Below are positions 1 through 64,000 of a stretch of 64,000 nt of DNA, one piece after another. How positions within the stretch are numbered: position 1 is the stretch's first letter; the number at the start of each line of letters is the position of its first letter. Location of the stretch: positions 174,381 through 238,380 of the forward strand of contig MNCI01000811.1 in assembly GCA_015680685.1 (NCBI GenBank). Reading direction: 5' to 3'. Below the pieces are notes generated by a model. That model made no database searches. It worked only from the letters and a program-made list of their open reading frames with translations, and was not told the DNA's origin. Made by a program: the position numbers and the translations under genes. The stretch is from Gnetum montanum. Taxonomy: Eukaryota > Plantae > Gnetophyta.

Positions 1-360
1 GGAATCATGACTTAAAATTGATACCACTAAACAGTCCTAGCATCATGACTTAAAATTGATACCACAAAAAATTCCTGGGGCCATGACTTGAAACTGGTAC
101 CATAGAATGTCCTGGAGTCATGACAATAAACCAACACCACATAGCTCTATCCGATATGATGCTAAACTGCCACATCTATCTGCCATGATGTAAAACAAGC
201 ATCCAGAGTCCACTAAGACTATAAAATGGTTTGCCTCTTTACAGTCCACCATGACTATAAACTAGCAATGCACCATCCACTATGACGCTAAACTGGTGTT
301 GTCCAAAGGATCATGACATGAAACTAACCTGGGACAGTCTGCTAAGACTATAAACTGGTG
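1..360 (+). repeat. Post-pol array of GTC-loop-GAC-N(1-2)TAAACT units (element E)
   Basis: About 10 degenerate units, e.g. gtccaccatgactataaactag and gtctgctaagactataaactgg. Confidence 0.8.
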
Positions 361-1523
361 ACATCATTGACAACCAGGAAAAACTTGAAAAGATGTGTTG
401 CTGCAATTGGTTGTTCATCTTCCACCAAGACTTGCTGCATAAGTTGTCTCATGGACCCTAATGAGGCTAATGTTGTTCATGATTCTGTCTGCTTTGAAAT
501 TGCACACGATGGCTCCATCTCCTTGTTTAAAGTGCTTAGTTAACCATTTCATTTGTGTTTTTCTTGTCTTCTTGGAGTTGTGTTTGTAGGATGACACACT
601 TGAGGCATTCGTGCATAGGTGCACTTCATCGTGATGACAAGCTGTCATATTTTTCTTGATGCACGTAACTGGGTTAATCAAACCATTCATAAGTACATCC
701 TCGACTCCCAGTACATTCCCTATTTCCCCATCATACCCCCTTATCCTATTCAATTACATCCCCTTGATACATTCCATTTACCTCAAAGCTCTTGATACAT
801 TGTTGCACACCATGACTCTCTAAGTAGTTGCATAAGACAAAAAGCAAGTGCTCTAACATAAGCACAACACTAAAAGCAAGCTCTTTCAAAAATACCAAAG
901 AAAACAAGAAAATAAAAACAAAAAGAAAAGAACAAATAACAAAAAATAAAAAGAACAAAAAGGTCAAAGAGCAAAATTCATGAAAAAGGTCTTCATGACC
1001 CCATTCACATCATAAACTAAAGACTATTGGCTATTCTCATACAAGCCCTAGGCAAGAAGGCAATTGTCTTGGAAAATAGTCACACTTGTGTCTCAAAGAG
1101 ACCATGTTGCACATCATCATGTAGCTTTGGCTATTTTACAACGGGCCCCATAAACACTCTATAAGAGTCTCGTTTCTCCAAATAATGCACCTCCTAAGTC
1201 TTGGTTCTAAGTCTGCTAAAAAACGGCTACATACAAGGACCAAAGATAAAGCTCATTCACGTGAAAGCATTCCTCTCCCACAATTCTGGCAGTAAATTTA
1301 ATCCTTGATCAACTCCTAGCCCCCCCCCCCCCCTAGTTACAACCAATCCCCTTGCTATCTTGAACTACATTCCTTCAATCCCATGTACTTTTGAAAACAG
1401 TGTGATGACATCTAGCCAAGGGCCAACGGTTAATGCTTGATGCTTGGTTGTTCATGGTGTTTTTCACTTCTTTATCGACACCTCTCCGGTGGATTCCTCC
1501 AGACGTTAACAAAGAGGGACCAA

Positions 1524-3105
1524 TAAAACACCACTAATTTTGGTCTAACACTTTGAGAAAGAACAACTCACACTTGAGCTTTCGAAGGCAAAATTTGGAA
1601 GAATGCATGTTGGCTTGTCCTAGGGAACTCATGCTGGTTTGTAATTTTCTCGATCACACTGAGGTTACACTAGAAGCATGAGTACAATGTGACTGACTCT
1701 CTAATAGACCCAAAATCAAGTGAGAATGATTTTATTTTCATGGTGTAATCCATCCTTGAAGGCCACCAATGTCTACTTCAAGTTTTAGCATTTGGGAATT
1801 CAAATTTGGAGATAAACTATTCACATTTCCTTACGCACGCTATCACACACGTTGAGGTCATGCTGGAAATGTGAGTGTAGCATGCATAACTTTCAGGGCC
1901 CAAAAATGAGTCAAAATTTCAAAGTGCAAGTCATCATCAAGACTCATTGTTGACAACTTTAGACTTCAACCTCTAAAATTCCAAGAAAATTACAAGTTTT
2001 TTTGTAGCTCACGCTGCAGGTCATGCTACGGGTCACGTTGTGGTCAAGCTGCAGTGTGAGTCTAGCATGAGCTACGATAAATGGCTTAAAACAAGGTAAT
2101 TTTAGGCTCAATTTGTCAATCACACTTAGGAAACCCTTACACTTCGAGAATCAAGCTCTAAAATTCAAAATCTGGTGAAGAATTAGAAGTCTTTGCTCAT
2201 TCACGCTGAAGTCACACTGCAGCGTGAGTGTAGTATGTGTACACTGAGGACACACTGAGATAAAATTAACTCACGCTGGAAGTCCTGATTAGGCAAAGAT
2301 GCCTCAAACAGCCATGGAACCACTCGAATCAACATCTACAGTAAGCAAGTTAGAAATCCAGAAGTTTCAAGCTAGCTAGAATCAATTTCTCTTATTATTT
2401 CATTGTAAATTTCCATCATTTATCATTCGTCGAGCTCTTACACTCTAAATTGTATGTGCCATGAGCGTAAGCTGGCTTGAGCGAGTTGTCATACATTGTA
2501 AGATACAATGTACCTAGTCCAGAACATAGCTTGCCCACACACATCCAACTCACATATAGCTGTCCATTGGACACATGTCACTTGATCCGCTTTCCNTTGG
2601 ATAGCTTAGGAAACTCAGACCAACAATCCTTGGGCGCTCGGCACACTTAACTCCTAGCATCCAAGAACTTCTAAAACACATCACATTACATCACCTTGGG
2701 GCTTGGTGCTTGACCTTCCATCCACACGTACAGCTACGCTTTGACCGATGCACATCTTTTCTAAGAAATACAATATAGTTCATTTTGCCAGCCATTATTT
2801 CTGTTTACTCTATTTTACATTTAGTTTATGTTCATTTTACATTTTGTTTATGATACTTCCATACATTTCTATTTACATTTCGTGCACACTGTTTACATTT
2901 TAAAACATTAGTACCCCAGTGTAAGCTGTAGTTTACGCTCAGTGAAGTCCTTGGTTGATTTGTGTGTAGACCATCCAAGGCACTCTACCTTCATTTCCTT
3001 TTCCAGCTTGCCCTCAAGTGAAGGTAGGGTCAGTTGTGTCTGCTCGATGATCTTTCGATGTTTTTTTTCCCTTCTAGCCTTACACCGATCATTTAGGTCA
3101 ATATA
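1524..3105 (+). repeat. 3' LTR of element E (termini decayed: TA...TA for TG...CA)
   Basis: Follows the PPT and starts taaaacaccac, like tgaaacaccac in A. Contains the U5 block aagtccttgg...ccaaggcact shared with A and B. Ends ggtcaatata. Confidence 0.75.
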
Positions 3106-5296
3106 GGGGCTCCATTGCAAAGCCAACATTGAGTCTCATCCACCTCCCCGTACTTGAAGAAGAGGTTGGTCTCATCATGCCCAGAGGTAATCACTGTAAC
3201 CTCTTGGGACTTGCTTGCTACTACAATGGTTAGCAATAAAAATTAGCAAAAGAAAAAGCAAATCATCACTTGAGCACATAAAACCAAATGCATAACTTAA
3301 TGTACCATGTTTGAATAGCATAGGAAATGGTGGAATTTTTGCCAAAACTTCTTCCATGGTAAGCAATCAATGATTGTCCCATTCACTATCCAACCAACCA
3401 AGCTCCTTACCCCTCAAATAGAACTTGGTATACTTGGTTAGGTAGGTTCTGAAATCAAGCCCAAGTTGTTCTATGACACCGACACATACATTTTTGGTAG
3501 ATGAGAACTCTTGCAAAGCCATTTGGGCCAACGCCAATGTATCTGTATTACCATGAAGACCATCCTTGTCAATCACAAACTTGGTAACATGCAAAGTATA
3601 ATAAGCATTTTTGATCATGTAGGAGAAATAATACAACATGCTTGAAACATCTCTATAGGACTCACCTGCCAGCACAATAAATAGTCCCAAGTGGGTTTTG
3701 GAAGTAGGTGCCCATGTGACGGGCAACAAACAACGTGTTGTATTTGTGGTAGCATTTGAATTTAGGCATGTCCCAAATCCAACTCAAGCATATTAAGCCC
3801 CTTGGGGGCCGACTTGATCCTTCTGCCCCTTCGCCCTCAATCAACCCATTAGCCATGAACTTCAAGATGCCTCGATTTGCCCCAAGCAACAACGTTTCAA
3901 CGAGCACGATGACTATTTCGACTGACAAGTGTGACCACACTATCACACTAAATTGATGAAGGAGGACTTCTAAGAACTCCTGAGTGCCCTTCCAGAACCA
4001 GACTACCTAATGCCCCACCTATGCATGGGGATGAGGGACATTAGCCATGGATTCACTTAGGCAGCACATGATGCTTACCAATTCTAGCACAATTAGAATG
4101 GGTTTCAACATAACCCTACATGATAAAGCACCAAACATTTGCACTGTGTTCAAGTGATGATTACTAATGTAGTGTAACATGACCCTCTACTTACAAATTT
4201 TTCCTCAGGCAAGAAATAGTAGGTCCCTGGCACAATAAAATAGAACTAAGTCCTATATGTAGCGTAGCAGGGTGTTACACATAGCGTAGCGTGGCAAGAA
4301 CACCCTACACAAAGTAGTAGCCATGTAGCATGGTAGACATGTCTTGTATAGTGTAGCGTAGTAGCCACACTTTGCACAATAGTGATGGTTGCATTATGCG
4401 TAAAGTAGCAAGACAATTGCACACCATGCAGCATAGAAAAGTGTAATACGACAGATGCAATAGTATGACAAGTGTAAAAATATAACAAGTACAACATGTA
4501 ACAAGCATGGCAATGTAACAAGCATTGCAGTGTAACAAATTTAGTAGCGTAGCAGTGTAGCAAATTTAATGATGTAGTAGCATTGCCAGTCTAACAACAT
4601 AGTAGCGTTGCCAGTCTAATAGCATAGTAGCGTGACAAGCCTATCAGTGTGGCAGCATAACAGGCCTACCAACATAGCAGTGTAGCATAACAGAACTAAA
4701 AAGTAACACAGTCTAATAGTCACAATGACCAGAACAACGTTGCCTAAGAAAAATACTCACAGTGTTCCTATTGCCTCGACCCTACCTCACTACATGAAAA
4801 GTGGCAAAATAAAATGCAAACCAAAAGAAAACCTTCCACTACATATGCTAGGTTATGCTAGACACATGCCACACTTACTAAGAAAATTGGCAAGCCAAAA
4901 CCTCCTCCATGGGTGCTACACTACGCTGAGTGAACATTACGCTGCCCAAAACTATCCAAACCCCCCTACAGTGCTGCATTAGCCATCAACAATGGTGGTC
5001 AGGATAATGTCATGCACCAGCTGTAGCATAACAATTACCATGACCACAGTGGCCAAGGTAATAACAACAGTAATAGGGTGGTAATATTGATAACCACAAT
5101 AACTAAGACGTGGTGATCATAGTGACAATCCCACTTGATACATTACACAAAGCAAATGAGGATATCGTAACACTTACCTGGTGGATGGACCCTCTAGCCT
5201 TTCCTCAATATGTGCCTTGGGGAGGTGTCACAGGGTGTGCCCCATTTCATACACTTTGGCAAGCCATTAATGCCTACATTCACTTTTGTGTGCCAT
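3106..5296 (-). pseudogene. Antisense spacer gene of element C, exons 1 to part of 4 (NIF/FCP1-like pseudophosphatase)
   Basis: Exon 1 5296-5178 (donor GTAAGT). Exon 2 4115-3666 (450 nt; KPILIVLELVS...WFWKGTQEFL...FSVIVWSH...NTLFV...FQNPLGT). Exon 3 about 3588-3306. Exon 4 about 3220-3106. Homologous to A and B. Confidence 0.8.
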
Positions 5297-5426
5297 TGCT
5301 TTGCCTACAAATTGGCTATATCAACTACTACGCTAAGCCTGTTACACTCTATCTTAGCTCGACTGCGCTACGCTATGGATGTTGGCTCTGACAATGAAAA
5401 TGATAAGTTTACCAGGGGTAATCCCC

Positions 5427-5434
5427 TATTTATA
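5427..5434 (-). promoter_or_regulatory. Candidate TATA box of C antisense gene
   Basis: TATAAATA on the minus strand, about 130 bp upstream of ATG 5296. Confidence 0.5.
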
Positions 5435-5608
5435 GTCAACACAGTAAAAAAACTATCACTTTCATGTCCCAAGTAATGCAGAACACCCTTGCAGTGTAGC
5501 ACTACTTTAGCGTAGCATGTCTCCACTGTAGCATAGCACTCAGCTGCAGTGCAGCAAGTAGGTCCACAAAAATTTTCACTTCAGCTTTACAAATTTTGCA
5601 TAGCCATG

Positions 5609-6754
5609 TGAAACACTACAAAATTCGGAGCTTAGTACTTGTCCGACCCCAAACAAGACCTCGAAACTCACAAACGACGTCGGTTGCATGATCGTAACAC
5701 TTAGTTTTTGCTAAGTATATGGGACCAGCGTATACACACAGCGTATACGCCCGGCGTGTATGCCCAATATTCACTTCAGCGTATACGCCCAGCATTCTAG
5801 CGTATACACCCAGCTCTCCGGCGTATACGCCCAGGCACTGCAGATGCGCACGCTCGATGACAGGATCTCCAATGACAGCATGAAGATAACACCGAAGAGC
5901 AAGGATTGAAGCAAGTGGCACCCTTCGACGTATGCGCCTGGCGTATACGCCCAGCATTTCTACGTATACGCCCAGCACCCTGGCGTATACGCCCAGCGTT
6001 CAGCGTCTCCACCCAGTTCACGCCCAGCATTCTAGCATATACGCCCAGCGTATACGCCGACCTGATGCAGCGTATACGCCCAGCAATTGTAACATTTTGT
6101 ATATTTGTAAAGTGTATGCACCCGGTCAACGCGCCATGTGTCTCCCATCCCGAGTCTAGCGTAACAACCTGTATAAAACCCCCATTTTTCCACTTCCGCC
6201 GGACCTTTTGCGAAATCCCGAAGCATACCAGAGAACATTTATGCTGCGCAAAAAAGTAGAAAACCTTCTTACGCTGAGAAGTCCTACACGCTGTGGATCC
6301 AATCTCTTATGCTCCGCTCGCTCTGCAAACTGTCCGAGTCACCTGTGTGTACGCCGGGGCTTTTCGGCCACCTTGTGTTCCCACAATTGCGTTAGACTGG
6401 TGCACTGTACTCTGACTCTGTAATTCCATCGTTTCATTCATTGCAAGTTCTTTTATAGTTTTACGTCAATTTGGCCCATGCCTCGCTCGCGCTTTGTTTG
6501 CATCTGTTTATGTTTTACGCTATTTTTGCTTTGTTTACGCCTGCACGCCGTTTACGCATAACCCAGCGTATTAGCATTTGCATACGCGCGAGGAAATCCT
6601 TGTCTGATCTGTGTGCAGACCACCCAAGGTACTTTGCCTCTGCTACATTCTAGCATGCCCTCAGGCATAGGCAGGGTCTTCTGTACGCATCCTGCGATCC
6701 CGCGGCCTCTATTTTTTTCCTTCCAGCCGGAGATCGACGATTTCAGGTGGTACA
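5609..6754 (+). repeat. 5' LTR of A
   Basis: Direct repeat of 21473-22682. GCGTATACGC-rich U3. TATAAAA at 6172-6178. Confidence 0.96.
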
Positions 6755-6759
6755 GAAAT

Positions 6760-6776
6760 TGGCGCTAGAAGGAGGG
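6760..6776 (+). promoter_or_regulatory. Primer binding site (tRNA-Asn GUU)
   Basis: TGGCGCTAGAAGGAGGG lies 5 nt after the LTR and is complementary to the plant tRNA-Asn 3' end (CCCTCCTTCTAGCG-CCA, recalled rather than searched). Confidence 0.85.
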
Positions 6777-7303
6777 CCTCCTTAAAACCCTTACCTGCAA
6801 CTCCAAGCGTATACGCTGTTAAGCATCTACGCCCCTAATTGTACACCGCCCTAACTTTCCCACTGTTTACGCTGTCTGGTTCTAAAATCTACCTCTTAAC
6901 TGCCCAGCATCAACGTTGCACAGCATTCACGCTCTCAAACATCACCGCTTTGTTTACGCTCATCTAGTTTACGCTCTACTGATTATGCTGTGACTTCTTC
7001 TACAAGCCTGTCTTTTACGCTCTGTTTTCACGCTTCGAACTGTTTTACGCTTTGTACTGTTTTACGCTGCCTGTTTTACGCTCCCACTGTCACCCTGTTT
7101 ACGCTTCCCTATTTACGCCACCCTGTTTCACCTCGCGATCCATCTCACACGTACACTCCCCAACGTCTACGCTGTCTACGCTGTACACGCTGTATACGTT
7201 GTATACGTTGCCCCTATACGCCGTCCACTAGGCGTGTACGCTATTCGTCCTCAAGACATCAACTTCGTAATTCCAGACTTATCCATATTCGCAACGTAGC
7301 ATC

Positions 7304-10300
7304 ATGAATCCTTTAAACAACACCGCTCTCACCGCTCAGACCACCGCCATGGATACCATAGCTGTCCAACAGCCCGTCGCAAAACACCCGGGAATGCAGC
7401 TCACAGCGGGTCCCCGTCGATCCCTAAGGCTGCAAGGGAAGAACCCGGCCTCTAACATTATTACCCAAGATCAGTACAACTTTATCTGCATTAAGATACA
7501 AGCTGACCTAGTTGTTGATCAAGCTGAACTAGAGGTGAAGAGGCAGTTTGAGTTGTATTACAGGGGGGGACGAGAGTTCATCCCAACCCCCTACGATGTA
7601 ATTCCCGTTCCTGAACAATACTCGGAACTCATCACACAACTCCTCCTCCAAAGGAACAATTTGTTGGATCAGCCCGCACTAGAGCCCCAACCAGAGGATG
7701 AGGATGAGTTTTCCGCTCAATCCAAGCAAGGGGAGTCGTTCCATACCTTAAGTCCTCAAGCGCAGGTCAACCCCTTTTTCCATCCCGGCACAAGGGAACT
7801 CATGCCCTTGCCACACCTTAGATTCCTCCAAGCCCAACAGCCACCGCCAGAAACAGCAGCATTAGTCCACGTCCCTCTCCCAAGCGACCCCCAACCCAAC
7901 ACCTTCCCGCTCACACTCATCCCTACGGCCGCGACGGGCCCATCCTCACAAGTGCAGCCACCTATCGATAACACGAGAGCAATGCTCCCACCAAGGGTGA
8001 TAGGGATGCCACACGTGATTTCGGCGTCCACATTCGCCCACTTCATACCACACCTCCAAGCACACATAGCTCCCCAGACAGCAGTAACCCAATAGGGAGC
8101 CCTCGCTCACAATGTGGCAGGGCAATGGCTGCCAAGGGGAGCGCCGTCGTACCAAGCCCCCCATTACCATGCGCCACCTCACGCAATCCCACCAGCCAAT
8201 GTCCCCCAAGCACAACCCCAGCTCCAGCAGCAATAGCCACAGCATTTTCCCTATCACGTGCCACCTGTAGCGCTACCCGCTGTAACCTTCCCACAAACAC
8301 AAGCACCCACGCAGCTTTCAGCCCTTCAGGCTCATACGCAACAATCTAACTTGTATGGTATACTGCAACCCCAAGACACCATATCACCGAGCGCCCAAGA
8401 CTGGGCGGATGCCAAGAAAATAATGCAAGAGCTTACTGAAGAGGTGAAACGCCTCAAAACGGCCGCTGAGGGAAAGCTGAAGATAGTGGATTTCTACAAC
8501 GATGACCCTATCAGCTCTTCTGTCCCTCCTCTGACCCTACCCAAAGGTGTCCCCCTACCAACGCTAACTAAATACAACGGGGAAACAGACCCCAACGCCC
8601 ATTTTATAACATTCAGATTAGAGTGCGCGCTGCTCCAGGCTTGGCCCCACGTCGTCCTTCAAGTATTCCACATGTCCCTCACGGGAAGGGCACTCGACTG
8701 GTACCGAGCCTTGCCCAGGGACTCTATCCTGTCTTTGGACGATCTTTTACGCCAGTTTGTGACCCGGTTCAAGTACAACTTGAAACCCGAGGCCACGTTG
8801 GATAGCCTCATGCAGATCAAGCAAGCACCGCTTAAACCGGTGCAGAAGTTTATTCAGAGATGGAGTGCAGCTCTTAATGAGCTACATGAACCGATCTCTC
8901 CAACGTATCTGCTTACAATATTGAAAGCGGCAGTCAATGATTTTTTCAAGTCCAAACTATATTACCTTAATGTGCACGACCTTAATGAGGCATTTGAACA
9001 AATCAAGAACATAGAGGAGGTGGCTCAAAACAGCCACGACCCCGCATACTTGGCCTTCAGAAACCAACACACTAAAAAGGACAAAGAGAAGGCCAAGACA
9101 ACTATAGTAGCAATAGCGGGAGCACAACAAACAAGCACCACACATCAACACAAACCACCCGTGCCCCCCACTAACTACTATCAGCCTGCTCCTACAGCAA
9201 CCCCAGAGTCATCATCACAAAATCCGATGAACCGTACGCGTAACTTCGAGAGGAAAGAACCCTCTCAGTACACTCCTTTACCGATGAAGCCATCCCAGCT
9301 CTTTGATCAACTCTTAAAGGCTGGATTGATGCAACACAAGCAATTGTCCCTAGCTGCTATCCAAAGACATGACCCGTTCTGTCAACTCGTACAGAACCCA
9401 AGCCTAGCAACTCCGGATGAGCCACCCGTGCCCAAAGGATTTAGGATGGATCGCTTCTGCGACTACCATCAACGCAACGGGCATGGAACGGATTACTGCT
9501 TTACCCTGAAGCAGGACATCCAGAGGATGATTGATGATGGCAAGATCACTTTTGACGAGGCTAACCCTGTCCAACCGCAAAATCAAACTATGGGGGTGTA
9601 TAAAGACCCCCTGAACGCTAAAGGGGCACCGTATGTAATTACTTCAATCCATTGTGATGATGAATCCAGCACATCCTGCATTAACTCCATCTACCCCGAA
9701 AATAAAAAAGAAATGCTTGACAAATCCTACGTAGTTCAGATCCCTCCCGCTGAGTCGACACCCGCCTATCAACCATCCCGTGCCCCGCAGCAGCCGTACG
9801 TAGTCCGAGTGCCCCCCACCGTACCCACTCCCAACACTATGATGCACCAAAAATCATACGTGGTGTGCATCCCTCCACTCAATCCTGCGGATGCATCAAC
9901 CCCTCATGCTCGGCCTACCCCCTTCGTAGTCCGAGTACCATCGACCGTTGCAACAACGGAGGTCCAACCTCCACCCAGACCAACCCCGTACGTCATTAGG
10001 ATACCTGGACAGGCTCCTGCCCAATCATATCCGACCATCCACTCGCAACCCTGACCAGCCCCATAAGTCGTAAAGGTCCCAAGGCAGCCCCAGGCCCCCA
10101 AACCAGCTCCACCTCCACGCTGAGAATGCTTAGCCGTTAAGCTTACCCGGGAACGATTGGAGAAAGAGTGCCAACGGTTAGCTCTGGGACCACCCAAACC
10201 AACTCCACTGAACTCCATGGCTATGTCATCATCCAGCGATCCACCAAACACAGACAGCAACGGTGAACCATCCAAAACACAAGAGCCGCATAACACGGCA

Positions 10301-10332
10301 GGTCCTAACAATAACGACAAACCACCAAAACG
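7304..10332 (+). pseudogene. gag: Gag of A (protease presumably in the N gap)
   Basis: ORFs 7304-8095, 8258-10054 and 10157 onward share one frame, broken by stops. Retrotrans_gag core KYNGETDPNAH...SLTGRALDWY...FVTRF; knuckle CDYHQRNGHGTDYC. Confidence 0.92.
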
Positions 10333-11204
10333 NNNNNNNNNNNNNNNNNNNNNNNNNNNNNNNNNNNNNNNNNNNNNNNNNNNNNNNNNNNNNNNNNNNN
10401 NNNNNNNNNNNNNNNNNNNNNNNNNNNNNNNNNNNNNNNNNNNNNNNNNNNNNNNNNNNNNNNNNNNNNNNNNNNNNNNNNNNNNNNNNNNNNNNNNNNN
10501 NNNNNNNNNNNNNNNNNNNNNNNNNNNNNNNNNNNNNNNNNNNNNNNNNNNNNNNNNNNNNNNNNNNNNNNNNNNNNNNNNNNNNNNNNNNNNNNNNNNN
10601 NNNNNNNNNNNNNNNNNNNNNNNNNNNNNNNNNNNNNNNNNNNNNNNNNNNNNNNNNNNNNNNNNNNNNNNNNNNNNNNNNNNNNNNNNNNNNNNNNNNN
10701 NNNNNNNNNNNNNNNNNNNNNNNNNNNNNNNNNNNNNNNNNNNNNNNNNNNNNNNNNNNNNNNNNNNNNNNNNNNNNNNNNNNNNNNNNNNNNNNNNNNN
10801 NNNNNNNNNNNNNNNNNNNNNNNNNNNNNNNNNNNNNNNNNNNNNNNNNNNNNNNNNNNNNNNNNNNNNNNNNNNNNNNNNNNNNNNNNNNNNNNNNNNN
10901 NNNNNNNNNNNNNNNNNNNNNNNNNNNNNNNNNNNNNNNNNNNNNNNNNNNNNNNNNNNNNNNNNNNNNNNNNNNNNNNNNNNNNNNNNNNNNNNNNNNN
11001 NNNNNNNNNNNNNNNNNNNNNNNNNNNNNNNNNNNNNNNNNNNNNNNNNNNNNNNNNNNNNNNNNNNNNNNNNNNNNNNNNNNNNNNNNNNNNNNNNNNN
11101 NNNNNNNNNNNNNNNNNNNNNNNNNNNNNNNNNNNNNNNNNNNNNNNNNNNNNNNNNNNNNNNNNNNNNNNNNNNNNNNNNNNNNNNNNNNNNNNNNNNN
11201 NNNN
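10333..11204. other. Assembly gap (N run)
   Basis: Run of n. By analogy with B it covers the protease and the end of the gag-PR ORF. Confidence 0.99.
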
Positions 11205-11480
11205 GACGTTAAACTATAACTAGTCCGAAATGACATTAAACTACGATAAAACCCAAAAACACAAAGAAACAATAATAAACAGCAAAAACAAAAAATTACA
11301 ACACTCCCTGTTTGAAAAGACGTTAAACTATCATATCCGCAATGACATACAACTAGCCATGATCAGCAACGGTCGGTCCACTATGAAACATCCACTTTCT
11401 CTAAAAATCATTTGTTTACAATGAGGCCCGAAATGGCCTTAAACTACGCATCGGGGCCCGAAATGGCCTCAAATTAGCGC
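11205..11480 (+). repeat. Post-gag/PR hairpin-TAAACT units (A)
   Basis: gtccgaaatgacattaaact; ggcccgaaatggccttaaact and a second similar unit. Confidence 0.7.
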
Positions 11481-11725
11481 GTATCTTGTTTTCCTTTTAC
11501 AGACCATTTATCTTCAATGTGTCATCTTTAAAACAGAAAAGCAAACCCAAAAAAATTTTAATGTCGTATCGTATGTGCAAAAAACTTAAAATCAACAAAA
11601 AATATTTATTTATGCAATGTTGTACAAATAATGCCTGTTTTTTCTCAGCATTTTTCAGTTACAATGCTCGTGTCAACTGAATCAGCAAAAAAACACTACA
11701 CAAAAAAAAACTAACTACAAAAGCA

Positions 11726-14700
11726 CTAGGCGTCCATAACAGGAGGATCATCTCCCTTAGAACCACTAGCGTCAGGAGCCCCTGCTTCACTAGGGCCAGC
11801 CTCGTGTGCATCATCACCACCTTCATGATGAAAACACCAAAAAGAAAAAAAAATCAACCAACATAAAAATGAGCAGATGTTAAAACTTTAAACCTTATCC
11901 ACTAAGTTAACTTCGTAAAGGCAAAACGCTTACCATGGGGGATCCCCCTAAGCCAAACTCTAGCCGACGAAGGATCTTCTCCTCTGGGACGCTGGTCCAA
12001 TCTGTCCCACCCAGGCCTAGGTCAATGTTTGCCAAGGCCTTGCCTTTGTCGACCGCTGACCAGGTAGGACGTTTCAGAGGAAATTCACCTACCGATACTT
12101 CCCCAGAAGCAGTTGTGATGACCCTCTTAGGCGATTCCATTTATAAAATAGTGTTTTGAGCAAAGGTATCGAAGGTGGAACGCAAACCCAAACCTTCCAC
12201 AAACATCTCCAGCTGCCACTTTTCAATGGATACTTCTTTTAGCGACTTCTTGTACTGATGTTTATGGTTCTTCTCATCTTGACCCCACTTGTGAACCTTG
12301 GAAGCAAAAGCCTTCCAATCTTGACACTTGAGGTTCAGGAGATCAATTTGGGCTTTGCATTCCGCTATCCTCCGAGTCAGTGATGCATGGAGGTTCAAAA
12401 GGTTCCAATACCTAGTTTATGTAATCTCTGATGTTCGCCAAGAGCGATCTCCGCTCAGTCTCACAGCGGCGAACTCGTATCAAGCCTTTAAATCGTCATG
12501 CTCCTCTAATACTTGGGAGATTGCCTTTTCCTTTGCTTTTACTTGTAACCACAATTGTTCAACAGAACGTCTACAAGTCCACAACGACTTGGCGTTGTGC
12601 GCAAGGCTGTCCGCAACGCCTTCATAAACAGGCCTTGGCACCTGTTCCACTTCTGGGGAGAGCGTAGTCAAGCTTTCCATGCTGATGCCCTCAGAGGGAT
12701 CCCATCTTAGTTTAGCACCTACCCACGTAGAAAATATGAACATTAGAATTGTACAAATAAGACAGGAAGCTCCTAATCATTAAACGAGTCATACCTATAT
12801 CAGGATGGACTTCTTGGAGATGCTCAATAACTTCTTCCGCGATTCCATCCACAAAATTCGACTTACTTGGCATCTCTAACCAAATAAGTGGTTGACACGT
12901 ACGGGAAGAACTAACCTCAGCGGTCCCTTCAGGGGGAACCATCTTCATGGGAACGTCCAACCGTACTGTCCTGGTATCGCTGCCTTCATCTAAGCCAAAA
13001 ACACGAAAATAAATAAATAAGAAAAAGAGTAGGAGCCACAATTAATATAATAAAAACCAACTAAGAGTGAAAATATACCCTGATCCTTGTCACCTTCTGG
13101 GGGATCGCCCAAGTCCAAGTCGCCCTTGAGGAAGCTATTGAACATTTGGTTGATAGCGTCCTGGTCGTCTAAAGGTGCAGTTTCAATAGCCTTCTCTGTT
13201 AATGGCTCTGTTCCCCTGCCTTGGCTCTTCTCTGGGCTTTCCTCCTCATTGTTCTTCTCTGTGTACGTATCCTCCTCCTCTCTGATGGTCTCTAAAGCCT
13301 GCTTCCTCACTTCATCAAATCAAAAACAACAACGTAAGCAATTGAAGTAAGGGTTACACATAAACGAAAACGATAAAATGATAAGTAGATGGGCTTCATT
13401 CACCTAGTATCTTGAAGCGTATTTTCTTTACACATGGCTGGTTTCTCTCGGCGACTTGTTCTGTGAGGCGTTCGGGTCTTCAATTTCGATTTGGCTTTGC
13501 CAACAGTTTCCTTGATTACCCACTCTGCCCGTCTGGCGGTTAAAGGTACGTCCGCTGGCTCCATCCCCAGACTGTCCCGTGTATGGATGGAACCGCCAGA
13601 TGATCCCCTTGTAGTAATAGACACGGACTCATCAATACCTTCCGAGGCATCCTGCGACTTGGCAGTCGCGTACAAGTGCTTGACCCATGGACGGGATAGT
13701 TGACCCTGATCTCGTAGGAAAAACTTGTTTTTTGCACGCACCACAAGGAACTCGGTGAAACGACGAAGATAGTCGACGAAGAAGGCAAAAGTGAAGTGCG
13801 ATTGTGCTTCGATATTCATGCACAACCGCATAATCTCCTTATGCATGCCTGCCAACAAAAACTGAGCCCAATTGTACTGCATCCCAATTTTCAAAATCAT
13901 CCGCATGATGCGTACTGCCTCCACCCCAAAACTCCGCACCTGAGAGAGAGTTTTGGGAAACACCCGTGCTCAAAATAGGGGATGCAGTTCGTTTACCTCA
14001 ACAACCTTTGCCTTCCCCTGCATTGAGAACCCCTTGGTACCTTTCGTCACACCAAACCAAGACTCCAGTTCACGGATCGTTTGGAGCTCTTTGTGAGACC
14101 TGTCCAACACTACGGGTAGGCCATCTGCCAGCATGCCGAATAAGTTAGAAAAGAATACAGGCAATAGATGGAACACCACCATGACACCCTTAATCCGGGT
14201 GTTGTACTGAGAGACAGACTCATTGAAAGATTCCACGATCCCTATCATTTCCCCAATTGAGACATTAGGGCTTGGCATCATGAAAAGCTCTAGGAGGCCT
14301 GCATCATCCAGGCAATGAGTGAGGGACGGCGGGGCTTTCTTACATAACCACTTCTACGCCTTCTCTACTCCCTCGAACTTCATCAACAAAGTCATCTTAG
14401 TTCATCCAGTTGTCACAGGGTCCCCACCTGAGGGTTCATCAACTGTTAAAACAAGTTAAAAAAATCACATCGGTCTCACCCTAAACAGTTGAACGAAGCC
14501 ACTAACGCATGTAATAAATGCCACTACTCACCGTTAGTGGTAGATTTCAAGGTACTGCCAAAACTATGAGAGAAGACCGGTCCCTCCTCTGTCCAGTCCT
14601 CGTGCAGCCATCCACAGGCTTTGCACATCGCAAAGGCTCTAGAAAATTGCTCATGGAAGCAGACCATCGAACCCTTTTTCTGGGCCAGTACGGCCCCACG

Positions 14701-16111
14701 GAGAGTGGCAGCCATCATAAAGGCCTCTAGAGCTGTGCGAGTGAGGGCTATCCCTTCGTCCTCAATCAGAGTCCCATCTGGGTTAGTCTTTGGCCTGCAA
14801 ATAAACGCATGTTAAAACCAAAAATTAACATCAAACAACGACCGATGAAGCAAGAAAGTCAACTAGTCTTACCTGGTTATTCTGTACACTGTGCCAAGAG
14901 GATTCTGAAACAGGGTGTACGCGCGGGCAGCTATAAACAAAGTGTTGTTAATATAATCCAACCCTGGTGGCAACAACTCCCACACACGTGTTAACGGACG
15001 TGTTGACTTGGGCCCGTGAGTACTACCATCTTCATCAACAAACGGGCCCTTGTCAATGTCTTCCATGAAGACCACAACACCCTCTGCGGCTCCTGGCAAT
15101 AATGCATCAACTACACTACACGCAGTCACCTCATCAAAAAATGACCACATAACCACCTCGAAGTTGGTTAACAGGAAGGCTAGAAATTCGCCAACGCCTT
15201 CCCTGAACCAGACTCCCTTATTATCCACAATTAGAGCTGGGGGAAGATCGCCATCTTGAATGGGTCCAGCCCACGTCAGAACCCCGACAAGCTCAACCAC
15301 TATGAGGAAACGTTTGCTATCCCTGCAACCAATTGCAATGAAATAAAAGTTTACATCACAGTCAAAAAATAAACTAACTATTTACGCCCAGCATATACGT
15401 TGTGCCCAGCGTATACGCCCACCAAACCACTTCGAAAAACAACTTACGCCCAGCGTAGACGCTATGCCCAGAGCGTATATGCCTGTGACGCACGCTTCAG
15501 CGTATACGTTGTACGAAGCGTGTACGCCGAACAAAACATGATTCGAACGTAGCGTATATGCTGAACTCAGTGTATACGCCGGGCGAACATAAATACGCAA
15601 CATAAACCCAGCGTATACGCTACAAAACTCAGTGTCTACGCTGACGCTCGACCCCCCCACACACAGCATATACGCTGGTAAAACCCTCAGCGTATATGCC
15701 TGAATCCACCGACAACGTCAATAGACTACGCCAAAAAGTAATTAGCATCCTAGAGCAACACGCACAGCGTATACGCTGAACAAACCCTCGGCACATATGT
15801 CGTCGCGCAACACGATTTACGCCAAGAAAATACGCCGGATAACAAACGCCAATAAAATGGATGACAGTCTATGCCGTGCAGTGACGTGGGTGTGCACGCC
15901 AAAGAAACCCTCAAACCCTCTACGCTCGATCGTCTACGCCAAAAGAACCAAAACAATAACAGACAGAGATCAAGGCTTACCCGTAGGGCGTCACGGGCCA
16001 CTTCGACATCTTCGGCCTAGGCAGGCCCTGCAGCATTACCTCCGTCTCTTCGGCGAAGGTTAGGTCAGAACCCTTCTTCCCCTGGCCTTCCACTTCCTTG
16101 CCCTTACCCAT
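11726..16111 (-). pseudogene. About 8-exon antisense gene of A: NIF/FCP1-like pseudophosphatase, plant-transposon-protein-like domain and coiled coil, about 1060 aa
   Basis: Exons 16111-15981, 15322-14873, 14794-14532, 14442-~13404, ~13310-13079, 12989-12795, 12718-11934, ~11825-11726. GT-AG introns 1-3, 5 and 6 join in phase; intron 4 and the last acceptor are uncertain. A few in-frame stops, mostly CGA>TGA or CAG>TAG type. Collinear with B. Confidence 0.85.
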
Positions 16112-16282
16112 CGCGAAGTGTTCACGTTGACTGTCGAAGTGCACGCTGAGCGACTATCTTCGAGTTTGGCGTCTACGCTGGGTTGTCTGGCGTCTACGCT
16201 TGGGAAGTTTACGCTTACGCTTACACAGGTCGTACCTTACGCTGTCGTTGTTGAAAACAGGAAACAAATGGACCCATCATCC

Positions 16283-16290
16283 TTTATATA
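16283..16290 (-). promoter_or_regulatory. Candidate TATA box of A antisense gene
   Basis: TATATAAA on the minus strand, about 175 bp upstream of ATG 16111. Confidence 0.55.
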
Positions 16291-16504
16291 ATGCCTGTTG
16301 ACGCTGACGCTGACGCCGCCGCCACTTACGCCACCATCGCTCCGTTTTTGCCGTTTTGCCTCTATTTTCCTCTCTTTTTTGCCGAAATCTAACCAAAAAA
16401 TATATATATATATATATATAACTATTTCTAAGATTCAATTTGAGACAGTATTACATCCTGGTTCCTCCATGGACCCCGTTTTACACGTTCACTTAATCTA
16501 CAAC

Positions 16505-16648
16505 CCATTGCCCCGGTATGGCCTTAAACTGCCATCTCCTCATCCACTAGTGGCCCGGTATGGCCTTAAATTGCCATTTTCCCCATCCTTGCGTGGCCCG
16601 GTATGGCCTTAAACTGCCACTCACTGCCCGGTAAGGCCTTAAACTAAC
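16505..16648 (+). repeat. Pre-pol hairpin-TAAACT array (A)
   Basis: Four copies of about gcccggtatggccttaaact. Confidence 0.85.
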
Positions 16649-16683
16649 ATGCATCCAGGTGCGACGATAATCCACCATGATAC

Positions 16684-19600
16684 ATGTATACACACTTTAA
16701 ATTTCTGAAAGACATGAAACGATCCTTTCTTGCTCACGAAACTCTCGGTTTATTGGCAGGGATGAGCTCAATGGACTGCCAGCACTTAACCGCACCGTTA
16801 ACCATCGACGGACCATATGGCGCCATTACACGAGACTTTGACATAAACTTCATCAACTCAAGTCCACTAATGGATGACGCGGTCATAGCCTCAACACAGC
16901 AAACAACAGACAATTACCAAGGCATGACAAAGTTTCTTGACATAGAAGCTGAAAACATCACTGAAGACCCGTTAGCTGAAACCCCCATTACTATGCCTGA
17001 TGAGGAAGTTAAAATATTAAAATTAAGCATGCTATTACAACCATGCATGGCTCAAGACATTCAGAATATGCTTAGGGAAAACATGAAAGCGTTCGCTTGG
17101 TCTTATACGGACATGCCCAGGCTAGACCCTAGGATTGTCCAACACAACATCATTCTTGATCCAAAACTAAAACCGATAAAACAAAAAGCGCGAAAAGTTA
17201 GACCCGAAGTGGCGTTGGTAGTTTGCAATGAGATTACTAAGCTTTATCAGGCTGGTTTCATTCGGGCTATTGATTATGCCGAGTGGGTGTCAAACATGGT
17301 CATCGTCCCAAAGAAAAACGGAAGCATTCGCTTATGCATCGACTTCTGTGACTTAAACGTAGCAACCATAAAAGATGACTTTCCCCTGCCCAGCATCGAT
17401 CAACTCGTTGATTTGACTGTCGGACATGCCTTATTGTCGTTTATGGATGGCTTCTTGGGATATAACCAAATACGCATCAACCCTGAACACCAACTTCGAA
17501 CTACCTTCATGACACCATGGGGAACCTTTTGCTACACTATGATGTCGTTCGGTCTCAAAAACGCTGGGGCCACATATCAAAGAGCCATGACGTTTATCTT
17601 TAGTGATTATATGTTACAATCACTCAATGATTACGTGGATGACATAGTAGTCAAGTCAAATACAACCGAACAGCATGTACAAGACCTCGACCTAGTCTTA
17701 AAACGTTGTTTAAAATATCAGCTAAGACTTAATCCAAAGAAATGTGTTTTCGGCGTCAAAACAGGCAAGATGCTCGGATTCATAGCCTCTGAAGCAGGGA
17801 TACGAGTAGACCCCAATAAGGTGAAAGCCATTACCAACCTGAAACCACTTGGTAACCTTACCGAACTTCGAGGCCTACAGGGTCGATTACAATTCATTAG
17901 GCGCTTCGTAGAAAATTTAACAGACAAATTAAAACCTATGAACCACCTGTTACGTAAAAATGTCCATTTTAAATGGACCCCGCAGTGCCAGGAAGCCTTC
18001 GAAAATATCAAGACAGCACTCACCCGACTGCCTACGGTTTACCCACCCCTAAATAACAAACCATTTTACATCTACCTTGCCACCTCAGAGTTGTCCATAG
18101 CATCTATGCTCTGCCAGAAACGAGATGACGGAACCGAAGTCCCTGTATACTATTTGAGCCATGCCTTAGTTGCCCATGAAAAGAAGTACAACGACGTGGA
18201 AAGGTCATGCTTAGCTCTAGTCTTTTCTCTAAGAAAATGGCGACATTACCTCTTCCGTAATCAAGTTTATGTAATCTGTAAGGACAATGTATTAAGAGCC
18301 CGATGGAAAGCCATGATAGCCAAGTTTGACCTATACTACGTAGTGCAATCATCAGTCAAAGGTCAAGCCATAGTAAATCAAATGGCCGCATCGCCAATGC
18401 ATGACCAAGCAACCATAGAACCTGAATTCCTGGATGAAAGTATAAGCACAGTAGACACGGTGCCTGATGACTACGATGCCACTTTAAACTTCGACGGAGC
18501 ATCCACCTCTCGAGGAGGAAGTGCGGCCACCATCATCACTTATCCCTCCGGGGAGATCCGACCCTTTGCCTATCGCTTCAATTTTCACTGTACTAAAAAC
18601 ATAGCAGAGTACGAAGGTCTCCTTACAGATCTCACAGCAGCACTGGCTTCAGACATCACACACCTGGTAGTTAGAGGGGATTCACAATTGGTGGTAAACC
18701 AAGTCACGGATGTCTACACGTGTAAAGCTCAACATTTGCAACCATACTATGACTTGGTGAAACACTTAATGAAACAATTCAAAAACGTTGATGTGCAACA
18801 TGTCTCCTGCAACGATAATACCATAGCTGATGCGTTAGCCACACTAGCGTTAAATATATCGCCCGACATGTTTCATGCCTTGCCAAGCTCCGTAATCAGG
18901 TGCGATGGACCAATCATCTCCGAAACATTGCCGATCGCATCTATTAGTACAACACACACGATGGAATGGTATGATGACATAAAAGAGTACCTTCTACGTA
19001 GCGAGGCCCCGCGACATCTAACAAATGCACAAAGGGACGCTGTGCAAAAACATTCTAAGTAATATACCCTGGTAGGGGACACACTATGTCGTAGATCTTA
19101 CGAAGGCGTATTGCTAACATGCGTCACTAGCACGGACGTCCAAACAATTGTCGATCAGGTACATGAGGGACTATGTGGAGGACACATAGCACCAAAAGCC
19201 ATGTCCATGAAAATAAGACGCTTAGGCTACTATTGGCACCACATGGAATACGACTGCTCCTCCAAAGTCAAAACATGTAACATTTGTCAAACACATAGTA
19301 ACTTAATACATGTGCCACCAACCGAGTTGCACACAGCACAGATCACATGGCCTTTTCAGAAGTGGGGATTGGACCTCATCGGCCCGATAACACCCTTGTC
19401 TTCCGCAGGGCATAGTTTCATCATAACCGCGACAGAATACTTTACGAAGTGGGTAGAAGCAGCTCCCCTTCGAAAGACGACTTCTAAACACGTGTGCAAC
19501 TTTATCCTAGAAAACATTGTAACCCGTTTTGGCATTCCCATGACAATCATCATCGACAACAGGCCACAATTTAGTAATGCTGAAACAAAAACCTTTTGCG

Positions 19601-20205
19601 ATAGTCTGGGGATTAAGCATTCGTTTTCTTCCCCTTACTATCCTCAAAGCAATGGGCAAGCATAAGCAATGAACAAGACAATCATAATAATACTTAAGAA
19701 AATGCTAATCCAAAGCAAAAGGAAATGGCACGAACAACTAAAATACGTACTATGGGCATATCGCACTACACACTGGGTGTCCACAGGTAAAACTCCGTAC
19801 AGTCTCGTATATGACTCAGAAGCTGTTTTACCTTTGGAATTACAGGTACCATCGCTAAGGATCACACTCTCCGGACTCCTCGATGACGAGTAAAACAACA
19901 AGCTAAAGCTCATTGACCTCGACTCGGTAGAAGAAGAACGTGCACGCGCACTCGATCAGATCGACTGGTACCAAAGGCAACAACGACAGTGGCATCGGCG
20001 TGACATTAATAAGCGCCCAATCCATGAAGGTGACCTCGTACTCAAAGCTGCTCGGGAACACCCAGACAAATTCTCAACCAATTGGGAAGGGCCTTACATG
20101 GTCCTCAAGGCATTCGATAATGGCGCATTCAAGTTAGCTGACATCGAAGGGAACGAACTCGCTAATCCGACAAATCATTTGTACCTAAAACCATTCTATG
20201 TCTGA
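16684..20205 (+). pseudogene. pol: Pol of A: RT-RNase H-additional (archaeal-type) RNase H-integrase, with no protease
   Basis: RT: LCIDFCDLN, YVDD. aRH: FDGAS...NIAEYEG...GDSQLVVNQV...ADALA. INT: HEGLCGGH...CNIC, WGLDLIGP, NWEGPY. A few in-frame stops. Confidence 0.95.
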
Positions 20206-20225
20206 ACACAAGCTCAGGTACGTGT

Positions 20226-20595
20226 AAGTCCTGGAATTACGACTATAAACTAGTACCACAGAGAAGTCCTGGGATCACAACTCTAAACTGATACCACAGC
20301 TCGTCCTGGAATCATGACGATAAACTGATACCACAGAACAGTCCTGGATTATGACTTAAAACTAATACCACAGTGTCCGCAATGACAATAAACTACCATC
20401 CGTCCGGCATGACAGTAAATTGCCGCCGTTACAACCATCAGAGTCCGCTAAGACCATAAATTAGCTTGCCTCTTCATAGTCCGCTAAGACTAAAAACTGG
20501 CAACGTACCATTCGCCACGACGCTAAACAGGCAATGTCCAACGGGTTATGACATAAAACTAACCCACAATAGTCTACCAAGACTATAAACTGGCA
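20226..20595 (+). repeat. Post-pol hairpin-TAAACT array (A)
   Basis: About 11 units, e.g. gtccgctaagactaaaaactgg. Confidence 0.8.
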
Positions 20596-21417
20596 AGTTC
20601 ACATCCAGCTCGGCAATCCGCCGCCACAATCATCCATTGGCTTCACTGCATCGCTCGTCATCAATACTGCCATCATCTACATATAGGGCCTACCATCCTT
20701 CAACATCTCTGTGTCATCGGCCGCCATATAAGTCTAAGCTCGTCTATTCACTCACGGTTTTCTTGTCTCCTTGGCGTTGTGTTTGCAGGATGACACCCAG
20801 AAGTGTCGTACAAGACAGCACTTCATCACGAGCAGCGAGATAAGACATTGTTTGCAGCATACATAGCAAGACTGAATCAAACTGTTCACCAGTACGTCCC
20901 CATTCCCTGATAAAACTCCCCTATCCATTCACCAAAACACTTTATCCCGACATCCCCTTGACACACTCGGTACATTCGAAACACCGTACTGCTTTAAAGC
21001 AGCCGCAACACGCCACGCAGCACCTGCACACGAGTACAAAAGCAAAGTCAAGTTTACAATTTGCAAAAAAAAAAAAAAGACCTCTGGCACTTCCCATACA
21101 AGCCCCAGGCGAAAAGGCAGTTGTCTCAAAACTAAGTGCTCATGTCCAAAGCGGTCAAACAATATCTAGTTGCATGGCTTTGACTCCCCGCCAACAGGTT
21201 CCCCTTGAACACTAAACATGGGCCCTGCTCTCCCAAAGAATGTAACACATCCTCCCGTGACTTTGGCCTCGCCAACCGGTCCTCTTGACAACTAACCAAG
21301 AGCCTCGTTCTGCTAAAGCATGCACACCGCATGCCTGTACTCCGAGTCTGCTACAACAATGGCTAAGGCACAGATCAGCATGCCACATNTATCGAGTCGC
21401 TTGTGGTGTTTTGCACT

Positions 21418-21472
21418 TCTTTGTCGATGCCTCTCGGGTCGATTCCTCCAAGCGTCAACAAAGAGGGGCCAC
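21418..21472 (+). promoter_or_regulatory. Conserved stem-loop plus polypurine tract (A)
   Basis: ctttgtcgatgc...gcgtcaacaaag stem overlapping AAAGAGGGGCCAC, directly before the LTR. Confidence 0.8.
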
Positions 21473-22682
21473 TGAAACACCACAAAATTCGGAGCTTAGT
21501 ACTTGTCCGACCCCAAACAAGACCCCGGAACTCACAAACGACGTCGGTTGCATGATCGTAACACTTAGTTTTTGCTAAGTATATGGGACCAGCGTATACA
21601 CATAGCGTATACGCTCGATGTGTACGCCCAATATTCACTTCAGCGTATACGCCCAGCATTCTAGCGTATACGCCTGGCACTTTAGCGTAGATGCCCAGCT
21701 CTCCGACGTATACGCCCAGGCACTGCAGATGCGCACGCTCGACGACAGGATCCCCAATGACAGCATGAAGATAACACCGAAGAGCAAGGATTGAAGCAAG
21801 TGGCACCCTTCGGCGTATGTGCTCGGCATATACGCCCAGCACCCTGGCGTATACGCTCAGCGTTCAGCGTCTCCACCCAATTCACGCCCAGCATTCCAAC
21901 GTATACGCCGAGCACCCTGGCGTATACGCCCAGCGTTCAGCGTCTCCACCCAATTCACGCCCAGCATTCCAGCGTATACGCCCAGCGTATACGCCCAGCG
22001 TATACGCCCAGCAGTTGTAACATTTTGTATATTTATAAAGTGTATGCACCCGGTAAACGCGCCACGTGTCTCCCATCCCGAGTCTAGCATAACAACCTGT
22101 ATAAAACCCCCATTTTTCCACTTTCGCCGGATGTTTTGCAAAATCCTGAAGCATACCAGAGAACATTTACGCTGCGGAAAAGAGCAGAAAAACTTCTTAT
22201 GCTGAGAATTCTTGCACGCTGCAGATCCAGTCTCTTACGCTCCACCCACTCTGCAAACCGTCCGAGTCACCTATGTGTACGCCAGAGCTTTTCGGCCGCC
22301 TTGTGTTCCCACAACTGCGTTAGACCGGTGCACTGTACTCTGACTCTGTAATTCCATCGTTTCATTCGCTGCAAGTTCTTTTACAGTTTTACGTCAATTT
22401 GGCCCATGCCTCGCTCGTGCTTCGTTTGCATCTGTTTACGTTTTACACTATTTTTGCTTCGTTTACGCCTGCACGCCGTTTACGCATAACCCAGTGTATT
22501 AGCATTTGCCTACGCGCGGGGAAATCCTTGTCTGATCCGTGTGTGGACCACCCAAGGTACTCTGCCTCCGCTGCATTCCAGCACGCCCTCAGGCGTAGGC
22601 AGGGTCTTCTGTACGCGTCCTGCGATCCCGCGGCCTCTGTTTTTTTCCTTCCAGCCGGAGACCGACAATTTCAGGTGGTACA
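21473..22682 (+). repeat. 3' LTR of A
   Basis: Direct repeat of 5609-6754 with a different copy number of motif units. Confidence 0.96.
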
Positions 22683-22687
22683 CCATG

Positions 22688-23035
22688 ATCCACCAAGACC
22701 TTAAACTAGCAATTTTAACTTATAGTGTATCCTAGTTATAGTCCGCCATGACCTTAAATTGGCAATTTTAGCATTCATTTACATTTTATACCCAATGATG
22801 GTCTACCAAAACCTTAAACTAACAATGTTAACTTACAAACTTTACATTATTGGTGGTCCACTAAGACCTTAAACTGGCAATTCCAAATTACAACGTTACA
22901 TTGTTACAGTCCGCTAAGACCTTAAATTGGTAGCTTACATTATTACATTGTTACAATCTGCTACAACCTTAAACTGGAAATATTAAAATATAATTTTGTA
23001 TTGTTGTGGTCCGCTAAGACCTTAAACTGGCAATT
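22688..23035 (+). repeat. Pre-pol hairpin-TAAACT array (C)
   Basis: About 7 units of about 50 bp containing gtccgctaagaccttaaactggcaat. Confidence 0.85.
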
Positions 23036-23093
23036 ATGCTGCATCGCATGATTACCTTGTGTACATTTTATTGCATGTTACCCTATTAAATAG

Positions 23094-26000
23094 GTACCAC
23101 TTGACGTTCACTGGTTTGATGATTTTGCAAGAGTGCTTCAAAAATGGCTATACAAGATGATCTCTAGATGCCCCTCATCCTAACAAGACCTCATGGTAGG
23201 CTTACAAGACACTTAAGCTTAGAATCAGTAGACTTGGAATCATCTACTCATGACACTGTAGTGTCCTTGGAAACATCCCTAGATTGGCCCGAACATCTAG
23301 TCCATGCCTTAGACCTAGAGGCTGGTGATGTAACCGAGGACCTCCTCATTGAAAACCCTATAACTACATCTAGAGGTGAGGTGAAAAACTTAAACGTTAG
23401 CTTCCTACTAGAGCCATAGGTGCAAAAAAACATCTTGAAAGTCCTTAATGATAATTTCAAATTGTTCATGTGGTCATACAAAGACATGCCGGGCCTAGAT
23501 CCATGACTCATACAACACAATATTATCTTAGACCCACATGTTAAGCCAGTTAAACAAAAAGCTCGCAATGTTAAACTAGAAATTACCTTGGTTGTAAGTG
23601 ATGAAATCACCAAACTCTATTAGGCTGGTTTCATTCGAGTAGTCGACTACTCAGATTGGGTCTCAAATGTACCTAAGAAAATCGGGAGTATAAGAATTTG
23701 TATATACTTCTAGGACTTAAATAGGGCAACAATTAAGGATGACTTCCTGCTGCCTAGTATTAATCAACTTATCGATACTACAACTGGTCACACCTTACTA
23801 TCCTTCATGGATGGCCTTTTGGGCTATAATCAAATTTGCATTAACCCAAAGCACTAATTGGAAACTACCTTTGTGATCCCTTGGGGAACGTTTTGTTATA
23901 CAATTATGCCCTTTGGGCTAAAAATTTTTGGAGCACTATATCAATGAGCAATGATATACATCTTCAGTGATTACCTCTTAAAAAGGTTGAATGACTATGC
24001 TGATGACATAATAGTTAAGTCTAAGGAAGCTATGGATCATCTTAATGATCTAAATGTAGTTCTCCAACATTGTCATAGGCACGACCTGTGCCTTAACCCT
24101 AGGAAATGTGTTTTCAGGGTTAAAACCATATGCATTCTAAGGTTTTTAGTGTTGGAAATAGGGAGAGGAGTGGACCCTGATAAGGTGAGGGTCATTGTCA
24201 ACCTAGGACCACCTACAAATCTTAAAGAGTTGCATAGGTTGCAAGGTAGAGTACAGTTTATCAAAAGGTTTATCGTGAGGCTGACAGACAAACTACACCC
24301 CATGCAACACCTACTCAAGAAGGGGATCAACTTTGACTACACAGATCAATGTCAACAAGCCTTTGATAACCTAAAGAAAGAGCTTTTGCATCTTCCCACT
24401 ATTTACCCTCCACAGAGGGATAAGTCTTTCTACATCTACCTTGCCACCTCAAACACATCCATTGCCGCACTGCTATGTCAGAAGAGAGATGACTGCTCTG
24501 AAATCCTAGTCTACTACTTGAGTCATGCATTGATAGCACATGAAGTGAAGTACAATGAGGTAAAGAAAAACTATCTTGCCTTAGTGTTTTCTCTTAAAAA
24601 GTGGAGGCATTACTTTTTTTTCAATAAAGTTAACATCATATGCAAAAGCAACATACTTTGGGCTATCACAACTAACTTATATGAGAGTAGTAGAATAGCC
24701 CGATGGAAACCCATAATGGTGGAATTCAATTTACATTATGTGGCATAATAATCAATGAAGGGTCAAGCAATAGCCACACAGCTTATGACTTCACCCATTG
24801 ACGATCAACCAGTAATAGAACCTGAGTTCCCAAATTAGCATGTCAATCCCATAAGTCTTGTACCATCTAATTTTGAGGCTAGTTTACATTTCTATGGTGC
24901 CTCAACCACACGAGGTGGTAGCACCACTGCTATTCTTACATTTTCCTTTGGGGAAATTTGACCCTTCACATATCATTTTTCATTCCTTTACATCAACAAT
25001 ATAGCCGAGTACAGCTCAAGAGCTAAAGATCCAACACTTAGCAATTCGGGGCGATTCACAACTCATTATCAACCAGATCACTGAAGTCTATGCCTACAAA
25101 GCTCCACATTTGCAACCTTATTATGATCTATCCAAGAGTCTACTAAAGTAGTTTACAACATTAGACATTCAACATGTGCCTCGTAACAAGAACACTATAG
25201 CGGATGTGTTAGCCATGTTAGCCTTAAATGTGCCATCGCACATGTTTGCTACTCTACCTACCTCGATAGTGACATGCATCGATCCTATTACTCACACTCC
25301 TCACATTGCATCCGTAGGTGCGGCTCACACCCAAGAGTGGTATGACAACATTAAAACATACCTCCAACATGGCAAGCCCCCACACAGCTTAACATCTACT
25401 CAAAAGGACATAATACGAAAGTAAACATGGCAAGATCTCTTCATAGGAGATAACACCTTATGCAAATACTCCTTTGATGGGATACTACTAGCTTGCGTTA
25501 GTGAGGAAGAAGCATAAAATATTTTTAACGAAGTCCATGAGGAATTGTGCATGGGACACATAGCTCCCAGGGCTATGATAGCAAAAATCAGATGCCTAGG
25601 GTACTACTAGACTTGCATAGAATGTGATTGTCTTGCCATGGTTAGAACATGCGATGTATGTCACTGCCATGCGAATATCATACATGTGTCACCAATCGAA
25701 TTACATACCACAAAAATTACATGACCATTCCAATGTTGGGGACTAGATATCATAGGACCCATCACACCTAAGTCTTCTGTAGGACATAGCTTCATTATCA
25801 CCACAACTGAATACTTCACAAAGAGTGTAGAGGCTATTCCATTGAGAAATACCACATCTCAACAAGTTTGTCACTTTATCTTGGATAAAATAGTAACAAG
25901 GTTTGGTCTTCCCATGACTATTGTGACGAACAACAAGCCATCATTTAGTAGCATGGAAACCAAAACCTTTTGTGACAACCTTGGCATCAAACACTCTTTT

Positions 26001-26579
26001 TCATCACCATACTATCCATAGGAAAATGGTAAGGCAGAGGCAACAAACAAAGGCATCATTAACCTTCTAAAAAATATGCTTAGCAGTAGCAAGAGGTGAT
26101 GGCATGAGCAAATCCTCTACGCATTGTGGGCTTACCGTACGACATGTAGAACAGCTACAAGTAAGACTCCTTACAGTCTTGTTTACAGATCTAAAGTGGT
26201 GTTACCTCTTGAATTGCAGGTTCCATCACTTCGGATGATCCTCTCAAATGTTGTGGACAAGACTCAAAACAACGAGGCAAGGATCATTGATCTTGACTCC
26301 ATAGAGGAGGAGTGTGTCCAAATAGTTAGTTGCATCGAATGGTACTAGGATAAACAATAGCAGAAACATCACTGCAACTTACATCAATGGCCAATCAAAA
26401 AGGGGGACCTAGTCTTCAAGGCTGTTCATGAACTTGTAAGCAAATTCTCAACCAACGGGGAAGGCCCTTTCATAGTTACAAAGGTCTATGAGAATGGGGC
26501 ATTCAAACTAGCTGATATGGATGGCAACAAGTACGAAAATCTTGTCAACCACTTGTACCTCAAGCCATACTATGTTTGA
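23094..26579 (+). pseudogene. pol: Degenerate pol of C (RT-RH-aRH-INT)
   Basis: YADD RT, GDSQLIINQI aRH, WGLDIIGP integrase, GPF and YLKPYYV* end. Many stops and frameshifts. Start approximate. Confidence 0.92.
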
Positions 26580-26619
26580 CACAATGGATTACATCAGATA
26601 AAAAGAAAGGTAAGCAAAA

Positions 26620-26865
26620 TGTCTACTACAATGTAAAACTAGCACAGATAGTCTACTATGACTATAAATTGGCACAACATGTCTGCTATGAAGTTAAACT
26701 AGCATAGCACATCCTTGGGCTATGACATAAAACTGGCACCCACAACATCATTCGCTACAACCTTAAACTAGCTATCCACCATTTGCTACAATGTTAAACT
26801 AGCACAATAGTCTACTAGGACCTTAAACTAGCACATCACAGTCTGCTAGGACCTTAAACGAGCAC
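26620..26865 (+). repeat. Post-pol hairpin-TAAACT array (C)
   Basis: About 8 units such as gtctactatgactataaattggca. Confidence 0.8.
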
Positions 26866-28298
26866 ACTCAATAGTATACCAAGAATTTAAATTAGGTTCG
26901 TGGTGCAATGCTCCCCAATGCACACATGACTCTTGTGAACAAGCAAGTGTGCACACTTTCAAACTTTCTAGATAACATTTGGTGGGATATTGTAGTTCTA
27001 GGATGCAATTCATGTCATCAAGGAAAAACCCTCTGGAACACATGGAGCATCACCACCTTGGCATCTTGTTGACCTTCCGAAGCTACCGCTACTACAGCCA
27101 ATCATCCTGGTAGTAGCTCTTGTCTTCAGCACTTGCTACTAGAGTCCTAGCACTATTGTAGCCTAGCCATAATTTTTCCATCCTCTAGCCCTCACCATTG
27201 TCTAAGTCCAAGAGGTGTTCAACTATTAGGCTTCTCACCTTGCAGCTAGATTACATGATGTTTTCCTTGGTTATGGAATCCTGAGCACTTGCATCACCAC
27301 CGCTCCTAGCTTCTTCAATCCTAACCTTTTCAGCTTGCTGCTGCCAAAACTAGTGGTGGCCTTCCTACTTTTGACATCATGCACATCAGACACAACACTC
27401 ACCACTCTAGTAATGTCCAGATCAAGCAGGGCTTTGCCCTCACTTCACATCATGATTGCTTTTTTTTTTGGTTTTCTCTCTGTTGTGTTTGCAAGATAAA
27501 ATCCAAGATGGCATTGTTCAGGGATGTGTTTCACCACAGGAGCAAGGCACTACATTGCTCCAAAGCATCTGCTTCAATTAGCCTAGCTATTTAAAAGTGC
27601 ATACACTACTCTTCCTTTCAACCAACTTAATCCTCATTCCCTATACTTGTAGTTTCTCAAATCTCCTTTACAAGTTTTCCCAATGTACAAATCCCTTTCA
27701 CATGCCCAACCGCCAAGTTCATGGTGGATGTAACACAACTTGTCCCATGAGAAGCCTCTACAGGTAGGTCAAAGCCCCACATGGATGTAACATAGCTCAT
27801 CTCGAGGAGGAAACACCTACCCTATAGCAACAAAAAGGTTACCTTCATGCGAACATGGGTGTGTAATGAAAAGAAAAAAAGAGCAAAAAGCTCAAAAAAA
27901 GAGACAAGTGCCTAAAATAAATGGCATAGCAACTGCTTTACAATCACTTTGGCCATGAATCGACCATCTCTAAGCACTCTAGTGAGAGGTCAAAGGCCAA
28001 CAAAGAAAGACACCCATGCATGTTGACTCCTCATAAGCACTCCAACGAGGGATCATGCTATAGCAATAGTTTTTCAAAGCATCACATTTTACATTCATTT
28101 CTTCCCCAAACCTATTTCCTCAAATCCATCCCTTGCCCCCTTACCTTACAATCACTCTCCCAGTACTTTCAAACATAGTGAAGCATGGTCCAAGTAGGCA
28201 CTGAAGAGCAGTGTTGCTATCTTGTTCTTCATGGTGTTTCATATTCTTTGTTGACATCTCTCAGGAAAATCCTCTAGACATCAACAAAGAGGGGCCAT

Positions 28299-30602
28299 TG
28301 AAACACCATAAATCTTAGGACTCTCATAATTTAGCCAAGTCTTAAAATTTTGGCAAGGATCTCTACAAGCATGGTGTCATGTTGGACTGTGCAGACAATA
28401 TGGCACCCTAGAATTCCTAATGCTTACAAAATTTCTTTCAATCCTACTTGCCACCCTCTATAGCATAATCAATGTAGAACCTAGCCACAAGGCCAGTTTG
28501 CATAAAAGAGGCACCAGGGGTAGACCGTACAATCCAGCAAATTTTCTATCACCGGGGCTGATAGGCTTGCTACACCTTCTAGCTTGCCCAGCTTGACGCC
28601 TAACCTAGCTAACGGTCTACCTAGGGACCATGCTAGGAGTTGTTGAAAGTGTTCAGGATGAGTGAAATAGCTCAGCAAGTTTTCTAACTTCGAGACCCAC
28701 TATGCTACGCTATGCTGCACAGTGTAGCAGGCCTCAAGGAGACTAAACAAGCACCAAAGATGCAGTTGCGAATAACTCGGCCCCTGGGGTACCTACCCCA
28801 TTTAATCCCTAAAGCATGAGCAACGTGATGCAGCAAAAATGTGGTAAATTTCATCAATAATCCTCTTCATTTGATCACTACGTTGTGCTACGCTACACAA
28901 TGTAGCACAACGTAGTGGGGTTTTGCTATGGCAATGCTTCTAGAGAGACTGATTTTGGTGAAGTGAACATATTTTCCCCTACCTTAACCATCAAGCATGC
29001 TTATTTTTCCATCACACTAGGACATGATCATCATCTTGTGACAAAATGTTTGCAAAATGAGTTAGAATCGAAGTAACATAGGGTGCTAAGCTATGCTACG
29101 CTACACAGTGTAGCATAGTGTAATAGGGAAAAAATGCACAAAGGTCCTTTGCCAAGTGGTTCCAGCAAGAGAATTGCACTCGGCCACACTCCAGCCTCCA
29201 AGACTACCTATCCTACTTTGCCCTTGAGCCCTAAGTAAATTTTCTTGATAAAGCATTGCAGATCAGATAGCAATTCATGTCACACTCACTGCTATGTTGT
29301 GCTACAGCACAGCGTAGAAAGGACACAAAGCCTAAAACTATCCCAAGGATAGACTTCATAGGTCCCAAGACCTTTCAACTTGGAAAGTAGGATTGCTAAT
29401 TATTGTAGTTGCTTTCCCAGCAAGATATTTTCATCTTTCAAGCATAAACAATTTCTCTCAAGACAAGCGGCTACACTACGCTATGCTCTGCAGCGTAGTG
29501 TAGCATAGCATGTGGGTGTCTACCCTACACAAATATTCTAGGCAACGTAAACAGCGTAACACTCGCATGGAAGCATCAAGACATCTCTAGTTAGCTCTAG
29601 AACTTGTTGGCAATGGTCACTCCCTTCTTGACATTTCTTCAACAGACAAGGATCAGCAAGTTTGCTTTGTTTTGCACCCCCCTTATTACTCCTAAAGTTG
29701 TCCCTACACTTGACCTCGCTCACAAGAGTAGGGAAGACGTAGTCCTGGAGCACAAGCTTCACTTTGCATTCATTGTTAGTATTCTTTGTAACAGACATGG
29801 TAGTTCCCTAGATTTTAGCACATGCAGTTCAAGTAGTATGATCATAACGTAGCAGGTTTCACATCCAGCATTACATAGCACCATAGCATAGTCATGTTTG
29901 CACTCTGTGGAACCTAGGACACATGGCGTCCAAACCACATCTTTCTCCTACTCCTAACTCTATAAATATTCCAACGAAGAGTGTTCAAAGGGTTGGCTTT
30001 TAAGGTTGTCTTCTAGCATTTTTTGGCTTTTGGACTAGGCTTTCTTGTGACTGGCATTTTGACATTTGGCTCTCTGGTGATGGGCTTGGGCAAAGAGATT
30101 GGCAAGTGGATAGTTAACAAGCAGCAAACCCCAACAATAGCATCTCCCGATCTCTTCTAGCCTAGCAAGTAGCAGCTCATCAGTCCCTGTTAGTAGGTTG
30201 CTGGTAGCAGTCCAAGACCTGTGACCATATTTTTCTGTTGTAAGTTGTGCCTATTCACACTGCACATCAGTTGTACACCTTCAGCCAAACAAAGATCAAA
30301 TCCCTTGATCTTGGGATAGTGCACTCTCTCACTTAAGCCTATTTCATTTTGTTTTGCTATTACCATATTTTCTATCATTTCTTATTAGTTTACATTTATT
30401 GCTTAAATTACACATAACATCTTTAAAAAAATTGTTTACAAAAGGTTATTGTACACCAGTTAAGTCACTGTTTGATCAACTAGACCATTTAGGACACCCC
30501 GTTTCCATTTTTCTCCAGCATAGCCCTCGTGCAGATCCAAGGTTAAGTTGTATACCCAGTAACCTCTTGGTTTTCCAGCCACCAACATTTTTGGTCTCTA
30601 CA
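28299..30602 (+). repeat. 3' LTR of C
   Basis: PPT AAAGAGGGGCCAT then TGAAACACC...TCTCTACA. TATAAAT at 29961. CTACGCT motif clusters. Confidence 0.88.
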
Positions 30603-31576
30603 AGTCGTCCACTCATAGTGAACTCCTTTCTTAAGCAAGTGGTGCATGGGCTATAACTTATCTGTAAGCCTAGCAATGAATCTACAAATAAACTATAGTC
30701 TCTCTTGTAATCCTCAAAGCTCTTCAATGTTGATAGGTGCTACCAATTTGGATATGGCCTTAACCTTATCAAGATCTACATGTATCCCTACCTTAGAGAC
30801 TACAAAGCCAAGCATCTTATCGGTCTTGACACCAAAGACACAATTCTTAGGATTAAGCCTAAGCTTATATTTGAGGCATCACTTAAGCACCAAATCTAGG
30901 TCATTAGCTATTTTAGCATTCATGGCTATGTCATCTACATAATCATTAAGCAAACCTAAAGCATAATCACTAAAGATATAGGTCATGGCTCTCTGGTATG
31001 TCACCATAGTGTTCTGAAGGCCAAAGGGCATCATGGTATAACAAAAAGTACCCCATGCAATCATAAAGGTTATGCTAAGTTGGTGTTCTAAGTTGATCCT
31101 AATTTTGTTATATCCCAAGAATCTATCCATAAAGGACAACAAGCCATGTTTGGATGTAGTATCGATAAGTTGATCAATACTAGGCAAAGGAAATTCATCC
31201 TTGATGGTGGCTTTATTTAAGTCTCAAAAATCAATGCAAAATACAAATACTCCCACTTTTCTTAGGGGCTACCACTATGTTGGATACCCATTTTGCATAA
31301 TCTATAGCCCTAATGAAACCTACTTGGTAGAGCTTTGAGATTTCATCACGAACTACCAAGGCCAAATCAAGTCTAACCTTGTGCACTTTTTGCTTAACTA
31401 GTCTAACGCTAGGATCTAGTATGATGTTGTGTTGGACTAGGTGTGGGTCTAAGCCTGGCATATCTTCATATGACTAGGCAAATTTCTTAATGTTATTTTT
31501 TAAGACTTTAGTGATGTCTTGGGCACATTGAGGCTTTAGTGTGGAACTTAATTTAAGGGTTTTCTCCTCACCACTA
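30603..31576 (-). pseudogene. pol: RT fragment of D
   Basis: MPGLDPHLVQHNIILDP...YVDD...KGVHYEWTT, cut by the C LTR at 30602. Confidence 0.9.
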
Positions 31577-31648
31577 TGTACAATGCACTCTTGGATCATG
31601 AGGTGACTTTTCTACCAATTAATTTAAGGGTTTTCTCCTCACCACTAG

Positions 31649-32290
31649 TGCCCCAGTACAATGCACTCTTGGATCATGAGGTGACTTTTCTACTAATTGA
31701 GCTACAAGTTGGTTTTAACACACCATTTTAGCACTTTCTTAAGGTAGTCTAGGACTTGCTTAAATGTAGCTCCATAGGTGGAGAAGTCATCCATGAATAC
31801 TTCTACACCACCATTGATCTACTATTGAAAAAATGCTCAAGACTAGGCATTCAAATGTGGTAGGAGCATTGCATAAACCAAATGGCATCCTGCAATATGT
31901 AAAAGTCCCCTAGGGACTTGTGAATGTTTTCTTTGCCTAGTCTTCTAATGTAATTTGAATTTAGTTATAGCCACTATAACCATCTAGAAAAATATAGTAA
32001 TAATGCCTAGATATTGTGTTGAGAAACTAGTCAACAAAGGGTAACAAAAAGTGATCATTGAATGTTACCACATTTAGTAGCTTGAAATCGATGCAAACCT
32101 GCCACTTGCTACCTTTCTTTAGTACAATTACAAGTGGGCTAATCCACTCACTATTTGCAATGAGATAGATGAACCTTGGCTTGAGGAGTTGCTTAATTTC
32201 CTCCTTGACAATTTTCCTTAATTTGGGATTCAATTGCCTTTGTGGTTGTTGTTTTGGCCTCATGGCTAGTGTGACATCCAAAAACATCAA
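31649..32290 (-). pseudogene. RT fragment from a different, Athila-like gypsy lineage
   Basis: QPQRQLNPKLRKIVKEEI...SEWISPLVIV...DHFLLPFVD...FMDDFS...KSHLMIQECIVLGH, resembling Athila EKCHFMVxEGIVLGH. Confidence 0.78.
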
Positions 32291-32479
32291 TGGCTAGAAC
32301 ATTGAGAGGTCCACAAGCATACAACCTAACCCCAAATATGTGTGAGTGTCATGTTGGAAAACTAAAATGAGGTGCCTTGAATGGTCTTGTTGATTAGACA
32401 AGGACTTACATGGTGTTAAAACAATGCACTCTTAGAGCATGAGGTGACTTTTCTACCAAAAAGTCACTCTTGCATTGTN

Positions 32480-32714
32480 TCTTTAGTGGAGGTTCCTATG
32501 ACTAGTGCCCCAGTACAATGCAAGAGTGACTTTTTGGTAGAAAAGTCACCTCATGATCTAAGAGTGCATTGTTTTAACACCATGTAAGTCCTTGTCTAAT
32601 CAACAAGACCATTCAAGGCACCTCATTTTAGTTTTCCAACATGACACTCGCACATATTTGGGGTTAGGTTGTATGCTTGTGGACCTCTCAATGTTCTAGC
32701 CATTGATGTTTTTG
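32480..32714. other. Probably mis-oriented small contig (inverted copy of about 32280-32478)
   Basis: Bounded by single n at 32479 and 32715. Begins with D pol codons LVEVPMTS on the wrong strand. Confidence 0.7.
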
Positions 32715-33349
32715 NTCATATCAACCAAAAGAATATTAAGTAACATGTGGATAAAAGTGAATAAATAATGTTAATATGCCATAAAACATATGCAAATCTA
32801 ATGCAGTCAAGGCCATCCCAGGTCATTAATGAGATGAGGTCAATTCAAAGAAGTACAATAGAGGTGAACAAAGGTTACATAAAGTTCAAACAAGGGAAAA
32901 TATAAGAAGTAAGGCTACAAATGATCAATAAAGGTCATAATTTTGCCAGTGTAAGGCCTTAGCAGGCCATGATGCCAATTTAAGGCCCTAGCAGGCCATG
33001 GTCATATGGTGTCAAATAGTGATCAAGGAAAATCAAACCCCACTATTTGATACCATTTAAAGGCCGAACAAAGGCAAATAGAGCTATAATAAGACAAAAA
33101 AAGAACATATAGAGCTATATAGAGGCCATAGAAGGTCAACCATGTCCATAAGGCAACATAAGTCTAAAAAATAACCCAAAACATTACATAATAAGTTTAA
33201 AATAAAGTAAAATAGTCAAATTTGGTTAATATAGGTAAAAAATGGCTAATTTTTTCTAGTTTTAGACCTTATTGGTCCATATTTTGAGGCTACAAGGCTA
33301 TTGGGTGAGTTTAGACATCAATCAGGGTTGTTTCTAGACTGTCTAGACC

Positions 33350-36095
33350 TAAAAATCAAGTGCTTTGAGGCTTTCATGCTGGGCTCAATGTGGAAACAAG
33401 GACCCTTAGTGTGGAGACCAAGGAAAATATGTCTTTGAATTTTAGAGGTCCAAAATTGAGGTCCCGAGACCTTCCCAAGGTAGCATAGGGTCAGATCCAT
33501 CAAAATTCAATTCCCCAACAATCTATAAAGGCCAAAAAGTAGGTTCTGAAGCCTTCTACCCTTGTTTCCATGCTGGCCAAAGCTACTCTAGCATGAAAGA
33601 ATGGGGGAAATGGATTTTGGAGGTTGGGAAAAAGCTAAACAAGTAAAATATTAAGGCTGTGAGGTCATGGGCTTATCTAATGAAGATCTTTGATTTTCAA
33701 AAGTGTCATTTTATCCCAAAAGTGAAAAAGAAACTTTCCCCCCTTGTTTCCATGCTAGGAAGGTTACTCCAACATGGAGGAAGCAAGAATCCTAGATCTA
33801 GCCCAATTTAGGTTACAAATGACTGTGCATGTTGCCTCCTAGGATTGTGAAGGTTAAGAGCTATGGATCCATGTTAAAAATTGATAATTTTGAGTATCCC
33901 TAAGTGCTTTTTTTGGCTTACTCCTTTTATTCCACATTGAATATAGAAATCTTAGAATGGAAAACAAGTGGGACTAAATTTTTAACCAATTTTGACCTCA
34001 ATCAACTTTGCATGTCAACCTTCAAGGCTACCAGACTGGGGTTTGGTATCAAGTTTTGGTGATTTGGAGTATCCCTAAGTGGTTTTATAGCCTCCCCATT
34101 TCTTTCATGTTGGTAATAGAAATATCAGCATGGGAAACAAGTGAGAGTGGATTTTTGACCAATTTTGACCTCAATCAACTTTGCATGTTAACCTTCGGGT
34201 CTACCGAGGGTCGAGGACTACGGTTTGTTACTAAAACTGGTAATCTTAGAGGTTTTTTAAGTGGTTTTTAAACTTCTCCACTCTTTCCATGCTAGGAGAT
34301 TCCATGTTCAACATGGAAAAATGGGGGAAAATATTTGTGATGCTTTATTATCACTTTCAGTCATGCATGCAGGTTCCTAAGTTTGTTGGCAATGATGATG
34401 AATGTTTGCTATCAAAATCTGGCTGTCTTGAATATTAATGAGTGGTTTTTGGGCTTCCATCCCTTTCCAAATTGGAGTTTTCATGCTCAACATGGAAAAA
34501 TTGAAAAAAATATTTTTTGTGATTTTTGGTTGATTTTGACCATGAATGCAAATTTTTGAGGTTGATAGTGATGACTGCTGCTACTTGATGTTAAAATTTC
34601 ATTGTTTCAAGTTTGATAGAAAATTTTTTGAACTTCCCCCCATTTTTCCACACTTGGGCTTCCATGATCAATGTGTAAAAATAGGGGGAAATCTTTTTAA
34701 TCATTTTTTATCATTTTCAGGTGTGCATGTAAGCTTCCTAAGTTGTCGATATCAATTGCTAACATCTAATGTTAAAATTTGGTTATCTTAAAGTTCATAA
34801 GGTAATTTGTGGGCTTCCCCCCTTCCACACTAGGACTTCTATTTTTAATGTGGAAAATTAGGGGAAATGCTTTTTGGTTACTTTTGGCCACTCTTAGACA
34901 TGCATGCAGGCTTTCCAAGTTGTTGGTGATGATGACTACTACTCAATGTCAAATTTTGGTTATTTCAACATTGATAAAGCATTTTTTTTACTCCCTCCCC
35001 CCATTTTTTCTACACTAGGGCTTTCATACTCACCATGAAAAATTAGGAGGGAAAGCTTTTTGATCACTTTTGATCACACATGCAAGCCCCTAATGTTATC
35101 GGTGTCGCCTACTGTCATCTGACACTAAAATTTGACTATTTTAAGGGTCATAGGTAATTTTTTGGACTTCCTCCCCTTTCTCCATGCTTAGTGTGCAAAA
35201 CTAGGGAAAAATATTTTTTGGTCATTTTTTATCAATTTGGGCATGCATGAGTGCTCACAAGGTTACTGGCTTTGGTCATCAGTGCCTAAGGTCAAGATTT
35301 AGTTGTTTTGGAGGTTGCAAGGGGGTTTTCAGGATTTCCCCCATTTTTCCAAACTAGGGGTGGAAGGATCAATGTGGAATAAATCCCCTAAATTAAGAAA
35401 CTTAGATCGAGGCTAGATCTGCAAGTAATTGACCATGCATGTTGACCTCCAAGGTTTTTGGTGTCGATGGTCAATGTTAGGTGTCAAGATTTGATAGTTT
35501 GGAGGCTTCTAAGTACCTCATGAAACTTTCCCCCTTTCTTCCACATTGGGAATGGAAGCCCCAACATGGGATAAAATGGATGGTAGATATGTACTATTTT
35601 TGACCCATTTTGGGGCTTTAGGAAGCTCCAAAGGGTTCCAGCATGGTCTAGGGGTCATCGTGCCTCAAAAAAATGGTCATTAAGTCATCAACTTAGGTCA
35701 TTTTTGGCTTCCACTCATCTATCCACACTAAAGGTGAAAGGCTTAGCATGGAAGAAGTCCCCCAAGCCTAGAAAACACCAAATCCTAGGTTTGGTAAGAT
35801 TCTGACGCTAATAGAGATACTTGGAGGGGTTCTAGGACATGTGGGGCCTCTTTGGAGTTAAATGTATGCTAGATGGGTTTTGGGAGGCAAGACTAATTAC
35901 TAGCCCCCTTCTTCAATATTGGGAATTTTTGCCCCAGTGTGGAAGTCCATGGTGGTTACCCATGCTCATATTTTACCTAAATTGAAAAAGGTAAGTTTAG
36001 GTTGCTAAAAATAGAAAGATATTTGTAAGTATAAAAAATTTGTAAAATGATAAACATGTGTCCACACTGGGTATCTTATTCCTAGCATGGATGCA
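33350..36095. repeat. About 180-bp degenerate tandem array in D spacer; each unit has an inverted TTCCACGCT...AGCGTGGAA pair (CpG-decayed)
   Basis: Pairs at about 33567, 33748, 33931, 34103, 34285, 34465, 34645, 34823, 35008, 35181, 35347, 35539, 35721, 35912 and 36061. Confidence 0.8.
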
Positions 36096-36533
36096 TGGTA
36101 AGGTTAACATAATGTCTTAAGTGTTGAAATTAGGAACAATCTCAGCATTGAAGTAAGTTTTATCAAAAGGTAAGGTGTAGTGTGAGGCCCATAATTCAAA
36201 AATTAAAAATTTTTGAAAGTAAAATTGTTTCCCCCATAAAACCAATGTGAACTAAATTTTTCCATCTTTTTCTTCAATGCACATGTAGTCATGGTGCACT
36301 AAATTAGCAACTGGGATTCTTTTAGGTTTAGGTGTGTTTTATAAGTCAAAATTTGCAAAATTTTAATCATAATTGTCATTCTTTAGAAACAACGCATTGA
36401 AGGACAGCTTTGGCAGAGATTCTTATGGTAGCCACAACCAATCTTTACCATGGAAGCCTCCCATCTCCCCTAGAGCTAGCGTAGAACTCTCATCTTTTTC
36501 AAATTTTTCCCTTTTCTCTATGTTGAGACTGCC

Positions 36534-38663
36534 ATGGTGCCCAAACAGAGAGGAAAAAGAAAAAATCCCATAATTCAGAGGATGGATGAGCATTTAAAGG
36601 AGTTATCAGAGGTTCCTAAGCCTATCTCGATCCAAGCTCCATCTTTCATTGCTCCATGGTAGGCAATTCTATCTATTTTTATCTTTTCTTTCATTAGCTT
36701 TTTGCTAGTTTTTTTGCCTTCCAAGTGTTAGGGCCAATTTTTTAAATCTACTTCGATGGGAAAATTAAGTTATAATTCTAACAAAATCCCACCTCCTATT
36801 ATGGCTGCTTCCATGTAGATCTATGGTTGTTTTATTGCTTTAACTGTTGTAGATTTGATTTTGAAAATAGGCCTTGATGTTTTGTGCTTTTCTCTCAAAA
36901 TCTTGGGTTATCATTGTTCTTTTAGATCTAGGCCTTAGGATTTGTTAAAATTAAATTTTAACCAACTCCTACCCCATTACTTTGATGTGAATTTAAATGG
37001 TTTGTAAGGGTTTTAGCTATTGGAACCATTTTAATGGCTATATGAAGTTTAGGTTGTGGGGATTTTGAAGTTTTGTTACAAAAAATCAAGCCACATTGTG
37101 TATTTTTTTCTTAGTAAAATGACTACATATTTGTGAAATCAAAGGTTATGTGTTTGTAGCCCTTTGTTTAAACTTCCTAATGGTTGTTATCTTGTTTAAT
37201 TTGGCTTTGAAATGAGGGAGTTATGGCTATTTTCCTAATGTTGCATAGTTAGGTTGTTTGCACCACTTTTGTAATTTCATGTAGATTTGTAAACATTTCA
37301 TAAGAAAATAGCCAAGGAATTTCCTTCAGCTTTAAAATGGAGGTGAAATAACTTTGATTGGATTTAAAATTATTTTTTTATGAATTTTTTGCTAAGGTTG
37401 TGTAGATCATGGTAAAACTCACGAAAATAGAAGTGGCTTATCTTTTTCTTTTTCTAGGAGAGTAAAAGCTTTTTCTATTAAATAAGTTTTTTTTATGGTT
37501 TCATGGCTTTTTCTAAGCTTATCATGCTTTTTTCTAAATTTGTGCATAGTTTAGATGCTTTTTCCAAATTTATACATGCTTTGCATAAGTTTAGATGCTT
37601 TTTCTAAACTTATGCTTGTTTTTTTTTCAAATTTATGCATAATTTAGATTCTTTTTCCTAAATATATGCATAATTTAGACTAAGATATAGTTTTGTTTAT
37701 AATTTTTTTAGTTATAAAGGCTATAAAATATGGTACCAATGTTTTTATTGAACTTCTCAAGCTAATTTATATAAATACCTAAGAGCTTTTTACAGAAGCT
37801 AATTTAACTTCTAACTTAGGGAGTTTTCTATAAATTTTTAAGGAAATTCCAATTGGTCATAATGAAAGATTATGTAAAGTTGTGATGAAATTACTTAGGC
37901 TAATTTAGAAAAACACCTTAGAGCTTTTTATAGAGGCTAGTTTCACCTTTGACTAGATGTTTTGTCTAAATTTTCTAAGTAACTCTAATAGGCCAAAATT
38001 ATTTTGCTTTGAAAGGTTGTGATAATGCATTTTTATGGAATTTCTTAAGCTTATTAGATAAACATATTAGAACTTTCTACAAAGGCTAATTGTACCCTCT
38101 GACTAGATGTTTTGTCTAAATTTGTAAAGAAATTCTAACTAGTCACAATGTTCTTGCCTTATTTTATGTAGGGTCTTCTTGAGGCCTATTCTCATTATAG
38201 TGGAGTTGGTAGGAATTTTGTGCTACATTGTTCATCCCAAGACCAATACTCCACCACATGACATGCCTCTTTGGAAGCTCTTGTTGTGGTTCTAGCCTAG
38301 GGTAAGGGACTTCCTTACCTACCTCCTTAGGAACTTCAGTGTGATGTTGTGGTCACACTTGTCCATGAATGTAGCTAGGCTTATTGTGGAGAATGGCCTT
38401 CCACATCTACCCTTGAAAGTCATGGAGCCAGAATCTCCCCAAGTTTGATATACTTTATGTTTTAGGTTTTTAAAGTTATGATTTTGGCTATTGGTTACTA
38501 ACTGGCTATATGTTGTTGTATTTTAGATCTTAGGAGACATTGGCTATCCTAATAGTGAGGGTGGGAATGATCCACCACCTCTTCCCCAATGGCTACTCAG
38601 TAGCCTCCTTCAATTTAGCTTGTTGGCTATTTGTTTTCATTTTTATGCTGATGGTTATGGTTA
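36534..38663 (+). pseudogene. Three-exon mini version of the antisense gene in D
   Basis: Exon 1 36534-36658 (MVPKQRGKRK..., phase 2). Exon 2 38172-38442 (RPILIIVELVGIL...WF*PRVRDFLTYLLRNFSVMLWSH). Last exon about 38527-38663 (GDIGYPNSEGGNDPP). Confidence 0.72.
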
Positions 38664-38959
38664 GCCAAGACTATGTTATGGAAGGTTATTCTTTGGCATC
38701 ATTACTACACATTATGGTTATGGTTATATGTTATGGATATTTTAATTTTAAATTCGAATATTTGGTTTTATTTTTTCACTACATGCATCTATAGTAGTAA
38801 ATGTTATAAGTGTTGAAAATGGCTATGTTAACATTTTTTGTTGTAACATTAAATCAATGCAATAATAGGTTAAACAAAAAGAGATATCATAATGAAAGAA
38901 ATACTTGCTAGTTTTACGGCATCATGAACATGAGTTATATTGTGTGATTATGGCTACTT

Positions 38960-39500
38960 TTCCAGTTTAATGTCTTAGGGGATGAAAATGCTAGTTTAAG
39001 GTCATAGCAAATGATAGTGCCAGTTTTAGATCATAGCATACCATAGTGCCATTTTTAGGCCTTAGTGGGCCTCAGTGCCAATTTTAGGCCTTAGCGAGCC
39101 TTGGTGCTAGTTTTATGTCTTAGCGAATAGTAGTGTCAGTTTTAGGCCTTAGTCGGCCTTGGTGCTAGTTTTATGTCTTAGCAAATAGTAGTGCCAGTTT
39201 TAGGCCTTATTGGGCCATGGTGCCAGTTTTATGTCTTAGTGGACAGTAGTGTCATTTTTATGTCTTAGCGAATAGTCATGCCAATTTTATGTCTTAGTAG
39301 ACAAGAATGCTAATTAAGGTCATAGAGGACTATGTTGCTAGTTTTAGACCTTAGCGCCATGGTGCCAGTTTTATGTCTTAGTGGACAATAGTGTCAATTT
39401 TATGTCTTAGCAGATAATGGTGTCAATTTTATGTCTTAGTAGACAGGAATGCTAATTAATGTCATAGAGGACTATGGTGCTAGTTTTATGTCTTAGTAGA
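38960..39500 (-). repeat. Post-PR array of about 30-bp hairpin-TAAAACT units of D (continues at 60295-60420)
   Basis: About 17 units of gtgccagttttatgtcttagtggac or gtgccagttttaggccttagtgggcc type. Confidence 0.88.
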
Positions 39501-41685
39501 TGTACTGTCCGAAATCATCTGTGCGAGGCTGGTATGAAATGGACACCAAGAGATCTATGGAAGATACAGTAAGACCCCACCTTTGCGTGAGGGCAAGCAT
39601 AAAATAAATGAAGGCAAAGTGCCTTGAATGGTCTACGCAGAGATCGAACAAGGACTTCCCCTAGCATACGCTATTGCGATGTGCTAGGTTATACGTAAAC
39701 GGATGCAAACTAAAATGTAAACAAACGTATGAAAGGTAAGATGAAAATAAAACATAAACAAATGTAACGAAATTCGTAACAAATGTGAATGGCGTAAACA
39801 GAGAACAATGGATGGAAAAATTGTAACTATATGTATTGATTGACGATTACAAAAAAAGAGGTGCACTGGTCAGAACGTAGTTGAGGATTAATCGCAAGAC
39901 GAACATTTAGCCTCGATGTGAAGGGTTTACAAGCATTGGGAGGTTGCAGATTTCTGATTGTAGGTGTGTAGCGTGACCAAAACTGCCCCAAGTACTCAGC
40001 GTGACCAAGTCTGAGTAATGCCCAATCGTATGAGATAATGATGATGAGATTCACCAACTCTCTAAATCCTGATGCCCCAAAATTTCCAACCTTGATTAAA
40101 TGGGGTATTTATAGGATTTTTGGGCGTGCAACCTGGATTTGGAGGAAGATCTATGGCTATGGGATGAGAGAAATGTAGATTGGATGACAAGTGTGAATCT
40201 TTTGACCGGATGCACAAAATTTTACAATGTACAGGGTGTAGCGTGACCAAGATCTCTTACGCTAGTGTGTGTGATCTACAGCGTAAGAGCTCAATACGTT
40301 AAAAAGTGAAAAATGTACAAAGAATGTTAAAGCACAAGAGTGGATTTGGATGTCTGGCCTCCGAATCTGCAGATCTATGCTATTTTTGCTTTGCCAAGGT
40401 CTCCAGTGTGCATGGATCTGGCTCTAGCATGTCTACAGTGTGTCCTAGAGTCATCGTTTGGTGTCCAACATCCAGCATCCCAGTTTTTATGCTGTGTATA
40501 TGCTGGCATTAGCGTGCCAACATGATCATCAACATGTCCAATGTTTATGATGCATTTTAAACCCATTTTTGACCTTTGAGATCTGTTTTCGAAGTGGATC
40601 TACATGCCTGAGGTCGAGAGGGTTCTGCACGTCTATTTTGAGCTAATTTGGAGTGGCATACTTCTGGTTGGTCACATTGTGGTCACACTGCCCAACGTGA
40701 CCTCAATGTAACCTCAGCATGACTAGGTGTTTATGCCCTATTTTGAGCTAAGTTTTGGATGCTGATGTCTGTTTGTTGATGCTCAACTACTACCTGCTCT
40801 CCAGGGTGGCCTGGATGCTGAATTTGACTTCATTTTTCTGTTGTTTTGGTCATCTTCTATTTGGTCACACTGTGCAACATGACCTCAGCGTGACCAAGTT
40901 AAAATGACACATTTGAAGCCCAAACCTAGATTTTCTAAAGCTTGAGAGTCAATACAGTTGTTTCCTGTCCCCTGGGGATTGAGTTCATGTCGAAACTGGA
41001 CCTAGAACTGCTTGATGTGCCCTGTTTTTATTTGGTCACACTGTGGTCACGTTGTGCAGCGTGACCTCAGCATGACTAACTAAAAATTCCATGTTTGAGG
41101 TCCAAATTTTGATTTTCTTGAGCCTGTGAACATGTACAATTGCTGCCTAGCTCTCAGGAGTTAAATTCATCTCCAAATTCTGCTTGGAGGTGCCCGAATT
41201 AAGCTGTTCCTGTTTGGTCACACTGTGCAATGTGACCTTAGCTTGACTAACTAGAAGTGGCTCAAAACATGTAATTTTGAGCTCAAATTTTGAGGTTTCA
41301 AAGGCTGGGAGCTGCAGAGGCATCGGTGAAGCTCATGGAGGGTCTGCGTGCTCAAATCTAGGCTATTTGGATTTGATTTTGGGGCTCCAAAAGTTGGTCA
41401 TGCTGTACACACACTGGTCTTACACTGGGTAGCATGACCATAGTATGACCAAAGTGTATACAGCCAAAACCATGCATTTTGAGCCTGAAACCCTATATTC
41501 TGAATGCCTGGAGTTAGAGAAATTGCATGTGGGCCTCGGGGGGACTTTGCCTATTCAATTGTGTGTTGTTTCATGCTATTTTGGAGGCTCTCAAGTTTGG
41601 TCACATTGTACTCATGTTGGGCAGTGGCATGACTTAGCTTGAGTCCTGTCTAAAAGTGCTAGGCCAAAATTTTGTGGTGTTTTCA
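39501..41685 (-). repeat. 3' LTR of B
   Basis: Direct repeat of 58115-60294. PPT and stem-loop at about 41686-41742. Confidence 0.95.
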
Positions 41686-42829
41686 TTGGCTCCTCTTTTT
41701 TGATGCCTAAAGGAATCCACCCGAGAGGCATCGACAAAGAAGTACAAAACACCACGAGTAACTTGGCATTAAGCATTGTCTGTTGGGCACTTGGTCGGAT
41801 GTTATTGCACCATGTTTAGAAGTACATTGGATTGAGAACTAAAGTTTTGAGATGCACAGGAAGTAGGTTGTAACTGTGAGGTCAAGGATTGATCAAGGGA
41901 TTATTTTGTTTAACTATGGGAGAGGAATGTTTTTGTGAACAAGTCATGTTGGTCCTTGTCGACAGCTAGTATCTAGTAGACTTGGGACCAAGGCATGGAA
42001 GGTGTGTCCTTTGGAGGAATGAGACTCTTATGTCATATTTAAGAAAACCCATTGTCAACAGCCAAAGCCATGTGATGAGGTTATGCGACATGATTTTTTG
42101 AGACACGACTGTTTTCTTTCATGAAAACTACCTTCTCGCCTGGGGCTTGTATGGGAAGAGCCAATGGCCTTATGATGTATTTTCCTCTTTGATTTTTTTT
42201 TGATCTTTTCCTTTCTTTTTCTCTTTTTTTTTTTGGAAAGAGCATTGTTTTAGTGTTCTACTCATGCTCGTGTGCTTGTAGTTGTATCATGTGCTATGTT
42301 GTGCTTGTAGTTGTATCATGTGCTATGTTGTGCTTATAGTTGTATCATGTGCTGTGTTGTGTTTCGGGTTACAACTGCTTGGAGAGTCATAGTATGCAAC
42401 AGTGTGGTTCAAGTTTTGGGGTGAATGGGATGTATCCAAGAGGTGTAACTGAGTAGGATAGGGAGAACATGTTGGAGAATAAGGAATGCATCGAGAACTG
42501 GGAATGTACTCATGAGTGGATTGATTAACCTGGTTGTGTGCGTCAAAAACAATGTGGTAGCTTGTCACTGTGATGAAGTGCATCTCTACATGACCACCGT
42601 AGAGTGTCATCCTACAAACACAATTCCAAGAGGACAAGAAAACCACAAGTGAGTTATTCTGAAACACTTTAAATATGAATACAGCCGATGGGATGGAGGC
42701 ACTGTGTTAAACTTTAGGCAAATAAAACTAGCAGCATTGGTGTCATCAGAGTCCACATGGTGAATCATGTAGCAGGTTTTAGGTGAAGCCAAGTCGTCGA
42801 TTGTAGCAATAGATCAATGGGCCAATGAT

Positions 42830-43140
42830 GATGTTGCCAGTTTATAGTCTTAGCGAACTATCATAGATTAGTTTCACATCATAAACCTTTGGATGTTGCC
42901 AGTTTAGCGTCATAGCAAACGGTGTAGTGCTAGTTTATAGTCGTGGCGGATTGTGAAGAGGCAAGCTAGTTTATAGTCTTAGCAGACTTCAACAGATAAA
43001 AATGCAGTAGTTTAATGTCATACCAGACAATGAATCTATGGTATCAATTTACCATCATGATGCCAAGATGCTCTATGGTGCTAGTTTTAAGTCATAGCTC
43101 CAGGATTGTTCTATGGTATTAGTTTTAGGTTGTGATGCTA
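42830..43140 (-). repeat. Post-pol hairpin-TAAACT array (B)
   Basis: Units such as ccagtttatagtcttagcgaac on the plus strand. Confidence 0.75.
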
Positions 43141-43161
43141 CGACTAGGACGTACCTTAAGT

Positions 43162-46100
43162 TCATAAGACGTAGAATGGTTTTAGGTACATGTGATTTGG
43201 AGGGTTGGAAAACTTGTTTCCATCCATGTCGGTGAGTTTGAATGCCCCATTGTCATATGCCTTAGTGGCCAAGTAAGGCCCTTCCCAGTTGGCTGAGAAT
43301 TTATCCGAGTGTTCATGGACCGTCTTGAGGACAAGGTCACCTTCTTTGATTGGATGCTTGTGTATGTTGTGTTTATGTCTTCATCGTTGTTGCTTTTGGT
43401 ACCACTCGATTTGATCCAGCGTGCGTGTATGTTCCTCCTCCATCGAGTCAAGGTCAACAATGCGTGATTCATCGTTTTGACCTTTATCAAGGAGTTCAGA
43501 GAGAGTGATCCACAATGAGGGTACCTACAATTCCAAAGGTAAAACAACTTCTGATCCATAAACAAGACTATAGGGTGTCTTACCTGTGGACATTCGATGC
43601 ATCGTTCGATATGCCCATAGCACATAAACTAGTCGTTTATGCCATCTTCTTTTGCTCTGATGAAATATTTTATTGAGAACCATTATGACAGTTTTATTCA
43701 TGGACTCTGCTTGACCATTGCTTTGTGGGTAATATTGTGATAAGAAAAAGTGTTTAATTCCCAGGCTTTTACAGAAGTTTTCAGTTTCGGCACTACTGAA
43801 CTGTGGTCCATTATCAGTGATTATGGTCATTGGGACACCAAAGAGAGTTACAATGTTTTCGAGTATGAAATTGCACACTTGTTTGGATGTGGTCTTCCTA
43901 AGAGGGATAGCTTCTACCCATTTTGTGAAGTATTCAGTTGCGGTGATGATGAAGTTATGTCCTGCTGAAGATGGGAGAGTTATCGATCCAATGATGTCTA
44001 ACCCCCATTTCTGGAAAGGCCATGTGATTTGTGCTATATGCAACTCATTAGCTGGCACATGTATTAAATTACCATGCTTTTGACAAATTTTGCACGTTTT
44101 GACCTTGGAGAAACAATCGTAATCCATGTGTGGCCAATAATAACCTAAACGTCCAATTTTCATTGCCATTTCCTTGGGCATTATATGTCCTCAGCAATGT
44201 CCTTCATGAACTTGCTCCACGATCATGTGACCATTGATGCTACTAACACACACTAACAAAATGCCTTCATAGTATCTATGACATAACGTGTCTCCTATTA
44301 ACGCATATTATCAAGAACTTTTTCGCACTGCATCCTTTTGAGCATTTGCTGGATGTTGTGATGATTCACCACGTAGAAGGTACTCTTTTATGTCATCATA
44401 CCATTCCACTACATGTGTGGTACTAACAGATGCTATAGGTATGTCATCGGGAGTGTCGATTACGGGTTTGGTGCAATTCGTTATGGAACTAGGGAACGCA
44501 TGAAATATGTCTGGTGTCATATTTAAGGCTAGTGTTGCAAGTGCATCAAAGATGGTATTTTCATTTCTAGGAACATGTTGCACATCTATTTTTGTTAACT
44601 GTTTCAGCAAGTGTTTAGTTAAGTCACATTACGATTGTAAATGTAAAGCTTTTCATGTGAATACATCCGTGACCTGATTGATTATCAGTTGTGAGTCACC
44701 TTGAACTACGAGCTGTGTGATTCCTGAAGCTAGTGCTACCATAAGACCTCTAAGAAGATCTTCGTACTCTACTGCGTTGTTGGTACAAGGGAAGTTTAAT
44801 CGATAGGTAGAGCATCGAATTTCTCCCGAGGAATACATTATGATGGCTATAGCAGTTCCTCCTCACGAGGTTGATGCTCTGTCGAAGTATAAGATTGCAT
44901 CGTAATTGTCGAGCACAGTTTGTATTGTGTTCATGTTCTCATTAGGGAACTTAGGGTTGATTATTTCTTGGTCTTGCATCGGTGAGGTGGTCATTTGATT
45001 GACTATTACTTGACCCTTTGTGGAAGATTGAGCTATGTAGTGTAGGTTGAACTTGGCAATCATCGCCTTCCATCTAGCTATCTTGCCTGATTCATAAATG
45101 TTATTGGTAATAGCTTTGAGCACATTGTCTTTACAAATAATGTTAACTTGGTTATGGAAGAGATAATGTTGCCACTTCTTTAAATAAAAGATAAGGGCTA
45201 GACATGACCTCTCCACATCGTTGTATCTCTGTTCGTGGGCCGCTAAGGCATGGCTTAGGTAGCAGACAAGGATTTCAGTTCCATCTTCTCGTTTCTAACA
45301 AAGCATAGATGCAATAGATGAATCTGATGTCGCAAGGTAAATGTAGAAGGGCTTGTTGTTCTGTGGGGGATAAACTATTGGTAGTTGAGCTAATGTCATT
45401 TTGATGTTCTCAAAGGCTTCTTGGCACTATTAAGTCCATTGAAAATGGACATTTTTGAATAATAAATGTTGCATGGGCTTCAACTTGTCCGTCAGTTTTT
45501 GAATGAAGTGCCTAATAAATTGTAATCTACCTTGTAGACCGCATAGTTTGGTAAGGTTGCTAGGTGGCTTCAAATTTGTTATTGCCTAAACCTTATTGGG
45601 ATCTACCTGTATTCCTGTTTCAGATATTATGAATCCAAGCATTTTGCCTATTTTGACCCCAAAAACACACTTCTTTAGGTTAAGTCTAAGCTCATACTTG
45701 AGACAACGTTTAAGTACCAAGTCTAAATCATTGACATGTTTCTCAGTTATTTTTGACTTGACTACGATGTCGTCTACATAATCATTGAGCAAATTAAGCA
45801 TATAATCACTAAAGATGTAAGTCATTGCTCCTTGATATGTAGCACCAACATTTTTTAGACCAAATGGCATCATTGTATAACAGAATGTGCCCCATGGTGT
45901 CATGAAAGTTGCCCTAAGTTGATGTTCTAGGTTGATCCTAATCTAGTTGTATTCTGAGAATCCATCCATAAAGGACAACAATGCATGCCCAGCAATTGAA
46001 TCAACAAGTTGATCGATACCGGGTAGGGGAAAGTCATCTTTCATGGTTGCTATGTTGAGATCACGGAAGTCAATGCATAGGTGAATGCTCCCATTCTTCT

Positions 46101-46650
46101 TTGGGACTACAACCATGTTGGACACCCAATCGGTGTAGTCAACATCTCGGATGAAACTGGCCTGGTAAAGTTTCTTGATTTCATTACGAACTACCAATGC
46201 TAGCTCATGTCTATCCTTTCATGCTTTTTGTTTCACTGGTCTGAGTTTTGGATCAAGGATAATGTAATGCTAGACTATTCGAGGGTCTAGTCCTGGCATA
46301 TTAGTATAGGACCAAGCGAATGCTTTCATGTTGTCTTTCAGCACTTGAGCTATGTTACTAGTTAGTTGTGGATTTAATAGAGTACTCAGTTTTAATATTT
46401 TAACTTCACCATCAGACATAGTGATGGGGACTTCGACGAGGGGGTCTTCGGTGATGTTGTCAGCCTCTAAGTCTAAATTTTTTGTCATTCCCTTAAAACA
46501 ATCAAGTATCTCTTGTGTTGATGCCATGAAATTTTCATAAGTTGATGATGAGTCTAGATCAATGGATTCTATATTGATTTCTCATTGAATGGCCCTATGT
46601 GGTCCGTTGATAAACAATAGTGAGAAGAGGAGCTTACTATCCATGTGTTT
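43162..46650 (-). pseudogene. pol: Pol of B (RT-RH-aRH-INT)
   Basis: YVDD, GDSQLIINQV, WGLDIIG, TDNGPQF, SNGQAE and YLKPFYVL*. Stops present. Start approximate. Confidence 0.94.
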
Positions 46651-47399
46651 GCTCCTACCAATTAAACAGGGAGCCATGTGAGCAAGGGTGAGTTGCTATT
46701 TCTTGTAAAGTTAATTTCTACATCTTAATGTAACCAAGGCATGCGATGAATAGTTTAACATCATACACGGACACTCGGTAGTTTTAGGCCTTACTTGGGC
46801 CAAGTGTGGCAGTTTAAGGCCATACCGGGCCATTTGTCAGTCATGTTCCAAGTATATACAAGGATTATGATTTTTTGTGATTTTTGGATTCTTTTTATTT
46901 TTTGATTTTTTGTGGAATTTTTTTTTTAAAATTTTTTGTTGTTTATTTTTTTTCTATTTTTTTTTAAATTTTTCACTTTTTAAGTCTAGGTGTTGCACAA
47001 AAGAGCTTCAGCGTAAAAAGAATAAATGAAAAAAAAATGCACCATGTAAAAATAAATGAAGTAAGAAAAGAAAATAAAATAAACAAAATAAAAAAAAAGA
47101 AAGGGGGGTTTAAAAGGGGTCAAACAGGGTTAAGGTGGAAGTCATTTTGAAAATGTTCAACATTTGGTAGGTAGTGAACAATGTGAGCATGGAGCAGTGG
47201 ACAGCGTGACCACCAAGGTGCAGCATCAGCGTGACTATCAACAGAGTTCAGGGTAGCATGACTACTATGTAGGGTAGCGTGACCACTAGCAAGGTGCAAG
47301 GTAGTGCCTACCACAGCATCTACGTCAGGGCAACGGCATCCTAATTGGCTTTGTAAGAGACAACAGCATGCCAAACTGCAGAGGAATGTCCAAGGCAGG

Positions 47400-50300
47400 A
47401 TGAAGGGCAAAGGCAGGCAGGAGAAAGGCAAAGGAAAGAAGGAGGTGACACTATCATTCATGGAGGAGAGTAAGGAGATGCTCCAACTCCTCCCTCAACC
47501 TAAGATTTCGTCATGGTCAGGGACTCTATGCAAGTATGTTTTTCTTTCGTTCCTATTCCATGGCATTGTACTATGGTGTAAACACAGCGTGAGCGATTAG
47601 GGCTACCACTTTTGCTATGTTTCATAGTGGAGATTTTTGCTAGATTCTAGGATTTATTTTGTGGTTTTCTTGTGTACGTATCGGGCATTAGGGACGTTGC
47701 TGAGGTTTTGAGTTTTCACCATTTTTGTGGTTGCTGTGTGATATGTGTATGAGTAGCGTAACGATTGGTTAGTAGTGTAGGGATCAAACTCAGGGCATGC
47801 CTAGCATGAGTGACGAGGGTGTGGGTTGTATTGCAAGGCATGCATGGGGGTTTTATGGGATCTAGATAGCATGGTTGAGGGTTTTGTGTGACGTTACCGG
47901 GCACATGTAGAGTGGTAAGTTTAGCATTAATGCTAATGTGATGCTGGGCATGGCGTGAATTGAGTTGCAGGACGCGTGTGTGTGCCCTAGCGTGAGTTGC
48001 AAGGGTGCATGTTAATCCTCGGCATGAATTATGACCAAGACTGGTAAACAGTCTTTGTTGAAATCAAACATCTAACTGCAATTTTCCCTTCTCTGTTGTA
48101 TACGCTTTAGTTTTTTTGAGTAAATCTGCGTCAGAATATGGGATGGCCCTAAGGCTAGCAAGCAGCTCACTTTGCGTCTAAAGGAAAATCATCTTTAGAT
48201 GCAACTCTTGAGACTCTAAAATAAATTTTTAGTTTGTGTCGAGAGTTATGAATTTTCTTTTAGGTGCATTCTTTTCATTAGGGACATTCCTAGCATGAGT
48301 TAGATACAAGGTCATCATCCCAGGGTGAGGGGTCCCAGAGTGCAGGACAAAGGCATGAGCTGGGTGCCGAGGGCCTGAACATGGACGCCCAAAGAAAAGT
48401 GATCTTTGTGCCTAGGCATGAGTGCCCAGGGAAAATGCAATTTTTGAAAATTTTTGCCTGGGCGTGAGCACCCAAGGAAACTACGATTTTTGTGGTATGG
48501 GTAGCATGAGCTACCCTCCAGCATGAGTTGTGTTGTAAGTAGCAACGTAAGTCGTGTTCATGGGTTGCAGCGTGAGCTGCATTGCAAATGTTCTTTGGCT
48601 ATGTTTTACTGCATTATGCATGGTAGCGTGAGTTACTAGAACTGGCATGTGAGTGACTAAGAAGGGAGCAAATTATTCATCTGGTGCTGCTAGTTATTTG
48701 TATCTTTTGTTTTCTTGGGCTAAATAGTGAAGATACATGTTTTGTATTTGCAAATGAATTTTCTTTTTTTGAATGTCCTTGTCTCATGGGGTGATCTTGC
48801 ATGTGCGTTGAATGTTATTTACTCATTAGGTTTATTTACTTATTTGTTTTTTTAGTTTATATGTTTTACGTTTTAAGTTAATTACTTAAGGTTTTGGCTC
48901 TGTGCAGGGGACTTAAGCCCTTTCTTTTGGTGGTGGAACTCATGGGTGTGTTGTCATGGTTTGGCCCCTTGGAGCCCAATGCACCTCGTCATGACATGAA
49001 GATCGAATCACAAGGGTTATGGTTTTGTCTGGGCTCTAGTGAATTTCTATCGCTCATCCTGTAGGGTTTTAGCGTGGTCATCTGGTCTCATTTAAGTGAA
49101 TAGTTGGCTTGAAGTGTTGTTGAGACCGTACTGCCTGGCTCATCCCATGACATATTGGCCTTCATCGTTGATGTGGATGAGGGATTATTTAAAGTTGATG
49201 GTGGTCCTACCAAAGGTCCTCGATCTACTTGTCATCTGACTCATGTTTGGGACTTACCATCTTGTAACCACTACAACAGTAGTAACATCCTTTTCCTAGC
49301 TTTCCGTGTACATACATTATTCCAGAATCCACCTAGAATAGTGGATAGGGTAGAAAGGTAAGTGTTTTTTTTATTTATCTTTATTTTATTTGCTTCGGTG
49401 CTATACCATTATTTATGTTTGATTATCGTTTTCTTGGCAAGCCTGATTTTGATGACCACGAGATGCTCAAGAATGATGATGGACTTGGCTTAACGCGTAT
49501 AGCCTTGGAGGCTTTCATGGTGGATCCCACTCTTTGTGGTGCCGTGTTGGCTCAAACCAAGGGTTCTATTGTTCATTATCATAAGCAGTTTTCTAGGGCC
49601 TTTGAACGTTGTGAAGATCATGGGTGGCTACATGAAGATTGGTCTCGCAATGGACCACTTTCCCTCAAGCGGTTGATTTAGTGCCAAGTATGCCTAATCC
49701 ATTTGATAGTGGTAAGTGATTGCGTTCTAAGATTATTTTTTATCTTTGCTACCCCATTTTTTATCTTGATATTGATCCTTTGTTTAACATGTTTTTACAA
49801 GGGATATTACTCCTAGTGGGGTCACCATCATGTCTGGGCATACTAAGGGTACCCTTTTCATGAAGTATGGGGAGACGGAGGATTCGCAATGGTGGTTGCA
49901 TAGAAAGGCACCTCAACACATCATCACTTGCCTTACTAATGCTGGTCTGATGGATTTGTTTACTGCCTTGACTCCTATCATTCCCACAACTGAGATGGTT
50001 ACCATCATTGACTCTTTCAATGATGATGTTACTTATTTTAGCATGTGGGTGTGGGGGGTTAAGGTTGCATTCCATTTGATTGTTGAATTCTTTTCAGATC
50101 TCTTTGGGGTACCGGCAGATGGTGTCAAAGTGGTGGTGGATAAGGTGAATAGGGAAGGCCACATGATTAAGGACCTTGAGGAATGGCTGGGCATGCCACG
50201 GGGTTCCAAGGGCTTCCCTATGCAAGTGGACACTAAAGTGACAGAAGTGAATTTGTTGTACCCATTGTTTAGAGCACGTGCATTTCCCAAGTCTCTTTCT

Positions 50301-52629
50301 CAAGTAAGAACTCTTGGGGTATAGCCTACACGTATCATGTGCTCGATCCTTGAGACTAGTATGCGTTATAATTGGGCATAGTTTTTGGTTTTGGGCTTGC
50401 GTGGGGAGATTATCATATTATGCTCTAACGTGAATGTGCAGTCCCACTTCACTTTTGCATTTTTCGCGAGCTATCTCCATAGGTTTTTTGAGTTCTTAGT
50501 GATCTATGGAGATGATCATTATGTGTTAAGGGATCATTCACAATTGTCTTGCCCCTAGATCCTTCATTTATTTGACACCACCAAATCCCAAGATCCACCC
50601 GAAGGTATTGAAAAATCTATCTCCGTTACCACAGGAGGTGCAGCTAGTTGTTCCCACCACTCGCATGATAGCTTGGGGTTGGGACCATCCATAGTGCACA
50701 CAGTTGTTAGGAGAGCTGAGTGCTTGATCCAGAAGACCGTTGGGAAAGCCAAGGCTAAGGTGAAATAAGTTGAGCATTCGAAAGTACTTGCTACGGAGGC
50801 GAGACCTCCAAGGGCGAAGAAGATTCGATTCACCTTGCCAAGAGTAGGTTAGTTTCTCTTCCTTTTTTTGTTCCTTTTTACTTTAAGTGTTTTTTTATTA
50901 CCTTTTGAATTTATTTTCCTACTTAAATATGCATATCTACTATGTCATGCTAACTCTCTATTTGTTGGTGTTAACAAAGTGTACCCCTGAGAGGGAGAGG
51001 GAAGAATTAGCTCAAATGGGTGAACCTGAAATAGTTATCATTGGGTGTGATGAAGAGGAGGAAACTAGAAAATAAGTAGTTGAGACTATTCCCCTCTTAT
51101 GGGAAGAGGGTGTAATGAACTCCATGGAAGCAATGCTTGCTAAGGCTTTAGATGCCCTTAAGCATTCAAGCAAGGAGAAAGGTGTCTTTAACAGTTTCTT
51201 TGATGGATCTCTACACCTTGGTGATCCGCCTAAGCTGACCAACAATGGGCCTCTTGGTAAGTCTTGTTAGCTTGATTCGCATTCTGTACTTTTTAGTTTT
51301 GTATATTATTTTGATTATCATGGCTCTTCTTAACATCATACATGGATGCCAAGGCTCATGAAGCACATGTATCTTAGGCGGATGGATTGGAGTTAGAGGT
51401 CCCAGTTGAGGTGCCTTCCCATACAGATTCAACATCCATCAGTCCATTGAGGCTATGGCATGAGATTCCCAATAAGGTGGACTTTGTTACTGGCATTGTC
51501 AATGATGTTGTTGCTCATCTACGATAGGCTCATCCTAAATTAGGTGTGTCCTTTATACTAAGCACCTGGGTTCATTGTATTTATTCATCTATTGGAGTTT
51601 TCTTGTTGACTCATATATGTAATGTTCATACTTGTAGGTACGAAACTCGAATGGAGTCCTTCCGAGGCTACCCATATTGATGATCTTCTGGAATTTCCCA
51701 AAGATGTTGAGTAGATGCCAAGTATTTACGATGCAGTTTTAGGTTGTGTTATTCCAAATGCCAAGTCTCTCTGGACTTGCAGGCACTTAATTGAATAGTT
51801 ATGGCTCGAAATTCAATCATTGAAAGGAAATTTGGCAAAAGTAACAGAGGAAAGGAATGACTTGCAAGCCCATTATGATTTCACTTCTACTAGATTGGTT
51901 GGTGATAGTACCTAGCGGACATCTGAGATCACCTATGCATGTTATTAGGCAAGCTTGAATAGCAAAGTGCAGGCGATTCAGGATCTAGCTGAATAGCAGG
52001 CCTAGATGGATTTGTTGAATAGGAAGTGCCATGACTGGAAGTCTTTTGCATCCAAGGTACATAAATGGGGCTAGGATCAGAAAGATCACAAGCACCAATA
52101 CAAAAAGTCGTTAAAGGAGGAATCAGTCGACTGTCGTTGGTTGGAGATGTTCGTGGAGGGGTTAGGCTTGTGCTCTTCCTATGAGAAGTTTGTTGAGTGT
52201 ACAGATGTGGAAGGGTCTCTTGAGAGGTCTATTACCACTACCTCTGGTAAAGCTTCAACGAGCATGTTTTCTCTTAAGTGTCCTTCCTGGTCTTCAATGG
52301 ACAAGGGCAAAATCATGGCCAACATCGACCTTGGGCTTGAGAAGGACTGGGTGTGTGTGCCCAAAGAAGAGATTTTACGGTGCCTGGAAGCTAATCTCAG
52401 GCCTTTCCCACCTGCGAGTGTTTTAGTCTAATATCTTTTTATTGCCTTTAGTCATCATCATTTACCTTAGTGTCTTTTTTCTAATCTGTTTATGTGTGCT
52501 TACTTATTTTATTGTTTTGCTGTCTTTTTGTGATAGGGACATGGTGATGATGAGGCTGGCCCCAATGGGATGGGAGTTGATGATGTAGAGGACTTTGGGG
52601 ACTAGGCCCCTCCTAATGCTAATGCCTGA
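47400..52629 (+). pseudogene. About 8-exon antisense gene of B
   Basis: Exons 47400-47533, 48908-49357 (450 nt), ~49441-49711, ~49801-50845, ~50981-51256, ~51345-51543, ~51638-52413, ~52538-52629. Collinear protein homology with A. Some acceptors have decayed AG>AA. Confidence 0.85.
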
Positions 52630-53039
52630 TTTGGCTTGTTAGTCCTATCATTTTGTTTTTAGTTTTTCGGATTGTTGTTTTGTCTTTGGAATGTGTGAAG
52701 ACAGATGTAACATGATGATGGTGTAATATGCTATAACTTCGTATTGTATAAATGTTGTTTTCTCTTTTTCTTTTTTTCTAGTTTATTTATGAATGTAAGT
52801 GTAAACTGGAGCCATGTCTGGTAAAATAAAATAAATGAAAATTGTAACTTGCGAAATGTCAACTATAGTGACGTAGCGACGTTTCAGTGAACTGACAATG
52901 TATTATGCTCTAGTTTAAGGCCATTTTAGGCCATGGGTATTATTTTAAAGTCATGGTGGACTATTGCATTTTTTTGTGAAAGTGATGGAGGAGACTGTAG
53001 CTATTTCAGTGAATTTAGAAGAACTAATCGTTTCTGACC

Positions 53040-53300
53040 ATGGCTAGTTTAACGTCATTGCGGACATATGGTAGTTTTACGGCATTTCGGACGTATGGTA
53101 GTTTTACGTCATTTCGGACATGTGGTAGTTTTACATCATTTTGGACGTGTGCTAGTTTTACATCATTTCGTATGTGTGCTAGTTTTACGTCATTTCGGAC
53201 GTGTGCTAGTTTTACGTCATTTCGGACGTATGGTAGTTTTACGTCATTTTGGACGTGTGGTAGTTTTACATCATTTTGGACTTATGGTAAATGATAGTTT
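53040..53300 (-). repeat. 27-bp tandem array (about 9-10 copies) after gag-PR of B
   Basis: Sense-strand unit gtccgaaatgacgtaaaactaccatac. Confidence 0.92.
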
Positions 53301-53325
53301 AACGATTGAGTAGCTTCTTTATTTT

Positions 53326-56300
53326 TCAAAGCTTGATATTAGGAGTAGGGCATGTTGGTGTGATCTTGTATTCAGCATCTCCTTCATTAGTTATGTCAAA
53401 TGGTAATACTAACCATGAGACTTTTGGGGGAATGACCCCTATGTTAGCATGTTTTGATGTTTCCACATTTTGTAATGTTTCCATATCTTCTGGGGGATCA
53501 CGGCTTGGAGGTTGATTCTCACCTTGGGTTTCATCAGGTGTATTTTCTTTCTTAGGCTCATCAGTGGTGTCATCTTGTTTAAACTTAGGGGTAGTGCCGT
53601 CTTGTTTAGATTCATCAAATTTAACTTCTGAGCCTTAGTTTGTGCCTACATGTGAGGAGAAGTTGGATGTAGCCGTGTCACTGTGTCTAATGATTTCACC
53701 ACCTTCGTAAGGTAAGTGAATCTCTTGATGGATGGGTGAGGATACTACTTTTAATTGGTCTAACCAAGGTTGTCCCAAAATCAAGTTAAATCCTAGCATC
53801 TCATCTATGACTACAAACTCTGTTGACGTGGAGAATTGGTCCCCCACTATGAAGTCCAAAGTGAGTGTTTCTTTTACTATGACATGTTATCGATTGAATG
53901 ATTTCAGGAATGTTGTGGATGTTGCTTTTATCTACTCTATGAGCCCTAATTGTTTGATGACAGGGAATGGTACTACGTTTGTGGCTACCCCATCATCAAC
54001 ATGCACCCTATGTATTTTAAATCGGTTGACTTGTATGGTTATGAACATAGGTGTGGTGGTGAATTCTCCTATTTTTTTCATCTATTTTGATGTTATCTAC
54101 ATGGAAGCCTAGTGATGTGGACATTAATCCTTGATGTGGAAAAATTACTGCATGAATGGATGGTTCAGTTGCAGGTAAGTCTTCGCTGATAGGGATCGAT
54201 GTTAACATACATACTAGGGCTTCGCGATGTACTTGAGAAGTCATCATTAGGTAATACAGGCTTAGCGAAGTGTTCTTTTGTTTGAGGGCCTATGTAACCT
54301 AGGCTAGGACACTAGCCAAGTCTTTGCTATTTGGTATGTTCTTGTTGGTTGAGACTTGGTCCATTGTACCCAACAGTTGTATTTCTTGAGGGAGGGTTGT
54401 TGCATGGTCAACTATAACCGTTGGGTTTGGCTCCTCGGGCATTCTTGATTTTTTAGCTTTACTTGTGCTTGGCTTATTAGTTGTCGGAGCCATGGTTACA
54501 GCATTTAATGGAGTGGGTTTTGGGGGTCCCAACTCATAACCTTGATGTTCTCTTTCCAAATGTTCCCTGGTCAACCTATTTGCGAGGCGTTCTCGTGGAG
54601 GGCACGGGGGAACCATCGGGGTTTGAACGTCTGGTTGCTTCGGGACCCAAATGATAAATTGAATAGGGCAGGTTTATGATGGAACTTTTGGTGGTTGAGC
54701 ATCAGGGTGTTTAGGCACCTAGATTACAAATGGAGTGGCACAAGTTGGTGGTTGAGCTGTCAAAGTTTGAACATCCGGTTGCTTAGGCACCTTGATGGCA
54801 AATGGAGTTGGTCTAGTTTGGGTTTGTATGTTTGCGGTTGCAATAGTAGGTGGTACCTGGATCACAAAGGGAGCGGGTTTGGTTTGTTAAGGTACGTTCG
54901 TTGTTGCCACTATAGGAGGTACCCGAATGACAAACGGTTTTTGAGGTGTGAAGGGTGTATGTGTTGGAAACGAGGGTTAGGAAGATGGTGTTGACGCTGT
55001 AGGAACACAAATCACAAATGGTTTTCTGGGTATTTCCTGTTCGTTGCTGAGATATATTGTGTTGATCACATAAGGAGCCTCCTTGGTGTTAAGGGGATTC
55101 TTATACATGTCCATAGATTGATTTTGTGGTTTTACAGGGTTAGCTTCGTCGAAGGTTATTTCACCCCTATCAATCATACGTTGTATGTCTTGTTTTAGGG
55201 TGAAACAATAATCAGTTCCATGCCTGTTTCCCTGATGGTATTTGCAAAATCTATCTAGCCTAAAGCCTCTCGGAACCAAAGGCTCATTCAGTGTTGCCAA
55301 GCTTGGGTTTTTGCCCAATTCATGGTATCAGTTATGTTTCTAGGTTGCCATAGGATACAAATTCTTATGTTTGATGGCCCCAGCTTTTAAAAGTTGATCT
55401 AGTAGTTGCAAAGGCTTCATAGGCAACCGTGTATATTGAGCATGTTCTTTTCTCTCGAATGTACCGGCATGACCCATGTTAGCAGTTTGCATGAAGGATG
55501 GTTCGGGTGTGGGTGCTTGAGTAGTTCTCTCATAGTTAATGGGAACAGTAGGTTGTTTTCCTTTCTATCCTGGATTGTTGGGTTTAGCCATCTCTGCTAC
55601 TCCTACCACTATTGCTTTAGCCTTGTCTTTGTCTTTCTTCGTGTGTTGATTTTTAAAGGCTAAATAAGTAGGGTTATGACTATTTTGGGCTACCTCCTCT
55701 ATGTTTTTTATCTATACAAAAGCTTGACTCAAAGTGTGAGCATTTAGATAGTAGAGCTTTGATTTAACAAATTCATTCACAGCTCCTTTAAGAATCGTAA
55801 GTAGGTATGTTTCCAGGATTGGCTCGTGAAGTTCATTAAGTGTAGCACTCCATCTCTGAATGAACTTTTGAACAGGTTCTAGTGGTTCTTTCTTTACTTG
55901 GATCAAATTGTCTAGGGTTGCTTCGAGCTTCAAGTTGTACTTAAACCTGGTAACAAACTAGTGTAACAAATCCTCCAGAGAGGATATAGAGTTACGGGAT
56001 AAGGCTCTGTACCAGTCTAAGGCTCTTCCAGTTAAAGACATGGCAAACACACGTAGGATTGCATGGGGCCAAGCTTGAAGTAACAAACATTCTAATCTAA
56101 ATGTTACTAAGTATGCATTGGGGTCTCCTTCCCCATTATATTTTGTCAATTGGGGCAATGAAACTCCCTTGGGTAAAGTTAAAGGTGGCACTGAGGAACT
56201 GATCAGATCATCTTGGTAGAAGTCCAATACTTTAAGCTCTTCAGTTTTAGCGTTTTTTAAGGTGCTTTACCTCATCAGTGAGATCTTGCATCATCTTTTT

Positions 56301-57362
56301 GGCTTCTTCCCATTCTTGGGCACTCGGTGGCACAGTAGGTTGGTTAATTTGAGTGTTATACAAGTTAGACTATTGTACGATTGGTAGGAATGATGACTGT
56401 TGCATTGTTGATGGTTGTACTTGAGTGACATTCATGGATGGAATTGTAGAAGGTGGTATGCTGTAATGAGGGGGTTGATACTATTGCATGCCATACGTGG
56501 TCCACTGCCTAGTTACAAGTTGTGAAGAAACACCCTGAACCTATTGAGTCGAAGTAGTGATGGGTGTTCCTTGGATTTGCACTTGTGGTATATAGTGAGT
56601 AGATGTAGAAGCAAGTATCATGGATGGCATCCCAATTACTTGGGATGGGAAGGTTGCTCCTACATTAGTTTGAGAGGAGAGTTGTTAGCGTCATACTTGT
56701 AGGAGAGGGGATAACGTGGTGACGAGAGGAATAATGGAGATGGGTGCATTGAATTGAGTATTGGTCATGGGGAGAGTGGGAATGAGAGTGGGTGCTTCCT
56801 ATTAAGATACATGAGCTTGAGTGCTTTTAAATATGTGAAGGGATATGGTTTCTCCCGTGAAAGGGTGGAATAATGGATTCGTGTAAGTATGCAGACTGAG
56901 AGTATGATATGAATCCTCATGTTCGGATTGAGCCACAAAATCATCTTCCTCATCTCCATTTTGAGGTTCTATGGCAGGTAGGCGTGAGGTTTGGTTCCTT
57001 TCCATGAGGAGTTGGGATATGAGTTCATGGTGGGATTCAAAGAGGGGAATTATGTCAGATGCTGAAGGGATAAAGTTATGGCCTCCCTTATACATGAGTT
57101 CGTAATGTCATTTTGCTTTCATTTTTGTGCGATCGATGGGTAGGTTAGCTCGGATTTTAACACAAATAAAGTTATATTGTTTAGGCGTTAGGATGGTGAA
57201 CGTGGGGTCTATACCTTGCAGTCTCAGTGATTAGCGAGGTGGCCCCTGAGGGTTCATCTCACCAAGGGCAACTATGGCCTCGATGGTGGTGATGGGACCC
57301 GAGATTGTGGTACTGAAGTCGAAGATGGGCAAGGCAACAGCGTTGGTGTGTGCGGAGTCCAT
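53326..57362 (-). pseudogene. gag: Gag-protease of B
   Basis: PR*SLRLQG N-terminus, KYNGEGDPN, CKYHQGNRHGTDYC, protease VHVDDGVATN...LILGQPWL, and a stop at 53326-53328. Confidence 0.9.
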
Positions 57363-57739
57363 TGTCAACGTTGAGTGATGCAACGTAGGAGAGAGAATGC
57401 AACGTAAGAGAGAGAAAATATGTGTTAAGTGTCAACAGCATGTAGTTTCACAGCGTATGAATAATGCAGCATGTGAAAAGATTGAGCAGCATATGAATGA
57501 GATGAAGTAGCGTAAAAGAGGGAGTACAGTGTATGAAGTATTGTAGCATGACTAATGTATGGCGTATAGCATATGGATGCTAAGAATGAAGTACAATGTA
57601 TCAGCGTTTGGTAGGTGAGTCCAGCGTGCAGGGTGCTTACATTCAAAAATGTCACGTGTGTACGCTAAGGTTAAGCATAGGCAGTGTATGGACATTGAGG
57701 GTGGTGAACACAGTGTGTGGCCTAGAAACTAATATGCAG

Positions 57740-58070
57740 AATGCAGTGGAGAGTTAAAGCGCAACGTCTGGAACTAGGGTACAATGTGCAGACACTGGAT
57801 ACAGCATCTGGGACTAAGGAACAGTGCCTAGACACTGGATACAACATCTGGAAGCTAGGGCCTGAGAACTGGATGCTGTGAGTTAAGCATCAACGTGTTT
57901 AGTAGGTCAGAATGACATCTGGATGCTGAGGGTAGCGTCTGAGGAAGAAAACTGAGTGTAGGATGCTGTGAAAAGCGTCTGACAAGGGAGAGAACATGCA
58001 GGACACTGTGGGAAGCATTTGAAACTAGGGCAAGGTGCAGGATGCCATGGGTAGCATCTGGGTTCTAGAC
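57740..58070 (-). repeat. About 39-bp degenerate tandem repeats in the 5' leader of B
   Basis: Recurrent agc(g/a)tctgg..ctagg...ggatgctg on the plus strand. Confidence 0.7.
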
Positions 58071-58089
58071 AAACAAGCGTAATAGAAAA

Positions 58090-58108
58090 GGCCCTCCTTC
58101 TAGTGCCA
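58090..58108 (-). promoter_or_regulatory. PBS of B (tRNA-Asn)
   Basis: Minus-strand TGGCACTAGAAGGAGGGCC, 6 nt from the LTR. Confidence 0.85.
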
Positions 58109-58114
58109 ATTTAC

Positions 58115-60294
58115 TGTACTGTCCGAAATCGTCAATGCGAGGCTGGAATGAAATAGACATCGAGAGATCTATGGAAGATACAGTAAGATCCCACCTTCAC
58201 ATGAGGTCAAGCCAAAAATAAATGAAGGCAGAGTGCCTTGAATGGTCTATGCGGAGATCAAACAAGGACTTCCCCTACCGTACGCTATTGCAATGCACTA
58301 GGTTATACGTAAATGGATGAAAACTAAAATGTAAACAAACATATGAAAGGTAAGATGAAAATAAAATGTAAACAAATGTAATGAAAGGTGTAACAAATGT
58401 GAACAGTGTAAACAGAGAAAAATGGATGGAAAAATTGTAACTATATGTATTGATTGACGATTACAAAAAAAAAAGGTGCACCGATTAGAACGTAGTTGCG
58501 AATTGATCACAAGGTAGACGTTTAGCCCTAATGTGAAGGGTGTACAAGCACTGGGAGGTTGCATATTTCTGATTGCAAGTATGCAGCATGATCAAAACTG
58601 CCCCAAGTGCTCAGCGTGATCAAGTCTGAGTAATGCCCGATCGTACGAGATAATGATGATGAGATTTGCCAACTGTCTAGATCCTGATGCCCCAAAATTG
58701 CCAACCCTAATTAAATGGAAAAATAGGGTATTTATAGGATTTTTGGGCATGGAACCTAGATCTGGAGGAAGATCTATGGCTACAGGATGAGAGAAATGTG
58801 GATCAGGTGACAAGTGTGAACGTTTTGACTAGATGCACAGAATTTTACAATGTACAGGGTGCAGCATGACCAAGATCTCTTACACTGGCATCTATGATCT
58901 ATAGCGTAAGATCTCAATACGTTAAAAAGTGAGAAATGTACAAAGAATGTTAAAGCACAAGAGTGGATCTAGATGTCTAGCCTTCGGATCTGTAGATATA
59001 TGCTATTTTTGCTTCGCCAAGGTCTCCAACTCTAGCTCTGGCATGTCTACAGCATGTCCTGGCATCATCGTCTGGTGTCTAGCATCCAGCATCCTAGTGT
59101 TTACACTGTGCATATGCTGGCGTCAACGTGCCAGTGTGATCATTAGCATGTCTAATGTTTATGATGCATTTTGAACCCATTTTTGACTTGTGAGATCCAT
59201 TTTTAGAGTGGATCTACATGCCTGAGGTCAAGAGGGTTCTGCACATCTATTTTGAACTAATTTGGAGGCTGTTTTGGCATACTTTTGGTTAGTCACGATG
59301 TGGTCACGCTGCCTAGTGTGACCTCAGTGTGACCAGGTGTTTATGTCCTTTTTTGAGCTAAGTTTTGGATGCTGATGTCTATTTGTTGATGCTCAATTGC
59401 TGCTTGCTCTCCAGGGTGGCCTGGATGCTAAATTTGACTTCATTTTACTACTGTTTTGATCATCTTCTGTTTGTTCACATTGTGCAACATGACCTCAGCA
59501 TGACCTCAACGTGACCAAGTTAAAATGACACATTTGAAGCCCAAACCTAGATTTTCTGAAGCTTGAGAGTCAATATAGTTGTTTCCTATCCCTTGGGGAT
59601 TGAGTTCATCTCAAAACTAGACCTGGAACTACTTGATGTGCCCTATTTTTTCTTAGTCATGCTGTGGTCGTGTTGTGCAATGTGACCTCAGCATGACTAA
59701 CTGAAAATGCCATGTTTGAGGTCCAAATTTTGATTTTCTAGAGCCTGTGAACATGTACAATTGCTGCCTACCTCCCAGGAGTTGAATTCATGTCCAAATT
59801 CTGCCCATAGGTGCCTAAATTAAGCTATTCTTGTTTGGTCATGTTGTGTATCATGACCTCAACATGACTAACTGAAAGTGGCTCAAAACATATGATTCTA
59901 ATCTCAAATTTCAAGGTTCTAAAGGCTGGGAGCTACAGGGGGCATCGGTGAAGCTCATGGAGGGTTCGTGTTCTCGAATATGGGCTGTTTGGATTTGATT
60001 TTGGGGCTCCAAAAGTTGGTCACACTGTACGCACACTGTTCTTACGCTAAGCAGTGTGACCAAAGTGTATAAAGCCAAAACTATGCATTTTGAGCCTGAA
60101 ACCCTAGATTCTAGATGTCGAGAGTTGGAGCAATCACCTGTGGGCCTTGGGGGGACTTTGCCTATTCAATTGTGTTGTTTCATGTTGTTTTGGAGGCTGT
60201 CAAGTTTGGTCATGCTATACTCATGTTGGGAAGCAACATCACTTAGCTTGAGTCCTGTCTAAAAGTGCTAGGCCAAAATTTTGTGGTTTTTTCA
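58115..60294 (-). repeat. 5' LTR of B
   Basis: Direct repeat of 39501-41685. Confidence 0.95.
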
Positions 60295-60639
60295 GTAGAC
60301 AATAGTGCTAGGTTTAGGCCTTAATGGGCCATTGTTCCAATTTTATGTCTTAGCATATAGGAATGTTAGTTTAAGGTCAAAGTGGACTATAGTGCTAGTT
60401 TTAGGCCTTAGTGGGCCTTTTCTAAAAGAGACACTTTCCTAATGTTTAAAACATGAGCAAAAACAAAGGAAGTTTGTAGAAAATAAGTAATAATATAAAT
60501 AAATTTAGGCTACATGCATAGGCTATGTGCATAAAACAACAAAGATATTGTAAATTGTAAAAGAAAAAATAAGGCTATTTGGCTATTGTTGCATCTAGTC
60601 ATAAACACACAGGAAGTTTAAGGTAAGCTTCACTTATGA

Positions 60640-63600
60640 AAACTCTTCCTAATCTTTGCAAGATTAGGGAGTGATTAAGGCTTACTTGCATAAGCTTGTA
60701 TTCACCATCCCCTACACTTACTATGTTGAAAGGGAGTTCATCCCATAGTGCATCACATTGCTTCTAATTGTCATTGTTGGTTATCTTTGGTCTTTGCTCT
60801 TCAAGGCTAGGAGCTTCTTCTTGAAGCTCCATTTTGGACCCATGTTCTATGTCCACATTGCTGATAGCTAGGGAAGTTGCATTGTCATCATGAATGATGA
60901 TTTCACCTCCCTTGTAAGGAAGGTGAATTTCTTGATGAATGGGCGAGGAGACAACTCATAATTGAGCCAACCAAGGTCTTCCCAAGATTAGGTTGAATCT
61001 TGGTATCTCTTCCACCACCAAGATGTTTGCAATTGTAGGAAATTGTTCTCTGACTACAAACCCTAAGGAGATAGATCCCTTGATGAAAACTCTTGATCCA
61101 TTGATGGACTTAACTGCTACAGTGGTCATAGGTTGTACTTGCTTAGTTAAGGCTAAGTGTTCAATGATGGTGCATGGGATGATGCTGGTTGCTACTCCAT
61201 CATCAACATGCACCCAATGTATTTTAAATTATCCTATGCATATGGTTATGAATAGAAGGGCTATAGTCACCTTGCCACTCTAGGGATTAACCTTAATTTT
61301 TCTATTGTAAAATGTTAAGGGTGTTGACTTCTCCTCCCCTAGTGAGGGAGGAATCATCATTGCATGGATGTCTTTCTCATTAGCAAGAATATCCTCATTA
61401 ATAGGTATGGAGGTCAACATTTTGACTAGTGCCTCATGATGTGTGGTGGAAGTCATGATTAAGTCATATAAGCTTTAGGTAGTATTTTTTTGCTTCAGGG
61501 ATTACTTAACTTAATCCATTACACTAAGGAAGTTTGTTTCATTGGCCATGGGCTTTTCACCCTAGTTGTGCTTTACTTCCTCCATGTGTTCCAAAAGACA
61601 GACTTCACTTTTAGGCTATGGTTGCTATGGCTCTTCTTTGTTATTTTGACACTAGGCTTTAGCATCCTTTTGTGGCTTTTTGGTTGAAGGAGACAAGGTA
61701 GAGTAGGTTATAGGTATAGCCAAGTTCGGAGTGGGCTTTGATGGGTCCACTTTCTTTCATGACTCCGTTTGCTTGTCTCCCTTGTTGTCAAGCTTTTGAC
61801 TATACTTCCTCCTTTGGTTGGTTGAAATTTTTTGGTTGTTAGCCTTTGGTTGTAAGGAAGAGGTAGTACCATTGGCTACCACAAGGGGTCATTGTACAGT
61901 TGATTGGGCTACAACTATTTGGATTGTATTGGGTTGGGAAACCTTGATGACAAAAGGTTCTCTTGGAGGTATTCGTGATGGTACCCTCACAACAAAGGAA
62001 GATCTTGAGCTATGAAAAGTTGAAGAAGCTCTCTCATTATAAAGGGACACCTGGATCATGGACGGTTCTCTTGCAAGTCTTTAATTGTCATCAATGTTGA
62101 ATGATGAAATAACATAAGGACTATCATTGGCATTCAATAGGTCTCTATAGACCTACATTGACTGGTTTTGTGGTCAAACTAGGTTAGAAGCATCTACAAT
62201 CAGTTCCCTAATATCTATCACCCTTTGTAGGTCATCCTTTAGCACAAAGTAGAAGTCTATATCATGACTACATAGTTGATGATAATGGTAGAAGCAGTCT
62301 AGTTTGAAGTATCTAGGGAACAAGGTATTTCCTTTCATTGCCCGAGAGGGATCTTTGGCTATTTCACATAGTGGCTCATGTTTCTTTCGAGTGACTTTAG
62401 TCATTTATTTATGTTTCATGCACCCACTTCTTAATAGTTTATGAACCAACTCAGACGGTTTTAGTGGCAACTTAGTGTACTTATATCTATCCTTTCTTTG
62501 GAAGTTAGGTCTATTTGTTGTTGATGTATCGGTCCTAGACATTGATGGTTGGTTACTACGGTCATTGGTGGGGGCCTTGGGTAGGTTGAACTTTGGCCCT
62601 TGGTTCATGGTCTTGTTTTCCTTGGTCATGGTTGATATGGTAGTGTTGCTTTGTTTGCTATTTTCTTTGTCTCTTTGAGTATGTTGGTTTTTATATAATA
62701 TATAGGCTAGATCATGGCTGGCCTCTATAGCATCCTCTATGTTTTTAGTTTGTGAGAATGCTTGGCTAAGAGACTATGAATCAAGGTAGTAAATTTTTGA
62801 CTTGATCAAGTCATTAACTACTCCCTTGAATATGGCTAATAAGTGGGCTTTGGCTATGAGCTCTAGTATTTCATTCAGAGTGCATTCCACTATTGAATAA
62901 ATTTTTGTACAAGTTCTAAGGATCCTTGCTTGACCTTCATGAGTTGGTCAAGCGTTCTATCAGGCTTCAAGTTATACTTGAAGAAATTGACAAACTAGGC
63001 TACTAAGTCTTCTAGAGAGGATATAGATCCTCTAGGTAATGCATGATACCAATAGAGTGCTTTCCCAGTCAAAGACATAGGAAAAATCCTCATGATTGTA
63101 TGAGGCCATGGCTACAAGACCAAATATTCAGATCAAAAGGTGATAAGGTGAACATTAGGGTCATCTTCTCTATTATATTTGCTAAATTGTGGAATGAGGA
63201 CACTAGGAGGAAGTGTTAAGGTTGGAACTATAGGACTTATGGAATCATCCTAGTAGAAGTTCATACTCTTCATAGTTTATATCATAGAGGCTTTAAGCCT
63301 CTATAATTCCTCTATTAGGTCTTGGATCATTTGGAAGTCTTGATCCAAGCCTTGAAATGGCCCCATAAATTGTGAGGTTTGTACATAAGGTTGTGGTATC
63401 TATTGTGAGGCTTCTGGCCTCATTATGGGTTTCATGATAGAAGGAAAAGGTTGCTCTATGGTTGTGGCTTGTGGGCCAAACAAAGAAAAAGATGTTTGTA
63501 CTAGTACTTGAGACACAAATGGGACAAACGTAGTGTGTGATCCTTGTGTTATGAGGGGTCTCATGGTGGACCCCATGTGACTAGTTATCAAATTTATGGT

Positions 63601-64000
63601 GGTAAAACCCACCATTGATGGTTTTGTATTTCATGGCTATGTTGCAAATGGCATTGATATGTTATAGTTTGTTGCTTGTGACATTGACTAAGTGTGATGC
63701 ATAGCCACAACTAGCATGAGATCTACCGTAGTAGGGTGTAGAGGAGTGGAAAATGGTAGCACCATTCCCATGGAGAAAACAAAAGCATTAGGAAAAGGTT
63801 CTATGACATTGGGGGATGTTTGTTGAAACAACCCTCCAAGGATGTTTTCAAGCTCAGATTCTACCCTAAATTCATCCTCTTCTTCATGTTGTTCCCCAAA
63901 GGTAGGCTTGTCATCTTCTTCCTCTACAACAATCAATTGGACTAGGACACTAGAATAAATGTCATTAAGGGGAATTTCTTCATATGGAAAAGGAATTTAC
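60640..64000 (-). pseudogene. gag: Degenerate gag-protease of D
   Basis: SLTGKALYWY, a decayed knuckle, and protease VHVDDGVATSIIP...LILGRPWL. Confidence 0.88.

Follow-up and report, generated by a model that had tools for sequence, protein, structure and literature searches.

The window analysed here (the whole stretch of DNA, 64,000 nucleotides) holds four diverged copies, A to D, of one exon. This exon, exon 2 of an antisense accessory gene carried by retrotransposons, encodes a NIF/HAD-fold phosphatase domain that has lost its catalytic residues. We regard both the identity of the domain and its inactivation as solid. Its reading as a captured pseudophosphatase in the initial annotation is borne out, together with the loss of the catalytic Asp in all families and the capture by the element. 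What the data show is a NIF domain with a dead motif, maintained by selection in an accessory gene family that is transcribed. We propose, at a rough probability of 0.55, that this domain acts as a docking module without enzymatic activity, within a regulatory protein that the element encodes and that is predicted to be nuclear.

The antisense accessory gene and its carrier elements

Exon 2 of copy A is 450 nt long and lies on the minus strand, exactly at the position initially annotated (14873-15322). It is in phase 2 at both ends, with AG as acceptor and GT as donor; the same sites align in copy B, and the acceptor with its phase 2 is also present in copies C and D. There are no stops in its 149 codons, which fall within the open minus-strand frame 15381-14869, whilst both frames read from the ends of 14873-15322 are closed. 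The peptides quoted from it in the annotation are all present in the sequence. Identity to exon 2 of copy A is 45-46% for B, 36% for C and 32% for D. All four copies have decayed, with stops or truncations in each: exon 4 of A (3 stops, plus a late frame shift close to the exon end), exons 2-4 of B (3, 1 and 4 stops), exon 2 of C (2) and exon 2 of D (1). A chance match or a one-off insertion of a host gene was ruled out, because the exon recurs in four families, whose RTs are 64-80% identical to that of A, each time on one and the same side of the RT and with the same phase 2 acceptor.

Table 1. Positions in the window of the exon 2 copies, the other exons of the accessory gene and the carrier elements.
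Feature	Position	Strand	Description
Exon 2, element A	14873..15322	-	NIF/HAD-fold pseudophosphatase domain, 149 whole codons, open; motif residues (P0026 numbering) E11-L-V13-G (I), S61 (II), R109 (III position), A132-A133 (IV)
Exon 2, element B	48908..49357	+	3 stops
Exon 2, element C	3666..4115	-	2 stops
Exon 2, element D, 5' part only	38172..38430	+	1 stop
Exon 1	15981..16111	-	Contains the ATG; 43 codons, rich in Lys; its phase 2 GT donor aligns in B
Exon 3	14532..14794	-	Open in A (87 whole codons); identity to B 63%; matches no family
Exon 4	13403..14442	-	About 345 codons, 50% identical to B; 3' boundary approximate
Middle exons (two)	12795..13319	-	Acidic, low-complexity; inner boundaries approximate
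Coiled-coil exon (likely)	11934..12718	-	Weak TPR_MLP1_2 match, E 0.08
Last exon	11586..11827	-	Stop 11728-11726, 3' UTR, poly(A) tail at 11586
5' LTR, element A	5609..6754	+	TG...CA; target duplication CCATG; primer-binding site at 6760, presumably tRNA-Arg
3' LTR, element A	21473..22682	+	87% identical to 5' LTR over 1219 columns
gag, element A	8237..10054	+	Retrotrans_gag, E 1.8e-7
RT, RNase H, archaeal-type RNase H, integrase, element A	16681..20364	+	Profile matches
Element B	39501-60294	-	Target duplication GTAGA; LTRs 85% identical; protease near 53700-54100
Element C			Interrupted by A; pol resumes at 23171
Element D			Interrupted by B

The gene to which exon 2 belongs has about eight exons (about seven introns) and lies antisense in the spacer between protease and RT. 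Its predicted protein of ~1,000 aa would comprise a basic N-terminus, the dead NIF domain, the exon 3-4 region and a likely coiled coil. Exon 4 ends in a basic stretch (RAKKIR in B) that resembles a nuclear localisation signal; a motif scan for such a signal in exon 1 of A found none. No BRCT or dsRNA-binding domain was found in the exon frames scanned. A GCGTATACGC-type repeat is common to intron 1 and the region upstream of the gene (15390-15900, 16160-16340) and to the LTRs of A (5720-6090, 21590-22020), and repeats of this type might be bound by a factor of the element itself or of the host. Tandem arrays of 27-43 bp units (39015-39496, 53040-53289, 16512-16650, 11410-11480 and 20226-20373) flank the accessory gene on both sides and also follow the integrase, several of them with an AGTTT(T)A-GG-CC core.

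The carrier elements are nested, with A (5609-22682) inside C and B inside D. A further 3' end with its LTR, at about 1-3106, cuts the accessory gene of C. The insertions of A and B are old, since their LTR pairs are only 87% and 85% identical, respectively. In A, the protease falls within or close to a run of 872 N (10333-11204); in B and D it is located after gag and ahead of the spacer. A carries RVT_3, an archaeal-type RNase H, after RT_RNaseH and before rve, as described for Tat/Ogre elements in the accessible part of PMC6317226. By this layout the elements appear to be Ogre-like Tat retrotransposons. Compared with 27 database proteins, picked from 120 matches and none labelled by lineage, the RT core (17200-17979) reaches no more than 62% identity. 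In the RT tree A and B form a long branch (100/100) that groups with Cryptomeria and Victoria rows (93/90, unstarred), and we read the RT as probably that of a deep Ogre-like lineage.

The protease-RT spacer of Ogre elements is described as an intron with a mean of 274 bp that is spliced from some transcripts (PMC6317226, accessible part). The spacer of B measures about 6.6 kb. Acceptor-like sites precede the RT in A (16740-16760, plus strand) and B (46650-46680, minus strand), and a donor-like GTAAG follows the protease in D (about 60680, minus strand); the phases of these sites mismatch in the present copies, no reads span such a junction, and the donor side of A consists of N. The arrangement suggests that the 6.6 kb spacer may be an enlarged Ogre intron containing the whole antisense gene.

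Identity and nearest relatives of the exon 2 domain

When exon 2 of copy A was searched with phmmer against 1,835,955,588 proteins, five matches were obtained at E ≤ 0.001, three of them to NIF proteins (best E 5.6e-7, query residues 4-145). The remaining two were unrelated Calx-beta repeat proteins matching short stretches. In the ESM Atlas all 30 matches were NIF (best 0.93). A profile was also built from 18 host NIF proteins alone (P0002, P0004 and P0027-P0042, found via P0004), with no element rows; copy A played a part in the choice of these proteins, B, C and D none. In six frames of the window this host-only profile detected all four copies (E 2e-14, 5e-11, 4e-9 and 5e-6) and gave no other match below E 2. 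The real copies scored 25-51 bits against at most 2.2 bits for shuffled sequences (250 shuffles per copy). Motifs I to IV follow the order of the NIF/FCP1-homology domain (PF03031), with sequence homology across the domain. The host-only profile, phmmer, ESM Atlas and motif order thus support the NIF/HAD-fold domain proposed initially.

The search against Pfam PF03031 gave a mixed result. Copy A matched at 16.9 bits (E 0.005) and copy D at 13.5-13.7 bits, whilst B and C gave no match, and the score of A lay below the gathering cut-off of 21.8. The sub-threshold score probably reflects a domain too diverged for the curated cut-off. Neither an NCBIfam search with the four copies nor a word-indexed protein search (80 candidates) gave a match, and a single-sequence PDB search returned two, both due to chance. 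Close protein relatives of the domain were absent from the protein databases covered by the word-indexed and phmmer searches. In metagenomes, the exon 2 alignment gave 376 pattern matches and no confirmed relative; the single candidate from a viral contig was rejected as a phage tail-type gene. An RT query returned 80 plant contigs, most of them short and all lacking the domain, and no RT match in viral contigs.

All three phmmer NIF matches read D-(L/V/I)-N-G at motif I. The library searched must contain many SCP, FCP1 and CPL proteins. Against 177,635 PDB sequences the sole match of a four-copy profile was UBLCP1 (E 0.038), and no SCP1, Fcp1, CTDNEP1 or Tim50 chain appeared at E ≤ 10. Host protein P0004 likewise had UBLCP1 as its best PDB match. 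The link to FCP1/SCP/CPL drawn in the initial annotation is therefore not supported at the sequence level, where the neighbours are D-x-N proteins and UBLCP1. Assigned by search rank, the nearest sequences would be those of a little-studied D-x-N NIF subfamily rather than of FCP1/SCP/CPL. The host NIF rows score far below the TIGR02251 (Dullard-like) and TIGR02245 (UBLCP1-like) cut-offs and thus form a group of their own. The KxLxxVW and NTL...NP motifs that had been cited for FCP1 homology are motifs of this subfamily. Exon 2 has its nearest sequences there and shares the motif I Gly, LxxVW and NTL...NP, but in place of D-x-N proper its copies read E-x-V/M. The domain would accordingly be classed, on residues and search rank, as a derived relative of the D-x-N subfamily rather than a plain member.

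Members of the subfamily, among which we take SPBC1271.03c and At3g29760 to be named, are often auto-labelled TIM50 in databases. The best host match, Sphagnum P0001, carries two D-x-N NIF domains in tandem. A fungal DXNXT NIF protein described as a second HAD pseudophosphatase (PMC13216928) probably belongs to the same group, and the accessible parts of PMC5485742 and PMC8774115 hold no further information on it.

Structure prediction gave a pLDDT of 39.6 from the single sequence of exon 2 and 78.7 from a 22-row alignment, in which 18 rows are host NIF proteins, so that the model leans to the NIF fold. Its most confident part is the N-terminal 80 residues, hairpin included. Foldseek ranked CTDNEP1 (E 8.5e-6) and SCP1 (E 2.7e-5) first and UBLCP1 47th, which runs counter to a D-x-N donor. 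VIA-align placed SCP1 (1t9z) first, with Z 10.9 and rmsd 2.5 over 122 aligned residues. The top matches of both programs are NIF/HAD, in line with a HAD fold with beta-hairpin, but this agreement depends on the host NIF rows in the alignment.

The closeness of the model to CTDNEP1 and SCP1 bears on one alternative, a decoy that would block host CTD phosphatases by binding either the Pol II CTD in its phosphorylated form or a substrate of CPL1, e.g. HYL1. Pol II transcription is indeed needed by the element. SCP1 is however tied with the runner-up, a generic HAD hydrolase (Z 10.1, within 1 Z), and may come out on top by default, as the PDB search with P0004 gave no D-x-N chain. With D-x-N proteins and UBLCP1 as sequence neighbours and the metal site gone, a CTD decoy is very unlikely.

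Active-site loss, selection and transcripts

Motif I reads ELV, ELM, ELV and ELV in A, B, C and D, i.e. E-x-V/M in all four copies, and motif IV reads AA, AF and AR in A, B and C, copy D ending before it. These are the residues given in the initial annotation and they are correct. The roles of motifs II-IV in HAD catalysis are established chemistry, and the Lys of motif III is lost in all three copies that reach it (R, C and I in A-C). In the alignment of the 18 host proteins, D11 and N13 are present in 17 rows each and S61, K109, D132 and D133 in all 18; the corresponding residues of the element copies are E, V/M, S, R/C/I, A and A/F/R. Exon 2 thus has neither the DxDx(T/V) motif I of an active CTD phosphatase (FCP1, SCP, CPL) nor its motif III Lys and motif IV Asp. 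Catalysis in this Mg2+-dependent family is defined by the DxDx(T/V) motif, and at the CTDNEP1 nucleophile D67E abolished pNPP hydrolysis (PMC11145253, accessible part).

The losses were compared with the columns conserved in at least 80% of the 18 host proteins. Structural residues L7, L12, F47, F55, V57, W60, S61 and P105 are retained in 4/4 copies and L111, N127, N141 and P142 in 3/3. By contrast, D11 and N13 are retained in 0/4 and K109, D132, D133 and K137 in 0/3. The residue losses appear targeted, with catalytic sites gone and the core retained. Across 134 columns, conservation in the element copies correlates with that in the host at rho 0.36. W39-F40 at the end of the beta-hairpin is invariant in the copies, and the invariant E11, F40 and A132 are unlike the host family. 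Cys, Trp or a stop at some Arg columns of B-D resembles the usual decay of methylated CG sites.

Between A and B, exon 2 is less conserved than the other parts compared, at ~46% identity as against 63% for exon 3, 50% for exon 4, 69% for gag and 79% for RT. This, and the predominance of core hydrophobics among the retained residues, would suit a structural passenger, a domain captured along and kept merely for folding and for spacing the working domains. Yet an exon in phase 2-2 could be dropped without a frame shift and is present in all four families, and its new invariant residues (E11, F40, A132) are not those of the host family, so we consider a passenger distinctly unlikely.

The pattern of substitution was assessed on a DNA-only alignment of exon 2 from A and B, in which 86, 104 and 45 of 149 codons are identical at positions 1, 2 and 3 (58, 70 and 30%). 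For all six pairs of copies pS was 0.62-0.85 against a pN of 0.34-0.49, in a protein-guided and hence somewhat biased alignment. RNA data came from raw-read runs of the same species label. For the reads of relatives 40 differences were listed, with 14 more outside the listing; the 20 listed in exon 2 comprise 15 synonymous, 5 first-position and 0 second-position changes (p 1.7e-4); exon 3 showed a weaker signal, with 5/10 at third positions. At the Glu11 codon 7/7 reads from three runs differ only synonymously, a result that concerns motif I, as depth over motif IV was low, and that applies to copies at least 80% alike, which the read mapping takes in. These comparisons indicate that exon 2 has been under purifying selection.

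The 3' part of the antisense gene is spliced and polyadenylated in relatives. The introns on both sides of the likely coiled-coil exon are spliced in their RNA reads, intron 12717-12794 in 6 reads from two runs (CT..AC on the plus strand) and intron 11827-11934 in 11 reads from two runs. In run X3, 5 reads carry at 11586 a T run that is absent from the genome; it marks the poly(A) tail of an RNA from the minus strand, about 140 bases beyond the stop. For run X1 the direction of the reads was disregarded in deducing strand, since reads over pol point the same way. No splice joints across introns 1-3 are listed among the RNA runs (depth under 4), and we infer the inclusion of exon 2 in mRNA from the conservation of its splice sites. 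Among the 77 reads on exons 1-4, none reaches 95% identity to copy A; the transcription evidence concerns relatives, and copy A itself stands outside it. Seven reads of run X4 join 12884 to 19018, skipping 6133 bases, and this joint is a transcribed deletion derivative of the family without exons 1-5 and RT.

The initial annotation had further proposed a phospho-substrate binder or decoy that affects transcription or silencing. A phospho-substrate trap is expected, from HAD chemistry, to retain the Mg2+/phosphate site, and the loss of the Mg2+ ligands argues against a phospho-CTD trap. Against a reading without any phosphate, however, Ser61 and the Arg at the Lys position of copy A could still hold one. 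A metal-free pocket might therefore grip a phosphoprotein, not necessarily the CTD, or a small phosphorylated molecule, and shield or sequester it. Ser61 is present in 4/4 copies, A-C each have a basic residue (R, R and H) after motif IV, and the invariance of Glu11 and Ala132 suggests that the shape of the pocket matters. The motif IV Asp is nonetheless lost in 3/3 copies, the Lys column reads R, C and I, and a Glu without Mg2+ would repel phosphate. We consider such a phospho-binder unlikely.

Glu11, unchanged in 4/4 copies and in all seven reads, might alternatively be the nucleophile or the base of a novel reaction that needs no metal, and some classed pseudophosphatases stay active, e.g. 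Ppn2 (PMC13216928, accessible part). With three of the four HAD motifs broken, and D67E sufficient to kill CTDNEP1, an altered enzyme is highly improbable.

Proposed role and comparison with known systems

For the docking module that we favour, the following history is proposed. An ancestor of the four families would have captured a host NIF gene of the D-x-N subfamily; the likely donor would already have lacked the general acid. The remaining acidic residues would have been replaced once, after capture, since Asp to Glu and Asp to Ala are common to all copies that cover those sites. The fold may then have been retained as a binding surface, as in fungal Tim50, which lacks a perfect motif and is inactive and whose groove beside the beta-hairpin takes peptides (PMC8346121, accessible part). 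The antisense orientation would preserve the introns through reverse transcription of the sense genomic RNA, and the protein could benefit the element by recruiting a host factor of transcription or silencing, or by sequestering it. Nuclear action is predicted from basic stretches seen by eye, which together with the likely coiled coil would fit a nuclear regulator. Identification of the partner of the exon 2 protein would reveal the role of such an accessory gene and give a clue to what the D-x-N NIF proteins, which are widespread, do.

Of the known systems, D-x-N NIF proteins (Sphagnum P0001, Riccia P0041, Cyanidiococcus P0002) share with exon 2 the motif I Gly, FL..L...F.V.VWS, L..VW and NTL...NP, and copy A is 26% identical to P0001 over 143 residues. 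They differ in retaining the Asp (17/18), the Lys (18/18) and DD (18/18), none of which is kept in the element copies. The host domain also has a C-terminal helix, whose counterpart was undetected in exon 3; a profile of 11 host tails gave no support to exon 3 as this helix. FCP1/SCP/CPL, CTDNEP1 and UBLCP1, the last being the only one matched by sequence in the PDB, have the same HAD Rossmann-like fold with beta-hairpin, whereas exon 2 is without DxDx(T/V), Lys and metal ligands. The core of fungal Tim50 is likewise a NIF fold without a working motif that is used for binding (PMC8346121), but Tim50 is a mitochondrial receptor of another lineage and was matched by structure only (E 2.9e-4).

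Exon 4 (13403-14442, minus strand; 49801-50834, plus strand) resembles, by eye, a plant-mobile-domain or Transposase_32 pattern. Pfam gave no match to the plant mobile domain (PF10536) in exon 4, whole or in pieces, and the ESM Atlas no usable match with exon 4 of B. A PMD-like exon 4 would make the protein a counterpart of the PMD-PP7 module of PMC7156037, where the MAIN/MAIL1-PP7L complex and the MAIL3 PMD-PP7 fusion join a phosphatase-type to a transposon-linked domain to control genes and transposons. A PMD-like region, a dead NIF domain and a coiled coil, encoded antisense in a giant Ogre-type intron, could then make up an anti-silencing or transcription-licensing factor mimicking the MAIL3 and MAIN/MAIL1-PP7L module. 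We hold this to be rather unlikely; PP7 is a host-encoded phosphatase of PPP fold (PMC7156037, accessible part), and a PMD was detected here by no tool.

Antisense extra ORFs are already known from Tat elements, among them the Ogre plant mobile domain, Retand Transposase_28, PMD-coiled-coil and Tr28-coiled-coil proteins (PMC4408406, PMC11963269, accessible parts), and the accessory gene resembles them in its orientation and likely C-terminal coiled coil. In the accessible surveys such ORFs lie 5' of gag or 3' of pol, whereas the exon 2 gene lies between protease and RT; it also differs from them in its NIF domain and its introns, about seven in number. The REXdb table of extra-ORF domains (matches in at least five elements) lists no NIF/HAD domain, and the main text of a 121-genome screen, as far as accessible, names none. 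In a literature where subscription papers are thinly covered, we found no report of a NIF/HAD domain, nor of an antisense gene between protease and RT, in plant LTR retrotransposons. Most extra ORFs of these retrotransposons have no traceable origin or function in the accessible text of PMC7264820 and PMC6317226. Capture of a host enzyme domain is itself known from AlkB (2-ODD) in orchid Ogre-like elements (PMC9289625, accessible part), which like the NIF domain has been fixed in a Tat lineage; AlkB is active in vitro, whereas the NIF domain of exon 2 is predicted to be dead.
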